Source of the DNA: Thermodesulfobacteriota bacterium | GTDB lineage: Bacteria > Desulfobacterota > Desulfarculia > Desulfarculales > Desulfarculaceae | Length of the DNA: 51,326 nucleotides | Direction of reading: 5' to 3' | NCBI GenBank assembly: GCA_040751985.1 | Contig: JBFMFU010000009.1 | Span: 1-51,326, forward strand | Shown here: positions 1 through 51,326 of the stretch, in pieces | Numbering within the stretch: the stretch's first letter is position 1 | Layout of the letters: each line of letters starts with the position of its first letter | The notes under the pieces: model-generated | The model's input: only the letters and a program-made list of their open reading frames with translations | Database searches by the model: none | Told to the model about the DNA's origin: nothing | Program-made: the position numbers and the translations under genes

Positions 1-1068
1 CCTCTCCCGTTGCTCACGTTCCCTGCACTGTCTTTGTCTGCGGGCGGCCTCTGCCCGGACCTCTCTGTCTCTCCTCTCCTGCTCTTTGCGCTCCGCCTCG
101 GCCTGTTCTCTCTCTTTTTGTCTTTTCTGCTCAACCTCCAGAACCTGCACAAGCGCCGCAGACAACTCTCCCGCCGTCTGGTAACGGTCTCCAGCCTCTG
201 CCTGAAGGGCCTTGTCTATCACTTCGTCAAGATCGGACGGTAGCCCCGGCACCAAATCGCCGGGAAGCTTGAAGCGTCCCTGAGGTATCTTGCCCGTCAG
301 CATCTCGTAAAGAACAACCCCCACCGAATATATGTCGCTGGCAGGACCAACATCCCGGGACGCTGACAACTGCTCCGGCGACATGTAGTACGCCGTACCC
401 ATCGAAAGAGCGCTGCTGGTCAGCTTCGACGGCGAAAGCATCTTGGCCAGCCCAAAATCCAACACCTTCACCCGCCAACCAGGATATTCCCCCGTAACCA
501 CCACGTTGTCAGGCTTCAGGTCCCGGTGAATCACCCCCTGCCCGTGCGCGTGCTCCAAGGCCTGCAAAACCTGACCCACAACACCAACCGCCTCCCACAG
601 AGAGAAAAGCTTGCCCGCCGCTCTGCGCTCCTCCAAAAGCGCCCGCAGGGATCGGCCAGAAACGTACTCCATCGTGAAAAAGCTGCGGCCTGCTTCTTGG
701 TTCAGGTCATAAACTTTTACTATGTTGGGATGGGTGAGAGCCCGGGCAGCCAAGACTTCCTGGGCAAACCGCTCCTGGGCTTCTGGCAGGGCCACCAGCT
801 CCGGCGATATCAGCTTCAGCGCCACCTCCTGGCCCTTGAGCAGCCGGTCACGCACCAGCAACACCTGCCCCATGCCCCCCCGGCCAAGCTCGCGCACCAC
901 CTCGAAACGGCCCGCTATCACCTCCCCATCGCCCAGGTCCGACAAAGGCGCGAATCCGCCATCATGCACTACAGTCTTGCCAAACAACGGGCCCGATAGC
1001 TCCAACCCGCAAAACCCGCAACGATCCGCACCCTCAGGATTAACTTTTCCGCATTGTGAACAGCGCAT
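1..1068 (-). CDS. Ser/Thr protein kinase with N-terminal zinc ribbon (partial, C-terminus runs off window start)
   Basis: Minus-strand start ATG at 1068 translates MRCSQCGKVNPEGADRCGFCG, then a Hanks kinase N-lobe (GRGGMGQV..., VALK). Nucleotide sequence 240-1068 is near-identical to 7660-8521, the kinase at 6746-8521. Beyond the kinase domain the frame continues as a charged coiled-coil-like tail (EQKRQKEREQAEAERKEQERR). Not in the ORF track because it has no stop inside the window. Confidence 0.8.
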   Translation of the reverse strand, partial: MRCSQCGKVNPEGADRCGFCGLELSGPLFGKTVVHDGGFAPLSDLGDGEVIAGRFEVVRELGRGGMGQVLLVRDRLLKGQEVALKLISPELVALPEAQERFAQEVLAARALTHPNIVKVYDLNQEAGRSFFTMEYVSGRSLRALLEERRAAGKLFSLWEAVGVVGQVLQALEHAHGQGVIHRDLKPDNVVVTGEYPGWRVKVLDFGLAKMLSPSKLTSSALSMGTAYYMSPEQLSASRDVGPASDIYSVGVVLYEMLTGKIPQGRFKLPGDLVPGLPSDLDEVIDKALQAEAGDRYQTAGELSAALVQVLEVEQKRQKEREQAEAERKEQERRDREVRAEAARRQRQCREREQRER

Positions 1069-1071
1069 GGC

Positions 1072-2100
1072 TCAGGGTAGAAACTCCTCCACCGACTCCA
1101 CGTCGATGCCGAGGCTTGCGGCCTCTTCCCGGTTGGCTTTGATAAATGCCTGGAGACGTTCCCGGGCATGGGGATGCGTGGTTTCTTTTTCTGGCCCCAG
1201 GGTCTTGTCCACCCAGGCAAGTAGTATCCAGAAGAAAATAGAACCGCCCACAAGATAGTCGGAGAAAGGGCTGGTTGCTATCACCGAAGCGGCAAAAGAG
1301 TCGGCCTCCCGTTCCTGGTTGCGGCTCACCTTGAAGTTGCCGGCGCGGCCCAGGGTGTGCCCCAAGACTATGTGCCCCAACTCGTGGCCCACGACGTTCA
1401 TCAGGATCGCGGCGGCGTAGGAGCGAGCCAGGCAAAGTATTTCCTCGTCGCCAAGACTCGCTGTCAACCCGGTTTCCGCCAAAATGCCCTTTGCGGCCTC
1501 TTTGGTCAGATTTCCCGCCCCGGAGACAATCCTGACGCCCAGGCCCTGCACGGTTTGAATAAGCGTGCCCCGGGCGGCAAATGATTTATGCCTCCGGTCG
1601 GCCCCCAGGCCCAGAGCCATAAGCCGGGCAGTCCGGGTCATGCCGCCGTGCACAACCAGGTATGGGGGCTCTATGCTTAGTTCTGGGATTGTCTGATCCG
1701 TAGCAAAGGCGTTGACCTTGTCGTCCGCGCTGGCGTAGATCAAAGTCGTCTCGCCCGCGCGCGTTCGATAAAGGTGATTTCCCTGCACATGAGGGGAATG
1801 AAAAACAAACTGGGCCATCTGCATGACCTCAGGGGCTGATACTTCCAGGCCGTTCCAAGCCTCCCCTTCCAGGGAGACCCTCTCATCCATGTTCCCAGGA
1901 TCAAGGCTGGCTGACGGCGTCGCCAGAGTCCCCATCGGCCAAGCGTGCCCTGGGTGCGCAGCCTGGCGCTCCAATCCCTGTCGCTGTCCGGCATCTTTGT
2001 GATGTGCGTCCCCGTCAAGTAACGGTGTGGTGGAGGCGTTACAATGCGGGCATGACTCCGCCATCACCGATACTTCGGCTCCGCAGGACTTACACCTCAT
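1072..2100 (-). CDS. zinc-ribbon fused ImmA/IrrE-family (M78-like) HExxH metallopeptidase
   Basis: N-terminal CKSCG...CPHC ribbon. C-terminal VVGHELGHIVLGH plus NQEREADSFAASVI matches the ImmA/IrrE HEXXH...EREANxFAAxLL signature. No predicted TM segments. Start overlaps the stop of the upstream kinase gene. Confidence 0.7.
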   Translation of the reverse strand: MRCKSCGAEVSVMAESCPHCNASTTPLLDGDAHHKDAGQRQGLERQAAHPGHAWPMGTLATPSASLDPGNMDERVSLEGEAWNGLEVSAPEVMQMAQFVFHSPHVQGNHLYRTRAGETTLIYASADDKVNAFATDQTIPELSIEPPYLVVHGGMTRTARLMALGLGADRRHKSFAARGTLIQTVQGLGVRIVSGAGNLTKEAAKGILAETGLTASLGDEEILCLARSYAAAILMNVVGHELGHIVLGHTLGRAGNFKVSRNQEREADSFAASVIATSPFSDYLVGGSIFFWILLAWVDKTLGPEKETTHPHARERLQAFIKANREEAASLGIDVESVEEFLP

Positions 2101-3262
2101 TGAGAACCTCGGTTTGGTTGGCCACGGCCGCGGTATCTTGTATTTGGCTTGTCAGCGCCACCGCCAGGTCTTTGGCGCAAGGCCAGCGGTCCTCTGGACG
2201 GCGGGCCAGGCAGCGCTCCACGGTGTCGTGCACAGCGGGCGGCACCTCCGGGTTTAGTTGGTCCAAACGGAGGTAATCGTCGGCGGGGTAGCGCCCCCCG
2301 CTAAGCACGAAGTAGCAGGTGACACCGAGTGAGTAAATGTCGCTGGCGGGACCCACATTCTTGGCGCTGGCTAGCTGCTCCGGGGAGCAGAACTCCGGGG
2401 TGCCCATGCGGGTTAGGTCGCTGGTAAGCCCTGGCCGTCCAATATCTTTGGCTAGGCCGAAATCCGCCAAGCGCGGTACCAGCTCGCCTGTAACGTAGGT
2501 CAACAGAACGTTAGAGGGCTTGACATCGCGGTGGATTATGCCCTGCTCGTGCGCCGCCTGCAGACCCAGGGCCGTGCCGCAAAGCAGATGCAAGGCTTGG
2601 TGCACATCCACCGGCTGGCTACGGGTAAAGGCCTCAAGGTCACCGCCCGGCAGGTATTCCATGACGATAAAGCAGCGATCCTCATCGGCACCGTGATCCA
2701 GCACCTTGACGATGTTGGGATGGTCTAGCGACTTGAGAATTCGGTATTCCCGCTCGAAGCGCTGGCGGACCTTATGGCTTGACAGGAAACGTTCGTCCAG
2801 GAGCTTGATGGCCACCAACTCCCCATTTTCTTTACGCCTGGCCTTGAACACCCTCCCCATGCCGCCTTCGGCGATGAGGCCCATTATCTCATAGACATCC
2901 TCCAGGGCGGGGCGGCGGCCCTCTGCCTGGTCGTGTACATGCTTGAGTTCGGCCAGCAGGTGCCGCCAGGCTTCCTGATCCAGTTCCCTTGGTTTCCGTC
3001 CTGCGCCTGGCGCCTTGCCTAGCCGCGCGCGGAGGCGTAGAGCGTTCAAGGCCCGCAGCAGCAACGCCGCCGTCTCCAGGTCCTTTTCAGCCGAGTAGGC
3101 AGCCTCCAGGCGGGCCGCCAGTTGCAGATCATCCTCCTCTGCCCGGCCGGCTAGACTGGCTAGGTGGCCGGCTGCTATTTGGCGCGCGGAGGTGTCGGTG
3201 CTTCGCTCAAGCACCTTCAACAGGCTTTGGGGGGACAGGTTCTGCTTTGCCATACCCCGCAC
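2090..3262 (-). CDS. Ser/Thr protein kinase (Hanks type) with N-terminal helical regulatory region
   Basis: Catalytic motifs HRDVKPSNVLL, DFGLAK, GTPEFCSPEQ; glycine loop GGMGRVFKA; VAIK lysine. Confidence 0.85.
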   Translation of the reverse strand: MRGMAKQNLSPQSLLKVLERSTDTSARQIAAGHLASLAGRAEEDDLQLAARLEAAYSAEKDLETAALLLRALNALRLRARLGKAPGAGRKPRELDQEAWRHLLAELKHVHDQAEGRRPALEDVYEIMGLIAEGGMGRVFKARRKENGELVAIKLLDERFLSSHKVRQRFEREYRILKSLDHPNIVKVLDHGADEDRCFIVMEYLPGGDLEAFTRSQPVDVHQALHLLCGTALGLQAAHEQGIIHRDVKPSNVLLTYVTGELVPRLADFGLAKDIGRPGLTSDLTRMGTPEFCSPEQLASAKNVGPASDIYSLGVTCYFVLSGGRYPADDYLRLDQLNPEVPPAVHDTVERCLARRPEDRWPCAKDLAVALTSQIQDTAAVANQTEVLNEV

Positions 3263-3313
3263 TTAAGCTCACTCCACCTGGCATGAACGAATCAGACAGG
3301 CTGGCTCTTATGG

Positions 3314-5335
3314 TTACCGCACCCCCTGGCCGCAGGAGTTGCAGAAGCTGGCGCCGGGGCTCAGAGGCAGGCCACAGCTTGGGCAGTTACTGGCAACGCC
3401 GCTTTGAACGTGGAGCAGCGGCGTGCCAGGGGGCGGGTACACCACCTGGGGCCCCTGGCGGGAGCTACGCAAGGCCTCCAAGGCGACCTCCTTGAAGTCC
3501 TGCCGTGTCTGCTGCTGCTCCCGGCGATAACCCTCGGTGACAAGTTCGCGTTCTTTGAGCATGCGTTCGTACAGATTCTTTATTTCCTCGGCGCCAAGCC
3601 CCTTGAACCGCTCCTGGAAGGCCTTGGCTACCTCGGGCGAATGCTTGGCCGCCTCGGCCAGGATCTGCTCCTCGCTCCAACTGCCCAGAACCTCAGTCCT
3701 CTTCAACTCGGCAAGCATGGCCGCTTGTTGCGGTCCGGCAATCGAGATTAGTGCTTCGACGGATGCCTCGGAAAGGGCTCTTATGCGTTCCAACTCCAAC
3801 TGCTGTTCATGGGCCCTCTCTTTGAGGCGCAGGGTCAGATCCCTCTCCTTTTGCTCGGCCTCCAACAGCATCTGCTCTCTTGCGAACCTCAGCTTGCTGG
3901 CCCGCATTTTGTCCAAGATGGCCAGACCAAACTCAGTCTTGGCTTGCTGGATGCGCAGCTTGATGGCTGCCTTCTCTTCCTCATTGCGGGCCTCGGCCAA
4001 ATCCCGTTCCAGACGATTTTGCTGGTCCTTAAACTGCTCCTCCCTCAGGGCGGCCTTGCGTTCCCTCTCCAGGGCAAGCTCGCGTTCAAAACGTATGCGC
4101 TCAGTATCCAGCTTGGCCTTGAGCAGGTCCTGCTCCAGAGAGGCCTCGCCCATTAACTCCAGCCGGCGAATCTCCAGGTGCTGCTCAAGGGCAAGCTTGG
4201 CCAGCAGATGCCTGCGGGCCAATTCGTGGTCTTCCTTCTGCTCACCGAAGGAGCGGGTTAGCTCGTCCATCTCCTCTTTGCGCAGCAGCCGGTCCTTGTC
4301 CACCTCCATTAGAAAGGCCGCCAAGGCCTCTTCGCTGCGGACCTCGTCCATCTTGTCGGAGTTGACCACCTTGCGCATGCGGGAGAATACGTCCACCCGC
4401 TTTTCGGCGGTCCCCAGCTTTGTGGTGGCCTCGTAGATTTCCTGCAGTTCTTCTTGGTTGAGAACCTCAAAAAGCTTTCTGCGGCCAGTCAGCTTGCTTT
4501 CTTTCTCCCAAACTTGCAGCAGGAGGTCCTCCTCCACTCCCTGTAAGGCGTCATACCTACTGTGGCTCATGCTTAACGTCCGGAACTGCACCAGCTCCAT
4601 TCCGTAGAGCTTCAGGCTCTGTGAGAGGTGCCTCTCGGCCTCAACCGCCAGGCGCTCCTTGACCTTGAGCTCGGAGGAAATCTCCTTGGCGGTCATGGCG
4701 CCGACCGAGTCGCGGAGGGCGTCGCGCACCTCGTTTCGCAGGAGGTCGGTCAACTCGTCAATGCCCAGGGAGGTGCGCCCCTTGAAGAGGTTCAGGTAAA
4801 ACACCTCGGGATGCTGGACCCGGAAAGCCAACTCGGTTTCCAGCTTGACGAAAAGGGGGTCGGAGGTTTTGAGCCCTCCCACGCCCAGGCGCACCGGGGC
4901 GATGCCCGCATCCACCAGCACGACCTTCACGGAGCGGCCCTTGCCGAAAAACGCCTTCACACGGTCGCCCATCGTTTCCAAGGTATGGCGGCCAGGGGCC
5001 AGGCGGTCGATGAGCTTGCCGTTCACAAAGAGCAGGGCCTCGGTTCCTTGCTCCACGGCCAGGCCCTTCTTCAGTGCCGACTCGATGTCGTACCCCTCCA
5101 GCAAGGTGGCGAAGTCCTCCGCGGTCCGGCGCCAGGCCTCTTGCACGACCACCGGCCCTCGCTCACCCGGCAGCCGCCCGCCGCAGCTCATGCAGAACCG
5201 GTCCGCGCTGCCCACCGGCCTGCCGCAGGAGGGGCACTGCCCGCCGCCACCGGAAATCGGCAGGCCGCATTCGGAGCAGAAGTTGCTGCCCCGCGCGTTC
5301 TTTTTCCCGCAACGTGTGCACCGTTCCTGAGACAT
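3314..5335 (-). CDS. zinc-ribbon / SPFH (band-7, flotillin-like) / long coiled-coil / C-terminal zinc-ribbon protein
   Basis: N-terminal CTRCG..CSECG..CPSCG..CMSCG ribbons. Central SPFH-like block (LLFVNGKLIDRLAPGRHTLE...VKLETELAFRV). About 300 aa of E/K/R/L heptad-rich coiled coil. C-terminal CPSCG...CNSCG ribbon. Confidence 0.65.
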   Translation of the reverse strand: MSQERCTRCGKKNARGSNFCSECGLPISGGGGQCPSCGRPVGSADRFCMSCGGRLPGERGPVVVQEAWRRTAEDFATLLEGYDIESALKKGLAVEQGTEALLFVNGKLIDRLAPGRHTLETMGDRVKAFFGKGRSVKVVLVDAGIAPVRLGVGGLKTSDPLFVKLETELAFRVQHPEVFYLNLFKGRTSLGIDELTDLLRNEVRDALRDSVGAMTAKEISSELKVKERLAVEAERHLSQSLKLYGMELVQFRTLSMSHSRYDALQGVEEDLLLQVWEKESKLTGRRKLFEVLNQEELQEIYEATTKLGTAEKRVDVFSRMRKVVNSDKMDEVRSEEALAAFLMEVDKDRLLRKEEMDELTRSFGEQKEDHELARRHLLAKLALEQHLEIRRLELMGEASLEQDLLKAKLDTERIRFERELALERERKAALREEQFKDQQNRLERDLAEARNEEEKAAIKLRIQQAKTEFGLAILDKMRASKLRFAREQMLLEAEQKERDLTLRLKERAHEQQLELERIRALSEASVEALISIAGPQQAAMLAELKRTEVLGSWSEEQILAEAAKHSPEVAKAFQERFKGLGAEEIKNLYERMLKERELVTEGYRREQQQTRQDFKEVALEALRSSRQGPQVVYPPPGTPLLHVQSGVASNCPSCGLPLSPGASFCNSCGQGVR

Positions 5336-5357
5336 CGCGCCCCTCCTCCCCGGATTA

Positions 5358-6323
5358 CTAACTTCGAGATGCCAGCCGGTTGTTCAGATCGGCCAGCCTC
5401 TCGTTGATATGACCGAGAACGTTCATGGTCCCCCTCTGGGAGCCGCCGCCGGCCTCGCGGCGCAGGCGCTCGGTCAGATGCTTCAGGTCTCCCAGCTCAT
5501 GGTCAAAGGCCTTGTCGAACCGCGCCAACCCCTTGAGGTCGCCCTTGTCCGCCGAGCCATAGCGGGCGGCCTGCAGCATGTTTCGCAGGGCGTCCATGTC
5601 CATGCGGGCCTTGCGCAATGCCAGCGCCACCTCGCTGAATTCCTCGCCAGCGAATTTTCCCTCCGCCTGCTTTATATCGCCCGAGGCGCCATCCAAAAGG
5701 GACAGGAGTCTCCCCCGCTGCTCCACCCCCGTCCCCTCCATTTTATGAATCTTGCGGCGGGAACGGGCCCTCAAGCGCCAGGCTGCCAAAAGGATGGCAG
5801 CCAGCGCTGCCGCCGCCAGTATAGCCTGGTTTTTATAGGGCCATACGGCCAGGCCGGTATAACTTTTGGCAAGCACCACCTTGCCTGTTTGCACCGAGAT
5901 AAGGCTTATGTGGGCGGCGGCCTCCACCTGCAGGATGCCGGTGTGCTGCCGGAACCCGTCTGCGAACAGAATAGCCTGCACGCCTCTGATCTGGCCGAAT
6001 TTCACACGATCCCGGCGGTTTATGAGATCGCTGACCTGAAGCCCCTGCTCTTTGACGATCTGCTGCAGACGCTTTCGCTCCACCAATACGAACCGGGGAT
6101 CGGCCTGCACCGCCGCGCTCAGGGCGTTGAACAACACCCCCCTGTCGTCCTTGATATCGGCAATGGCGATCCGGGTCACCCCGCTCAGACCAGGCAGGGA
6201 GCGGACGGCTTCTTTGGCTAGCTGGGCCGCGGCCCGGTCCAGCAGGTCGCCGGCCTGGGCGGGGACGGCTGCCAGCAAAAGCGCCGCGACAAGCAGGATC
6301 AAGGCAAACAGACCCTTTTTCAT
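5358..6323 (-). CDS. membrane-anchored protein: signal/TM, periplasmic CsgG/LpoB-like domain, second TM, cytoplasmic coiled-coil tail
   Basis: ORF 5358-6368. Likely start is MKKGLFALILLVAALLLAAVPAQA at 6323, preceded by GGAGAG. Second hydrophobic stretch is ILAAAALAAILLAAW. Domain assignment is weak. Confidence 0.5.
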   Translation of the reverse strand: MKKGLFALILLVAALLLAAVPAQAGDLLDRAAAQLAKEAVRSLPGLSGVTRIAIADIKDDRGVLFNALSAAVQADPRFVLVERKRLQQIVKEQGLQVSDLINRRDRVKFGQIRGVQAILFADGFRQHTGILQVEAAAHISLISVQTGKVVLAKSYTGLAVWPYKNQAILAAAALAAILLAAWRLRARSRRKIHKMEGTGVEQRGRLLSLLDGASGDIKQAEGKFAGEEFSEVALALRKARMDMDALRNMLQAARYGSADKGDLKGLARFDKAFDHELGDLKHLTERLRREAGGGSQRGTMNVLGHINERLADLNNRLASRS

Positions 6324-6745
6324 TCCTAGCCTCTCCAGCTTGGGGTTCATCATATCATCGGCCGCCAACAGGTTTTAGGAATTCCTTGTTTTTGCGGTAT
6401 CAGGCGGGTTATGTCTTTTTCCTAACGATCTGCGCCGCCTATCGCCAACTCCCTCGGGGGATGAGTATTTATAATCGTTCTAACTCAATGATGTCCTCGC
6501 TATTCTGCTGGGTCACTAGACGAGCAAGCAAAGCAATTTTATGCCCTGATTATAATGATGCGTTCGCGCTTCTTAAGACCATGGCCCCGCCCGCTTTTTC
6601 GACTGGAAGGCGCTAAACCCGGAAAACTTCTGAACGCGTCCGACAAAAACGAGCACCAGGTTTTGTAGGGATTTTGTAGCGACCAGGGGGCTACGCCCCC
6701 TGGACCCCAGGAAAAAGCCAAAGCCAGGGGTAAAGGGGTAAAGGG

Positions 6746-8521
6746 TCAAGGGGTAAGAATCCTGGCGACACGAAAGCCTACGTCGAAGTCGCGGCTCGTA
6801 GGGTCGCTCCTGAAGCGGTTCGCTGAGCGCAGGCTCCTGGGATTGTGGCGCCAGGACCCGCCGCGGATCACCCGGCCGCTCCCGGACGACGGCCCCTGGG
6901 GATCGCGGGTAGGGGAGGCACTATAGGAACCGTACCAGTCGCTCACCCACTCCCACACATTCCCGTGCATGTCGTACAACCCCCAGGCGTTCGGCTCCTT
7001 TTCACCCACGGGATGGGTGCGACCTCCCGAATTGTCATCGTACCAGCCATACTCCCCAAGCGCAGACTCGCTGTCCCCAAAACTGTACCGGGTGCTGCTG
7101 CCCGCTCGGCACGCGTACTCCCACTCCCCCTCCGTAGGCAACCGGTAGGTGCCCGCCTTCAGCCCCTCCTCCTTATTCAACCTGCGGGTAAACTCAACCG
7201 CTTCCTCCCAACTCACACCCTCAACGGGGAAACCCTCATCACCCTTAAAAAAACTCGGATTGCTCCCCATCACCGCCTTCCACTGACCCTGCGTCACCTC
7301 AGTAACACCAAGATAAAATGGCTTGGTTATTTCCACTCGGTGCTGAGGTCGCTCACCCTCGTAACCATCCTCATCGCTCTCGGGACTCCCCATCATAAAA
7401 CTACCAGCAGGGATAAGCGCAAACTCCATCCCCACGCTGTTGGTAAAATGCTCCTGGCCAGATGCCGGCCCATTGCCAAGAGCACCCTCACTCGGTGCTG
7501 CCTCCCCTCCGGCCAACCCCCCTTCCTCAGCTACCCTGTGCCCAGGCTCCAAAACACGCCCCAGCGCCTCCACCAGCTCTCCCGCCGTCTGGTAACGATC
7601 ACCTGCCTCCGCCTGAAGGGCCTTGTCAATCACCTCGTCAATTTCAGGGGGAAGACCTGGCATAACCTCGCCGGGAAGCCTGAAACGACCCTGAGGTACC
7701 TTACCCGTCAGCAGCTCATAGAGAACCACTCCCACCGAGTATATGTCGCTGGCAGGGCCAACATCCCGCGACGCTGACAACTGCTCCGGAGACATGTAGT
7801 ACGCCGTACCCATCGAAAGAGCGCTGCTGGTCAGCTTCGACGGCGAAAGCATCTTGGCCAGCCCAAAATCCAACACCTTCACCCGCCAACCAGGATATTC
7901 CCCCGTCACCACCACGTTGTCTGGCTTCAGGTCCCGGTGAATCACCCCCTGCCCGTGCGCGTGCCCGAGCGCATCAAGCACCGGCAACAGTAACGATAGC
8001 GCTTCCTCAAACTTGAATACCTGATCAGCACCTCTGCGCTCCTCCAAAAGCTCCCGCAGGGACCGGCCAGAAACGTACTCCATCGTGAAAAAACGCCGGC
8101 CCTCAAACTCGTGAGAGTCGTGTACCTTCACTATGTTGGGATGGCTCAGCAACCGGGCAGCCAATACCTCCTGCGCGAAACGGTCCTGGGCCTCAGGCAG
8201 GGCCACCAGCTCCGGGGAGATCAACTTCAGGGCCACCTCTTGGCCCTTGAGCAGCCGGTCACGCACCAGCAACACCTGCCCCATGCCCCCCCGGCCAAGC
8301 TCGCGCACCACCTCGAAACGGCCCGCTATCACCTCCCCATCGCCCAGGTCCGACAAAGGCGCGAATCCGCCATCATGCACTACAGTCTTGCCGGACAACG
8401 GGCCCGTCTTGCCGGACAACGGGCCCGTCTTGCCGGACAACGGGCCCGATAGCTCCAACCCGCAAAACCCGCAACGATACGCACCCTCAGGATTTACTTT
8501 TCCGCATTGTGAACAGCGCAT
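6746..8521 (-). CDS. zinc-ribbon / Ser/Thr protein kinase / FGE-sulfatase (SUMF1-like) domain fusion protein
   Basis: MRCSQCG..CGFCG ribbon. Kinase motifs HRDLKPDN, DFGLAK, SPEQ. C-terminal formylglycine-generating-enzyme-like domain (WEWVSDWY, GGSWRHNPRSLRSANR). Contains a 3x GPLSGKT repeat. Confidence 0.85.
   Translation of the reverse strand: MRCSQCGKVNPEGAYRCGFCGLELSGPLSGKTGPLSGKTGPLSGKTVVHDGGFAPLSDLGDGEVIAGRFEVVRELGRGGMGQVLLVRDRLLKGQEVALKLISPELVALPEAQDRFAQEVLAARLLSHPNIVKVHDSHEFEGRRFFTMEYVSGRSLRELLEERRGADQVFKFEEALSLLLPVLDALGHAHGQGVIHRDLKPDNVVVTGEYPGWRVKVLDFGLAKMLSPSKLTSSALSMGTAYYMSPEQLSASRDVGPASDIYSVGVVLYELLTGKVPQGRFRLPGEVMPGLPPEIDEVIDKALQAEAGDRYQTAGELVEALGRVLEPGHRVAEEGGLAGGEAAPSEGALGNGPASGQEHFTNSVGMEFALIPAGSFMMGSPESDEDGYEGERPQHRVEITKPFYLGVTEVTQGQWKAVMGSNPSFFKGDEGFPVEGVSWEEAVEFTRRLNKEEGLKAGTYRLPTEGEWEYACRAGSSTRYSFGDSESALGEYGWYDDNSGGRTHPVGEKEPNAWGLYDMHGNVWEWVSDWYGSYSASPTRDPQGPSSGSGRVIRGGSWRHNPRSLRSANRFRSDPTSRDFDVGFRVARILTP
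8390..8452. repeat. in-frame 21-bp tandem repeat (2 perfect + 1 variant unit) encoding GPLSGKT x3 in the kinase-FGE gene
   Basis: gccggacaacgggcccgtctt repeated head-to-tail. The paralogous kinase at 1-1068 has a single unit at the equivalent position. Confidence 0.9.
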
Positions 8522-8808
8522 AGTTAGCCTTTACTAATAAATATGATCCATTGTTCCAATTAATTGACGAATAGGTCCGCAGGCATTATGCACAACTTTT
8601 GTGCATCCTGTCCAGAACAGACCCGAGGTTAGCATTCCAGATGCTCCCTCAAGGGGGCTGTTTTGTTTGATGTTGAAAAGCAGGCGGTTGCAGTGCGCAA
8701 ATCATTGGATCGAGGTTGTAATAAATATGTTAATATTTGGCCGTACATGGATTCATTCAAAGAGGTTTCTTTGTCAGCATAAAATGCGTTAATTGACCCG
8801 GGCAGCAC

Positions 8809-9738
8809 GTGATGGGCGATAAAGGCGCGCATCAGGATCTCATCCGCAGGCACCTAGACCTGCTTCAGCGGCTTGGCTGGTGGAGGGATGCCGAGCGTTT
8901 CTTGAGACATGAGGCCGCAGGCGTGTTAAGCGATGCAGAGATTCAGTCCAGGCTGCGTCTGGTTCATGAGAAATTAGAAATCTACGGGGGCTCTGGTGGT
9001 ACAGATGACGCTGGCGAGTCTTATATAGGGGAGGACGATGTAGTTTGTTTGAAGAAAGGTGGCATCTCGATCTCCTACCACCTGAAGGATCGCGACCTGC
9101 CAATTGAGCAGATTTATCGCTCCGTGCTGCGCACGGTTTCGACCCTGCGGGAGAAGCTGAGATACGACATTCCCAGGGTGGACATAGCCCTCCACGGGCC
9201 GCTTTCCGAAATACGGGTGGAACGTCCAAGGGCGCTATTGCCGCCACGTTCCTGGGTGGACGGCGCCTATGACGGCACCATCAGGATCAAGGCCGGGGGC
9301 GCATACGGGACGGAGCCGCAGCGCATAGAGGTTTTGGTGGCACACGAGTTGGTCCATCAGGCCCTGAAAGACATAAGCAGGGGAGGTTGCCCGCGCTGGC
9401 TGCACGAAGGCCTGGCCTTGTTGCTCTCTCAAGGACTCAACCGGGAATACAGCGATGTTTTGGCAGCGGCCAGACGCGAAGGCGGGCTGGTGCCACCGCC
9501 GGCTTTGGAGGGAGACGAGCTTTTCGACAGCTCGCACGAAACCGCTCGCCTGGCCTACGCCCAATCTTTTAGCATGGTCAAATGGCTGCAGGGCAAGCTG
9601 GGGTGGGATGGCTTGCGGAGTCTGGCCGAACGCAGCGGCCGCATGTCCCTCGAGCGGGCCCTGCACGATAACAGCTTGAACTATTTCCTGCTGGAGCGGG
9701 AGTGGCGAAGATGGATGAACGCATCCGATCAGATGTGA
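8809..9738 (+). CDS. putative MA-clan (gluzincin-like) zinc metallopeptidase
   Basis: HELVHQALKD followed about 18 aa later by WLHEGLA (HExxH + E). Divergent from the kinase-FGE gene across an AT-rich 287-bp promoter region. Confidence 0.55.
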   Translation: MMGDKGAHQDLIRRHLDLLQRLGWWRDAERFLRHEAAGVLSDAEIQSRLRLVHEKLEIYGGSGGTDDAGESYIGEDDVVCLKKGGISISYHLKDRDLPIEQIYRSVLRTVSTLREKLRYDIPRVDIALHGPLSEIRVERPRALLPPRSWVDGAYDGTIRIKAGGAYGTEPQRIEVLVAHELVHQALKDISRGGCPRWLHEGLALLLSQGLNREYSDVLAAARREGGLVPPPALEGDELFDSSHETARLAYAQSFSMVKWLQGKLGWDGLRSLAERSGRMSLERALHDNSLNYFLLEREWRRWMNASDQM

Positions 9739-11339
9739 TCACGCCTGACCAGCAGGACAAGGGAGACGCCGCCTCGGGCGATACGGACTTCAAGGTGCTT
9801 ACTCAGGCTGAAAGTCCTGGGGATGTGGAGCCAGATTCTCCGGAAGGCGATCCGGCCCGAGACGTTCCTTTCTGCCCGCATTGTCAGGGCGAACTCGAGG
9901 ACAGCGGTCACATCTGTCCCTCTTGCGATGCCTACCTGGGCCTCTGTTTGAGAGTGTTGGACAAGGTGCATGAGTTGGGCAGGTCTCATACTCTAGAGAT
10001 GGAGGTTCAGAATCGTTCTGCTAAGCTCTTGCACATCTCAGAAATGAGAGTGAGTTGCGACGGTTTTCGCGAAAAGGAAAGCGGGGTCCGCCCTCCTGGG
10101 AAACTACAACCAGGAGGCAAGAGGAAGGCCGAGGTACCCGTCGTCCCCGTTGACGGAGATGAGCTTTTAGCGAGATTTCAATTGGCAATCCGTGACGATA
10201 GCGGTCAGGCCGTGGCTGAAGGCGCGAGAAAGATTTTTGTAAGAAACGTTAGTTCCGAAAAAAAGGTGCGGATTGAAGTAGGGGGGGACCTTTCCGGGGC
10301 CGATCTAGGGGGTCTCATCAATTCTTGTCAGGAAGAAGGCGGCAATCAAGAGGTAGAGATCAAGATAGTTGGTGATGCCCGGGGAGTGGACATAAATCCA
10401 CTTGTTTTTGCTCCACGCAAAAACGTATCCCCCCCTCAGAAAAGACATCCGGAGTGGCTCAAACTCGATCATTGGATTGAAGTGCCCTTATATATCTATC
10501 AAGAGTTTCTTCAGTTGGATAAAGGGAAATCCACCCCAACTCAGTTAGAATGTCCTTCAGAACTCAAGAACCTATCTGATATAAAATCAGCTTGGTTGCG
10601 ACCACTCCAGCCCGAAAAAAACAGAAAGGTGTTTCGCCTATTTTTCAAACCAAAAATTTGCATGGGGCGGGGCGACCATCAGGATATACCATGCAAGGTA
10701 TTTAACCGAGCAGGTAATGTCCTAAAGAAACAGACCCAGTCAATCAGTTCAGAGCATCTGACCCTTTGGGCAGATAGCTTTCAAACAATACTCGAGGACC
10801 ACAGCACCAACGGCACTCTTGTAGGTGAAAAACGTGTCCAGGGGGAACGATGCGGTCTTTCTGCGGGCGATATGATTAGCCTTGCCGGTGTGCTAGCTTT
10901 CCGTTACCGCGAGTTTCGTGATTTATCTGAACTTTATTCCACACTCTATAAGAAGAATATTAAAACTACCTTGCAGCGCGCTAGTCATTTGCGGTTGTCT
11001 TTGGAAGGGCGCAAGTTCTTAGAATACCCCCTTTGTGCAATTCGTCTTAAACCGGTGGGCATCGGCAGAGATGTTTTTGAGTATTTCATCGTGCCTCGGC
11101 AACTCGATATAGGTAGCGGACATCAAAATGCCTTGAAAATAGACCATCCCAGCGTTTCCAATATGCACGCGCGACTCTTAGTGAGCGATCAAGGGGTGCG
11201 GTTGTTGGATCTCGAGTCTGATCATGGAACGTTTATCAATGGGCGTCGGCTTAATAATAACGAGGCCTGTCTACTTTCTGCCGGGTGTTTGATTCGTTTT
11301 GGAGAATTGGAAGTTGAGTTGGATTGTGATAGCTGTTAA
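9702..11339 (+). CDS. zinc-ribbon protein with two FHA (phosphothreonine-binding) domains
   Basis: CPHCQG...CPSCD ribbon. Two FHA signatures: GRGDHQDI...SSEHLTL...DHSTNGTLV and GSGHQNALKIDHPSVSNMHARL...SDHGTFINGRR. Start overlaps the 3' end of the peptidase gene. The 10.0-11.3 kb stretch is visibly lower in GC. Confidence 0.75.
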   Translation: MAKMDERIRSDVITPDQQDKGDAASGDTDFKVLTQAESPGDVEPDSPEGDPARDVPFCPHCQGELEDSGHICPSCDAYLGLCLRVLDKVHELGRSHTLEMEVQNRSAKLLHISEMRVSCDGFREKESGVRPPGKLQPGGKRKAEVPVVPVDGDELLARFQLAIRDDSGQAVAEGARKIFVRNVSSEKKVRIEVGGDLSGADLGGLINSCQEEGGNQEVEIKIVGDARGVDINPLVFAPRKNVSPPQKRHPEWLKLDHWIEVPLYIYQEFLQLDKGKSTPTQLECPSELKNLSDIKSAWLRPLQPEKNRKVFRLFFKPKICMGRGDHQDIPCKVFNRAGNVLKKQTQSISSEHLTLWADSFQTILEDHSTNGTLVGEKRVQGERCGLSAGDMISLAGVLAFRYREFRDLSELYSTLYKKNIKTTLQRASHLRLSLEGRKFLEYPLCAIRLKPVGIGRDVFEYFIVPRQLDIGSGHQNALKIDHPSVSNMHARLLVSDQGVRLLDLESDHGTFINGRRLNNNEACLLSAGCLIRFGELEVELDCDSC

Positions 11340-11496
11340 ATAAGGACATTTCGCGTGGCGGACTATTTACCTGCCCTTGACAAAGGTGCTGCAAAGCGCC
11401 TCCTTAGAGCTTAGAACAAATCTGGGTGAACATCTCTCTTGGTGGCCCACACTGCCAGGCTAATACCTTCACAGAACGAAAAAGTTCCTGTGAAGT

Positions 11497-11997
11497 TTAA
11501 CCATCCCAAACCAAATCCCTGCTTGTCCTCGCCTTTCCCCGCCTCGCCCAGCGAAACAGGGGTGGATTATCACGGTGAGGTGCGTCTTTCACCAGGCGAT
11601 AGCGAAATCTGCCTGCCTCCCGGATATACCCACGTCTACGCATCTCCCGCAGCCATTCGAGCGCACCCCTGCGATGCACTCCAGATACCAGGATTAAGTC
11701 TGCTGACGAGAACGCCCCCCGCAGAGTTAGCTGATGCGCTGCCCGCCAAAGGGTCCTATAAGCTTCCCTCTTGCGCTTGTCCGGCTTTTCTATCAGCCGG
11801 CAATGGCAATCAGGCAGCAAGAGAGCCTCCCCGCGCGCAACCAGATACTCCAGGGCCTGGTTTACCTGGCAGAGAGTGTGCCCGGCCCCGTCCACCAGAC
11901 ACGCATACAAATCCCCGACCGAGGCCACGCCGCCCGCCTCCTTCAACAAGGTCCTGATCATCACCGGCCTGCGTTGGCAGGCGATCCTGCCGGCCAT
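11497..11997 (-). CDS. hypothetical protein with two winged-helix-like segments, translationally coupled to the MuB-like gene
   Basis: ORF 11497-12075. An internal ATG at 11997 overlaps the stop of the upstream AAA+ gene. No recognisable catalytic motif. Confidence 0.4.
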   Translation of the reverse strand: MAGRIACQRRPVMIRTLLKEAGGVASVGDLYACLVDGAGHTLCQVNQALEYLVARGEALLLPDCHCRLIEKPDKRKREAYRTLWRAAHQLTLRGAFSSADLILVSGVHRRGALEWLREMRRRGYIREAGRFRYRLVKDAPHRDNPPLFRWARRGKARTSRDLVWDG

Positions 11998-12776
11998 CAC
12001 TTCACCATTTTGAGATTGGTCCCAGCCGCCCTCAGCCTGCTGCGAGATATCTCGGTTGTCACCTTGCGGGCCCATTCCAGACTTACCTTGGGGGAGCCCT
12101 CTGTCTTGGCCAAGACTTCCAGCCGGGCCAGGTGCACAATGGTCTGGCGGAGGTTGCCGTGGGTGGCCCGGCGGATATGCTCGGCAGACTGATCATCCAG
12201 GGTCAGCCCAGCCAACTCCGTCGCCAAGCTGACCACCTCCTTTATGCCCAGCGGGGTAAACTCTTCGCTCATGCGGACCCGGTCCCAGAATTGGGGAAAG
12301 CGGCTCAGGGCCTTGGCCAGGCCGTTCATGCCCACCAGCAGTACTGGAGCGCCAGAGGAGTCGTGCAGATCACGCACCGTGTCCAACAGGGGAGGCGTAT
12401 GAGGGGGCTGAGTGCCCTTGGCCAGGTAGTCGGCCTCATCTATGATCAGCAGCCCATTGCCCAGAGAAGACACGCCCAACCGCTCTGCCAAGGCCTCAGC
12501 CGCCCGGGCGAGGTTGTCGGCCGCACTGACCGTGGCCAGGCATCCCAGCCCTGCCAAGATGGCCTTGAGCATGGAGTTGGGAGTCCATACACGGGCCGCG
12601 GAGACGTACACGGCGCCGGTTCTGGCGGCCAAGTTGTCCACGGCTCGGGTCTTGCCTCGGCCAGCCGGACCATAGATCAGGCCCAGGCGGGGCTCTCCCA
12701 TGGAGGCATTGGTTATGGACTCCACCACCTCCCAAAGCCGGGCCACGTTTCTGGTCTGGACAAACTTGGCCTTCAT
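11997..12776 (-). CDS. MuB-like AAA+ ATPase (transposition target-DNA activator)
   Basis: Walker A GPAGRGKT, Walker B LLIIDEADYL. Start ATG at 12776 overlaps the stop of the transposase (ATGA coupling). Confidence 0.75.
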   Translation of the reverse strand: MKAKFVQTRNVARLWEVVESITNASMGEPRLGLIYGPAGRGKTRAVDNLAARTGAVYVSAARVWTPNSMLKAILAGLGCLATVSAADNLARAAEALAERLGVSSLGNGLLIIDEADYLAKGTQPPHTPPLLDTVRDLHDSSGAPVLLVGMNGLAKALSRFPQFWDRVRMSEEFTPLGIKEVVSLATELAGLTLDDQSAEHIRRATHGNLRQTIVHLARLEVLAKTEGSPKVSLEWARKVTTEISRSRLRAAGTNLKMVK

Positions 12777-14848
12777 GGGTCTGGGTCCTCCTCCCCATAG
12801 ACCACGCAATTGCGCAGGCCCAGGGCAAACTCCTCGAATTGCCGCCCACCCAGTTGCTCCCACATGGAGGTCTTTTGGAATTTCTCCAGGAAGGCCAAGT
12901 CTTCTTGGGAGTTGCTTAGGCCCTCCCGCTTCCTGACCAGTATCCACACTGCCCGCTCGGAAGGCTTCATGAAGATCGGGCGATGGTGAATATCGATTTC
13001 CTGACCCCAGGGGTCCAAAACTTTCTCACTGCCGTTCTCAAAGGATTCCGCTTCCCTTCTCTCGGCCTGGCCCAACATCTCCCGCCTGGCCTCGGCCGCC
13101 GCTCGCAGGGCCGGCAGGTCCAGGTTGGGGGGCGGCAAGGCCTCCAGGGGTTTGGTCTTGGCGGCCACCTCGTCCAGCCTGGCCCGTTCCAAATCGTCCA
13201 AGTCCAGGGCCTTGACCCGCTCAAGGGAGGCCTTGCGCTCCAGGCACCGGATGGACCACCAGCGCTTCTTGCGCTCCCTAATCTGTTTGGGCGTGAGATT
13301 CAGGCGATCCAGGTCTGTGGCTATGCAGATGAATGCACCACTCTGGTCGAATACGTAGAGAATGCCGGCGTCTTCGGGATCAGGCCGCACCCAAACCCGA
13401 CCCGAGGGCTCCAGGTATAAAAGCTCCTCGGCCGTGTAAAGCCCTCGGTTGTAATGAATGCGGCCTTGGGCCACGCTGCGCGGCTCGGCCGGCTTCAACA
13501 GCAGAAAGAGTTGATCCAGTGGGGCCACCCTTGGTCTCCATCCCTCATCAATGGCCTTCTCCCAGCGCTCCCGGGGAGTACAGCCGATGGTGGAGACTAC
13601 GTGGTTGCTCTCAAAGTCAAGCACCCACTTGTCCACCATCTCCTGCAACTCAGTCAGTGTGTATCTGGTCTCAATGACCTCCGGCCGCTTGGCCAGGCTG
13701 TTGCCCGTATACCCGGTCAAGGTGCGCAGCAGATCAGAGATCAAGTGGAAGACGATCTCCGCATGAGGCTTGAGCTCAGGGCTGTAGCCCGGTATCTGCG
13801 GGGCCTTGATGCCCAGGTCCATGAACAGGGCCTGCACCTGTTTGCTCTGGTAGTCCTTGCCCAGGTCCACGACGACTTCACGGGGTATGCCCATTTGCTT
13901 GAAGGCCTTGAAAAGGGTCTGGGCAATGGGGTCTCCTCCGCCCCTCTCCCACACCCCGAACACCGGCCGCCGGGTCCACACGTCTACCACTCCGATCAGG
14001 GTGCAGCGCCGGCCGTCTGCGGTCATAATGTCCGCCCGGGTGGAGTCCGCCTCCCAGCGCTGGTTGGGCTCGGTGAGGCCGGCGTCCGCTCTTCCCAGAG
14101 AGGGCTGATACCGTCGTTTGAAAAGAGAAGGGTGGTGCAATAACGCCAGGCGGGCCTGCTTGTCTTTGCTGATGCGGGGCACCAAGTTTCGGACCGTGCC
14201 CTGGGCTGGCAGCCTGCGGCCCTTGAATTTGTGGAGTATCAGCTTGTGTATTTTGGCGGCGGTGATCCCCGGCCGGCCCAGCAGGCAGGTCTCGATGAAT
14301 TCCTTGATGTCCTCCCCTATGGCATTACTGCGGTGCCTGCCCCGCCGGTCGACCAGGCCGACCACTCCCCTTTCTTGCAAGACCTTGCGCCAGCGGTAAA
14401 GGCTTCTCTTAGAAAGAGGGCCTAGTTTGACGCTGAGGCTTTCATCAACCAGGCCGCGGTTGAAGTCATCCAGCCAGCGCTTGAAATGCTCCTGCCGCTG
14501 GCCGTGCGGAGCCGGGCTCAGTTCCTTGGCCGCCTCGGCCAGCCTGACCGCCTTGGCCTTGGCCAGGGCCCGCTCCAGGGCGGGCCCTGGGACCCTGTGC
14601 AGCTCAGAGGCGCTTCCCCCTGACTCGCAGAGAAAGGGCACCAGGTCGCACAGGGTGAGTTTCTGGAGGCGGTGCTGCAGAAGCCGCTGCTGGACGTCCA
14701 CTGGCAGGGAAGGGACCTCGTAGTGCTTGACCTTGCCGCCCCGGCCGGGAAGCAGGTGCAGGCGCCAGCCCTTGGACTTCTTCTCAATGGACTGCCGGGA
14801 GACGCCCAGGGCCTGGGCCAGTTGGCTGTTGGTGACAAGTTGGTTCAT
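12773..14848 (-). CDS. MuA-like DDE transposase (rve integrase core) with N-terminal HTH
   Basis: N-terminal LAQALGVSRQSIEKK HTH; DDE core region WEADSTRADIMTADG...VVDLGKDYQS...; about 690 aa like MuA. Follows the ner homolog. Confidence 0.8.
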   Translation of the reverse strand: MNQLVTNSQLAQALGVSRQSIEKKSKGWRLHLLPGRGGKVKHYEVPSLPVDVQQRLLQHRLQKLTLCDLVPFLCESGGSASELHRVPGPALERALAKAKAVRLAEAAKELSPAPHGQRQEHFKRWLDDFNRGLVDESLSVKLGPLSKRSLYRWRKVLQERGVVGLVDRRGRHRSNAIGEDIKEFIETCLLGRPGITAAKIHKLILHKFKGRRLPAQGTVRNLVPRISKDKQARLALLHHPSLFKRRYQPSLGRADAGLTEPNQRWEADSTRADIMTADGRRCTLIGVVDVWTRRPVFGVWERGGGDPIAQTLFKAFKQMGIPREVVVDLGKDYQSKQVQALFMDLGIKAPQIPGYSPELKPHAEIVFHLISDLLRTLTGYTGNSLAKRPEVIETRYTLTELQEMVDKWVLDFESNHVVSTIGCTPRERWEKAIDEGWRPRVAPLDQLFLLLKPAEPRSVAQGRIHYNRGLYTAEELLYLEPSGRVWVRPDPEDAGILYVFDQSGAFICIATDLDRLNLTPKQIRERKKRWWSIRCLERKASLERVKALDLDDLERARLDEVAAKTKPLEALPPPNLDLPALRAAAEARREMLGQAERREAESFENGSEKVLDPWGQEIDIHHRPIFMKPSERAVWILVRKREGLSNSQEDLAFLEKFQKTSMWEQLGGRQFEEFALGLRNCVVYGEEDPDP

Positions 14849-14850
14849 CT

Positions 14851-15186
14851 TCAGGTGTACTCTCCGCTTTTCCCATTGCGGTTGGCAGGGCTAATGTGGT
14901 TTTTTAAATCAGAGGTGACGGGCTTTGGAGAGCGGCTCTTCGGTCGGTTGGATTTGCCCTGCTGGTCGTAGCGCTCCGGCCAGAGTTCTGCGGGGTGCAT
15001 ATCCAGCGCCGCCTCGATCACAGCCTCCATCCGGGGGTAGGGCTTGCGCAGGGCCAGGCCCACCGCGTGCCGGCTAACTCCGCGTTCCCGGCCCAGACTG
15101 GTCAAGGTGTGGCCACGGCGGCGGAGTTGGTATTTGATCCACAGGGGATCTATGGGGGAAGGGTTTTCTTTGGCTAAATTCTCCAT
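14851..15186 (-). CDS. ner: Ner/Nlp-family DNA-binding regulator (Mu Ner homolog)
   Basis: Aligns with Mu Ner: LRRRGHTLTSLGRERGVSRHAVGLAL...AALDMHPAELWPERY vs Mu LKKRGLSLAALSRQFGYAPTTLANAL...NALETKPEVIWPSRY. Confidence 0.8.
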   Translation of the reverse strand: MENLAKENPSPIDPLWIKYQLRRRGHTLTSLGRERGVSRHAVGLALRKPYPRMEAVIEAALDMHPAELWPERYDQQGKSNRPKSRSPKPVTSDLKNHISPANRNGKSGEYT

Positions 15187-15216
15187 GGGGACATATATAC
15201 GTCACTAAAGAGGACC

Positions 15217-15921
15217 ATGTCAACTAAAAAGGAAAATATAACGACAAGGAAGGAACATTCTGCTGAATTGCAGGGCTTTGCAGAGCGATTGCGCCTAATT
15301 TCAGAGGAATTTGGAGGCCCCTATCCCCTCGCAAAGAAGGCTGGATTTTCTCATGGAGCGATGTCGAAGTGGCTTACGGGTGAATCTGAGCCTGGTTTAT
15401 ATAAGGTGATCGCCATTGCAAAGACAGCTGGAGTGCGCTTTGAATGGTTGATAACTGGCCAAGGCAATATGCGAGAGGGAGAAAAGGCTCCTGGTGGGAA
15501 AGACGACTACGTTTTGGTGCCGCTCTACAACGCCAAGGTGGGTGCCGGGCCTGGCACCTTTGTTGAGGGCGAGCGGGAGGTCGTGAAGCTTGCCTTTTTA
15601 AAACAGTGGGTCAAGCAGAAGGGCCTGGCAATAAAGGATCTTGCCCTTGTCATCGTGTATGGCGAGTCGATGGAGCCTACTTTTTCCCACGGGGATGTGG
15701 CCCTGGTGGAGCTCGGCGATGGCGAGATGGTTCGCGACGGCCTTCACGTGCTGCGCATCAATGATCACCTTATGGTGAAGAGACTGCAGCTTCTGCCTGG
15801 CAACAGGATCCGCGTCACCAGCGACAATCCCAGGTACGAGCCCTTTGAAATTGATCTGTCCAAGGAAGGGGATCAAATAAAGGTAGTCGGTCGGGTGGTC
15901 TGGTTCGGCCGAGAGATCTGA
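15217..15921 (+). CDS. phage repressor, HTH (XRE) + S24 LexA-like autopeptidase domain
   Basis: N-terminal HTH. C-terminal S24 region with GESMEP (Ser nucleophile) and downstream MVKRL lysine. Divergent from ner, as in the Mu c/ner arrangement. Confidence 0.8.
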   Translation: MSTKKENITTRKEHSAELQGFAERLRLISEEFGGPYPLAKKAGFSHGAMSKWLTGESEPGLYKVIAIAKTAGVRFEWLITGQGNMREGEKAPGGKDDYVLVPLYNAKVGAGPGTFVEGEREVVKLAFLKQWVKQKGLAIKDLALVIVYGESMEPTFSHGDVALVELGDGEMVRDGLHVLRINDHLMVKRLQLLPGNRIRVTSDNPRYEPFEIDLSKEGDQIKVVGRVVWFGREI

Positions 15922-15952
15922 ACTTTTCCCTCAATAAATAGCGCCCCCAATT

Positions 15953-16066
15953 TTGGTTGCAGGTTAGCTGTTGCAGTTTGTCAAAGAAAACTGCCACAAG
16001 CTGTTAATATATTTAGATTTTACTTGGTTGCAGGTTCGGTTGCAGGTTAGCAGACAGTTTGACAAT
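15953..16066. repeat. cluster of direct repeats (GGTTGCAGGTTAGC/GGTTGCAGGTTCGG and CAGTTTGNCAA) in AT-rich non-coding DNA downstream of the repressor gene
   Basis: R1 15953-15986 TTGGTTGCAGGTTAGCTGTTGCAGTTTGTCAAAG. R2 16024-16066 TTGGTTGCAGGTTCGGTTGCAGGTTAGCAGACAGTTTGACAAT. Confidence 0.6.
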
Positions 16067-16479
16067 CGGCGAATCAATTACCTAAGGAGCAATTTGCGAA
16101 AAATATCCTTAATATTTAATAGTTACACGGATATTCCGAAATCCTAAATGGTGCCATTTATCCAAGCACAACTCCAAATTCCCCTGCACTGGTGGCACCA
16201 CACAAAATCGAATTTTATGTGGGATCCACCGGCTGAAATGAACACATAAGTGCCTCTTGTTCAGAAAAAATCCACATAAATTCAACATAAACACATACCA
16301 AGTTAAGTGATTTCAATAGGATGCCATTTAGAGAATGCGTTCAGGCCTGTCCGTGTAGGCCTGATTAGGGCGATTAATGTGAATCGGCCAGAAAAAATGA
16401 CCCGGTTTCATTTAGCAGTAGCCGGCGCCAAAAGCCGAACCGTTCTCAGCCAAGGGTCACTCCTGAAAAAGGAGGGGTT

Positions 16480-16508
16480 GGCCCACTGGCGCCAACCCCT
16501 TTCATCCT
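16480..16508. terminator. bidirectional Rho-independent terminator hairpin downstream of tRNA-Arg
   Basis: GGGGTTGGC-ccactggc-GCCAACCCC, a 9-bp stem flanked by AAAAAGGA on one side and TTTCATCC on the other. On the minus strand it is followed by CCTTTTT. Confidence 0.7.
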
Positions 16509-16509
16509 C

Positions 16510-16586
<77 letters not shown>

Positions 16587-16748
16587 ATGTTTTCGTTGGG
16601 GTTATCTACCACAGCCCTGATCGCTTGTCCACAGGACAGACAGGGCCCCAGGCGGCCCGGCCGGGAAAAAAGTGCCGCTATCCCTTGGCCGGGGATGCGC
16701 TATAATGGCCTAAAGAATGTCTCCCGATTCACGCTCAAGGAGTTAGCC

Positions 16749-17237
16749 ATGCAGGATTGTAAAGTGAATGTGAAGAAGGTCATCGCCGCTTTGGACCTGA
16801 GCGGCTATTCGGAGACCACCTTCGTCCACGCCCTGGACCAGGCCAAGAAGTACGGCGCCGAGTTGCTCATCGTCAACGTAATCAATGACCGGGGCCTGGA
16901 GGCCCTGGACAAGCTCTCGGTGGAAGGCTATGACGTGGTGGGCCGCGACGGCTTCATCCGCACCGTCACCGAGCAGCGCACCGAGGAGTTCAAGCGGGAC
17001 TACCTGTCGCGCACCGACGGCGTACCCACCCGGCTCATCTTCCGCGTGGGCACCCCCTACAATGAGCTGGTGGAGGTGATCAAGGAAGAGAAGGCGGACA
17101 TGATCGTCACCGGCACCAAGGGCCGCAGCAACCTGGCCGGCGTCTTGCTTGGCTCCACGGCCGAGAAGGTGTTCCGCCGCGCGCCCTGCCTGGTGCTATC
17201 GGTGCGCGGTCCGGAGCACTGCCGCCTGCCCGCCTAG
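16749..17237 (+). CDS. universal stress protein (UspA family)
   Basis: [22 protein letters not shown]..., C-terminal ATP-binding [29 protein letters not shown] 7 nt upstream of the ATG at 16749. The track ORF start at 16587 would overlap the tRNA. Confidence 0.8.
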
Positions 17238-17539
17238 GGCAGGTCGGTGACCTCGTCGATCTGACAGGCGCCGTCCGGACAGAACAGGCTGAGCCACAGG
17301 CCCCGGCCGGCCTGGTCGCGGGCGATCTTGAACACGGGCTTACCCGTTTCGCCCTCCACCAGGCAGGACTCGTCCGGACAGAAAACCTTCAGCCATAGAC
17401 CTTGGCTGTCCTTGACCCCCGGAGCTTGCGTGAGCTCCGGGGGCAGGGCGGCCAGTTCTTCTGGGCTGAGGCAGCGGGCCTCGGGGCAGAACACGTTCAA
17501 CCAGGCGCCCTTGACCTCGGGACGCTTTTCCTGGGACAT
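17234..17539 (-). CDS. small protein with three tandem WLxxFCPxxxC repeats (6 Cys)
   Basis: [14 protein letters not shown] / [14 protein letters not shown] / [15 protein letters not shown], spaced about 33 aa apart. Immediately downstream of dsrP, convergent with uspA. Confidence 0.55.
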
Positions 17540-17685
17540 AGCTACCTCCAGATGCGGGGTTCCCGCCCCCTACGGGGCGCTTGCCTTTAATGATAAGACA
17601 TAACCCAGCGCCGAGCTAGGCGGAGGCCAAAAAACACCGGCCCCCGCGGGGGGCCGGTGCGCTTGCCAGATGCCGGGGATGGCGG

Positions 17686-18846
17686 TTAGAGCGCCTCCTC
17701 CTCTTCCTTCACGCCGATGGCCACCTTGTAGAGGATGGTCAGGATCAAGAGGCCGGTGGCGTACACGCCGAAGGTGATCATCAGCTCCAGGCCGGTGGGC
17801 GCGTACTCGGTGATCTCGTGCAGGGGGTTGGGCACGAAGCCGCCGGCGATCATACCCATGCCCTTGTCGATCCAGGTGCAGACGAACACCAGCACGCAGG
17901 CGACGGCCAGCACGGCGGGGTTCTGCCGGGTGCGCGGGTTGACCAGCAGGATGATGGCGACCACGCCGGAGGCCAGGGCCGTCCAGACCCAGGGCACCAG
18001 CATGCTGTGCCCGTGGTAGCCGAAGTAGAGGTACTCCAGGTGGGTCATGTGGCTGGGGATGGCGCTGTAGCCGACCGTGAACACCTCCAGCAGGAAGAAG
18101 AAGATGTGCAGGATGATGGCGTAGGTGACGATCTTGGCCAGGGTCTCGAAGGCCGCCTTGCCGGGGTCGAAGCGGGTGAGCTTCTTGACCAGGTAGCCCA
18201 GCAGGATCAGCACCGCCGGGCCCGCGGCGAAGGCCGAGGCCAGAAAGCGCGGGGCCATGATGGCGGTGAGCCAGTAGCCGCGGCCGGGCAGGCCGGCGTA
18301 GAGGAAGGCCGTGACCGTGTGGATGGACACCGCCCAGGGGATGGACAGATAGATGATGGGCTTGATCCACCCCGGCGGCGCCACCTGCTTGCGCTCGCAC
18401 TCCAGGGTCACCCAGCCGGCCACCAGGTTGATGATAAGGTAGCCATTCAAGACGATCATGTCCCAGAACAGCACCGAGTTGGGCGTGGGGTGCAGCATCA
18501 CGTTGAGGATGCGGGTCGGCTTGCCGAGGTCCACGGTGATGAACAGGATGCACATGATCACCGCGGCGATGGCCAGGAACTCGCCCAGGATGGTGATGCG
18601 GCCGAAGGTCTTGTAGTGGTGCAGGTAGTAGGGCAGCACCAGCATCACCGCCGAGGCGGCCACGCCCACCAGGAAGGTGAACTGGGCGATGTAGAAGCCC
18701 CAGGACACGTCCCGGCTCATGCCGGTGATGACCAGACCTTTGTTGTACTGCACCAGGTAGGAGCCGAAGCCGGCGGCGATGACCACCAGCAGGCCGATGA
18801 GCCAGGCCCAGTACAGCTTGCTTCCGCTTAACGCCTTCTCAAGCAT
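17686..18846 (-). CDS. dsrP: DsrP, NrfD/PsrC-family integral membrane quinone-interacting subunit of the DsrMKJOP complex
   Basis: About 10 predicted TM helices, NrfD-like. Last gene of the dsrMKJOP order. Confidence 0.85.
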   Translation of the reverse strand: MLEKALSGSKLYWAWLIGLLVVIAAGFGSYLVQYNKGLVITGMSRDVSWGFYIAQFTFLVGVAASAVMLVLPYYLHHYKTFGRITILGEFLAIAAVIMCILFITVDLGKPTRILNVMLHPTPNSVLFWDMIVLNGYLIINLVAGWVTLECERKQVAPPGWIKPIIYLSIPWAVSIHTVTAFLYAGLPGRGYWLTAIMAPRFLASAFAAGPAVLILLGYLVKKLTRFDPGKAAFETLAKIVTYAIILHIFFFLLEVFTVGYSAIPSHMTHLEYLYFGYHGHSMLVPWVWTALASGVVAIILLVNPRTRQNPAVLAVACVLVFVCTWIDKGMGMIAGGFVPNPLHEITEYAPTGLELMITFGVYATGLLILTILYKVAIGVKEEEEAL

Positions 18847-18854
18847 GACGACCT

Positions 18855-19625
18855 CTATACCAGGTAATAGACCTGGGGATTGGTGCCCAGGTTGGGTTTA
18901 CGCCGAATGCTGTAGCGCCCCCGCAGCACCTTGCGCAGATCGCTGCCGGCGTTGTTCACGTCGCCGAACACCATGGCCCCGCCGGAGGCCTCGGCGCAGT
19001 AGGGCAGCTCGCCCACCGCCAGGCGCTCGGTGCAGAAGTTGCATTTCTCCACCACGCCGCGGGAGCGGGTGGGGAACAGGGGGTACTCCTTCTTGATGAA
19101 GGGCCGCGGGTCCTGGAAGTTGAAGCTACGCGAGCCGTAGGGGCAGCCGGCCATGCAGAAGCGGCAGCCGATGCAGCGGTGGAAGTCCATCATCACCACG
19201 CCGTCGGCGCGCTGGAAGGTGGCCTTGGTGGGGCACACCCGCACGCAGGGCGGATTGTCGCAGTGGTTGCACATGGTGATGTAGCTCAGGCTGGCGTACT
19301 CTCCGGCCTGGGGGTTGTCCGTCTCCGGGAAGACGTTGACGTACGGCGCCAGCCAGATCCACTTGATGTTCTGCTTGCCGGGGATCTGGGGCACGTTGTG
19401 GTAGTAGTGGCAGGCCTCGGTGGCCGCCCGGGCCGTGGCCGGGGTGAACTTCTTCATGTCGATGGCCATGCCCCAACGCTGGCCCTTGAGGGCGCGGGGG
19501 TTGGGCGTCTCCTGGGCGGCGTCCAGCTGGCCCGGCCGCAGGAGCTGGAGACCCACCCCGCCGCCCAGGCCAAGGGCGACGGAGATTCCGGCGATCTTTA
19601 TGAACTCTCTCCTGTCAACGCCCAT
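18855..19625 (-). CDS. dsrO: DsrO, Tat-exported 4x[4Fe-4S] ferredoxin-like subunit
   Basis: Twin-arginine signal RREFIKIAGISVALGLGGG. CxxCxxCxxxCP clusters (CIGCRFCMAGCP, CNHCDNPPCVRVCP). Start at 19625 has a GGAG RBS and overlaps the dsrJ stop. Confidence 0.85.
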   Translation of the reverse strand: MGVDRREFIKIAGISVALGLGGGVGLQLLRPGQLDAAQETPNPRALKGQRWGMAIDMKKFTPATARAATEACHYYHNVPQIPGKQNIKWIWLAPYVNVFPETDNPQAGEYASLSYITMCNHCDNPPCVRVCPTKATFQRADGVVMMDFHRCIGCRFCMAGCPYGSRSFNFQDPRPFIKKEYPLFPTRSRGVVEKCNFCTERLAVGELPYCAEASGGAMVFGDVNNAGSDLRKVLRGRYSIRRKPNLGTNPQVYYLV

Positions 19626-20014
19626 CACTTTTTCTCCTTCGGCACCAGATGGCATTCCCAGCAGAACGGTGCCACGGCCAGGTAGTTGTGGCACTGGTCG
19701 CAGAACTTTTCCTTGCTGTCGTGGCAGCTCAGACAGGTGTTGGTCAGGCTCATGTTGAAGTGCTTGCCGTCGTCGGCGACGTACACGCGGTTGGCATCGC
19801 GCACCACCGAGTCGCGCCAGTCATTCAAGAGCTTCATGTGGCTGGCCCGCATGTAGGGCGTGGCGGCCACGCACTGCTTGGCCACGGTCTTGGCCGGCAG
19901 CACCGGCTTGGGCACCGGCGCCGCCTTGCCCCGATTGCTCCAGAAGGGGAAGGTGAAGATGAGCAGAAAGATGACCAGGCCTATGATTATCTTGCCGCCG
20001 TCGTAGAGCTTCAT
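19625..20014 (-). CDS. dsrJ: DsrJ, periplasmic triheme cytochrome c
   Basis: N-terminal membrane anchor plus CLSCH, CDQCH, CWECH heme-binding motifs. Confidence 0.85.
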   Translation of the reverse strand: MKLYDGGKIIIGLVIFLLIFTFPFWSNRGKAAPVPKPVLPAKTVAKQCVAATPYMRASHMKLLNDWRDSVVRDANRVYVADDGKHFNMSLTNTCLSCHDSKEKFCDQCHNYLAVAPFCWECHLVPKEKK

Positions 20015-21669
20015 TACTCCGCACCCTCCTCTCCGGCCTCCTCAGGGGCCTCTTCTTCGGCGGGGGGTTTGTAGGAGGGGTTTTCCTCGCCGCGCAGGTT
20101 GTATTCCCGGGGGCCCTGGCCTTCCATGACCAGGGCGTTGGCCACCAGCTCGCTGACGCCGCAGACGCCCACCCCCGGGGCCCAGTAGTCCATGGAGGCC
20201 GGCAGCACCGCGCGGTCGATGGCGCAGACGCAGGCCAGCATGTTCACGCCCTTATCCTCCTGCACCCGCTTGACCGCGTTGGCCCGGGGCAGGCCGCCGC
20301 GCAGGCGCATCTCCAGGTACTCGCCGGCGTTCAGGCCCGAGCCCGAGCCGCAGCAGAAGGTGTTCTCCCGGATCACCTGGGGAGCCATGTCCACGAAGTT
20401 GTTGCAGACGTTCTGGAGGACGTAGCGCGGCTCCTCTAAGAGGCCCATGCCGCGCGAGGTGTTGCAGGAGTCATGGAAGGTGACCGTGAAGTGGTCGTTC
20501 TGGCTGGGGTCCAGTTTGAGCTTGTTGTTTTTGATCAGGTCGGCGGTGAACTCGGTGATGTGCACCATCTTGGTGGCGGCGGCGTTGTCGAACACCGTGC
20601 CGGTGATGGGGCTGATGGGCTTCTCCAGGAAGTCGGCCGGGCCGTTGAGAGTGTCCATATACTGGTGCACCACGCGCCACATGTGGCCGCACTCGCCGCC
20701 CAGGATCCACTTGACCCCCAGGCGCTTGGCCTCGGCGTACATCTTGGCGTTGAGCCGCTTCATCATCTCGTGGGAGGTGAAGAAGCCGAAGTTGCCGCCC
20801 TCGGAGGCGTAGGTGGACCAGGTGTAGTCCAGGCCGATGTGCTCGAAGAGCAGCAGGTAGCCCATGAAGGTGAAGATGCCCGGCTCGGCGAAGATGTCGC
20901 CGCTGGGGGTGACGAAGAGTATCTCCGCCCCCTTGCGGTTGAAGCTGGGCTCGATGGTGACGCCCACGTACTCTTCGATGTCCGACAGCAGGAACTCGGC
21001 GTTCTCTTTGTAAGTGTGCGGCTTGAGCCCCAGATGGTTGCCGGTCATGAAGCAGTTGGCCACCGGCGAGGCGATCCAGTCGATGTTGCAGCCGATGAGG
21101 TTGATCAGCTCGCGGGCGATGATGGTGATCTCGGCGGTGTCGATGCCGTAGGGGCAGAACACGCTGCAGCGCCGGCACTCGGTGCACTGGAAGAAGTAGT
21201 AGAACCACTCCTTGATCACATCTTCGGTGAGCTTGCGCCCGCCGGCCAGCCGGCCCAGGATCTTGCCAGCGGTCTTGAACTCGCCGCGGTAGATGCTCCT
21301 GAGCAGCTCGGCCCGTAAGACCGGCATGTTCTTGGGGTCGCCGGTGCCGATGAAGAAGTGGCACTTGTCGGCGCAGGCCCCGCAGCGCACGCAGATGTCC
21401 ATGAACAGCTTGAAGCTGCGGAAGCGCTGCAGGCGCTCGGCGATGCCTTCGCGGATGGTGCCCTGCCAGTCGGCGGGCAGCTTCCAGTCGTCGTCGGTGG
21501 GCGACCATTCCCGGGGATTGGGCAGACCCACCGTCTCCAGGGCCGAAGGCTTGGCCGCGTAAAGGAAGCTGCCCGGCTTGAACTCCGGCTTGGTGTCCAT
21601 CCAGGCCTGGCGCGGCGGATGGTGGTTGATCTGGCCGACTACTTCCGGACTAGGAGTCTTGGCAGCCAT
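20014..21669 (-). CDS. dsrK: DsrK, HdrD-like CCG-domain Fe-S catalytic subunit
   Basis: CVRCGACADKCHFF and CTECRRCSVFCPYG ferredoxin motifs plus CCG-type Cys-rich domain. About 550 aa. Confidence 0.9.
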   Translation of the reverse strand: MAAKTPSPEVVGQINHHPPRQAWMDTKPEFKPGSFLYAAKPSALETVGLPNPREWSPTDDDWKLPADWQGTIREGIAERLQRFRSFKLFMDICVRCGACADKCHFFIGTGDPKNMPVLRAELLRSIYRGEFKTAGKILGRLAGGRKLTEDVIKEWFYYFFQCTECRRCSVFCPYGIDTAEITIIARELINLIGCNIDWIASPVANCFMTGNHLGLKPHTYKENAEFLLSDIEEYVGVTIEPSFNRKGAEILFVTPSGDIFAEPGIFTFMGYLLLFEHIGLDYTWSTYASEGGNFGFFTSHEMMKRLNAKMYAEAKRLGVKWILGGECGHMWRVVHQYMDTLNGPADFLEKPISPITGTVFDNAAATKMVHITEFTADLIKNNKLKLDPSQNDHFTVTFHDSCNTSRGMGLLEEPRYVLQNVCNNFVDMAPQVIRENTFCCGSGSGLNAGEYLEMRLRGGLPRANAVKRVQEDKGVNMLACVCAIDRAVLPASMDYWAPGVGVCGVSELVANALVMEGQGPREYNLRGEENPSYKPPAEEEAPEEAGEEGAE

Positions 21670-21670
21670 G

Positions 21671-22738
21671 TCACTCTTCCTTCTTCTCTTCAGCCGCCGG
21701 AGCCGCGGGCTCCTCGGCCGTTGTCTCTCTTTCCACCGGTAGGCCGGCCCCGATCATCTCCTCCCGGAAGTCATCCTCGTACTCGTGGTAGTCGTGGGTC
21801 TTGACCGGGTAGTTCCAGGGGTTGACGTGGCGCACGCTGCGGCTGTTGTTGACCAGGTTGCGGGTGGGGCTCAGGAACACCCCACCCAGGTGCATCAGCT
21901 TGCTGAAGGGGAAGTAGGCGATCAGCACGCAGACCAGGAACAGGTGCACGTAGAACCACACGCTCACGCCCTGGGGCACCACCGGATGGAAGGTGGCCAG
22001 ACCCATGGCCAGCTCCTTGATGGAGACCACGTCCACGCGCACGATGTAGCGCATCAGGATGCCGGTGAGGCCGATGCCGATGATCAAAAACAGGGGGAAC
22101 CAGTCCGCGGCCAGGGACAGGTAGCGCACCTGGGGGATGACTATGCGCCGCAGCAAGAGCAGGCTCACCCCGCCCATCAGCACCAGGCCGCTGAGCTGGA
22201 TGGTGGGCAGGCCGATGCCGATGAAGGCCAGGTTGAACTCCAGGAAGCCGTCCAGGGACTCCAGGGCGGCCAGGACCTTGGGCACCGGCTCCAGGAAGAA
22301 GCGCGCGTGCCGGATCAACACCGTCAGGAAGGCGTAGTGGAACATGATGGCGAACAGCCAGAGGAACTTCTCTGAGCTGTAGCGGATCTTGGGCCCCTGG
22401 CGGTAGTCCAGCTTCATGTTGCGGAACAGGCTGCGGAAGGTGAGGACCTCGAAGGCCATCCGCAGAAGGACCGCGCCCCCGCTGCAGGGGTTGTCGATCT
22501 TGTTTGGCTTGATCCAGGGGAGCGATTTCTCCTGGCCGCAGGTGGTGGGGATGCGGAACGGCACCGGGGAGCGCGACCAGTCCAGGACCTTGTAGGCCAA
22601 TCCTGCGAAGAAGGTGAGCAGCGCCGCGTAGGGCACGATCACCCCGAACAGGATCCTAAGGTCCAGCCCCCAAGCACCTCCCACAGCTATCCCCACGAGG
22701 GCCAGCACTGCGACTATGCTCAAAAGGAAACCAATCAT
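21671..22738 (-). CDS. dsrM: DsrM, NarI-type membrane dihaem cytochrome b
   Basis: Multi-TM protein with conserved His pairs, NarI/HdrE-like. First gene of the operon. Confidence 0.85.
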   Translation of the reverse strand: MIGFLLSIVAVLALVGIAVGGAWGLDLRILFGVIVPYAALLTFFAGLAYKVLDWSRSPVPFRIPTTCGQEKSLPWIKPNKIDNPCSGGAVLLRMAFEVLTFRSLFRNMKLDYRQGPKIRYSSEKFLWLFAIMFHYAFLTVLIRHARFFLEPVPKVLAALESLDGFLEFNLAFIGIGLPTIQLSGLVLMGGVSLLLLRRIVIPQVRYLSLAADWFPLFLIIGIGLTGILMRYIVRVDVVSIKELAMGLATFHPVVPQGVSVWFYVHLFLVCVLIAYFPFSKLMHLGGVFLSPTRNLVNNSRSVRHVNPWNYPVKTHDYHEYEDDFREEMIGAGLPVERETTAEEPAAPAAEEKKEE

Positions 22739-22758
22739 GGACTGCTACCTCGTTTTGG

Positions 22759-23307
22759 TTAGCCTTGCCGGTTGGCGTCGTTATCTTGCCGGCCTCGGCC
22801 GGGTTTTTCCACCAATATTTCGGCGCGCCGCAGCAGAAGATAGGCGTTCTGCTGCACCTCCTTGGCCTTGATCTCGTAGACCTTCTCCCGGCAGGCCATG
22901 TACACGTCGAAGGCCACCAAGGCCATCATGTCTATGCTGGCCTCCAGGTCCACCAGCTCCTGCTCCAGGGCCTCGCTGTCTATCTCCTGGCCGATCTGTT
23001 CGCGGATGATGTACTTGAGGGCGAAGACGAAGGCCAGGGCCTGGGAGGGGGAGAAGTCCTGGATGGCCCGCACCCGGACGATGCGGTCCAGGAAGGGCGT
23101 CACCTTTTCGCGGTCGACGCCCTGCAAGAGCTGCTGGAACAGGTTGTCGGTCTCGGCCAGGATGGTGTAGCCCACCGGGTTGTGGTACTGGTCACGCTTG
23201 CTGCGCAGGAACTGGGCCGTCTCCGCGGGGTAGGTCTCCACGATGGAATCCACCCACCGTTTGAGAATGGCGGGCTTGTGCTTGGCCAGTATGGTGAAAA
23301 TTTTCAT
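22759..23307 (-). CDS. hypothetical cytoplasmic protein (RsbRD_N-like helical domain?) immediately upstream of dsrM
   Basis: 182 aa, no TM. A 21-bp gap to dsrM suggests co-transcription. Family call is weak. Confidence 0.4.
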   Translation of the reverse strand: MKIFTILAKHKPAILKRWVDSIVETYPAETAQFLRSKRDQYHNPVGYTILAETDNLFQQLLQGVDREKVTPFLDRIVRVRAIQDFSPSQALAFVFALKYIIREQIGQEIDSEALEQELVDLEASIDMMALVAFDVYMACREKVYEIKAKEVQQNAYLLLRRAEILVEKPGRGRQDNDANRQG

Positions 23308-23605
23308 AAGCGCGTTACCGTACTCGGCCCGCCTGTTGCGGGGGCCTGCTGTCCGCCTCGTATAGAGCCTGCCTTCCTGCGCCGGGAAGTATAGGCAATT
23401 ATTAGTACAATAGAATAGTTAGCGCCTGAACGTCAGTGGAAATACTTATCACAAGCGCCAACGACACGTCAAGCTTTAAGGCTAGGGGTACAAACCGGTT
23501 AGGAGGCCTGGCGGCCGCAGGCCTGGCCAGGAGCGGCCGCGGTCTTTACAATGAAAGGCAGCCGGCCCCGGGCGGGTCATTCCCCTCGCAGCCAGGGAGC
23601 GCGAC

Positions 23606-24223
23606 ATGGTGCTATACAAGGGCGTCAACCACTTGGCCATGGCCACCGGCGACATGCCGGCCACCATCCGTTTCTGGCGGGATCTACTAGGTCTGCGCCT
23701 GGTGGTGGGGCTGGGTAAGCCCGGTTATCGCCACTACTTTTTCGAACTGGGCCCGCATGACTTCATTGCCTTCTTCGAGTGGCCAGGGGTGGAGCCCATA
23801 GCGGAGAAGGACCACGGCGTGCCTGTGCAGGGACCCTTCGCGTTCGACCACGTGTCCCTGGGCGTGGGGCGGCGCCAGGACCTCTGGGAGATCAAGGACC
23901 GGCTGGAGGCGGCCGGGTTCTGGGCCAGCGAGGCCATCGACCACGGTTTCATCCAGTCGGTGTACTCCTTTGACCCCAACGGCATCGCCATCGAGTTCTC
24001 CTGGGAGGTGCCCGAGGTGGCCCCGCGCCGGCATCCGGTCATGGCCGACCGCCACCCCGCGGCCGAGGCCCTGGAGGGCCCGGAGCCCCAGGCTGGGCAC
24101 TGGCCAGCGGTGAGCCAGCCCACTCCGCCCGAGGACCAGGTGGTCTACCCCGGCGAGGGCGATGTGGTGCGCGACCCCAGCCGCAATCACTGGGCCGGCC
24201 AGAAAGCTGAAGGCGATTCATAG
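23606..24223 (+). CDS. VOC-family (glyoxalase/bleomycin-resistance/dioxygenase fold) protein
   Basis: GVNHLAMATGD...HVSLGV, paired beta-alpha-beta-beta-beta modules. Confidence 0.6.
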   Translation: MVLYKGVNHLAMATGDMPATIRFWRDLLGLRLVVGLGKPGYRHYFFELGPHDFIAFFEWPGVEPIAEKDHGVPVQGPFAFDHVSLGVGRRQDLWEIKDRLEAAGFWASEAIDHGFIQSVYSFDPNGIAIEFSWEVPEVAPRRHPVMADRHPAAEALEGPEPQAGHWPAVSQPTPPEDQVVYPGEGDVVRDPSRNHWAGQKAEGDS

Positions 24224-24224
24224 G

Positions 24225-24253
24225 TTGACACCACTGCGGCCCAATCCTATACT
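24225..24253 (+). promoter_or_regulatory. near-consensus sigma-70 promoter (TTGACA-17bp-TATACT) followed by a roughly 290-nt leader before the dehydratase-like operon
   Basis: ttgaca at 24225-24230, 17-bp spacer, tatact at 24248-24253. Confidence 0.5.
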
Positions 24254-24548
24254 GCCGGGAATCCCGCCGAGTTAGCCCGGATTTTTCATGAGGGCTGGGC
24301 GATATTGTTATTTTGGCTTCATCCACGCAGCGGTTAAGGAAAATCGTTGTAATCGGCGGGGTAAGGTTTGCACCCTGGCCCTGCACAGCCAGCCGCCGGC
24401 AGACAAGGCGTCTGGCAAGCGAGCGCCGCAGGTGTAGCCAAAGCTACATCGAGGCGCGAGTGAAGCCGGCAACGCAGTATGCCGGCGGCTGGCGAAGCCG
24501 GACGCCCGGCCCTCATGAAATATCCGGGCTCAGCCCTCTGCCCCTGAG

Positions 24549-25652
24549 GTGAAGATGAACGCGCAACCCCTGGCCATACCCAGCCGCAGCGACTACCTGA
24601 CCGTCCAGAAACAGCGCGGCCGCAAGGTGCTGGGCGTCTTTCCCGCCCAGTATCCTAGGGAAATACTCTGGGCCCACGACATCGCGCCCATGGAGATATG
24701 GGACCCGCCCCTGGAGCCGGGCTCGGCCCCGGCCCATTTGCAGCCCTACATCTGCGCGGTGGTGCGCCAGGGCCTGGAGCTGGTGCTGCGCGGCGGGGCG
24801 GCGCGGCTGGACGGCCTGCTGGTGCCCCACACCTGCGACTCTCTGCAGAACCTGGCCTCGCTGCTCAAGGACTACCTGGAGCTGGCGGTGCCGGTGATGT
24901 TCTTCTACCACCCCAAGGAGCCCTTCCGGGCCTCGGCCCGCACCTACTACCGCCGGCAGTTAGAGCTGCTGGACCAGAAGCTGGCCCAGCGCTTCGGCCC
25001 GCGCCGGGACGGCGCCCTGGAGCAGGCCGTGGCCTGGGGCCAGAAGATCGCCGCGCTGGCCGGCCAAGCCTATAGCCTGCGCGCCCAGGGCCAGCTCAAC
25101 GCCCCGGCCGCGGAGTTCTACCGGGTGCTGCGGGCCGGCGAGTACCTGCACCCCGAGGACTTCATCCCGCTCTTGGAGCAGTTCCTGGCCGCGACCCAGG
25201 GACCGGCTCCGGCCGGGCCGGTGGTGCTGCTCTCGGGGGTGCTGCCCAACCCCAAGGAGCTGCTCAGCCTGCTGGATGAGCAGGGCGCCCGGGTGGGGCA
25301 CGACGACTTCCTGAGCCTGAGCCGCCGGCTGCTGGGCCCGGCCAGCCAGTCCGCCGATCCCATGGACGCCCTCAGCGAGCAGTACTTCGCCCTGCCGCCC
25401 TGCTCCTCGCGGGGCTCGGCCATCTCCGCCCGCCTGGAGTGGCTCAAAGGCCTGGCCCAGGCCAGCGGCGCGCGGGGGGTGATATTCTATGTGGTGAAGT
25501 TCTGCGAGCCGGAGCTGTTCGACGTGCCGCCCCTGGCGGCCGGGCTCAAGGAGCAGGGCCTGGCCACCCTGTCCCTGGAGGTGGAGCTGAACCAGGGGGT
25601 CAGCGGCCAGATCGCCACCCGGGTGGAGGCCTTTTTGGAGATGCTGTCATGA
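24549..25652 (+). CDS. 2-hydroxyacyl-CoA dehydratase family subunit (HgdB/HadC-like)
   Basis: 367 aa. Family-typical Cys positions. Stop overlaps the next start (ATGA at 25649-25652). Confidence 0.65.
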   Translation: MKMNAQPLAIPSRSDYLTVQKQRGRKVLGVFPAQYPREILWAHDIAPMEIWDPPLEPGSAPAHLQPYICAVVRQGLELVLRGGAARLDGLLVPHTCDSLQNLASLLKDYLELAVPVMFFYHPKEPFRASARTYYRRQLELLDQKLAQRFGPRRDGALEQAVAWGQKIAALAGQAYSLRAQGQLNAPAAEFYRVLRAGEYLHPEDFIPLLEQFLAATQGPAPAGPVVLLSGVLPNPKELLSLLDEQGARVGHDDFLSLSRRLLGPASQSADPMDALSEQYFALPPCSSRGSAISARLEWLKGLAQASGARGVIFYVVKFCEPELFDVPPLAAGLKEQGLATLSLEVELNQGVSGQIATRVEAFLEMLS

Positions 25653-26971
25653 GCCTGGCGGACAAGGCGCGCTATCAGTTCATGAAGGACCTGGGCGCCC
25701 CGGCCCTGTTCGCCCTGAATAAGTCCGCGGCCCGCAAGAAGCGCCGCCCGCGGCCGGCCAACCCGGACCTCGGCCCGCCCCTGGCCTGCGCCGGCCGCCT
25801 GAAGGAGATCATGGCCCGCCACTACTACCTGGCCCGCTTCGCCAAGGGGGCCCGGCCCGTGGCCTGGGTCACCAGCGGGGCGCCGGTGGAGCTGCTCAGG
25901 GCCTTCGGCTACTACACCCTCTACCCGGAGAACCACGGCGCCCTGTGCGGGGCCCAGAAGATGGGGCCCGAACTGTGCCAGGCGGCCGAGGAGCAGGGCT
26001 TCAGCCCGGACCTGTGCTCCTACGCCCGGGTGGACCTGGGCCACTTCTTCAGCCGCAAGACCCCGGCCGGCCGCCTGCCCCGGCCGGACCTCTTGTTCTG
26101 CTCCAACAACATCTGCCAGACCGTGCTGTACTGGTACAAGGTGCTGGCCCACTACCTGAAGATACCCCTGGTCCTGTTCGACACGCCCTTCCACTTCGAC
26201 GAGTTCAGCCAGGCGGACATAGACTACATGGCCGGCCAGATCCAGGAGATGATCCCGCAGCTGGAGCAACACTCGGGCCGGCGCTTTGACGAGGCCTACT
26301 TCCGCGAGGTCACCGAGCTCTCCCGCGACGCCAGCCTGCTCTGGGGCCAGTGCCTGGCCACCATGAAGGCCCGGCCCGCGCCCATGACCATCTTCGACGC
26401 CTTCATCCACCTGGCGCCGGTGGTGTCCCTGCGCGGCCTGCCCGTGGCCCGGGAGTACTACAAGATTCTTTTGGCCGAGTTAGAGGACCGGGTGGCCAAG
26501 GGCATCGGGGCCCTGCGGCAGGAGAAAAAGCGCCTGATGTGGGACAACATCGCCATCTGGTACAAGGTGCGCGACTTCTCTAACCTCTTTGCCAGCCGGG
26601 GCATGAACTTCGTGGTGGCCACCTACACCAACGCCTGGGCCGAGACGATCCAGTACCTGAACCTGGACGACCCCTTCCAGTCCGTGGCCCAGACCTATGG
26701 CCTGGTGATCCTCAACAACAGCCTGGAGCACCGGCTGCAGCTCATGTCCCAGATGGTCCAGGACTACTCGGTGGACGGCCTGGTGCTGCACTCGGCCCGC
26801 TCCTGCAAGCCCTACTCCGTGGGCCAGTACGACCTCAAGCGGCTCATCAGCCACCGCCTGGGCATCCCGGCGGTGGTGATCGAGGCCGACATAACCGACT
26901 ACCGCATGTTCTCCGAGGAGCAGGCCGCCACCCGGCTGGAGGCCTTCTTCGAGGCCCTGGAGGCGGACTGA
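25649..26971 (+). CDS. 2-hydroxyacyl-CoA dehydratase family subunit (HgdA/HadB-like)
   Basis: MSLADKARYQFMKD... 441 aa. The ORF-track N-terminal extension (from 25439) overlaps the upstream gene, so the start at 25649 is preferred. Confidence 0.65.
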   Translation: MSLADKARYQFMKDLGAPALFALNKSAARKKRRPRPANPDLGPPLACAGRLKEIMARHYYLARFAKGARPVAWVTSGAPVELLRAFGYYTLYPENHGALCGAQKMGPELCQAAEEQGFSPDLCSYARVDLGHFFSRKTPAGRLPRPDLLFCSNNICQTVLYWYKVLAHYLKIPLVLFDTPFHFDEFSQADIDYMAGQIQEMIPQLEQHSGRRFDEAYFREVTELSRDASLLWGQCLATMKARPAPMTIFDAFIHLAPVVSLRGLPVAREYYKILLAELEDRVAKGIGALRQEKKRLMWDNIAIWYKVRDFSNLFASRGMNFVVATYTNAWAETIQYLNLDDPFQSVAQTYGLVILNNSLEHRLQLMSQMVQDYSVDGLVLHSARSCKPYSVGQYDLKRLISHRLGIPAVVIEADITDYRMFSEEQAATRLEAFFEALEAD

Positions 26972-26994
26972 GCCCCGCCAGTAAAGGAGACCCG

Positions 26995-27531
26995 ATGCCG
27001 CTGATCAACGTGGTGCCCCCGGACAAGGCCGAAGGCAAGGTCAAGGAGGGCTACGCCATCTTCAAGCGCCTGGGCATGGTGCCGGCCCCTTTCCAGATGT
27101 ATAGCTCCTCGCCGGAGCTGGTGGACCTGCGCCGGCAGACCATCACCTACTTCATGAGCCACCCTACCCTGAGCCCGCCCCTGCTGGCCCTGATCCGCAT
27201 GCTGGTGGCCGAGGAGCTGAAGTACTACTACTGCATCTCCCTCAACCGCGAGATCCTCAAGATGGCCGGCATAGAGGACGAGGACGCCGCGGCCAGGATT
27301 CTGGCCGACCCGGCCAGCGCGCCCCTGAGCGACAAGGACAAGGCCATGCTCCTGTTCGTGCTCAAGGCGGTCAAGACCCCGGACGCGGTCACGGCCGAGG
27401 ACGTTGAGGGGCTGCGGGCCCTGGGCTGGAGCGACCGCGACATCCTGGACGCCACCGAGCACGGCGCGGGCATGGTTCGCGACGGTATCCTGTTCAAGGC
27501 CTTCCAGATGGACCAGGCCCCGGCCTGCTGA
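26995..27531 (+). CDS. carboxymuconolactone-decarboxylase/AhpD-like family protein (tentative)
   Basis: 178 aa helical protein inserted between the dehydratase subunits and the activase. Assignment is weak. Confidence 0.4.
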   Translation: MPLINVVPPDKAEGKVKEGYAIFKRLGMVPAPFQMYSSSPELVDLRRQTITYFMSHPTLSPPLLALIRMLVAEELKYYYCISLNREILKMAGIEDEDAAARILADPASAPLSDKDKAMLLFVLKAVKTPDAVTAEDVEGLRALGWSDRDILDATEHGAGMVRDGILFKAFQMDQAPAC

Positions 27532-27544
27532 AAAGGACCAGCCC

Positions 27545-28324
27545 GTGCCTTTCTACGCCGGCATAGACGTGGGCTCGCTCTCTAGCGACGCGGTGATCAT
27601 CGACCAGGAGGGCCAGGTGGTGGGCAGCGCCATCACCGAGACCGGGGCCCACTCCACCCAGGCCGCCGAGCGGGCCCTGGACCTGGCCTTGGCCCAGGCC
27701 GAGCTGAACCGGGGCGACCTGGCCTTTTCCGTGGCCACCGGCTACGGCCGGGTCTCGGTGCCCATGGCCAACAAGGCCATCACCGAGATCTCCTGCCACG
27801 GCTTGGGAGCCCACGCCATCTTTCCCAACACCCGCACGGTTATCGACATCGGCGGCCAGGACTCCAAGGCCATCAGCCTGGACGACAAGGGCAAGGTGGT
27901 GGACTTTGTCATGAACGACAAGTGCGCCGCCGGCACCGGCCGCTTCCTGGAGGTGATGGCCGCCAAGCTGGGCCTGACCCTGGACGACCTGGGCCGCTTG
28001 TCCCTGGCCGCCTCGGGCGAGGTGAGCATCTCCAGCGTGTGCACCGTCTTCGCCGAGAGCGAGGTGGTCTCCCTGGTGGCCCGCAACCACCCCCCGGAGC
28101 AGATCGTCAAGGGCCTGCACCGGGCCATCGTCAACCGGGTGGCGGCCATGGTGGGCGGCCTGGGGGTCAAGGAGGCGGTGACCATGAGCGGCGGGGTGGC
28201 CAAGAACGCCGGGGTGGTGACCCTGATGGCCGAGCGCTTGGGCGTGAAGATTCAGGTGCCGCCCGAGCCTCAGATCGTGGGGGCCCTGGGCGCGGCGCTC
28301 CTGGCCCGGCGGCAGGCGGGATAG
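27545..28324 (+). CDS. CoA-substrate-specific enzyme activase (HgdC/BadF/BcrAD-type ATPase, ASKHA fold)
   Basis: Probable GTG start at 27545 after AAAGGA. YAGIDVGSLSSDAVIID phosphate-1 motif, DIGGQDSK, cluster-ligand Cys. 260 aa like HgdC. Confidence 0.75.
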   Translation: MPFYAGIDVGSLSSDAVIIDQEGQVVGSAITETGAHSTQAAERALDLALAQAELNRGDLAFSVATGYGRVSVPMANKAITEISCHGLGAHAIFPNTRTVIDIGGQDSKAISLDDKGKVVDFVMNDKCAAGTGRFLEVMAAKLGLTLDDLGRLSLAASGEVSISSVCTVFAESEVVSLVARNHPPEQIVKGLHRAIVNRVAAMVGGLGVKEAVTMSGGVAKNAGVVTLMAERLGVKIQVPPEPQIVGALGAALLARRQAG

Positions 28325-28358
28325 GGCCGGCGCGGGGACATTCAGCAGGGAGCCGGGC

Positions 28359-29390
28359 ATGCAGCAGCGGCGATTGGGCAACAGCGGCCTCACGGTCACC
28401 GAAATAGGCTTCGGCGGCATCCCCCTCACCCGCCTGGGTGTGGAGGAGGGCGCGGAGCTGGTGCGCCAGGCCTTTGACCTGGGCTTCCGGTTCTTCGACA
28501 CCGCGCATTTGTACGGCGACTCTGAGGTCAAGATGGGCCTGGGCCTGGCCGGGGTGCGCGAGCAGGTGGTGCTGGCCACCAAGACCCGGGCCCGCGACGG
28601 CGAGACCGCGGCCCGGCACCTGGAGCAGAGCCTAAAGGACCTGCGCACCGACTGGATCGACCTGTATCAACTTCATAACCTCTCCGAGGCCGGCGGCCTG
28701 GAGCAGGCCCTGGCCCCGGACGGCGCCCTGCCGGTGCTGGAAAAGGCGCGCGCGCAGGGGGTGATCCGCGCCCTGGGCTTCAGCTCCCACAACCCGGACC
28801 AGGCCGTGCACGCCATCCACAGCGGCCTGTTCGCCACGGTGCAGTTCGCCTTCAACTTCGTGGAGCACGACACCTACCAGCGGGTCTTTGCCGCGGCCCG
28901 GCAGCGGGGCATGGGCCTGATCGGCATGAAGCCCCTGGGCGGCGGGCTGCTGCAGCGGGCCGACCTGTGCTTTGGCTTTCTGCAGGGCTTTCCCGAGGTG
29001 GTGCCGGTGCCGGGCATCCAGAGCCTGGCCGAGGCCCAGGAGATACTGGCCCTGTACCAGGACCGCCGGCCCCTAAGCCCGCAGGACCACAAGGACATCC
29101 AGAAAATCCGCGATGAGTTGGGCGAGCGCTTCTGCCACCGCTGTGAGTACTGCCTGCCCTGCGAGCAGGGGGTGGCCATCCCGCACGTGATGCTGTTCCA
29201 GACCCAGCAGCGCCGCTTTTCGCCGGAGATGATCAAGAACATCTCGGCCCGGGCCATGGCCACGGTGGAGAACTGCATCCAGTGCGGCCAGTGCGAGGAG
29301 CGCTGCCCCTACGAGCTGCCCATTCCCCAGATGCTGCGCGAGCTGTACCAGGACTACGAGGAGTTCCTGGCCCGGCACGGCCTGGGCTGA
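28359..29390 (+). CDS. aldo/keto reductase with C-terminal 4Fe-4S ferredoxin-like domain
   Basis: AKR N-terminus (LGNSGLTVTEIGFG, FDTAHLYG). C-terminal CHRCEYCLPCE and CIQCGQCEERCP. Confidence 0.75.
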   Translation: MQQRRLGNSGLTVTEIGFGGIPLTRLGVEEGAELVRQAFDLGFRFFDTAHLYGDSEVKMGLGLAGVREQVVLATKTRARDGETAARHLEQSLKDLRTDWIDLYQLHNLSEAGGLEQALAPDGALPVLEKARAQGVIRALGFSSHNPDQAVHAIHSGLFATVQFAFNFVEHDTYQRVFAAARQRGMGLIGMKPLGGGLLQRADLCFGFLQGFPEVVPVPGIQSLAEAQEILALYQDRRPLSPQDHKDIQKIRDELGERFCHRCEYCLPCEQGVAIPHVMLFQTQQRRFSPEMIKNISARAMATVENCIQCGQCEERCPYELPIPQMLRELYQDYEEFLARHGLG

Positions 29391-29525
29391 GCCGGGGCCG
29401 CAACCCTACCTGACGGAAGCCAGGCCGGATCACCCTCAGAGGCGGCTCGGCGGGGCTTTTGGCTAACCAGCAGCAATCAAAGCGCAAACGCCGAGGCGGT
29501 TCTGGCGGCCGGCCTGGTACGCTGC

Positions 29526-30470
29526 TTGCAGCCTATGCCTGCAAAGGAGCGGGCAGGCAGCATGGAAGCGGACAACATCCTCGCGGCCAGGAGGGCGCCG
29601 GGCCGGAGCCTGGCCCTGGAGGACCAGACCCTGCGCGAGGCCCTGCAGATGCACCCCTGGCCCCTGCCGGTGCGGGCCCGGCGGCTGCTGGTGGAGGAGC
29701 TGCGCCGGGCCGGGCTGCGGCGGTTGCAGGTGGGCGCCTTGGTGCGGCGCGACCGCCTGCCCCAGATGGCGCACAGCGACGAGCTGATAAGCAAGATAAA
29801 CCAGTTGCCCGGCCTGGAGGTCTGGGCCCTGGTCCTGAACGAAAAGGGGCTGCAGCGGGCCCGCCAGTGCGGCTTACAGAACGTGGCCCTGTCAGCCTCC
29901 CTGGCGCCCATCCACAGCCAGCGCAACCTGGGCTGCGCGGTGGCCGAGGGTCTGGAGCGCTGCCTGGCCCTGGCCGAGCTGGCCCTGGCCTGGGGCCTGG
30001 GGGTGCGCATGGGCCTGCAATGCGCCTTTGGCGGCCCCATGTTCAAGCCGCCCCAGCCCGAGGAGCTGTTGGCATTACTCAGGCCGTTCAGCCATCTGGG
30101 CGTGCCGCGCCTGGCCCTGGCCGACACCGCGGCCCGGGCCAAGGCCGTGGGCATCGCCGAGACACTGGCCTGCCTGCGGGCCGGCCTGCCCGGCGCGGAG
30201 CTGGGCCTGCACCTACACGGCGAGCCGGAGCAGTTGACAGCCAACCTGGAGGCGGCCTGGGCCGGCGGAGCGGACTGGCTGGACGTGACCCTGGCCGGCC
30301 GCGGGGGCTGCCCGTTTTTGCCCGGCCGGCCGCCGGCCAACCTCTCCACGCGGCAGGCGGTTGAGTTTCTTAACCAAAAAGGCCTGGACTCTGGCGTGGA
30401 CCTGATGCGGCTGGACCGCACGGCCGCGGTGCTGGGCACTTTACTGGCAGACATCGGGGTAGGAGCGTAG
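29526..30470 (+). CDS. divergent HMG-CoA-lyase-like (DRE-TIM metallolyase fold) protein
   Basis: GLHLHGE (cf. GLHFHDTRG) and AGRGGCPF (cf. GLGGCPYA) match HMGL family motifs. The N-terminal RDGxQ catalytic motif is altered to EDQTLRE, so function may differ. Start uncertain. Confidence 0.5.
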   Translation: MQPMPAKERAGSMEADNILAARRAPGRSLALEDQTLREALQMHPWPLPVRARRLLVEELRRAGLRRLQVGALVRRDRLPQMAHSDELISKINQLPGLEVWALVLNEKGLQRARQCGLQNVALSASLAPIHSQRNLGCAVAEGLERCLALAELALAWGLGVRMGLQCAFGGPMFKPPQPEELLALLRPFSHLGVPRLALADTAARAKAVGIAETLACLRAGLPGAELGLHLHGEPEQLTANLEAAWAGGADWLDVTLAGRGGCPFLPGRPPANLSTRQAVEFLNQKGLDSGVDLMRLDRTAAVLGTLLADIGVGA

Positions 30471-30634
30471 CAATAAAGCTACATTAATGTATGAAATAAC
30501 TATAAAGTCTTCTTGTGGGTAACTTTTCAACCCAGGCGTGCGGCCCTGGCCGAGTTCCAGGGATAATTGTCTTATGAGAACAAGCTCTTAGGCTGCCGCC
30601 CCGGCCGGCACCATCCTTGCACCTAAACTCCGGC

Positions 30635-32191
<1,557 letters not shown>

Positions 32192-32518
32192 GTGCCGGCT
32201 TCGCCAGGCGGCGGGATACTGCGTTGCCGGCATCGCTCCAGCCTCGACGTAGTTTAAACTACGCCTCCGGCTGTCGCTCGCCGGACGCCTTGTCTTACGG
32301 CGGCTGGCTGTGCCGGCGGTGGGAGGTTCTGCGTTTCTAGTCGGACTATTTTCTATTTCCTTTTAAGCCGCCTCGTTAAGTCCAGGATTCGTCCACCCTG
32401 CGCCTTTTTCTTTAACGCGACCTGACGTTCAGGTAGAAAAATTTTGCGCCAGTGTAAAAACACCCTGTCCCTCTCTGCCTCTTTTCCTTACCCACCTTTT
32501 TTATTCTTCGGCAATTAA

Positions 32519-33454
<936 letters not shown>

Positions 33455-33474
33455 CCACCTAAACCGCGGACGAG

Positions 33475-33843
33475 ATGGGTAGCGACATGATGATCATGGT
33501 CAGAGCAATTGTGCGGCCGGAGAAGGCCGACGAGGTCCTCAAGGCCCTGATGGACGCCGGGTTCCCCGCGGTCACCAAGTACTCGGTGGCCGGCCGGGGC
33601 AAGCAGCGGGGCATCAAGATCGGACAGATCACCTACGACGAGATACCCAAGACCATGCTGATGTGCGTGATCAAGGCCGAGGACAAGGACTTCATGGTCA
33701 AAACCATCATGGAGGCGGCCCGCAGCGAGGGCAAGGGCGCCTTCGGCGACGGCAAGATATTCATCAGCGAGGTGGAGGACGTGTACACCATCAGCACCGG
33801 GGTCTGCGACACCGCCCCGGCCCCGCAGGAGGCCACGGCATGA
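33475..33843 (+). CDS. nifI1: PII-family nitrogenase regulator NifI1 (GlnB-like)
   Basis: MVRAIVRPEKADEVLKAL..., T-loop region. Exact start is ambiguous (ATG 33475 vs 33490). Confidence 0.8.
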   Translation: MGSDMMIMVRAIVRPEKADEVLKALMDAGFPAVTKYSVAGRGKQRGIKIGQITYDEIPKTMLMCVIKAEDKDFMVKTIMEAARSEGKGAFGDGKIFISEVEDVYTISTGVCDTAPAPQEATA

Positions 33844-34214
33844 AAGAGGTAGTCGCCGTGGTGCGCATGAACACCATGAACCAGACCAAGAAGGCCCTCA
33901 CCAGGGCCGGCATCGACTCCATGTTCGCCCATGAGTGCCAGGGGCGCGGCCGGGGCCTGGTGGACAGCAAGATTCTGGCCGGGGCCAGCGCGGGCTACGA
34001 GGAGGCCATCGCCCTCCTAGGCGAGAAGGGCAAGCTGTACTCCAAGCGCATGCTGACCATGGTGGTTAAGGACAAGCAGGTGGGGGCGGTGGTGCAGGCC
34101 CTGATGGAGACCAACCGGACCGGCAAGCCCGGCGACGGCAAGATCTTCGTGCTGCCGGTGAGCGACGCCGTCCGGGTGCGCACCGCTGAGGCCGGCGACA
34201 AGGCCCTTAGCTGA
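33840..34214 (+). CDS. nifI2: PII-family nitrogenase regulator NifI2
   Basis: MKEVVAVVRMNTMNQTKKAL..GDGKIFVLPV. ATGA overlap with the nifI1 stop. Confidence 0.8.
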   Translation: MKEVVAVVRMNTMNQTKKALTRAGIDSMFAHECQGRGRGLVDSKILAGASAGYEEAIALLGEKGKLYSKRMLTMVVKDKQVGAVVQALMETNRTGKPGDGKIFVLPVSDAVRVRTAEAGDKALS

Positions 34215-34240
34215 ACATCGGGACACAGAGAGCGCAGAAG

Positions 34241-35881
34241 ATGCCCGCAACAGAAGAGAAGCTGGTCCGCCTGGACCCCGCCGAGATCAAGGAGGAGATG
34301 CTGAGGAAGTATCCCCCCAAGGTGGCCCGGCGGCGTGCCAAGCAGATTTTGATCAACGAGGCCCTGGAGAACAGCACCCCCGAGATTACGGCCAACGTGC
34401 GCACCATCCCCGGCATCATCACCATGCGGGGCTGCACCTACGCCGGCTGCAAGGGCGTGATCATGGGGCCCACCCGGGACATCGTCAACATCACCCACGG
34501 CCCCATCGGCTGCGGCTTCTACTCCTGGCTCACGCGCCGCAACCAGACCGACGCCTCGGCCCCCGGCGCCGAGAACTACATGACCTACTGCTTCAGCACC
34601 GACATGCAGGACAAGGACATCATCTTCGGCGGCGAGAAGAAGCTGGAGGCGGCCATCCAGGAGGCCTACGACCTGTTCCACCCCAAGGGCATCGCGGTCT
34701 TCGCCACCTGCCCGGTGGGGCTGATCGGCGACGACATCCACGCCGTGGCCGCCAAGATGAAGAACAAGCTGGGCGATTGCAACGTCTTCGCCTTTTCCTG
34801 CGAGGGCTACAAGGGCGTGTCCCAGTCCGCCGGCCACCATATCGCCAACAACCAGGTGTTCCGGCATTTGGTGGGGCTCAACGACCAGGGCAGGCCCGGC
34901 CAGTACCGCATCAGCCTGCTGGGCGAATACAACATCGGCGGCGACGGGTTCGAGATCGACCGCATCCTGACCAAGTGCGGCATCACCAACGTGGCCACCT
35001 TCAGCGGCAACTCCAGCTACGACCAGTTCACCAGCGCCCACACCGCGGACCTGAACGCCGTGATGTGCCACCGCTCCATCAACTACGTGGCCGACATGCT
35101 GGAGATCAAGTACGGCATCCCCTGGATCAAGGTGAACTTCATCGGGGCCGGGGCCGCGGCCAAGAGCCTCAGGAAGATCGCTCAGTACTTCGGCGAGCAG
35201 GCGCTCATGGACCGGGTGGAGGAGGTGATCGCCGAGGAGATGCCGGCGGTGGAGGCGGTGGCGGCCGAGGTGCGGCCGCGCACCGAGGGCAAGACGGCCA
35301 TGCTCTTCGTGGGCGGCTCCCGGGCCCATCACTACCAGGAGCTGTTCAAGGAGCTGGGCATGCGGACCATCAGCGCCGGCTACGAGTTCGCCCACCGCGA
35401 CGACTACGAGGGCCGCCAGGTGCTGCCGGGCCTCAAGGTGGACGCCGACTCGCGCAACATCGAGGAGATTGAGGTGGAGCCGGACCAGAGCCGCTACAGC
35501 CCGCGCAAGAGCGAGGAAGAAATCAAGGCCCTGGCCGAGGCCGGCCTGCAGCTCAAGAAATACGACGGCATGATCCCGGGCATGGAATCCGGCACCCTGG
35601 TCATCGACGACCTGAACCAGTACGAGGCCGAGAAGATGGTGGAGATGCTCAAGCCGGACATCTTCTGCGCGGGCATCAAGGAGAAGTTCTCGGTGCAGAA
35701 GCTGGGCATACCCATGAAGCAGCTGCACTCCTACGACTCCGGCGGCCCCTACGCCGGCTTCAAGGGGGCCATCAGCTTCTACCGCGAGATCGACCGCCTG
35801 GTGAACAGCAAGGTCTGGGGCTACCTCAAGGCCCCCTGGCAGGAGAACCCCGAGCTCTCGGCCAGCTACGTCTGGGAATGA
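34241..35881 (+). CDS. nifD: nitrogenase MoFe protein alpha chain NifD
   Basis: GCTYAGCKGV, HGPIGCGFYSW, FeMo-co and P-cluster ligand Cys/His pattern. Confidence 0.9.
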   Translation: MPATEEKLVRLDPAEIKEEMLRKYPPKVARRRAKQILINEALENSTPEITANVRTIPGIITMRGCTYAGCKGVIMGPTRDIVNITHGPIGCGFYSWLTRRNQTDASAPGAENYMTYCFSTDMQDKDIIFGGEKKLEAAIQEAYDLFHPKGIAVFATCPVGLIGDDIHAVAAKMKNKLGDCNVFAFSCEGYKGVSQSAGHHIANNQVFRHLVGLNDQGRPGQYRISLLGEYNIGGDGFEIDRILTKCGITNVATFSGNSSYDQFTSAHTADLNAVMCHRSINYVADMLEIKYGIPWIKVNFIGAGAAAKSLRKIAQYFGEQALMDRVEEVIAEEMPAVEAVAAEVRPRTEGKTAMLFVGGSRAHHYQELFKELGMRTISAGYEFAHRDDYEGRQVLPGLKVDADSRNIEEIEVEPDQSRYSPRKSEEEIKALAEAGLQLKKYDGMIPGMESGTLVIDDLNQYEAEKMVEMLKPDIFCAGIKEKFSVQKLGIPMKQLHSYDSGGPYAGFKGAISFYREIDRLVNSKVWGYLKAPWQENPELSASYVWE

Positions 35882-35905
35882 TCAGGCTCGACAAGGACGC
35901 GAACC

Positions 35906-37285
35906 ATGCTGCTTAGACATACGCCAGAAGAAATCAGCCTGCGCCAGGCCTTGACTATCAACCCGGCCAAGACCTGCCAGCCCATCGGCGCCATGTACGC
36001 GGCCTTGGGGCTGCACGGCTGCCTGCCCCACAGCCACGGCTCCCAGGGCTGCTGCGCCTACCACCGCAGCACCCTGACCCGGCACTACAAGGAGCCCATC
36101 AGCGCGGGCACCAGCTCCTTCACCGAGGGCGCCAGCGTGTTCGGCGGCCAGGCCAACCTGCTGCAGGCCATCGAGAACATCTTCACGGTCTACGAGCCCG
36201 AGGTGGTGGCGGTGCACACCACCTGCCTATCGGAGACCATCGGCGACGACCTGCCCCAGATCATCGACAAGGCCGGCAAGGAAGGCAAGATACCCTCGGG
36301 CCGGCAGGTGATCTACGCCAACACCCCCAGCTACGTGGGCAGCCACGTCACCGGCTTCGCCAACATGGTCAAGGGCATGGCCCGCCTGGCCGAATCCACG
36401 GGCCACAAGAACGGCAAGGTGAACGTGATCCCGGGCTGGGTGGAGCCGGCGGATATGGAGGAGATCAAGCGCCTGGCCGCCCTGGTGGGGGCGCCCATCA
36501 TCCTGTTTCCGGACACCTCGGGCATACTCAACGGCCCCCTGTCCGGCGAGTTCAAGATGTTCCCCGAGGGCGGCGTGACCATCAGCCAGCTCAAGAGCGC
36601 CGGCGACTCCGTCGGCACCCTGGCCCTGGGCGAGTGGTGCAGCGCCGAGGCGGCCCGCTACCTGGACGCCAACAACAAGGTGCCCTGCCGCATCCTGGAC
36701 ATCCCCATCGGGCTCAAGGCCACGGACCGCTTCGTGGACGCCCTGCGCATCATCAGCGGGGTCAGCGTGCCCGAGGAGGTGAACCACGAGCGGGGCCAGC
36801 TGGTGGACATGATCAGCGACATGCACCAGTACTTCTATCACCAGAAGGTGGCCCTGGCCGGAGACCCGGACCAGCTCATCGCCATGACCGAGTTCCTGGT
36901 CTCCATCGACATGTGGCCCACCCACCTGGTCACCGGCACGCCGGGCAAGGCCTTCGAACAGCGCATACGCGACCTCACCGCCGAGTTGCCCTACGAGGTG
37001 AACGTAAAGGCGGAGCAGAGCGCAGACCTGTTCCTGTTGCATCAATGGATCAAGAAGGAGCCGGTGGACCTGCTTATAGGCAACACCTACCTGAAGTACA
37101 TCGCCCGCGACGAGGACATCCCCCTGGTGCGCTGGGGCTTCCCCATCCTGGACCGGGTGGGGCACCAGTACTTCCCCACCGTGGGCTACAAGGGCGGCCT
37201 GCGGCTCTTGGAGAAGGTCCTCACGGCCCTCCTGGACCGCAAGGACCGCGACGACCCGGAGCAGAGCTTCGAGCTGGTGATGTGA
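35906..37285 (+). CDS. nifK: nitrogenase MoFe protein beta chain NifK (short form)
   Basis: CQPIGAMYAALGLHGCLPHSHGSQGCCAY P-cluster ligands. 459 aa, lacking the long N-terminal extension. Confidence 0.9.
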   Translation: MLLRHTPEEISLRQALTINPAKTCQPIGAMYAALGLHGCLPHSHGSQGCCAYHRSTLTRHYKEPISAGTSSFTEGASVFGGQANLLQAIENIFTVYEPEVVAVHTTCLSETIGDDLPQIIDKAGKEGKIPSGRQVIYANTPSYVGSHVTGFANMVKGMARLAESTGHKNGKVNVIPGWVEPADMEEIKRLAALVGAPIILFPDTSGILNGPLSGEFKMFPEGGVTISQLKSAGDSVGTLALGEWCSAEAARYLDANNKVPCRILDIPIGLKATDRFVDALRIISGVSVPEEVNHERGQLVDMISDMHQYFYHQKVALAGDPDQLIAMTEFLVSIDMWPTHLVTGTPGKAFEQRIRDLTAELPYEVNVKAEQSADLFLLHQWIKKEPVDLLIGNTYLKYIARDEDIPLVRWGFPILDRVGHQYFPTVGYKGGLRLLEKVLTALLDRKDRDDPEQSFELVM

Positions 37286-37324
37286 GGCGCGCGCCCTCGG
37301 GCGCGGCAAGGGAGCAGAGGCGGC

Positions 37325-38488
37325 ATGGACAAGCCAGTGAGCCATCAGGCGGCGGAAAACCACTGCGCCAGCGATCGCCGCGCCTCGGGCAGGGTGCATC
37401 TGCCAATGGCGCCCAAGGCCCTGGCCCGGGTGCGCTTCAGCCCGGACAAGCCCCTGCCCCGGGCCCTGAGCCCGGAGCAGGCCTTAAACTGGCTGGAGTA
37501 CCTGGCCGGGCAGGGCGAGAGCCTCAAGGTGGTCAACATCAATGGCCCGGGCGACCCCCTGGCCACGCCAGAGCTGACCCTGCAGATACTGGGCCTGCTG
37601 CGGGACAAGTACCCCGGCCTCTCGCTGTGCCTGACCACCCTGGGCTTTGGGGCGGCCAAGGCGGCCGGAGCGCTGGCCGAGCTGGGCCTGGCCCACGTGT
37701 CCATCCTGCTGGACGCGGTGGAGCCGGAGGCGGTGCAGCGCATCTACGCCTGGATCAGGCCCGGCACCCGCACCCTGCCCCTGAGCGAGGCGGCTCGGCT
37801 GTTGGTGCAGGAGCAGGCCGCGGCCATCAGCGCCCTGGCCGCCGCGGGCGTGCCGGTGCAGGCCAAGACCACGGTCTATCCGGGCATCAACGCCGAGCAG
37901 GTGCCCGAGGCGGCCCGGCGGGCGGCGGAGCTGGGGGCCGGCGAGATGAAGCTCTTCCCCTTCCTGGCCACCTGCGTGGACTGCCCGCGGCCCACGGGCG
38001 AGACGGACCTGGCGCAGCTGGAGCGCCTGGCCGCGCGGGCCGGCCGCTACCTGCCCACCCAGTTGGTGGACCTGGCCACCTGCCAGCAGATGGCCGAGCG
38101 GGACCTGGCCGCCGCGGCCGGCCCGCGCGCGGCTCTGCCCGTCCCCAGCTCCCAGCGGCCCCATCTGGCTGTGTGCAGCTCCGACGGCTTCCAGGTGGAC
38201 CTGCACCTGGGCCAGGCCGACCAGTACCTGATCTACGGGCCCCGAGACGGCGTCGTGACCCTGTTGGAGACTCGGCCCGCCCCGCCGCCGGGGGCCGGTG
38301 ACTGGCGCTGGCAGCAGGCGGCCCTGGCCCTGAGCGACTGCTTCGCGGTGCTGGCCGCCGCGGCCGGCGAGGCGCCCAAGCGCCTGCTGGCCGAAAAGGG
38401 CCTGGCGGTGCTGGCCCAGGAGGGCAACATCGAGGGCCTGGTGGACGAGCTTTACGGCGGCGGCAAGAAAAAGGGCGGTCGCCGTTAA
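37325..38488 (+). CDS. NifB-like paralog with degenerate (Cys-less) radical-SAM motif plus C-terminal NifX/NafY-like domain
   Basis: Aligns along its length to the bona fide NifB at 41606-42883 (GRVHLP.AP...NGPGDPLA...PGLxLCL...YxWI...). The AP-ACNIKCNYCDRKYAC segment is replaced by APKALARVRFSPDKPL. Other conserved Cys (NHC, LCLTT, TCVDC) are retained. Confidence 0.7.
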   Translation: MDKPVSHQAAENHCASDRRASGRVHLPMAPKALARVRFSPDKPLPRALSPEQALNWLEYLAGQGESLKVVNINGPGDPLATPELTLQILGLLRDKYPGLSLCLTTLGFGAAKAAGALAELGLAHVSILLDAVEPEAVQRIYAWIRPGTRTLPLSEAARLLVQEQAAAISALAAAGVPVQAKTTVYPGINAEQVPEAARRAAELGAGEMKLFPFLATCVDCPRPTGETDLAQLERLAARAGRYLPTQLVDLATCQQMAERDLAAAAGPRAALPVPSSQRPHLAVCSSDGFQVDLHLGQADQYLIYGPRDGVVTLLETRPAPPPGAGDWRWQQAALALSDCFAVLAAAAGEAPKRLLAEKGLAVLAQEGNIEGLVDELYGGGKKKGGRR

Positions 38489-38539
38489 CCAGCCGCGGCC
38501 AGCAGCGCAACACAGGAACCTGGTTCAAGGAGCGAGCAC

Positions 38540-38842
38540 ATGGGCATTCCCGCCAAGCAGATATTGGTCTGCCAGAGCTTCCGCCTGAAGGGAGACCCCC
38601 AGGGCGTCTGCCACAAGAAGACCGACGGCTTTCTGCAGTACCTGGAGGAAGAGATTCTGGACCGGGGCCTGGACTGCCAGGTCATCGCCACCGGCTGCCT
38701 GAAGCAGTGTGAGAACGGCCCGGCCATGGTGGTGCAGCCCAACAACTGGTGGTTCAAGGGCGTGGACAGCCAGGACGCCATCGACGCCATCCTGGACGGC
38801 CTGGAGAGCGGCGCCCCGCCCGCGGACTACCTGATCGCCTGA
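38540..38842 (+). CDS. thioredoxin-like [2Fe-2S] ferredoxin
   Basis: 100 aa. Cys at LVCQSF, GVCHKK, TGCLKQCE. Typical small Fd in nif clusters. Confidence 0.7.
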   Translation: MGIPAKQILVCQSFRLKGDPQGVCHKKTDGFLQYLEEEILDRGLDCQVIATGCLKQCENGPAMVVQPNNWWFKGVDSQDAIDAILDGLESGAPPADYLIA

Positions 38843-38854
38843 AGGAGATCGGCC

Positions 38855-40222
38855 ATGGCCAAGGTGGTCTTCCCAGAGCGCCAGGACCAGATATTCGAAA
38901 AGGGCGGCGACGAGCCCTTCCGGATCAGCTGCGACAAAGAGAGCCTGGCCGGCGCGGTGAGCCAGCGGGCCTGCCTGTTCTGCGGCTCGCGGGTGGTGCT
39001 CTACCCCATTGCCGACGCGCTGCACCTGATCCACGGGCCCATCGGCTGCGCCTCTTACACCTGGGACATCCGGGGGGCCATGTCCTCGGGGCCGGAGCTG
39101 CACCGCTACTCCTTCAGCACCGACCTGGGCGAGACGGACGTGATCTTCGGCGGCGAGGGCAAGCTCACCCGCGCCCTGGACGAACTGATCTCCCGCCACC
39201 GGCCCCAGGCGGCCTTTGTCTACTCTACCTGCATGGTGGGGCTCATCGGCGACGACCTGGAGGCGGTGTGCCGGAAGGCCAGCGAGCGGCACGGCATCCC
39301 GGTGATCCCGGTGATGAGCGAGGGCTTCAAGGGCAACAAGCGGGCCGGGTACTACGCGGCCTGCCAGGCCTTGTTTCGGCTGGTGGGCAGCGGCGACATT
39401 GCGGGCATACCGCTCATGTCGGTCAACCTGCTGGGCGACTTCAACCTGGCTGGCGAGATATGGATCATCCGGGAGTACCTGGAGCGCATGGGGATCACGG
39501 TGGTGGCCAACATCACCGGCGACGGCCGGGTGGCCGACCTGCAGCGGGCCCACGGCGCGGCCCTGAACCTGGTGCAGTGTTCGGGCTCCACCATGGAGCT
39601 GGCCAAGATGATGCAAGAGGCCTACGGCATCCCCTTCCTGCGGGTCAGCTACCTGGGCGTGGACGACATGGCCCAGGCCCTCTACGACGTGGCCGAGTTC
39701 TTTGAGAGCCCAGAGGCCCTGGAGCGAGCCCAGGAGCTGGTGCGCCAGGAGCTGGGGCGCATCTACCCCCGGCTCAAGGAGCTGCGCCAGGACCTGACGG
39801 GCAAGCGGGCCGCCCTGTACGTGGGCGGCACCTTCAAGGCCTTCAGCCTGATCAAGGCCTTCCGCCTGCTGGGCATGAAGGTGGTGCTGGCCGGCTCCCA
39901 GACCGGCACCGAAGAGGACTACCAGGAGTTGGCCTCCATCTGCGAGCCGGGCACGGTGATCGTGGACGACGCCAACCCCCTGGAGCTGATGACCTACCTA
40001 GTGGACAAGGACGTGGACGTGTTCGTGGGCGGGGTCAAGGAGAGGCCCATCGCCTACAAGCTGGGCGTGGGCTTTGTGGACCACAACCACGAGCGCAAGC
40101 TGGCCCTGGAGGGCTTTGTGGGCATGCTCAACTTCGCCGAGGAGGTGCACGCCACGGCCATGAGCCCGGTGTGGCGCTTCATGCCCCGCAAGGCGCGTCC
40201 GGCCTTGGAGGCGGCGGCATGA
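38855..40222 (+). CDS. nifE: FeMo-cofactor biosynthesis scaffold NifE
   Basis: NifD-like with CLFCGSRVVLYPIADALHLIHGPIGCASYTW. Confidence 0.9.
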   Translation: MAKVVFPERQDQIFEKGGDEPFRISCDKESLAGAVSQRACLFCGSRVVLYPIADALHLIHGPIGCASYTWDIRGAMSSGPELHRYSFSTDLGETDVIFGGEGKLTRALDELISRHRPQAAFVYSTCMVGLIGDDLEAVCRKASERHGIPVIPVMSEGFKGNKRAGYYAACQALFRLVGSGDIAGIPLMSVNLLGDFNLAGEIWIIREYLERMGITVVANITGDGRVADLQRAHGAALNLVQCSGSTMELAKMMQEAYGIPFLRVSYLGVDDMAQALYDVAEFFESPEALERAQELVRQELGRIYPRLKELRQDLTGKRAALYVGGTFKAFSLIKAFRLLGMKVVLAGSQTGTEEDYQELASICEPGTVIVDDANPLELMTYLVDKDVDVFVGGVKERPIAYKLGVGFVDHNHERKLALEGFVGMLNFAEEVHATAMSPVWRFMPRKARPALEAAA

Positions 40223-41595
40223 AGAGCAACCTGGCCGAAAAGCGCGACTACGTGTCCAGCACCAACGCCTGCAAGGCCTGCATGCCCCTGGGGGCCTGCC
40301 TCGCCTTCAAGGGCATCGAGGGCTGCGTGCCCTTCCTGCACGGCTCCCAGGGCTGCGCCACCTACATGCGGCGCTACCTGATCAGCCATTTCCGGGAGCC
40401 GGTGGACATCGCCAGCAGCTCCCTGGGCGAGGGCGAGGCGGTCTTCGGCGGCGGCCCCAACCTCAAGCAGGGCCTGGTCAACGTGATCAACAAGTACCAG
40501 GCCCAGGCGGTGGGCATCGCCACCACCTGCCTGACCGAGACCATCGGCGACAACGTGCCGGCCATCGTCAAGGAGTTCCTGGCCCAGGCCCGCCTGGAGG
40601 GCGGCCGCGGCCGCCTGCCGGCCCTGATCCACGCCGCCACGCCCTCCTACGCGGCCACCCACCTGGAGGGCTTCCACGCCGCGGTCAAGGCAGCCGTGGC
40701 CCAGCTGTCACAGCCGGCGGCCCGGCACGGAGGGGTGAACATCCTGCCCGGCTTGATCAGCCCGGCCGACATCCGCTACCTGCAAGAGGTGGCGGCCGAC
40801 TTCGGCCTGGCGGCCACCCTGCTGCCGGACTACTCCCGGACCTTGGACGCCCCAGCCGGCGTGCGCTATGAAATCCTGCCCGCCGGCGGTACGCCCCTGG
40901 CCGCCATCAAGAAGATGGGCGGGGCCGCGGCCAGCCTGGCCCTGGGCTGGACGCCCGACGCGCAGGCCGCGGGCCGCGACCTGGCCGAGCGCTGCGGGGT
41001 GCCCCTGTACGACCTGGGCCTGCCGGTGGGCCTGCGCCAGAGCGACGCCCTGTTCGCGGCCCTGGCGGAGATCAGCCAGGCGCCCACGCCCGAGCGCCAC
41101 GCCCTGGAGCGGGGCCGCCTCTTGGACGCCCTGGCCGACGGGCATAAATACCTCTCGGGCAGGCGGGCGGTGGTCTACGGCGAGCAGGACCTGGTGATCG
41201 GCCTGGCCTCTTTCCTGGCCGAGATCGGCGTGCAGCCGGTGCTGTGCGCCTCTGGCGGCAAGACCCCCGGCTTCCGAGAGCGCATCGCGGAGGTCACCGG
41301 CAGCCTGGTGCGCCAGCCGGCCCTGGTGGAGGCCGGGGCGGACTTCTCCCGTATCGCCGAGCTGAGCCGGGAGCTGCGGCCGGATCTCTTGGTAGGCCAC
41401 TCCAAGGGCTACCCCATCGCCCGGGAGCTGGGCATGCCGCTGGTGCGGGTGGGGCTGCCCATCCACGACCGCTTCGGCGGCCCCCGCCTGCACCATCTGG
41501 GCTACCGCGGGGCCCAGGAGCTGTTCGACCGGCTGGTGAACGCCCTGCTCAGCAAGACGCAGAACGATTCAGCGGTGGGCTACGCCTACCTGTAG
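40219..41595 (+). CDS. nifN: FeMo-cofactor biosynthesis scaffold NifN
   Basis: NifK-like (CMPLGACLAFKGIEGCVPFLHGSQGCATY). ATGA overlap with the nifE stop at 40219-40222. Confidence 0.85.
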   Translation: MKSNLAEKRDYVSSTNACKACMPLGACLAFKGIEGCVPFLHGSQGCATYMRRYLISHFREPVDIASSSLGEGEAVFGGGPNLKQGLVNVINKYQAQAVGIATTCLTETIGDNVPAIVKEFLAQARLEGGRGRLPALIHAATPSYAATHLEGFHAAVKAAVAQLSQPAARHGGVNILPGLISPADIRYLQEVAADFGLAATLLPDYSRTLDAPAGVRYEILPAGGTPLAAIKKMGGAAASLALGWTPDAQAAGRDLAERCGVPLYDLGLPVGLRQSDALFAALAEISQAPTPERHALERGRLLDALADGHKYLSGRRAVVYGEQDLVIGLASFLAEIGVQPVLCASGGKTPGFRERIAEVTGSLVRQPALVEAGADFSRIAELSRELRPDLLVGHSKGYPIARELGMPLVRVGLPIHDRFGGPRLHHLGYRGAQELFDRLVNALLSKTQNDSAVGYAYL

Positions 41596-41605
41596 GGGAA
41601 GCATC

Positions 41606-42883
41606 ATGACGGCCAAGGGCGGCAGCGAGGTTCATCCCTGTTTCAATCAGGCGGCCAAGGGCAGCCACGGGCGGGTGCATCTGCCGGTGGCCCCAGCCTG
41701 CAACATCAAGTGCAACTACTGCGACCGCAAGTACGCCTGCGTCAACGAGTCCCGGCCGGGGGTCACTGGTGCGGTGTTGGCCCCGCACCAGGCCCTGGCC
41801 TACCTGGCCCAGGTGCTAAAGGCCGAGCCGCGCATCAGCGTGGCCGGCATCGCCGGCCCCGGCGACCCCCTGGCCAACCCCCAGCGCAGCCTGGAGACCA
41901 TGCGCCTGGTCAAGGAGCACTTCCCCGGCCTGCTGCTCTGCCTGTCCTCCAACGGACTGGCCGTGCCCGAGCACCTGGATGAGCTGGCCGCGGCCGGGGT
42001 GACCCACATGACCATCACCGTCAATGCCGTGGACCCGGCCATCGGGGCCCGGATCTACTCCTGGGTCAAGGAGGGCAAGCTGGCCTACCGGGGCCAGGAC
42101 GCGGCCCGGCTGCTCCTGGAGCGGCAGGTACAGGCTGTGGCCGGCCTCAAGGCGCGGGGCATCACGGTCAAGCTCAACACCATCGTCATGCCCGGCGTGA
42201 ACGATGGACACGTGCCGGAGGTGGCCCGCTGGGGGGCGGCGCTGGGTGCGGACCTGATGAACCTGATGCCCATGCACCCGGTGGCCAACACGCCCTTCCA
42301 GGCCCTGGGCGAGCCCAGCCGCCAGCTCATGCAGCAGCTGCGCGCGGAATGCGGCCGGCACCTCAGCCAGATGAGCCACTGCACCCGCTGCCGGGCGGAT
42401 GCGGTGGGCCTGCTGGGCGCCGACCGCTCCGGCGAGATGGCCGGCTGCCTGTCCGCCTGCGCCCAGCTGCCCGAGCCCTCGGACGCGGCCCGGCCCTACG
42501 TGGCCGTGGCCAGCCGGGAGGGCACCCTGGTGAACCTGCACCTGGGCCAGGCGGCCGAGTTCCAGATCTGGGGCCCGGCCTTGGGCGGCTTCGCCCTCTT
42601 GGAGACCCGGCCGGCGCCCCCGGCCGGCGGCGGCGAGCTGCGCTGGAAGGAGCTGGCCGAGTCCCTGGCCGACTGCCGCCACGTGCTGGTCAGCGGCATC
42701 GGGGAGACGCCGCGGGCGGTGCTGGCCGGCTTTGGCGTGGAGCCCCTGGAGATGAGCGGCTTCATCGAGGAGGCCCTGCGGGCCATCTACGCCGGCGACG
42801 ACTTGTCGGCCTTCCGCATCCGCAAGTCCAAGACCTGCTGCGCCGAAAAGATGGGCCAGGGCGGCGGCCTGGGCTGCCTGTAG
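41606..42883 (+). CDS. nifB: radical-SAM FeMo-co biosynthesis protein NifB with C-terminal NifX-like domain
   Basis: HPCFNQAAKGSHGRVHLPVAPACNIKCNYCDRKYACVNESRPG (CxxxCxxC). C-terminal HCTRCRADAVG. NifX/NafY-like tail. Confidence 0.9.
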   Translation: MTAKGGSEVHPCFNQAAKGSHGRVHLPVAPACNIKCNYCDRKYACVNESRPGVTGAVLAPHQALAYLAQVLKAEPRISVAGIAGPGDPLANPQRSLETMRLVKEHFPGLLLCLSSNGLAVPEHLDELAAAGVTHMTITVNAVDPAIGARIYSWVKEGKLAYRGQDAARLLLERQVQAVAGLKARGITVKLNTIVMPGVNDGHVPEVARWGAALGADLMNLMPMHPVANTPFQALGEPSRQLMQQLRAECGRHLSQMSHCTRCRADAVGLLGADRSGEMAGCLSACAQLPEPSDAARPYVAVASREGTLVNLHLGQAAEFQIWGPALGGFALLETRPAPPAGGGELRWKELAESLADCRHVLVSGIGETPRAVLAGFGVEPLEMSGFIEEALRAIYAGDDLSAFRIRKSKTCCAEKMGQGGGLGCL

Positions 42884-43116
42884 GCTCGCCCAAACAGCGC
42901 GGAGGGCGGGAGGGCCGCGTCCGGGGGTCATCTGTTTTCTTGCCGCCTCCGCAAAATCTTTGCTAAAATTTCACCTCCAACAGCAAGGGGCGGGACCCCG
43001 CCCTCTGGCGCCGCCGTCCCCTCTCGGCGCCCGTTGCCTTTGCATCCGCCGCCGCGGGCGGCGCTGAAGCCGGGGCCTGGCCACATTGACAATGAACCCT
43101 CAGCGCAGGAATCCCG

Positions 43117-44292
43117 ATGGCCCCTGACGCACTTTTGCCGTGGCTCAGGCAGACCCGCCGCCACCTGCACGCCCTTCCCGAGCTATCGGGCCAGGAGTTC
43201 GCCACCAGCGCCTACATCCGTCAGGTGCTCACCGATCTGGGGGTGGAGGTGCGGGATTACCCCGGGCCCACCGGTGTGGTGGGCCTGATCCGGGGCCAGG
43301 GGCCGGGGCCCACCATCGCCCTGCGCGCGGACATCGACGCCCTGCCTTTGCAGGAGCTGAACGAGGTCCCCTATCGTTCGCAGAACGAGGGCGTGATGCA
43401 CGCCTGCGGCCACGACGGCCACGCCGCCATGGTCCTGGGCGTGGCCCGGCAGATACGCCTGGGCGGCCGGCTGGCCGGGTTCAAGGGCAACCTGAAGCTG
43501 CTGTTCCAGCCGGCCGAGGAGAGCGGCCTTGGCGCGGCCCAGATGGTGGCCCAGGGGGTGCTGGAGGACCCTCGCGTGGACATGGTGCTGGCCTGCCACC
43601 TGAGCCCGGACCAACCCCTGGGCGCGGTGCGCATCTTCCGCGACCTGGGCTACGCCTCCAACGACCGCTTCCGCATCAAGGTGCGGGGCCGGGGCTGCCA
43701 CGGCGCCCGGCCCGAGGAGGGCAGCGACCCAGTGGCGGCCGCGGCCTACCTGATCACCGCTCTGCAGACCATCGTGGCGCGCAACCTGCGGCCCACTGAG
43801 GCCGGGGTGATCACCGTGGGCCGGGTGCGGGCCGGCCAAACCTACAACGTCATCCCCGAGGAGGCCGAGTTGGAGGGCACCGTGCGGGCCTTGACCACCC
43901 GCGCGCGGGAGCTGCTGCTCGCCCGCCTGCAGGAGATGTGCGCGGCCCTGGGGCCCATGTTCCGGGTGCAGGCCGGCCTGGAGCTGGCCGAGCACATGCC
44001 CTCCTGCTGCAACGACCCGAAGGTGGCGGCCCTGCTGCACCGGGCCGCGGCGGCGGTGGCGGGGCCGGAGGCGGTGAGCTACGTGCCGCCCATCATGGGC
44101 TCGGAGGACTTCGCCTTTTTCACTCAGGCCCGGCCGGGCGCCCTGTTCCGCCTGGGCACGGCCGAGCCCGAGAAGGGCCCGCCGCGGGCCCTGCACAGCC
44201 CCCGCTTCGACTTTGACGAACGGGTCCTGACCCTGGGCGTGGAGGTGTTCCTGACCGCCCTGGAGGAGGCCCTGGGCCTGCGCAAGGCCTGA
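43117..44292 (+). CDS. M20D-family amidohydrolase (N-acyl-amino acid / hippurate hydrolase-like)
   Basis: MHACGHDGH metal-binding motif and overall M20D architecture. Confidence 0.75.
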   Translation: MAPDALLPWLRQTRRHLHALPELSGQEFATSAYIRQVLTDLGVEVRDYPGPTGVVGLIRGQGPGPTIALRADIDALPLQELNEVPYRSQNEGVMHACGHDGHAAMVLGVARQIRLGGRLAGFKGNLKLLFQPAEESGLGAAQMVAQGVLEDPRVDMVLACHLSPDQPLGAVRIFRDLGYASNDRFRIKVRGRGCHGARPEEGSDPVAAAAYLITALQTIVARNLRPTEAGVITVGRVRAGQTYNVIPEEAELEGTVRALTTRARELLLARLQEMCAALGPMFRVQAGLELAEHMPSCCNDPKVAALLHRAAAAVAGPEAVSYVPPIMGSEDFAFFTQARPGALFRLGTAEPEKGPPRALHSPRFDFDERVLTLGVEVFLTALEEALGLRKA

Positions 44293-44328
44293 GCCAAGCG
44301 CCCAGCGGGCGCAGCAGGAGAGGCATGG

Positions 44329-46101
44329 ATGACGGCGACGGAGATCAAAACCGATGTCTTGGTGATAGGCGGGGGGGGAGCCGGCTTCCGGGCGGCGATC
44401 GGGGCCCGGGAGAAGGGGGCCGAGGCCCTGCTCCTGAGCAAGGGGCCCCTGGGCCGCTGCGGGGCCACGCCCATGGCCGGCGCGGACTACACCGTGGACG
44501 GCAAGAGCCTCAGGGAGCTGGGCTTCTACGGCGAGCCCCTGGACTCCAAGGAGACCTTCTTCGAGGACATCATCAAGCAGGGCTTCTACTTGAACAACCA
44601 GAAGCTCCTGGAGCAGTACGTGCGCACCGCGCCACTGCGCCTCAAGGAGTTCCTGGACTGGGGCGTGGTGGTGGCCCGCAGCGAGGAGCGGGCCATCTAC
44701 ACCACGGGCATCGGCATGATGGACGCCCTGCTGGGCCAGGCCAAGAAGCTGGGCGCCCGCACCCTGGACGACGTGATGGTCCTGGACCTACTAGTGCAGG
44801 ACGGCCAGATCGCCGGGGCCCTGGGCCTGGAGGTCAAGAGCGGCCAGTTCATCCGCTTCCAGGCCAAGGCGGTGGTGGTGGCCACCGGCGGCTGGCACAA
44901 GGCCTTCTGGCCCAACACCGGCATGCGCGACCTCTCGGGCGAGGGCCTGGCCATGGCCCACCGGGCCGGGGCCGAGCTGGGCAACATGGAGTTCATCACC
45001 TTCTGCTGCAACGTGCTCTACGGCCCGCCGCACGTGCTGGGCAGCATCGCCTCCTATATCTTCAGCCTGCGCTGCGCCGGCGAGCTGACCAACGGCGCCG
45101 GCGAGAAATTCCTCAGCCAATACCACCCCAACGTGGCCTACATCGGCACCCACATGGAGTGGAACAAGTGCTTCATCTCCTGGGCCACTCTGCAGGAGGT
45201 GCGCCGGGGCAAGGGCTCGCCCAAGGGCGGCATCTACTATGGCCGGGGGCCGGTGTCCTGGTCCGAGTGGGAGCGGCTGGTCTCGCCCACCTTCCCCAAC
45301 TGGAAGTACAAGCACATCGACCTGAGCCAGATCGTGGCCGTCATCCGCGAGGGCGGCAGCATCGAGGTGGGGCCGGCGGTGGAATACTTTGACGGCGGCA
45401 TCATCATCGACGAGCACTTCCAGACCAAGGTGCCGGGGCTGTTTGCGGCCGGCGAGTGCACCCTGGGGCCCTTCGGGGCCAACCGGGTCTGCGCCGCCAC
45501 CACCGAGATGATGGTGCACGGGGCCGAGGCCGGCCAGAACGCCGGGGCCTACGCCCTGAGCCACCGGACGCCGGAGCCCCAGGCGGCCGGCTTTGCGGAG
45601 CTGGAGCAGCGGGCCAGCCTGCCGCTGACCCGCAGCAACGGGCCGGGCGTGGCCCAGGTGCGGCGCCAGGTGCAGGAGATGGCCCACCGGCGCCTGGGGC
45701 CGGTGCGCGACGGCGCGGAGCTGGGCGCGCTGTTGGAGTTCCTGCGCGACGTAAAGGCCAACGCCCTGCCGCGCCTGGCCACCACCAGCAAGAGCCGCCG
45801 CTACAACAAGGAGTGGATGGACGCCCTGGAGCTGGCCAACATCACCCATCTGCTGGAGACCGCCGCCCTGAGCGCCCTGGCGCGCACCGAGAGCCGCGGC
45901 GTGCACTTTCGCCAGGACCATCCCCACACGGACAATGACCGCTGGCTGCAGGAGAGCGTGGCCCGGCTCAACGGCGAGATACAGATCAGCCACCGGCCGG
46001 TCACCGCCACCTCGGTCACCCCGCCCCAGGGCGTCAAGCCCTACCTGGAGATGCTCCAGCAAATGATGGAGGGGCACTCGGCGGTGGGGGGGCATCACTA
46101 A
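44329..46101 (+). CDS. FAD-dependent oxidoreductase of the succinate dehydrogenase/fumarate reductase flavoprotein family
   Basis: N-terminal DVLVIGGGGAGFRAAIGA dinucleotide fold. Sdh/Frd flavoprotein-like capping and C-terminal helical domain (RGVHFRQDHP). Confidence 0.7.
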   Translation: MTATEIKTDVLVIGGGGAGFRAAIGAREKGAEALLLSKGPLGRCGATPMAGADYTVDGKSLRELGFYGEPLDSKETFFEDIIKQGFYLNNQKLLEQYVRTAPLRLKEFLDWGVVVARSEERAIYTTGIGMMDALLGQAKKLGARTLDDVMVLDLLVQDGQIAGALGLEVKSGQFIRFQAKAVVVATGGWHKAFWPNTGMRDLSGEGLAMAHRAGAELGNMEFITFCCNVLYGPPHVLGSIASYIFSLRCAGELTNGAGEKFLSQYHPNVAYIGTHMEWNKCFISWATLQEVRRGKGSPKGGIYYGRGPVSWSEWERLVSPTFPNWKYKHIDLSQIVAVIREGGSIEVGPAVEYFDGGIIIDEHFQTKVPGLFAAGECTLGPFGANRVCAATTEMMVHGAEAGQNAGAYALSHRTPEPQAAGFAELEQRASLPLTRSNGPGVAQVRRQVQEMAHRRLGPVRDGAELGALLEFLRDVKANALPRLATTSKSRRYNKEWMDALELANITHLLETAALSALARTESRGVHFRQDHPHTDNDRWLQESVARLNGEIQISHRPVTATSVTPPQGVKPYLEMLQQMMEGHSAVGGHH

Positions 46102-46150
46102 GCCAGGCGGCCGGAGGCCGGGACTTGGCTGGCAGCGGGAGAGAGCGGCC

Positions 46151-46477
46151 ATGAGCCAGAAAACGATAGCGGTGAAGGTCTTCCGGCGCGATCCCGAGGC
46201 AGGGACCGGGCCCTCCTATGACACCTTTTCGGTGCCCTGGCAGCCGGGCCTGAGCGCCATGGACGTGCTGGACTACATCTACCAGAACCTGGACAGCACC
46301 CTGGCCTACTACGACCACGCCGGCTGCGCCCTGGGCATCTGCGCCCGCTGCACGGGCAAGATCAACGGCAAGCCGGGCCTGCTCTGCCAGACCATCGTGC
46401 AGGGCGACCTGGTGCTGGAGCCCACCTCCACTGAGCGGGTGGTCAAGGACCTGGTGGTGGACAGGGGAGGCAGGTAG
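46151..46477 (+). CDS. stand-alone 2Fe-2S ferredoxin-like subunit (SdhB N-terminal-domain-like)
   Basis: HAGCALGICARCTGKINGKPGLLC; no 4Fe-4S/3Fe-4S domain follows. Confidence 0.65.
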   Translation: MSQKTIAVKVFRRDPEAGTGPSYDTFSVPWQPGLSAMDVLDYIYQNLDSTLAYYDHAGCALGICARCTGKINGKPGLLCQTIVQGDLVLEPTSTERVVKDLVVDRGGR

Positions 46478-46479
46478 CC

Positions 46480-47589
46480 ATGCCGGCGGCCGTAAGCATA
46501 AGCAAAGAAGAGTTCGCCGCCCGGCTGGAGCGGGTGCGCCAGGCCCTGGGCCGGCGCGGCCTGGACGGTCTGGTGGTGCTGGGCGCCTACCCGGAGCAAG
46601 AGGGCGACGTGACCTACCTCTGCGGCTTCCGGCAGGCCTATCCCAAGGTGCTGGGCAGCGGCGGGGCCGGCTGCCAAGCCCTGGTGCTGGGCCGGGAGGG
46701 GCTGGCCACCCTGGTGTCGCCCACCGGCTACCAGAACCCAGAGTTGGCCAACCTGGACGGCGTGCGCCTGGGCCCAGAGCTGGCCGCGGAACTGGCCACG
46801 GCCCTGCGCGACAAGGGCCTGGCAAACGCCAAGGTTGGGGTGGCGGGCTGGCGGCTGACGCCGGTGGAGCTCTGGCGGGCGGTGGAGAAGGCCCTGCCCA
46901 AGGCCGCCTTCGAGGCCGCCGACGAGCTGCTACAGGGCCTGCGCGGGGTCAAGAGCCCGGCCGAGATCGCCCTGCTCGGCAAGGCCGCCCAGGTGGGTGC
47001 GGCTGCGGCCCAGGCCGGCTTGGCCGTGGCCCGGCCGGGTACCAGCGAGGCCCAGGTGGAGGAGATCATGCGCCAGGCGGCCGCGGAAGCCGGGGCCGAG
47101 GTGGTGGCCAGGGTGGGGGTGCAGAGCGGGGCGGCCCTGCGGCTTCGGGGCTGGCCGCCGGTGACCGGCCGCGCCCTGGCCGACGGCGACCTGGTGCAGG
47201 TGGAGATAGCCGGCTGGGCCGGCGGATACGCCTTTTCCGTGGCCCGGGTGCAGGCCGTGGGCGCGGCCAGCCCCGAGCAGGCCGAGCACCTGGCGCACCT
47301 GGCCGAGGCCGTGGAGTGGATGCGCCAGTCTCTGCAGCCGGAGCGGCCAATGGGCTTCGTGATGACCGTGCACCGCGAGCAGCGCATCATGCCCGCGGCC
47401 CACGGCATCGGCCTGGACATATTCGAGCACCCCTGGATACTGCCCGGACCCGGACCCAAGAAGCAGGCCGTGCCGCTGGGCGGTGTGCTGTGCGTGGAGC
47501 CGGTGATGACCAACACCCGCTTCGGCTCCGTGGCCAGCAAGCGCACGGTGCTGGTGGAGGCGGCCGGGCCGCGGTTTATCGACGAATGA
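46480..47589 (+). CDS. M24-family metallopeptidase (Xaa-Pro aminopeptidase/creatinase-like)
   Basis: Creatinase-N-like domain plus pita-bread fold with metal-ligand pattern (D..D..H..E..E). Confidence 0.65.
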   Translation: MPAAVSISKEEFAARLERVRQALGRRGLDGLVVLGAYPEQEGDVTYLCGFRQAYPKVLGSGGAGCQALVLGREGLATLVSPTGYQNPELANLDGVRLGPELAAELATALRDKGLANAKVGVAGWRLTPVELWRAVEKALPKAAFEAADELLQGLRGVKSPAEIALLGKAAQVGAAAAQAGLAVARPGTSEAQVEEIMRQAAAEAGAEVVARVGVQSGAALRLRGWPPVTGRALADGDLVQVEIAGWAGGYAFSVARVQAVGAASPEQAEHLAHLAEAVEWMRQSLQPERPMGFVMTVHREQRIMPAAHGIGLDIFEHPWILPGPGPKKQAVPLGGVLCVEPVMTNTRFGSVASKRTVLVEAAGPRFIDE

Positions 47590-47624
47590 AACCAAGCCGC
47601 CACGAGCGGCGGGGAGCGAGAGAC

Positions 47625-48095
47625 ATGGGAGCTGATCTGAGCCAGATGCCGACCCTGCTGCGGCGGGAGATCGAGGCCCGTATCGCCGGGCCCCTGCTCA
47701 GGGCCTTCAGCGAGGAGTTCGGCCGCGTGCGGACCCTGGCCGTGGCCGCCAAGGTGATAGAGGGGCTGGCCCAGGAGGCTGGGGCCCAGTTGGCCAAGCT
47801 CTGCGGCGGCAACACCCTGGCCCACCTGGCCCAGGGGCCCAGCCTCTCGGCCGCCGGCGGGGCGCTGGAAAAAGAAATCTTGGAACTGAGCGAGACCACC
47901 TACAACTACAACGTCACGCGCTGCAAGTACGCGGACATGTACCGCGAGCTGGGCCTGGCCGACCTGGGGGTGGTGCTATCATGCGGCCGGGACGTGGCCA
48001 TGTTCGCCGGCTTCAACCCCCGGCTCAAGCTGACCCGCAGCCAGACCATCATGGAGGGCGCGGACTACTGCGACTTCCGCCTCAGCCTGACCTGA
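47625..48095 (+). CDS. hypothetical protein (possibly ATC-hydrolase-like)
   Basis: 156 aa from the ATG at 47625. The track ORF start at 47316 lies in the overlapping upstream gene. Weak family guess from the TRCKYADMY...CDFRL motifs. Confidence 0.35.
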   Translation: MGADLSQMPTLLRREIEARIAGPLLRAFSEEFGRVRTLAVAAKVIEGLAQEAGAQLAKLCGGNTLAHLAQGPSLSAAGGALEKEILELSETTYNYNVTRCKYADMYRELGLADLGVVLSCGRDVAMFAGFNPRLKLTRSQTIMEGADYCDFRLSLT

Positions 48096-48120
48096 GCGGC
48101 CGCGGCGGGACCGGGCGGGC

Positions 48121-49446
48121 CTAGGCGCCCAGCGCCTCCTGGTTGAGCACCTTGTTCAAAAGAATCTGCAAGATGGTGTGGTCGGCCTCGATCATGCCCT
48201 GATTGCTCAGGGCGCCCAGGTTGCAGGCGGTGCGCTCCATGGTGGTGTCGATGATGCCGTCGGTGGGCTGCACCCGCACGCCCTGCAGGGCGAACAGGGC
48301 CGCCTGCACGGCGGTGCCGGCGGCGGTGGCCAGCTTGATGGCGCAGCCCGCCTTGGCCCCGTCGCAGACCACGCCGGCCAGGTCCTGGATCAGGTTCATG
48401 ATGGCCCCGGCCATGTGCTGCAGGTTGCCCCCCAATAGATAGGTGACGCCGCTGGCCGCCCCGGCCCCGGCGGCCACCGAGCAGCCGCACACCGCCGACA
48501 GTCGGCCGGTGTGGGTCTTGACGTAGGCGGTGACGATGTGGCTCAGGCCGATGGCCCGCAGGATGTCGTCGGAGGCGCACTCCACGTAGTCCTTGACTGC
48601 CCAGATGGGCAGCACCGCGGTCAGGCCGTGGTTGCCGCTGCCGGCCGAGGACATGGCCGGCAGCTTGACCCCAGCCATGCGGGCGTCGGCCGCCGCCGAG
48701 GTGAGCATACGGGCGGCCAGGATCATGTCCTTCTTGATCAGGCGCTGGCGCACCAGCCGGTCCATGGTCTTGCCCACGCCCAGGCCCGGCCCGTGCTTGA
48801 GGCCGTACTCGGCCAGGCGCAGGTTGTAGACCACGCTCTGTTCCAGGAACTTCAGGTCCTCCTCGTCCAGCTCGTCCACCAGGTCCAGGAAGCGCTCCAG
48901 GGACTGGCTGCGCAGCCAGTCCTCCAGGCGCAGGCGCTTGTCCTGGTCGTCCGGGCCCAGGCCGGCCAGCAGGGGGCTGTCGCTCACCGGCTTTCCGTCC
49001 AGGCTGAGGGAGGTGATGTTGTCGTGCATGTGGGTGATCTCGGACTCGGCCGTGTGGCCGCCGCCGGTGACCACGGTCTTGATGCGCAGGCCCCGCTCGC
49101 CCAAGAGGTTCAGCTTCACCTTCTTGGCGCGCAGCATTTCCTGCGCCTTTTTCGCCACCGGCTCGTCGATGGACTCCAGCACCTCCAGCTTGCGGGCCGG
49201 GTCGCCGCCCAGGGCGCCCAGGGCCGCGGCCAGGTCCAGGCCGAAGAGCCCGTTGGTGCCGGGAATGAGCACCGCGATGCCGTTCTTGTAGATGTTGGGG
49301 TCCACCCAGACCTCGATGGAGTCCAGGGGGACGCCGGGCAGCAGGGAGGCCGCGGCCGCGGCCCCCAGGGCGATGGCCACCGGCTCGGTGCAGCCCAGGG
49401 CCGGGGCCACCTCCATGCGCAGGATGTCTTTGACCGCAAAAGTCAT
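48121..49446 (-). CDS. UPF0597 / L-cysteine desulfidase (YhaM/CdsB) family protein
   Basis: MTFAVKDILRMEVAPALGCTEPVAIALGAA family N-terminus and conserved Cys (CGCSV, CDGAKAGC). GAGGAG RBS before the ATG at 49446. The track ORF is extended to 49527. Confidence 0.7.
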   Translation of the reverse strand: MTFAVKDILRMEVAPALGCTEPVAIALGAAAAASLLPGVPLDSIEVWVDPNIYKNGIAVLIPGTNGLFGLDLAAALGALGGDPARKLEVLESIDEPVAKKAQEMLRAKKVKLNLLGERGLRIKTVVTGGGHTAESEITHMHDNITSLSLDGKPVSDSPLLAGLGPDDQDKRLRLEDWLRSQSLERFLDLVDELDEEDLKFLEQSVVYNLRLAEYGLKHGPGLGVGKTMDRLVRQRLIKKDMILAARMLTSAAADARMAGVKLPAMSSAGSGNHGLTAVLPIWAVKDYVECASDDILRAIGLSHIVTAYVKTHTGRLSAVCGCSVAAGAGAASGVTYLLGGNLQHMAGAIMNLIQDLAGVVCDGAKAGCAIKLATAAGTAVQAALFALQGVRVQPTDGIIDTTMERTACNLGALSNQGMIEADHTILQILLNKVLNQEALGA

Positions 49447-49674
49447 GGTTGCTCCTCGATCCTCTGGGCAGGCGGCGGTTGCGGGCGGCGCGGCCGGCGG
49501 GAAGCGCCCCTGAGGCCAATTTACCACTTCCAGCGCCGGACTCTAGCTTTTTCGGCCCCCGGCGCGCCGGGGAGCAGCGGGAAATTGTTGGCCGTCGGGT
49601 CACTCCGGGCTTCCCAGGCCGCGCCGGGGGCATTATGATGGGGCCCGACGGCCGGGGTCCACCCCGGCCGGTGG

Positions 49675-51018
49675 TTGATTGCCTGGGGACGGAGACGCAT
49701 GCGGCGGCTGTGGCAGATCCTGGTTTGTACTTTGTTGCTGAGCGCCCTCGGCGGCCCAGCCGCGGCCGCCGGCCAGCCCGGCTGCCTGGAGTGCCACCAG
49801 GCTCCGGCCGCCCAGGCCGAGCGCGATAAGCTGCTGGGCCCCCACGCCCAGCTGGAGTGCACGGACTGCCACCAGGGCGTGTCCAAGTATCCGCATGAGC
49901 GGCCCGCCCTGGCCTCCTGTCTGGGCTGCCACAGCCCGCACTCCGAAGTCCAGATCGGCGACCTGCACGTCGGAGTGAGCTGCCAGGCCTGCCACTTCGC
50001 TGGCCTGACCCCGCAGCGGGCCAAGCCGGGCGGCCCGGTGATCGCCCGGCCGCCGGCCAACGGCGAGGGCTCCCTGGCCGTGCACCGGCTGGCCAAGATG
50101 GCTCGTCCCGCCTCCTGTGGCCGCTGCCACCACCCAGGCAACCAACTGGGCGCCGCGGCCGCGGTGCTGCCGGCCAAGGGCCTGCTCTGCCTGGCCTGCC
50201 ACACCGCCACCCTGACCCTGCCGGACTGGCCCTCGCGCCTGGCCCTGATGGTGCTGGTCCTGGGGCTGCTGTTGGTCCTGGGTTTCACGTTGAGCGGCAC
50301 CCGGGGCGGGGCCTTGGTCCTGCCCGGCGGCAAGGGGCCGGCGGAGCACCACGGCGCCGGCCTCTGGACCCGCCTGGGCCGCGGTCTGGCCGCCCTGGTG
50401 CTGGACGGACTTTTGCAGCGGCGGCTGTGGCGCTTCTCGCCCGGCCGGGGCCTGATCCACGCCCTGATCTTCTGGCCCCTGTTTCTGCGCCTGCTCTGGG
50501 CCCTGGCCGCCCTGGCCCTGAACCACTGGTGGCCGCAGGCGGCGCTGTCCCAGGCCATGCTCTACAAGAACCAGCCGGCCACGGCCCTGTTCTTCGACCT
50601 GACCGGCCTCATGATGCTGGCCGGGGTGGCAGCGGCGGCGCTGCGGCGGCGGCTGGGGCCGGCGCCGGTGGCGCCGGGCCTGCCCCGGCCGGACTGGTCG
50701 GCCCTGGCCCTGCTGGGCGGGGCAATGGTCATGGGTTTGGTGCTGGAGGCGGCCCGCCTAGCCATGACCGGCTGGCCGGCCGGCGGCGGCTGGGCCCCGG
50801 CCGGCTGGGCCCTGAGCCGGCTGCTCCAACCCGGCCCGGCCCTGCAAGAGGCCTACGCCTGGCTGTGGTACGCCCACGCGGTGCTCTACGCCGGCTTCGT
50901 GGCCTATCTGCCCTTCAGCCGCATGCTCCACATCATCACCGCGCCCCTGGTCCTGGCCCTGCGCGGGGCGGGCGGCCAGGCGGTCTCCGGCGGCTCAAAA
51001 TCCAGACCCGCGGGATAG
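49675..51018 (+). CDS. fusion of periplasmic hexaheme cytochrome c with a NarI/DsrM-like membrane cytochrome b domain
   Basis: Signal peptide. Six CxxCH motifs (CLECH, CTDCH, CLGCH, CQACH, CGRCH, CLACH). Then multiple TM helices ending in YLPFSRMLHIITAPL (cf. DsrM YFPFSKLMHLGGV). Confidence 0.7.
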   Translation: MIAWGRRRMRRLWQILVCTLLLSALGGPAAAAGQPGCLECHQAPAAQAERDKLLGPHAQLECTDCHQGVSKYPHERPALASCLGCHSPHSEVQIGDLHVGVSCQACHFAGLTPQRAKPGGPVIARPPANGEGSLAVHRLAKMARPASCGRCHHPGNQLGAAAAVLPAKGLLCLACHTATLTLPDWPSRLALMVLVLGLLLVLGFTLSGTRGGALVLPGGKGPAEHHGAGLWTRLGRGLAALVLDGLLQRRLWRFSPGRGLIHALIFWPLFLRLLWALAALALNHWWPQAALSQAMLYKNQPATALFFDLTGLMMLAGVAAAALRRRLGPAPVAPGLPRPDWSALALLGGAMVMGLVLEAARLAMTGWPAGGGWAPAGWALSRLLQPGPALQEAYAWLWYAHAVLYAGFVAYLPFSRMLHIITAPLVLALRGAGGQAVSGGSKSRPAG

Positions 51019-51155
51019 GGCAAGGAACCGGCATCGCTGGGCAAACATCGGCTTGCGCCGGCCCCAAGCGGAGGCTATGCTGTGGGCCAGGCCACGCGGC
51101 GACGCCGCCGGGCGGGTGCCAGGCAACCAGGCGAAACGGCTGTGGAGGAAGTGGA

Positions 51156-51326
51156 TGAGCAAGCTCGAGCAACTGCACATCAGCCAAGAGTTCCGGGATC
51201 AGATACGGCGGTGCTCGCGCTGCGGTTTTTGCCAGGCGCACTGTCCGGTGTTTGGTGCCACGCTGCGGCCGGCGTTGAACGCCCGGGGCAAGATGCTCCT
51301 GCTCAAGGAGGTGCTGGAGGGGCGGC
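51156..51326 (+). CDS. HdrD/DsrK-like CCG-domain Fe-S oxidoreductase (N-terminal fragment, continues beyond window)
   Basis: CSRCGFCQAHCPVF 4Fe-4S motif at the N-terminus, like DsrK/TmcB/GlpC. Confidence 0.6.

Follow-up and report, generated by a model that had tools for sequence, protein, structure and literature searches.

The window, i.e., the whole stretch of 51,326 nucleotides that we analysed (contig JBFMFU010000009.1 of a Thermodesulfobacteriota bacterium), opens with eight consecutive open reading frames, as an earlier note made from the letters alone had claimed for positions 1-11,339. They lie in a compositionally foreign island, the left 16.5 kb, which ends at a tRNA-Arg gene: per-gene GC3 is 0.49-0.79 to the left of the tRNA and 0.82-0.96 to the right. 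The features, in order, are:

1-1068, minus strand: g0, zinc ribbon (ZnR) and Pkinase (E 1e-46) with a charged coiled-coil tail; C-terminus cut by the contig end
1072-2100, minus: g1, ZnR, linker and HExxH Lit/M48-like gluzincin metallopeptidase
2090-3262, minus: g2, Pkinase (E 2e-45) with a helical N-terminal extension, no ZnR
3314-5335, minus: g3, two ZnRs, SPFH/Band_7, coiled coil and a C-terminal ZnR
5358-6368, minus: g4, CsgG/LpoB-like, signal/TM segment and a second TM
6549-6576, minus: promoter-like site before g4, in the 377-bp g5-g4 gap (TTAAGA-16-TATAAT, 10/12 consensus)
6746-8521, minus: g5, ZnR, (GPLSGKT)x3 linker, Pkinase and FGE-sulfatase
8385-8447: GPLSGKT repeat, three exact tandem copies of a 21-nt unit in the ZnR-kinase linker of g5
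8585-8614, minus: promoter-like site before g5, in the divergent intergenic region (TGGACA-18-CATAAT, 10/12)
8756-8785, plus: promoter-like site before g6-g7 (TTCAAA-18-TAAAAT, 9/12)
8809-9738, plus: g6, Peptidase_MA_2 with HELVH; overlaps the start of g7
9702-11339, plus: g7, ZnR and two FHA stretches (Pfam E 4e-25)
11997-12947, minus: MuB-like AAA (Pfam, PHROGs; context, as is every feature below)
12773-14848, minus: MuA-like transposase (Pfam, PHROGs)
14851-15186, minus: Ner-like HTH_35 (Pfam, PHROGs)
15217-15921, plus: cI/S24 repressor (Pfam, PHROGs)
15952-16051, plus: three copies of TTYGGTTGCAGGTTAGC, immediately beyond the repressor gene (3 matches vs 0.14 expected)
16510-16586, minus: tRNA-Arg(CCG) (ARAGORN), 3' end toward the island

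The promoter-like sites are consensus matches only, and their overall count is not above chance. Domains were assigned with Pfam at family cut-offs, and this profile search, already proposed in the earlier note, gave matches for all of g0-g7. The module had been called unannotated; its genes do carry NCBI labels, generic ones only. Since the NCBI gene model of g1 is shortened to 250 aa, its ZnR is missing from that record. The CsgG/LpoB-like g4 had been counted and left undescribed. No phosphatase is found among the genes annotated in the cluster.

Three Hanks kinases, one of them fused to FGE, had been proposed, and Pfam agrees (Pkinase in g0, g2, and g5; in g5, FGE at E 9e-53 and Pkinase at E 2e-43). 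All three keep the VAIK-type Lys, HRDxKxxN, DFG, and SPE; the GxGxxG pattern is matched in g0 and g5, and g2 was not matched by the pattern as searched. On these motifs they are active-looking kinases. The g0 and g5 products are 79% identical at the amino acid level over 345 aa, covering ZnR and kinase, and a repeat search finds one copy of the GPLSGKT unit in g0: the pair is a local duplication, which inflates the apparent coherence of the cluster. With its ZnR-kinase-FGE architecture and C-type-lectin-like domain, g5 is a candidate ligand-sensing kinase; kinase-FGE fusions are known from the bSTK family Proteo1 (10.1101/2025.01.12.632604). The g2 extension, of ~110 aa, is conserved in seven aligned relatives from g2-type loci. 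A g2-type orthologue lies between the SPFH and peptidase genes in six loci (L002, L003, L030, L033, L035, and L048); in L034, which has no detected peptidase gene, it follows SPFH immediately. The g2-type kinase, with this conserved extension, appears to be a dedicated component.

The g1 product had been read as an ImmA/IrrE-type peptidase. It carries the motifs HELGH, NQEREAD, and THPxxRER and scores 30.8 bits against Pfam M48 (cut-off 20.3), aligning only to the C-terminal third of that model, whereas U49 (20.5, cut-off 23.9) and M78, the ImmA/IrrE family (20.2, cut-off 22), stay below threshold. Lit is its sole NCBIfam match, at 26 bits against a family cut-off of 274; the PADLOC Lit model matches at 3e-8, and most g1 homologues have precomputed PF10463 matches. 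Lit (peptidase U49, the cell-death peptidase of the E. coli prophage e14) shares with g1 the core HExxHxxLxHxL ... EREAD ... THPxxxER, and hhalign aligns the two with 83% probability (E 9e-6, 87 columns) over the catalytic core only; the ZnR and a family-specific NAFAT subdomain of g1 lie outside it, and g1 sits in a multi-gene cluster, whereas Lit is a single gene. In fold, g1 stands just as near to BepA and HtpX, M48 proteases with quality-control roles. Compared with these and Ste24, g1 lacks TM segments and a signal peptide, and those enzymes lack a ZnR. By its sequence, then, g1 is a Lit/M48-like peptidase rather than ImmA/IrrE and, because no HTH repressor gene adjoins it either, the proposed logic of a repressor-cleaving switch fails.

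The second metallopeptidase, g6, had likewise been recognised (Peptidase_MA_2, 40.9 bits vs cut-off 32.4), and HExxH is kept in both enzymes. Its place in the module did not hold: iterated profile searches found relatives of g6 only as fragments, in L003, and g6 is a local accessory outside the conserved set.

The g3 product matches Band_7/SPFH at 39.3 bits (cut-off 23.6) and has a coiled coil of ~380 aa (residues 260-640 are 67% E/K/R/Q/L/A); its homologues P0124-P0129 are 30-52% identical. A hydrophobic or TM segment was looked for in g3 and none is present. We regard it as a flotillin-like scaffold whose membrane localisation is assumed, given a sequence with no membrane anchor. The sole TM protein among the island genes is g4 (CsgG, 25.2 bits vs cut-off 20.8; weak LpoB match), with TM segments at 13-43 and 181-201. 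From the N-terminus it has a signal/TM segment, a CsgG/LpoB-like domain in the periplasm, the second TM, and ~130 aa of helical tail in the cytoplasm, and is a candidate envelope sensor. A g4-like gene stands directly upstream of ZnR-SPFH in L002, L003, L012, L033, L034, L048, and a JGI 47-kb contig.

The g7 product runs from a disordered N-terminus through a ZnR (residues 58-75), an Ig-like beta-sandwich, FHA1, and a helical REFRDLS linker to FHA2. Its FHA domains had been expected to read phospho-threonine made by the kinases; FHA1 keeps the canonical pThr-binding residues (GR/SxxH/NG), and FHA2 is degenerate (GS, HG). The family is conserved over the ZnR, the beta-domain, and both FHA domains. 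The window's copy is inverted with respect to the canonical order, is at most 33% identical to its relatives, and has a GC3 of 0.49, unlike its neighbouring genes; it may be a replacement, or may not be functionally coupled to the module.

ZnR-type motifs occur in 5/8 island genes and in 1/31 other window genes (Fisher p = 5e-4). All seven island ZnRs share the spacing CX2CX10CX2C, and the single motif elsewhere is spaced differently; isolated segments hit Zn_Ribbon_1, DZR, or Zn_ribbon_3 as top Pfam families. Of the claim that five unrelated proteins begin with a ZnR, the count stands, as does the ribbon at the C-terminus of g3, but the g7 ribbon begins ~58 residues in, and g0 and g5 are not independent fusions because they are recent paralogues. 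Ribbons unrelated to each other had been named as evidence against a module; those found share one sequence type and the same spacing, and leave the module standing. Among the homologues in fetched loci, a ZnR is carried by 25/50 U49-like peptidases, and is thus absent from half of them, by 13/16 SPFH proteins (8 of which have one at the C-terminus as well), and by 4/8 FHA proteins. Ribbons of this type are common; they may bind membrane or nucleic acid, or have no particular partner.

The earlier note had also held that homologues scattered over related genomes would speak against a module. With g1 as search anchor, we found them syntenic in several phyla. The order ZnR-2xFHA, CsgG-like, ZnR-SPFH, g2-type kinase, ZnR-peptidase is seen in a Desulfohalobiaceae MAG (L033) and on metagenome contigs, and is complete in L033 and L048. 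The same order with the peptidase undetected is seen in L034 and the JGI 47-kb contig, while L002 and L003 have CsgG-like and SPFH followed, after other genes, by kinase and peptidase. In Planctomycetota, Verrucomicrobiota, Kiritimatiellia, and Nitrospirota the peptidase adjoins SPFH, kinase, or FGE genes. Loci with such neighbours are L007 (Brocadiaceae), L012 (Nitrospira), L029, L030, L035, L046, and L006 and L008-L010 (Verrucomicrobiota, Kiritimatiellia, and rumen). A kinase, often FGE-fused, follows the peptidase gene in L030, L031, L046, L006, and L008, and kinase-FGE or FGE genes flank it in L004, L007, L010, L029, L030, L046, L059, and L071. Overall, 13/15 peptidase loci with sufficient flank have an adjacent SPFH, kinase, or FGE gene, and homologues without partners nearby occur in L001 and L032; such co-occurrence fractions are rough because many fetched contigs are short. 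In type B sister loci, a protein resembling LpoB or DUF4384 is encoded together with a Snf7-like one and a classical AAA ATPase. With 136 matches in 5.8 billion proteins, the peptidase family is rare, and it is patchy over phyla; a search of 2.9 million viral contigs gave a single distant relative.

Because the gene order recurs in distant bacteria, we consider the cluster a real accessory system, apparently undescribed: neither PADLOC nor NCBIfam nor the literature searched had a counterpart of the whole. Of g3, g4, g6, and g7, none is matched by a PADLOC model, and the matches that exist reflect generic kinase or HExxH similarity. PD-T4-6, Stk2, MADS mad6, and BREX PglW are strongly matched by the Hanks kinase domains, the likeness is limited to that generic domain, and all of their partner genes are absent.

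Partnerships between SPFH proteins and proteases, and between SPFH and ESCRT-III (YdjI-PspA), are established, and SPFH cages have been described (PMC11188069, PMC7619361). As in these partnerships (HflK/C-FtsH; B. subtilis YdjI-PspA), an SPFH/coiled-coil protein is here encoded with a zinc metalloprotease; in the sister loci, a Snf7-like protein and an AAA ATPase join it. In contrast to them, g3 has three ZnRs and no anchor, the protease is neither FtsH nor NfeD, and Hanks kinases and an FHA adaptor are added. Archaeal ESCRT-associated loci combine SPFH-CC-ZnR, membrane-associated kinases, FHA proteins, and Ig-like domains (Makarova et al. 2024, PMC11188069). The likeness is one of domain vocabulary only: those loci are centred on Vps4 and ESCRT-III, of which the window has neither, and a Lit/M48-like peptidase is not reported there (0 occurrences of "peptidase" in PMC11188069). 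Sulfolobus ArnA also joins a ZnF, the function of which is itself unresolved (PMC6509490), to FHA, next to ArnB and the kinases ArnC/D, but it has a single FHA, a vWA partner, and a role in archaeal motility or DNA damage. FGE/FGS sensor proteins of conflict systems (Kaur et al. 2020, PMC7159879) are also among the nearest known relatives in design. The tag role proposed below, with one small adaptor domain on sensor and effector alike, resembles effector-associated domains (EADs), although a ZnR would here take the place of the helical EAD or Death-like domain, and there is no NTPase core.

In the reading we favour, with moderate confidence, positions 1-11,339 carry a rearranged copy, departing from the canonical gene order, of a conserved and horizontally mobile cluster that acts as a membrane-surveillance switch with proteolytic output. 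The core set comprises the ZnR-Ig-2xFHA adaptor, the CsgG/LpoB-like bitopic membrane protein, ZnR-SPFH, the g2-type kinase, and the ZnR-peptidase, surrounded by variable extra sensor kinases (FGE, Sel1, TPR, or Ank fusions). Beyond a conserved cluster, we infer every step of the mechanism. The SPFH protein would oligomerise at the CsgG/LpoB-like protein to form a platform close to the membrane, and the CX2CX10CX2C ribbons would serve as common docking tags that bring peptidase, FHA adaptor, and sensor kinases to this platform. Envelope or membrane perturbation, or a ligand bound by FGE, would activate the kinases; FHA1 of the adaptor would read the phospho-threonine marks and license the metallopeptidase, until then restrained, for cleavage of its target. 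It is these steps, ending in a licensed peptidase, that would make the cluster such a switch. The Snf7/ESCRT-III-like protein and AAA+ ATPase of the sister loci suggest a response centred on membrane integrity. The output may be protection of the cell (repair, quality control) or its sacrifice (abortive infection).

Abortive infection against phages or mobile elements, which we regard as possible but less probable, overlaps with the favoured reading in architecture and departs from it in trigger and outcome: diversified sensor kinases (FGE, Sel1, TPR, Ank) would detect an invader molecule, FHA and SPFH proteins would assemble the complex, and the Lit-like peptidase would cleave a host protein that is essential, such as EF-Tu, and thereby kill the cell or arrest it. 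The extended Lit catalytic signature and the Lit matches of g1 argue for it, as do the foreign island beside Mu-like genes and a tRNA, the rare and patchy distribution, the paralogous kinase arrays with varied ligand-binding domains that flank the core (L004, L007, L046, L081, and the JGI contig), the CHAT, caspase, TPR, WD40, and transposase neighbours (L002, L003, L005, and L029), and the proposal of FGE/FGS as invader sensors in conflict systems (PMC7159879, 10.1101/2023.09.22.558884). However, the Lit score is well under its cut-off and BepA/HtpX are equally close; PADLOC matches such as PD-T4-6 and mad6 stop at the kinase domain; no known defence genes have been demonstrated in the flanks, a search for DGR repeats near a reverse transcriptase gave none, and the viral contigs gave the single distant relative. 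We consider improbable a lineage-specific housekeeping role in regulating how the envelope grows or divides, comparable to PknB/FhaA kinase-FHA control of cell-wall synthesis, with SPFH and the M48-like protease in routine membrane-protein quality control. The periplasmic LpoB/CsgG-like domain, the quality-control role of BepA and HtpX, the SLT lytic transglycosylase genes after the cluster (L033 and the JGI contig), and a PBP gene upstream in L003 would fit it, but the family, rare and patchy, is not one conserved within a lineage, GC3 is strongly unlike that of host core genes, and flanking genes differ at every locus while accessory content varies. The earlier view of a self-contained system apart from housekeeping keeps its conserved module, and an accessory role fits because the island is foreign and the peptidase family rare and patchy.

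That unrelated signalling genes ended up side by side by chance, in a genome rich in kinases, is hardly credible. Kinase, FHA, and ZnR domains do abound in Desulfobacterota, PVC bacteria, and Myxococcota, and the g0/g5 duplication flatters the cluster, but synteny across phyla, dedicated kinase and FHA subfamilies, and the enrichment of ZnRs in the island contradict it. Nearly as implausible is that the neighbouring Mu-like transposable prophage carries the cluster as cargo (a moron), e.g., for superinfection exclusion. The cluster does lie on the transcription-downstream side of the Mu A/B-like genes, which is where accessory early genes sit in Mu, and the entire 16.5 kb is foreign in composition. 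On the other hand, late and structural phage genes were not seen, and the contig ends inside g0; homologous clusters elsewhere have no adjoining Mu-like genes, GC3 is heterogeneous inside the island, no close MuA-like relative was found for comparison, and again the viral contigs gave one distant relative only. The Mu-like element and the tRNA had been correctly identified as neighbours; as a clue to function, the former carries little weight given the viral contigs. The Mu-like early region, 24-29% identical to transposable phages by tblastn, is probably an incidental neighbour outside the system, and the TTYGGTTGCAGGTTAGC copies are candidate transposase-binding or operator sites near the element's end.

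The window is one whole contig, 51,326 bp long, of a Thermodesulfobacteriota MAG. Its left end carries a genuine system of known parts, conserved and apparently not described before. The eight genes that the earlier note had placed in positions 1-11339 were confirmed as eight open reading frames (g0 to g7, numbered by coordinate), annotated with Pfam as listed here, where ZnR is a small CxxC...CxxC zinc ribbon and FGE an FGE-sulfatase domain. NCBIfam named none of the island proteins.

1-1068, minus strand: g0, ZnR and Hanks kinase, incomplete because the contig stops there
1072-2100, minus strand: g1, ZnR and HExxH peptidase
2090-3262, minus strand: g2, kinase with a helical N-terminus
3314-5335, minus strand: g3, two ZnRs, SPFH/Band_7, a coiled coil of about 380 aa and a C-terminal ZnR
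5358-6368, minus strand: g4, CsgG-like
6746-8521, minus strand: g5, ZnR, kinase and FGE-sulfatase
8809-9738, plus strand: g6, Peptidase_MA_2
9702-11339, plus strand: g7, ZnR and two FHA stretches

We annotated 88 loci (L numbers) with phmmer and with iterated profiles derived from proteins of the window. The loci came from g1 homologues, g3 homologues, a genome scan and a motif-restricted metagenome scan; the last used A2, the motif-only part of the peptidase family alignment A1, as the full alignment gave an apparently unspecific HExxH-containing pattern. The g7 family was recovered by a full HMMER search, word-indexed searches with g7 and g3 being dominated by generic FHA and coiled-coil candidates.

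The order ZnR-2xFHA, CsgG-like, ZnR-SPFH, g2-type kinase, ZnR-peptidase was found in L033 (a Desulfohalobiaceae MAG) and L048, and the order FHA, CsgG-like, SPFH, kinase, with no peptidase detected, in L034 and a 47-kb JGI metagenome contig. Partial orders were CsgG-like, SPFH and, further along, kinase and peptidase (L002, L003), SPFH, kinase, peptidase, kinase-FGE (L030), and ZnR-FGE, ZnR-SPFH, peptidase (L029). Variants of the cluster also occur in L012, from a Nitrospira MAG, and in L007, from a Brocadiaceae MAG, and the peptidase is paired with kinase-FGE genes in Verrucomicrobiota, Kiritimatiellia and rumen contigs. In 13/15 of the peptidase loci with sufficient sequence to either side, the peptidase gene adjoins one for an SPFH, kinase or FGE protein. 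The N-terminal extension of the g2-type kinase (about 110 aa) is conserved in seven relatives aligned from homologous loci. Partner genes were not seen, among the matches listed, in most of the weaker loci of the full-alignment genome scan (L013-L028 except L012).

With the core order shared by L033 and L048 and partial orders elsewhere, the homologues are syntenic and not scattered, in agreement with the coherent module that had been proposed, and they form a conserved, rare and patchily distributed accessory cluster. The window copy is rearranged: the FHA gene is inverted together with g6 and divergently transcribed, and the kinase-FGE gene lies upstream of g4 instead. The MA peptidase g6, which had been counted as part of the unified module, is not a conserved partner and was rejected as a member after profile annotation of the homologous loci.

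The view that five of the island proteins carry the same kind of zinc ribbon was borne out at the sequence level. The spacing CX2CX10CX2C is identical in 7/7 island ribbons, and the motif is present in 5/8 island genes versus 1/31 other genes of the window, that one being differently spaced (Fisher p = 5e-4). When each segment was scanned alone, the best Pfam match was Zn_Ribbon_1, DZR or Zn_ribbon_3. The model confidence of the ribbon is a pLDDT of about 90 in g1 and about 60 in g7. The genes g0 and g5 are paralogues of recent origin, with 79% identity, and their ribbons therefore count as one event. Among homologues from other loci, the ribbon recurs in the peptidase (25/50), SPFH (13/16) and FHA (4/8) proteins and is sporadic in the kinases (5/37) and FGE proteins (4/12).

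The peptidase g1 had been read as an ImmA/IrrE-type enzyme, a reading that we abandoned in favour of a Lit/M48-like one. Indeed, Peptidase_M78 (PF06114) stays below its gathering score on g1, Peptidase M48 (PF01435) is above its own, with an M48-like fold, and no HTH repressor gene of the Xre/ImmR type lies beside g1, which is flanked by the kinases g0 and g2, as in the homologous loci. Peptidase_U49 (PF10463) reaches 20.5 bits on g1, below the gathering score of 23.9, and precomputed matches to it are present in many g1 homologues. The only NCBIfam match of g1 is Lit (NF007238), with 26.1 bits against an equivalog cut-off of 274. When the profile of the g1 family (A1, 26 members) was compared with E. 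coli Lit by hhalign, the catalytic core was matched with a probability of 83% (E 8.8e-6), aligning HE(L/I)xH..L.H.L (HExxHxxLxHxL), EREADS/EREAD and THP..ER (THPxxxER); the HExxH, EREAD and THP residues are invariant across the g1 family. Thus, g1 shares with Lit the catalytic HExxH and the downstream acidic and THP motifs, but it falls below the Lit family thresholds. Unlike the M48 peptidases HtpX, Ste24 and BepA, which are membrane-embedded or exported, g1 has no hydrophobic segment (mean Kyte-Doolittle of at least 1.6 over 19 residues), so neither a TM helix nor a signal peptide.

The N-terminal ribbon is kept in the g1 family, with C17 and C20 invariant, and full-length homologues cover 100% of the 342-aa g1 ORF. 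The NCBI annotation of g1 gives a 250-aa product only, in which this conserved ribbon is missing; the shorter call explains why an exact-sequence look-up of g1 was empty. Current annotation thus truncates one member of the cluster and hides the shared domain.

The three kinases g0, g2 and g5 match Pkinase with E values of 1e-43 to 1e-46 and all carry the VAIK-type Lys, HRDxKxxN, DFG and SPE motifs; the GxGxxG pattern, as searched, was matched in g0 and g5 and not in g2. Catalytic motifs are retained in the kinases and peptidases of the island, and by this measure the kinases and the peptidase look active. The ZnR-to-kinase linker of g5 contains (GPLSGKT)x3, encoded by three exact tandem 21-nt copies at 8385-8447, possibly a linker of variable length. 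The paralogue g0 has one copy of the unit versus three in g5.

The Band_7/SPFH match of g3 (PF01145) scores 39.3 bits against a cut-off of 23.6, and its residues 260-640 (67% E/K/R/Q/L/A) form an extended coiled coil after the SPFH domain. In this g3 resembles the flotillins, but no hydrophobic segment was found in it and it thus lacks their N-terminal membrane anchor (TM helix or hairpin), two ribbons filling the N-terminus. The sole island protein with hydrophobic segments is g4 (residues 13-43 and 181-201), which the earlier note had included among its eight genes without a description. It is thus a bitopic membrane protein whose periplasmic domain is CsgG/LpoB-like and whose helical tail is cytoplasmic.

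The FHA fold was recognised in g7, which belongs to a family of proteins of about 500 aa with a ZnR/beta-sandwich/FHA/FHA architecture and a conserved REFRDLS linker. On the basis of its sequence and of the FHA alignment A3, FHA1 retains GR/SxxH/NG as MGR, SSEH and TNGT, whereas FHA2 keeps SNMH but lacks the Arg in IGS and the Asn in DHGT. Without this Arg and Asn in FHA2, canonical phospho-threonine (pThr) reading is probably performed by FHA1 alone. Promoter-like matches are confined to the two intergenic gaps of the island and their count is not above chance, so they are only suggestive.

A second arrangement was found in seven loci (L066, L069, L040, L008, L071, L005 and L007). In L066 and L040, ZnR-SPFH, ZnR-FHA and two unknown genes follow one another, with a Lit/M48-like peptidase further on; in L066 three genes come before it, for LpoB-like and zinc-finger proteins and for an M4-like peptidase. 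Downstream of the peptidase lies a Snf7-like gene, after which L066 has a kinase-Sel1 gene and L040 one for a classical AAA ATPase. In L007 a ZnR-DUF4384 protein is encoded instead, together with two AAA ATPases, of which one matches Vps4_C weakly. The features concerned are the following, and neither the Snf7-like nor the AAA ATPase gene is present in the window.

L040:9013-11100: Snf7-like gene and, as the next gene, a classical AAA+ ATPase (AAA and AAA_lid_3)
L066:10503-11246: Snf7-like gene
L007:1951-4838 and L005:5315-9085: classical AAA ATPase(s), weak Vps4_C match

The Snf7-like proteins match PF03357 with 26.2 bits (L066) and 23.2 bits (L040), below the cut-off of 27.3, and the top four PDB matches of their profile A4 are all yeast Snf7 (E 0.02-0.03). 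The AAA proteins of the sister loci match AAA and AAA_lid_3, and Vps4_C weakly. According to a 2025 review, a Vps4-like ATPase is apparently absent from bacteria (PMC7619361), and the sister loci are relevant to the question of whether ESCRT-III systems assisted by Vps4 exist in bacteria. Through its shared core, the whole class, sister loci included, is tied to membrane biology.

Full-text literature searches found no published description of this gene combination. PADLOC v2 left g3, g4, g6 and g7 unmatched; its kinase matches (PD-T4-6, mad6, MkoA, PglW) cover the kinase domain only, and those of g1 (Lit, U41, CapP) are weak and fall in the HExxH region. The nearest published parallels are the ESCRT loci of archaea, which encode SPFH-CC-ZnR, STK and FHA proteins (PMC11188069), the FGS-sensor conflict systems (PMC7159879, 10.1101/2023.09.22.558884), the kinase-FGE family 'Proteo1' (10.1101/2025.01.12.632604) and the ZnF-FHA protein ArnA, the function of whose zinc finger is itself unresolved (PMC6509490). 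That this finger binds ArnB is not supported by the latter paper.

The neighbourhood of the cluster up to and beyond the tRNA contains the following features.

11497-12075, minus strand: 192-aa ORF overlapping the end of the MuB-like gene, sole match a weak PHROG 'transcriptional regulator' (E 5e-4)
15952-16051: TTYGGTTGCAGGTTAGC in three direct copies, immediately beyond the cI-like repressor gene (0.14 expected by chance)
16510-16586: tRNA-Arg(CCG), its 3' end coinciding with a composition break
16587-23418: universal stress protein gene and redox genes (NrfD-like, 4Fe-4S dicluster, CCG-domain, nitrate-reductase-gamma-like), directly right of the tRNA

Per-gene GC3 is 0.82-0.96 right of the tRNA, whereas left of it the values are 0.68-0.79 for g0-g6, 0.49 for g7 and 0.59-0.79 for the Mu-like genes. 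By this contrast, the left 16.5 kb are a foreign mosaic island ending at the tRNA 3' end. The value of g7, unlike even those of its island neighbours, suggests that this gene was acquired separately or swapped in as a cassette. In the Mu-like part, genes for a cI/S24 repressor, Ner, a MuA-like transposase and a MuB-like ATPase stand in Mu order, and the triple repeat of TTYGGTTGCAGGTTAGC lies near its outer end. No late phage genes (lysis, head, tail) are present in the window, in which the contig ends at g0; two defined Mu-like ends enclosing the cluster were not found, the window holds no inverted copy of TTYGGTTGCAGGTTAGC, and no close MuA relative was found for locating the far end of the element. 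The direct copies are candidate transposase-binding or operator sites. The Mu-like element and the tRNA do lie beside the island, as the earlier note said, but the Mu adjacency is probably incidental, since homologous clusters elsewhere have no Mu-like neighbours and 2.9 million viral contigs yielded one distant peptidase relative only. On this last result a phage-borne system was rejected.

Taken together, the parts could work as a surveillance switch. The SPFH protein would be a platform at the CsgG/LpoB-like sensor, and the peptidase, the adaptor and the sensor kinases would attach to it through the ribbons. Envelope perturbation or an FGE-bound ligand would switch on the kinases, and their pThr marks, read by FHA1, would release the peptidase onto its target. 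We consider this architecture evenly balanced between right and wrong. If the logic is right, Hanks kinase/FHA signalling, protease-gating SPFH scaffolds and Lit-type executioners would be united in one portable machine.

What such a switch would guard against can be read in two ways. A specifically anti-phage version, acting in conflict or abortive infection, finds support in several features: the peptidase core resembles Lit, the cluster lies in an island, kinases occur in arrays with FGE, Sel1, TPR or Ank sensors, and related loci have CHAT, caspase and transposase genes nearby; we nevertheless hold it to be rather doubtful. A role in membrane integrity is favoured by evidence of its own, namely the established SPFH-protease and SPFH-ESCRT-III partnerships (PMC11188069, PMC7619361) and the sister loci with Snf7/AAA genes, and the data do not separate it from the conflict reading. 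The broadest proposal, which we judge rather improbable, is an undescribed class of bacterial membrane-associated surveillance/immune systems, in which the ribbon would be the common tag assembling sensor kinases, pThr adaptor and Lit/M48-like executioner on a flotillin-like cage, and whose sister variants would mean that, in some bacteria, Ser/Thr kinases control a Snf7-type ESCRT-III protein that works with a classical AAA+ (Vps4-like) ATPase. If true, the CX2CX10CX2C ribbon would take the part played elsewhere by Death-like/EAD adaptor domains. The very common, functionally obscure N-terminal zinc ribbons would thereby gain a proposed and testable role, as assembly tags. The five core families could serve as the search signature of a census, and the 5-8 genes are few enough to transfer to a model host. 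Even a merely lineage-restricted stress regulator would be a good example of an operon that is conserved and lacks annotation.

Some minor observations concern the surroundings of these loci. The 192-aa ORF at 11497-12075 could be a Mor-like or other early gene of the Mu-like element, or no gene. The redox genes at 16587-23418 are host core metabolism, typical membrane electron-transport complexes of sulfate reducers, unrelated to the cluster. In L029, an RVT_1 reverse-transcriptase gene and a Y2 transposase fragment (12308-13684) lie 1-4 kb downstream of the ZnR-FGE/ZnR-SPFH/peptidase cluster. DGR diversification of the FGE sensor was rejected, as L029 holds no template/variable repeat despite the nearby reverse transcriptase; in the window there is no reverse transcriptase and no repeat beyond the g0/g5 duplication. 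Finally, in the near-identical metagenome contigs L002 (3214-8774) and L035 (2350-7979), ZnR-SPFH and the core kinase are separated by four inserted genes of about 850, 320, 335 and 330 aa with no Pfam match, which in some variants may be additional components not yet recognised.

Follow-up and report, generated by a model that had tools for sequence, protein, structure and literature searches.

The window, by which we mean the whole 51,326-nucleotide stretch that was analysed, carries a Mu-type transposition module at positions 11497–16345, beside a gene for tRNA-Arg (Table 1). A repressor (c), a small regulator (ner), a transposase (A) and an ATPase (B), identified by Pfam and PHROG profiles, and a coupled reading frame (O) lie where a sequence-only reading of the same DNA had put them when it claimed the gene order of the Mu early region. 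The repressor gene is transcribed toward the left end of the element, and ner runs divergently from it. Transposase A is covered by phrog_310 over residues 1–662 (E 2e-64), and its catalytic triad of D268, D328 and E364 is invariant across 17 homologues. ATPase B matches phrog_296 (E 2e-43) and the Pfam family TniB (3e-8), and its translation contains Walker A (GPAGRGKT) and Walker B (LLIIDEAD) motifs. The DDE triad and Walker motifs, together with dN/dS values of ~0.11 for A, ~0.05 for B and ~0.18 for O at a dS of ~0.8, bear out the earlier view that the genes are still intact, and they are under purifying selection. The reading frames of A and B overlap by ATGA, which couples the translation of B to that of A. 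The same overlap had been claimed for B and O, which instead share a single base (TGATG) by which O is coupled to B.

The product of O matched no family in Pfam, NCBIfam or PADLOC. Its AlphaFold model (pLDDT 79) is a tandem winged helix, and a structure search with the model found nothing more specific than generic winged-helix folds. Head, tail, lysis and late-regulator genes were absent from Pfam and PHROG scans of the neighbouring window reading frames on both sides of the module, in agreement with the earlier statement that head, tail and lysis genes are missing, and the same scans detected none in the related loci. No reading frame within positions 1–17 kb of the window corresponds to TnsA, a TniR resolvase or a CRISPR effector.

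Table 1. Features of the transposition module and of the adjoining tRNA gene, in window coordinates.
Feature	Position	Strand	Description
O	11497..11997	-	166 aa, tandem winged-helix protein, last gene of the conserved core
B	11997..12776	-	259 aa, AAA+ ATPase of MuB/TniB/TnsC type; AAA_22/TniB
A	12773..14848	-	691 aa, Mu-type DDE transposase; rve (PF00665) and Mu-transpos_C (PF09299)
ner	14851..15186	-	small Ner-like regulator, HTH_35 E 3e-18; phrog_769; SfsB/Ner family
c	15217..15921	+	c-type repressor, HTH_3 and Peptidase_S24 (LexA-like self-cleaving domain); phrog_4 E 2e-52
AT-rich subterminal left-end region	15922..16296	-	second AAATGGCAC half-site and three direct repeats
Three direct repeats GGTTGCAGGTT(A/C)G(C/G)	15955..16051	+	starts 15955, 16026, 16038
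Left terminus (attL-type end)	16297..16345	-	presumed terminal binding site of transposase A
tRNA-Arg terminator hairpin	16473-16500	-	host context
tRNA-Arg(CCG)	16510-16586	-	3' end faces the module

The left end of the element maps to base 16345. Read inward on the minus strand, the terminus begins CCTGAACGCATTCTCTAAATGGCATCC..., and the terminal sequence CCTGAACGCATTYTCTAAATGGCA adjoins unrelated DNA at at least ten other loci. The terminus of ~49 bp is joined to unrelated DNA in the related loci L001, L003, L005, L006, L008, L011, L016, L018 and L023, and a diverged form of it is present in L019–21 and L004. The nhmmer profile of the terminus matches the window with an E value of 2e-16. 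The mean pairwise identity of the terminus is 92.6%, compared with 54–77% over the following 350 bp, and the terminal 50 bp are more conserved than both the rest of the end region and the A gene. The conserved terminus has an additional CC outside the TG. The left terminus is precise and common to many copies in unrelated contexts.

An AT-rich stretch of 588 bp (15922–16509) separates c from the tRNA gene. The sequence-only reading had taken this repeat-containing region and the tRNA gene as one border of the module. The region, its repeats and the adjoining tRNA are indeed present, and the border can now be drawn more sharply: the region is the element's own left end, with a terminus 164 bp from the tRNA gene. 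The subterminal part, which has its second AAATGGCAC half-site at 16148–16160, shows partial conservation in other copies, L001 and L003 among them, and may provide additional sites for A or an enhancer. At up to two mismatches, the GGTTGCAGGTT repeats of the window are confined to the interval given in Table 1, apart from one chance-level match, and the AACCTGCAACC repeats are retained in copies with different repressor types. The possibility that the GGTTGCAGGTT repeats are end sites was rejected, as all three are direct and inverted copies are absent. A comparison of the AT-rich region with positions 1–11.5 kb produced no long inverted repeats.

The relatives L028 and L029 also have the tRNA-Arg gene, with a hairpin at the same position. 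The element ends 128 bp beyond the hairpin. In the close relative L029, a PrpD-like (MmgE/PrpD) gene directly follows tRNA-Arg. Therefore, at least 16.3 kb of the window is extra DNA, which begins within 128 bp of the left end; the comparison with relatives lacking the insertion, as advised in the sequence-only reading, puts the start of this DNA at the left-end side. The window encodes Ser/Thr kinases, an FHA protein, peptidases and an SPFH protein to the left of the module, and Usp and dsrMKJOP to the right, where the host dsr DNA is syntenic with relatives. The G+C content is ~0.60 over 1–16 kb and 0.65–0.72 to the right of the tRNA gene. The kinase island is absent from all of the related loci. 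The 164 bp between the tRNA gene and the element end contain no integrase reading frame, and the window contains no direct repeat of the tRNA 3' end, although the far boundary at which such a repeat would sit may be beyond the window. Integrases adjoin the left end in L001 and L003.

In the orientation of the module, the missing right end of the element, if there is one, would sit to the left of window position 1. An inverted copy of the terminus would read ...AAAATGCGTTCAGG (motif GTGCCANTTNNAAAATGCGTTCAGG). Neither the pattern search nor the nhmmer profile, followed up to an E value of 100, found a right-end-like sequence in the whole window, and the right end is also absent within 7–10 kb downstream in L001, L003, L005, L006, L008, L010, L018 and L023. 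Of the inverted TG ends with 5-bp target duplications proposed as a check by the sequence-only reading, the left terminus was recovered, and its inverted copy occurs nowhere in the window. Searches for target duplications under both possible flank definitions gave chance matches only. A candidate right end at 11423, TGAACATCTCTC..., was dropped because other copies do not conserve it, and inverted AAATGGCA-type sites downstream of O were not consistently present. Locus L019 contains a weak right-end-like sequence, AAAATGCATTGAGG, 258–272 bp after O (nhmmer E 22), which we do not rely on. A sequence upstream of the left end that had been taken for a remnant of a right end in L016, L008 and L006 was rejected, the alignment being only a 70-bp block common to L011 and L016. 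An attempt to define the ends of the L024 subfamily gave none.

L011 is the one locus of the family in which an inverted right end was detected, and there the inverted copy of the terminus is present as two tandem sites. Apart from the core, the ends of L011 enclose just two IS3-family elements and a 236-bp piece of an early gene of the L004 type. The flanks of L011 differ from each other under both definitions (TGGCC and GGGAA, or AGTGG and GAAGC), and no target-site duplication is seen. Two ends drawn tightly around c-ner-A-B, which the sequence-only reading had named as evidence against its interpretation, occur in this one relative alone.

Further copies of the core, with intact A, B and O, occur in metagenome-assembled genomes of Desulfarculaceae, two of which contain two diverged copies each. 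The short form is the only one found in about a dozen independent loci. Homology between copies breaks off 0–55 bp from the O stop codon in at least eight independent copies, and at 670 bp in the L005/L023 pair. Copies with differing left flanks have DNA to the right of O in common (L005/L023, L006/L018 and L003/L010), and across the loci G+C is mostly lower on the O side than on the left-end side. Host-like genes and G+C return 2–4 kb after O in L023, without a right end. The more distant relatives L002 (49% A identity) and L004 (60%) have long early regions that include GemA and numerous small reading frames. Viral contigs yielded neither a match to the end motif nor a close A, and plasmids and sequenced phages had only distant A homologues and no homologue of O. 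A literature search found no published description of such a family. A decayed prophage, one of the two options in the sequence-only reading, fits poorly as a case of simple decay, because at least eight related copies elsewhere have the same core, break just after O in most cases and are under purifying selection.

The module matches Mu and Mu-like phages in order and orientation, with the left end followed by c and a divergent ner-A-B, in the DDE transposase with a Mu C-terminal domain and a coupled AAA+ ATPase directly downstream, and in terminal TG..CA-type inverted sites, which are in tandem at the right end of L011. The ends of Mu have L1–3 and R1–3 sites. Among sequenced phages, Pseudoalteromonas phage HS6 has the closest A (29% identical over 59% of the length), and its B is likewise followed directly by a gene annotated as a regulator. 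Unlike Mu-like phages, the module has no virion, lysis or late-regulator genes, its O is without a homologue in sequenced phages, its terminus has the extra CC, and the window copy lacks a right end. Laboratory mini-Mu elements and naturally defective Mu-like prophages likewise consist of ends and c, ner, A and B after removal of the late region, and L011, which keeps both ends, resembles a natural derivative formed by internal deletion. In contrast to such derivatives, the short form is here the sole form in the dozen or so independent loci and is under purifying selection, and most copies have no second end. The Tn7-like elements (including type V-K CAST TnsB-TnsC-TniQ) and Tn5053/Tn402 (TniA-TniB-TniQ) share with the module a related transposase/ATPase pair, core genes at one end followed by DNA that varies between copies, and the proximity of some copies to tRNA genes. 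They differ from it in that the module lacks TniQ, TnsA, a resolvase and a CRISPR effector, has phage-type regulators and has an end sequence that is not of the TGT... type.

Our preferred explanation, held with something short of even confidence, is that the window module represents a virion-less Mu-type element, in a copy that has a single end and is probably immobile, with a complete left arm from 16345 to O. The arm comprises, in order from the terminus, the LexA-like repressor, the Ner-like regulator, the DDE transposase A, the AAA+ ATPase B and O. By analogy with Mu, the repressor would silence a divergent early promoter until cleaved, A would bind a terminal site of ~22 bp, B would capture target DNA, and O may serve as an accessory DNA-binding factor. 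A Mu-type transpososome requires two ends. Since none is present on the right within 11.3 kb, the copy most likely cannot now move alone. On present evidence, the FHA and kinase genes are neighbours rather than demonstrated cargo. Several observations argue against a one-ended copy. Independent losses of the right end should not cluster as closely behind the O stop codon as the breakpoints do, and A, B, O and the terminus are conserved in copies that would be immobile. These observations, together with the shared DNA to the right of O, the lower G+C on the O side and the position of the extra DNA relative to L029, fit an element that extends rightward past O. They would be explained by a large virion-less Mu-type transposon in which, as in Tn7-like elements, the core occupies the left end, with the FHA/kinase island as passenger and the right end to the left of position 1. 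The G+C step at the tRNA gene and the end of family homology just after O, as at a border between core and cargo, also favour such a transposon. We nevertheless consider it rather unlikely, given the lack of a right end in 11.3 kb of the window and within 7–10 kb in eight other contexts, the contents of L011, which as the sole two-ended copy holds nothing but IS elements and shows no target-site duplication, the return of L023 to host-like sequence, and the kinases, which are unlinked to the core in every other locus. The suggestion in the sequence-only reading that the kinase island could be cargo is compatible with where the extra DNA starts and with the shared DNA beyond O, but there is neither a right end in the window nor a set of these kinases in any related copy. 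It is likewise doubtful that c-ner-A-B-O and the conserved terminus are the core of an autonomous virion-less Mu-type family in sulfate-reducing Desulfarculaceae, with a variable right arm of passenger genes, here the FHA/Ser-Thr-kinase island.

The low dN/dS and the high conservation of the terminus, in a family nearly all of whose copies lack a right end, could also reflect domestication, in which the host or an island keeps the left end and c-ner-A-B-O for a function other than transposition, such as DNA rearrangement or defence against related elements. The presence of two diverged copies in each of two metagenome-assembled genomes agrees with this. We regard domestication as improbable, because the copies occupy different, non-syntenic sites with a precise terminus, which indicates transposition rather than vertical inheritance, and PADLOC matched no known defence family beyond the TnsB and TnsC models. 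Those matches (TnsB_V-K 8e-12, TnsC_V-K 3e-7), the TniB match of B and the closest solved structure to A, which is a type V-K CAST TnsB (PDB, E 5e-11) with MuA itself not among the structure matches, would instead suit a Tn7-like or Tn5053-like transposon, with TnsB/TniA, TnsC/TniB and a target selector, homing to tRNA genes. Two element ends do lie near tRNA 3' ends, at 164 bp in the window and 298 bp in L011. However, most copies are away from tRNAs, TniQ/TnsD, TnsA, a resolvase and Cas12k are absent, the tandem winged-helix O has no match to TniQ, c and ner are features of phage Mu, and the full lengths of A and B are matched by Mu-like phage families, so that this origin is very unlikely. 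The long early regions of L002 and L004 recall an ordinary Mu-like prophage whose contiguous late genes are outside the stretch examined. This is the least credible of the explanations, as the 11 kb and 35 kb on the two sides of the module hold only non-phage genes, with no late genes contiguous with it, and the right side is host dsr DNA. For the window, the prophage reading is already refuted, unless late genes exist past the kinase island, at a distance of over 11.3 kb.

The mapping of the left end to 16345, the recurrence of the family and the two-ended L011 are new here. For the window, the practical result is an exact element boundary beside tRNA-Arg, and the kinase island is only a candidate for cargo. 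Transposition by Mu-type A and B proteins is known from phages and, distantly, from Tn7/Tn5053-like transposons. The family described here retains the Mu regulators, transposase, ATPase and end sequence, never virion genes, under purifying selection across many loci. Therefore, it may represent an intermediate between transposable phages and cargo transposons, or recurrent one-ended domestication. If the family does carry passenger genes, it would be a Mu-derived counterpart of the Tn7-like cargo transposons.

The five genes of the Mu-type module encode a repressor (c), a Ner-like regulator (ner), a DDE transposase (A), an AAA+ ATPase (B), and a tandem winged-helix protein (O). According to gene calls and domain matches, they lie exactly where the sequence-only reading had placed them, and their PHROG assignments are consistent with those from Pfam. 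The early region of Mu has the same gene order and works in a similar way. Comparison of A homologues showed that residues D268, D328, and E364 are invariant, and the Walker motifs of B are intact. The proposed coupling of A, B, and the third ORF by ATGA overlaps holds for A and B, whereas the overlap between B and O is a single base (TGATG). The genes had also been considered intact; A, B, and O are indeed whole, with their overlaps retained, in nearly all copies of the element. As annotated, the divergent genes c and ner start only 30 bp apart (15186-15217), which is too short for two promoters. The true start of c is probably about 13 codons inside the annotated one, as in the related locus L003.

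Genes of the module and the adjacent tRNA gene, in window positions
Feature	Position	Strand	Assignment
c	15217-15921	+	HTH_3 + Peptidase_S24
ner	14851-15186	-	HTH_35
A	12773-14848	-	rve + Mu-transpos_C; phrog_310, residues 1-662 (almost end to end), E 2e-64
B	11997-12776	-	AAA_22/TniB; phrog_296 'DNA transposition protein', E 2e-43
O	11497-11997	-	166 aa; no Pfam family
tRNA-Arg(CCG)	16510-16586	-	terminator hairpin downstream at 16473-16500

Protein O is well conserved among 21 sequences. Its AlphaFold model (pLDDT 79) comprises two winged-helix domains and a basic tail, and its fold matches are generic, to winged-helix arrays such as SelB and MarR-like proteins. No homologue of O was found in sequenced phages; the gene in the position of O after B in phage HS6 is annotated as a regulator, without significant similarity to O. 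We infer that O is a DNA-binding accessory factor.

The left end of the element was mapped by comparing the window with loci of close A relatives (85-89% amino-acid identity) from Desulfarculus and Desulfarculaceae metagenome-assembled genomes. All copies share the start CC-TGAACGCATTTTCTAAATGGCATC, and the DNA directly outside is unrelated from copy to copy. The terminus in the window is at 16345, with TG at 16342-16343 on the complementary strand; the tRNA-Arg terminator is 128 bp away and the tRNA gene 164 bp. A profile built from the terminal 50 bp gave a single match in the window (E 2e-16) and also picked up the ends of loci L001, L003, L005, L006, L008, L011, L016, L018, and L023, as well as a diverged form in L019-21 and one site in the more distant element L004. 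The mean pairwise identity is 92.6% in the terminal 50 bp, 54-77% in the next 350 bp, and 86.5% in the A gene. The AT-rich, repeat-containing region, previously taken as a boundary of the module, does adjoin tRNA-Arg, but with the shared terminus at 16345 it is the element's own left-end region.

Several left flanks have features of their own. In two unrelated contexts (L003 541-1617 and L001 7497-8150), the left end abuts the extreme 3' end of a tyrosine integrase gene, which takes its stop codon from the TGA of TGAAC in the element; at the DNA level, these integrases are not similar to each other. About 30-44 bp (CTTTCATTTTATTTCACCA...) directly outside the left end are common to L011 (6713-6756) and L018 (3970-3998), the remaining left flanks of which differ, and L011 carries at that spot an extra 19 bp resembling part of an end site. 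About 190 bp of left-flank DNA (L006 ~230-425) are common to L006 and L008.

Inverted termini starting with 5'-TG had been expected on both sides; the left one is present, but pattern searches and the profile up to E 100 detected no inverted copy in the window. In eight other contexts, the 7-10 kb that follow O likewise contained no right end. Across all the loci compared, the profile identified the inverted terminus once, in L011 (15613-15658, E 2e-7), where the sites GTGCCATTTCACAAATGCGTT and GTGCCAGTTTGAAAATGCGTTCAGG stand in tandem; a tRNA-Phe has its 3' end 298 bp from this right end. Between the L011 ends, which are 8.9 kb apart, lie the core genes, two insertion sequences of the IS3 family, and a fragment of 236 bp with homology to an L004 early-region gene; no target duplication was seen at these ends. 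One IS3-family element type occurs both in L008 (7443-8451), just outside the left end, and in L011 (13261-15333), within the element and close to its right end.

The copies occupy at least ten left-hand and eight right-hand contexts, and two metagenome-assembled genomes contain two copies each (~85-89% DNA identity). The c-ner segment is mosaic, with a short HTH repressor replacing the S24 type in some copies. At dS ~0.8, dN/dS is lowest for B (~0.05), followed by A (~0.11) and O (~0.18). In most copies, mutual homology stops 0-55 bp past the stop codon of O. The DNA that follows is never phage-like: it contains a sulfatase pseudogene with TetR and TRAP genes in L005, IS debris with an ABC exporter in L008, CheB/CheR with histidine kinases in L001, and histidine kinases with hemerythrin in L019. 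No viral contig contained the end motif or a close A. In L004 (2913-10001), a 60%-identity relative, A lies 7 kb downstream of the left-end sequence, four additional genes (for an HD-domain protein, two unknowns, and an AIRS-domain protein) separate the end from the repressor, and methyltransferase and HATPase genes lie further right. Another more distant element, L024 (1-3384), has four extra genes after O and directly adjoins a type I-C-like CRISPR-Cas locus (Cas3, Cas5d).

The window contains no phage-like genes on either side of the module, in agreement with the claimed lack of head, tail, or lysis genes. The right side contains Usp and the dsrMKJOP operon (17686-19694 and beyond), including DsrP and a DsrO-like 4Fe-4S protein; these genes mark the host as a sulfate reducer that is close to metagenome-assembled genomes of Desulfarculaceae. 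To the left (1-11339) is a signalling, or possibly defence, island of three Ser/Thr kinases, one of which also carries a fused FGE-sulfatase domain, an FHA protein (G+C of only 0.48 in the 3' half of its gene), M48/Lit-like and MA-type peptidases, a zinc-ribbon SPFH protein, and a CsgG-like protein. Two kinases have near-identical N-terminal halves (128-1068 versus 7539-8521, 85-96% DNA identity). PADLOC PD-T4-6 models match the kinase at 6746-8521 (E 4e-71), perhaps only because of its kinase domain. Three perfect 21-bp tandem repeats (8385-8447) in the 5' part of a kinase gene encode a repeated GKTGPLS peptide; the paralogue holds a single copy (974-994).

In the host relatives L028 and L029 (DsrP identity 87-90%), synteny with the window extends as far as tRNA-Arg, and a terminator hairpin is found in the corresponding place. 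L029 runs straight on past tRNA-Arg into an MmgE/PrpD gene that is not in the window. Therefore, the window's genome contains at least 16.3 kb of extra DNA, which begins within 128 bp of the left end. The suggested comparison with relatives lacking the insertion thus sets the left-end side of the extra DNA; the other boundary may lie outside the window. The L028 contig (11037-11151; DsrP 87% identical) stops 38 bp past tRNA-Arg, as a repeated or mobile element at that spot would cause. The G+C content is ~0.60 over 1-16 kb versus 0.65-0.72 right of the tRNA.

Since it has neither late genes nor a second end in the window, the module is not a member of the transposable phages. Among solved structures, TnsB of type V-K CAST is nearer to A by sequence than MuA, and B matches TniB/TnsC models; however, TniQ, TnsA, resolvase, and CRISPR effector are all absent, and the module is therefore not a member of Tn7/Tn5053. 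What the sequence-only reading observed is confirmed; its interpretation, as either a decayed prophage or a transposon with possible cargo, is partly supported. Plain prophage decay accounts for the missing late genes but explains neither the clustered stops after O in many sites nor the conservation of A, B, O, and the terminus.

We tentatively favour the view that this is the intact left arm of a virion-less Mu-type element, that the copy, for which the sequence at hand shows no second end, is probably immobile, and that the kinases are neighbours rather than demonstrated cargo. In the main rival, which is less likely, the core occupies the left end and a variable right arm comes after it, with the kinases as cargo. 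This rival is favoured by break points that cluster right behind O, by a G+C content that is lower on the O side in most loci, and by the DNA that is extra relative to L029 and starts beside the left end. It is also favoured by three pairs of copies that share DNA right of O: 670 bp including a sulfatase pseudogene in L005/L023 and a 375-383-aa gene in L006/L018, both with differing left flanks, and L003/L010, separated by a 5.2-kb indel that begins where O ends, with a left flank available for one copy of this pair. However, no right end lies within reach in nine contexts, the sole two-ended copy (L011) holds only IS elements, and host-like genes resume soon after O in L023. Literature searches gave no description of such a virion-less Mu-type family, which is weak evidence of novelty. 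Taken alone, the favoured left arm looks like an ordinary Mu-like remnant; the family to which it belongs is an unusual variant.
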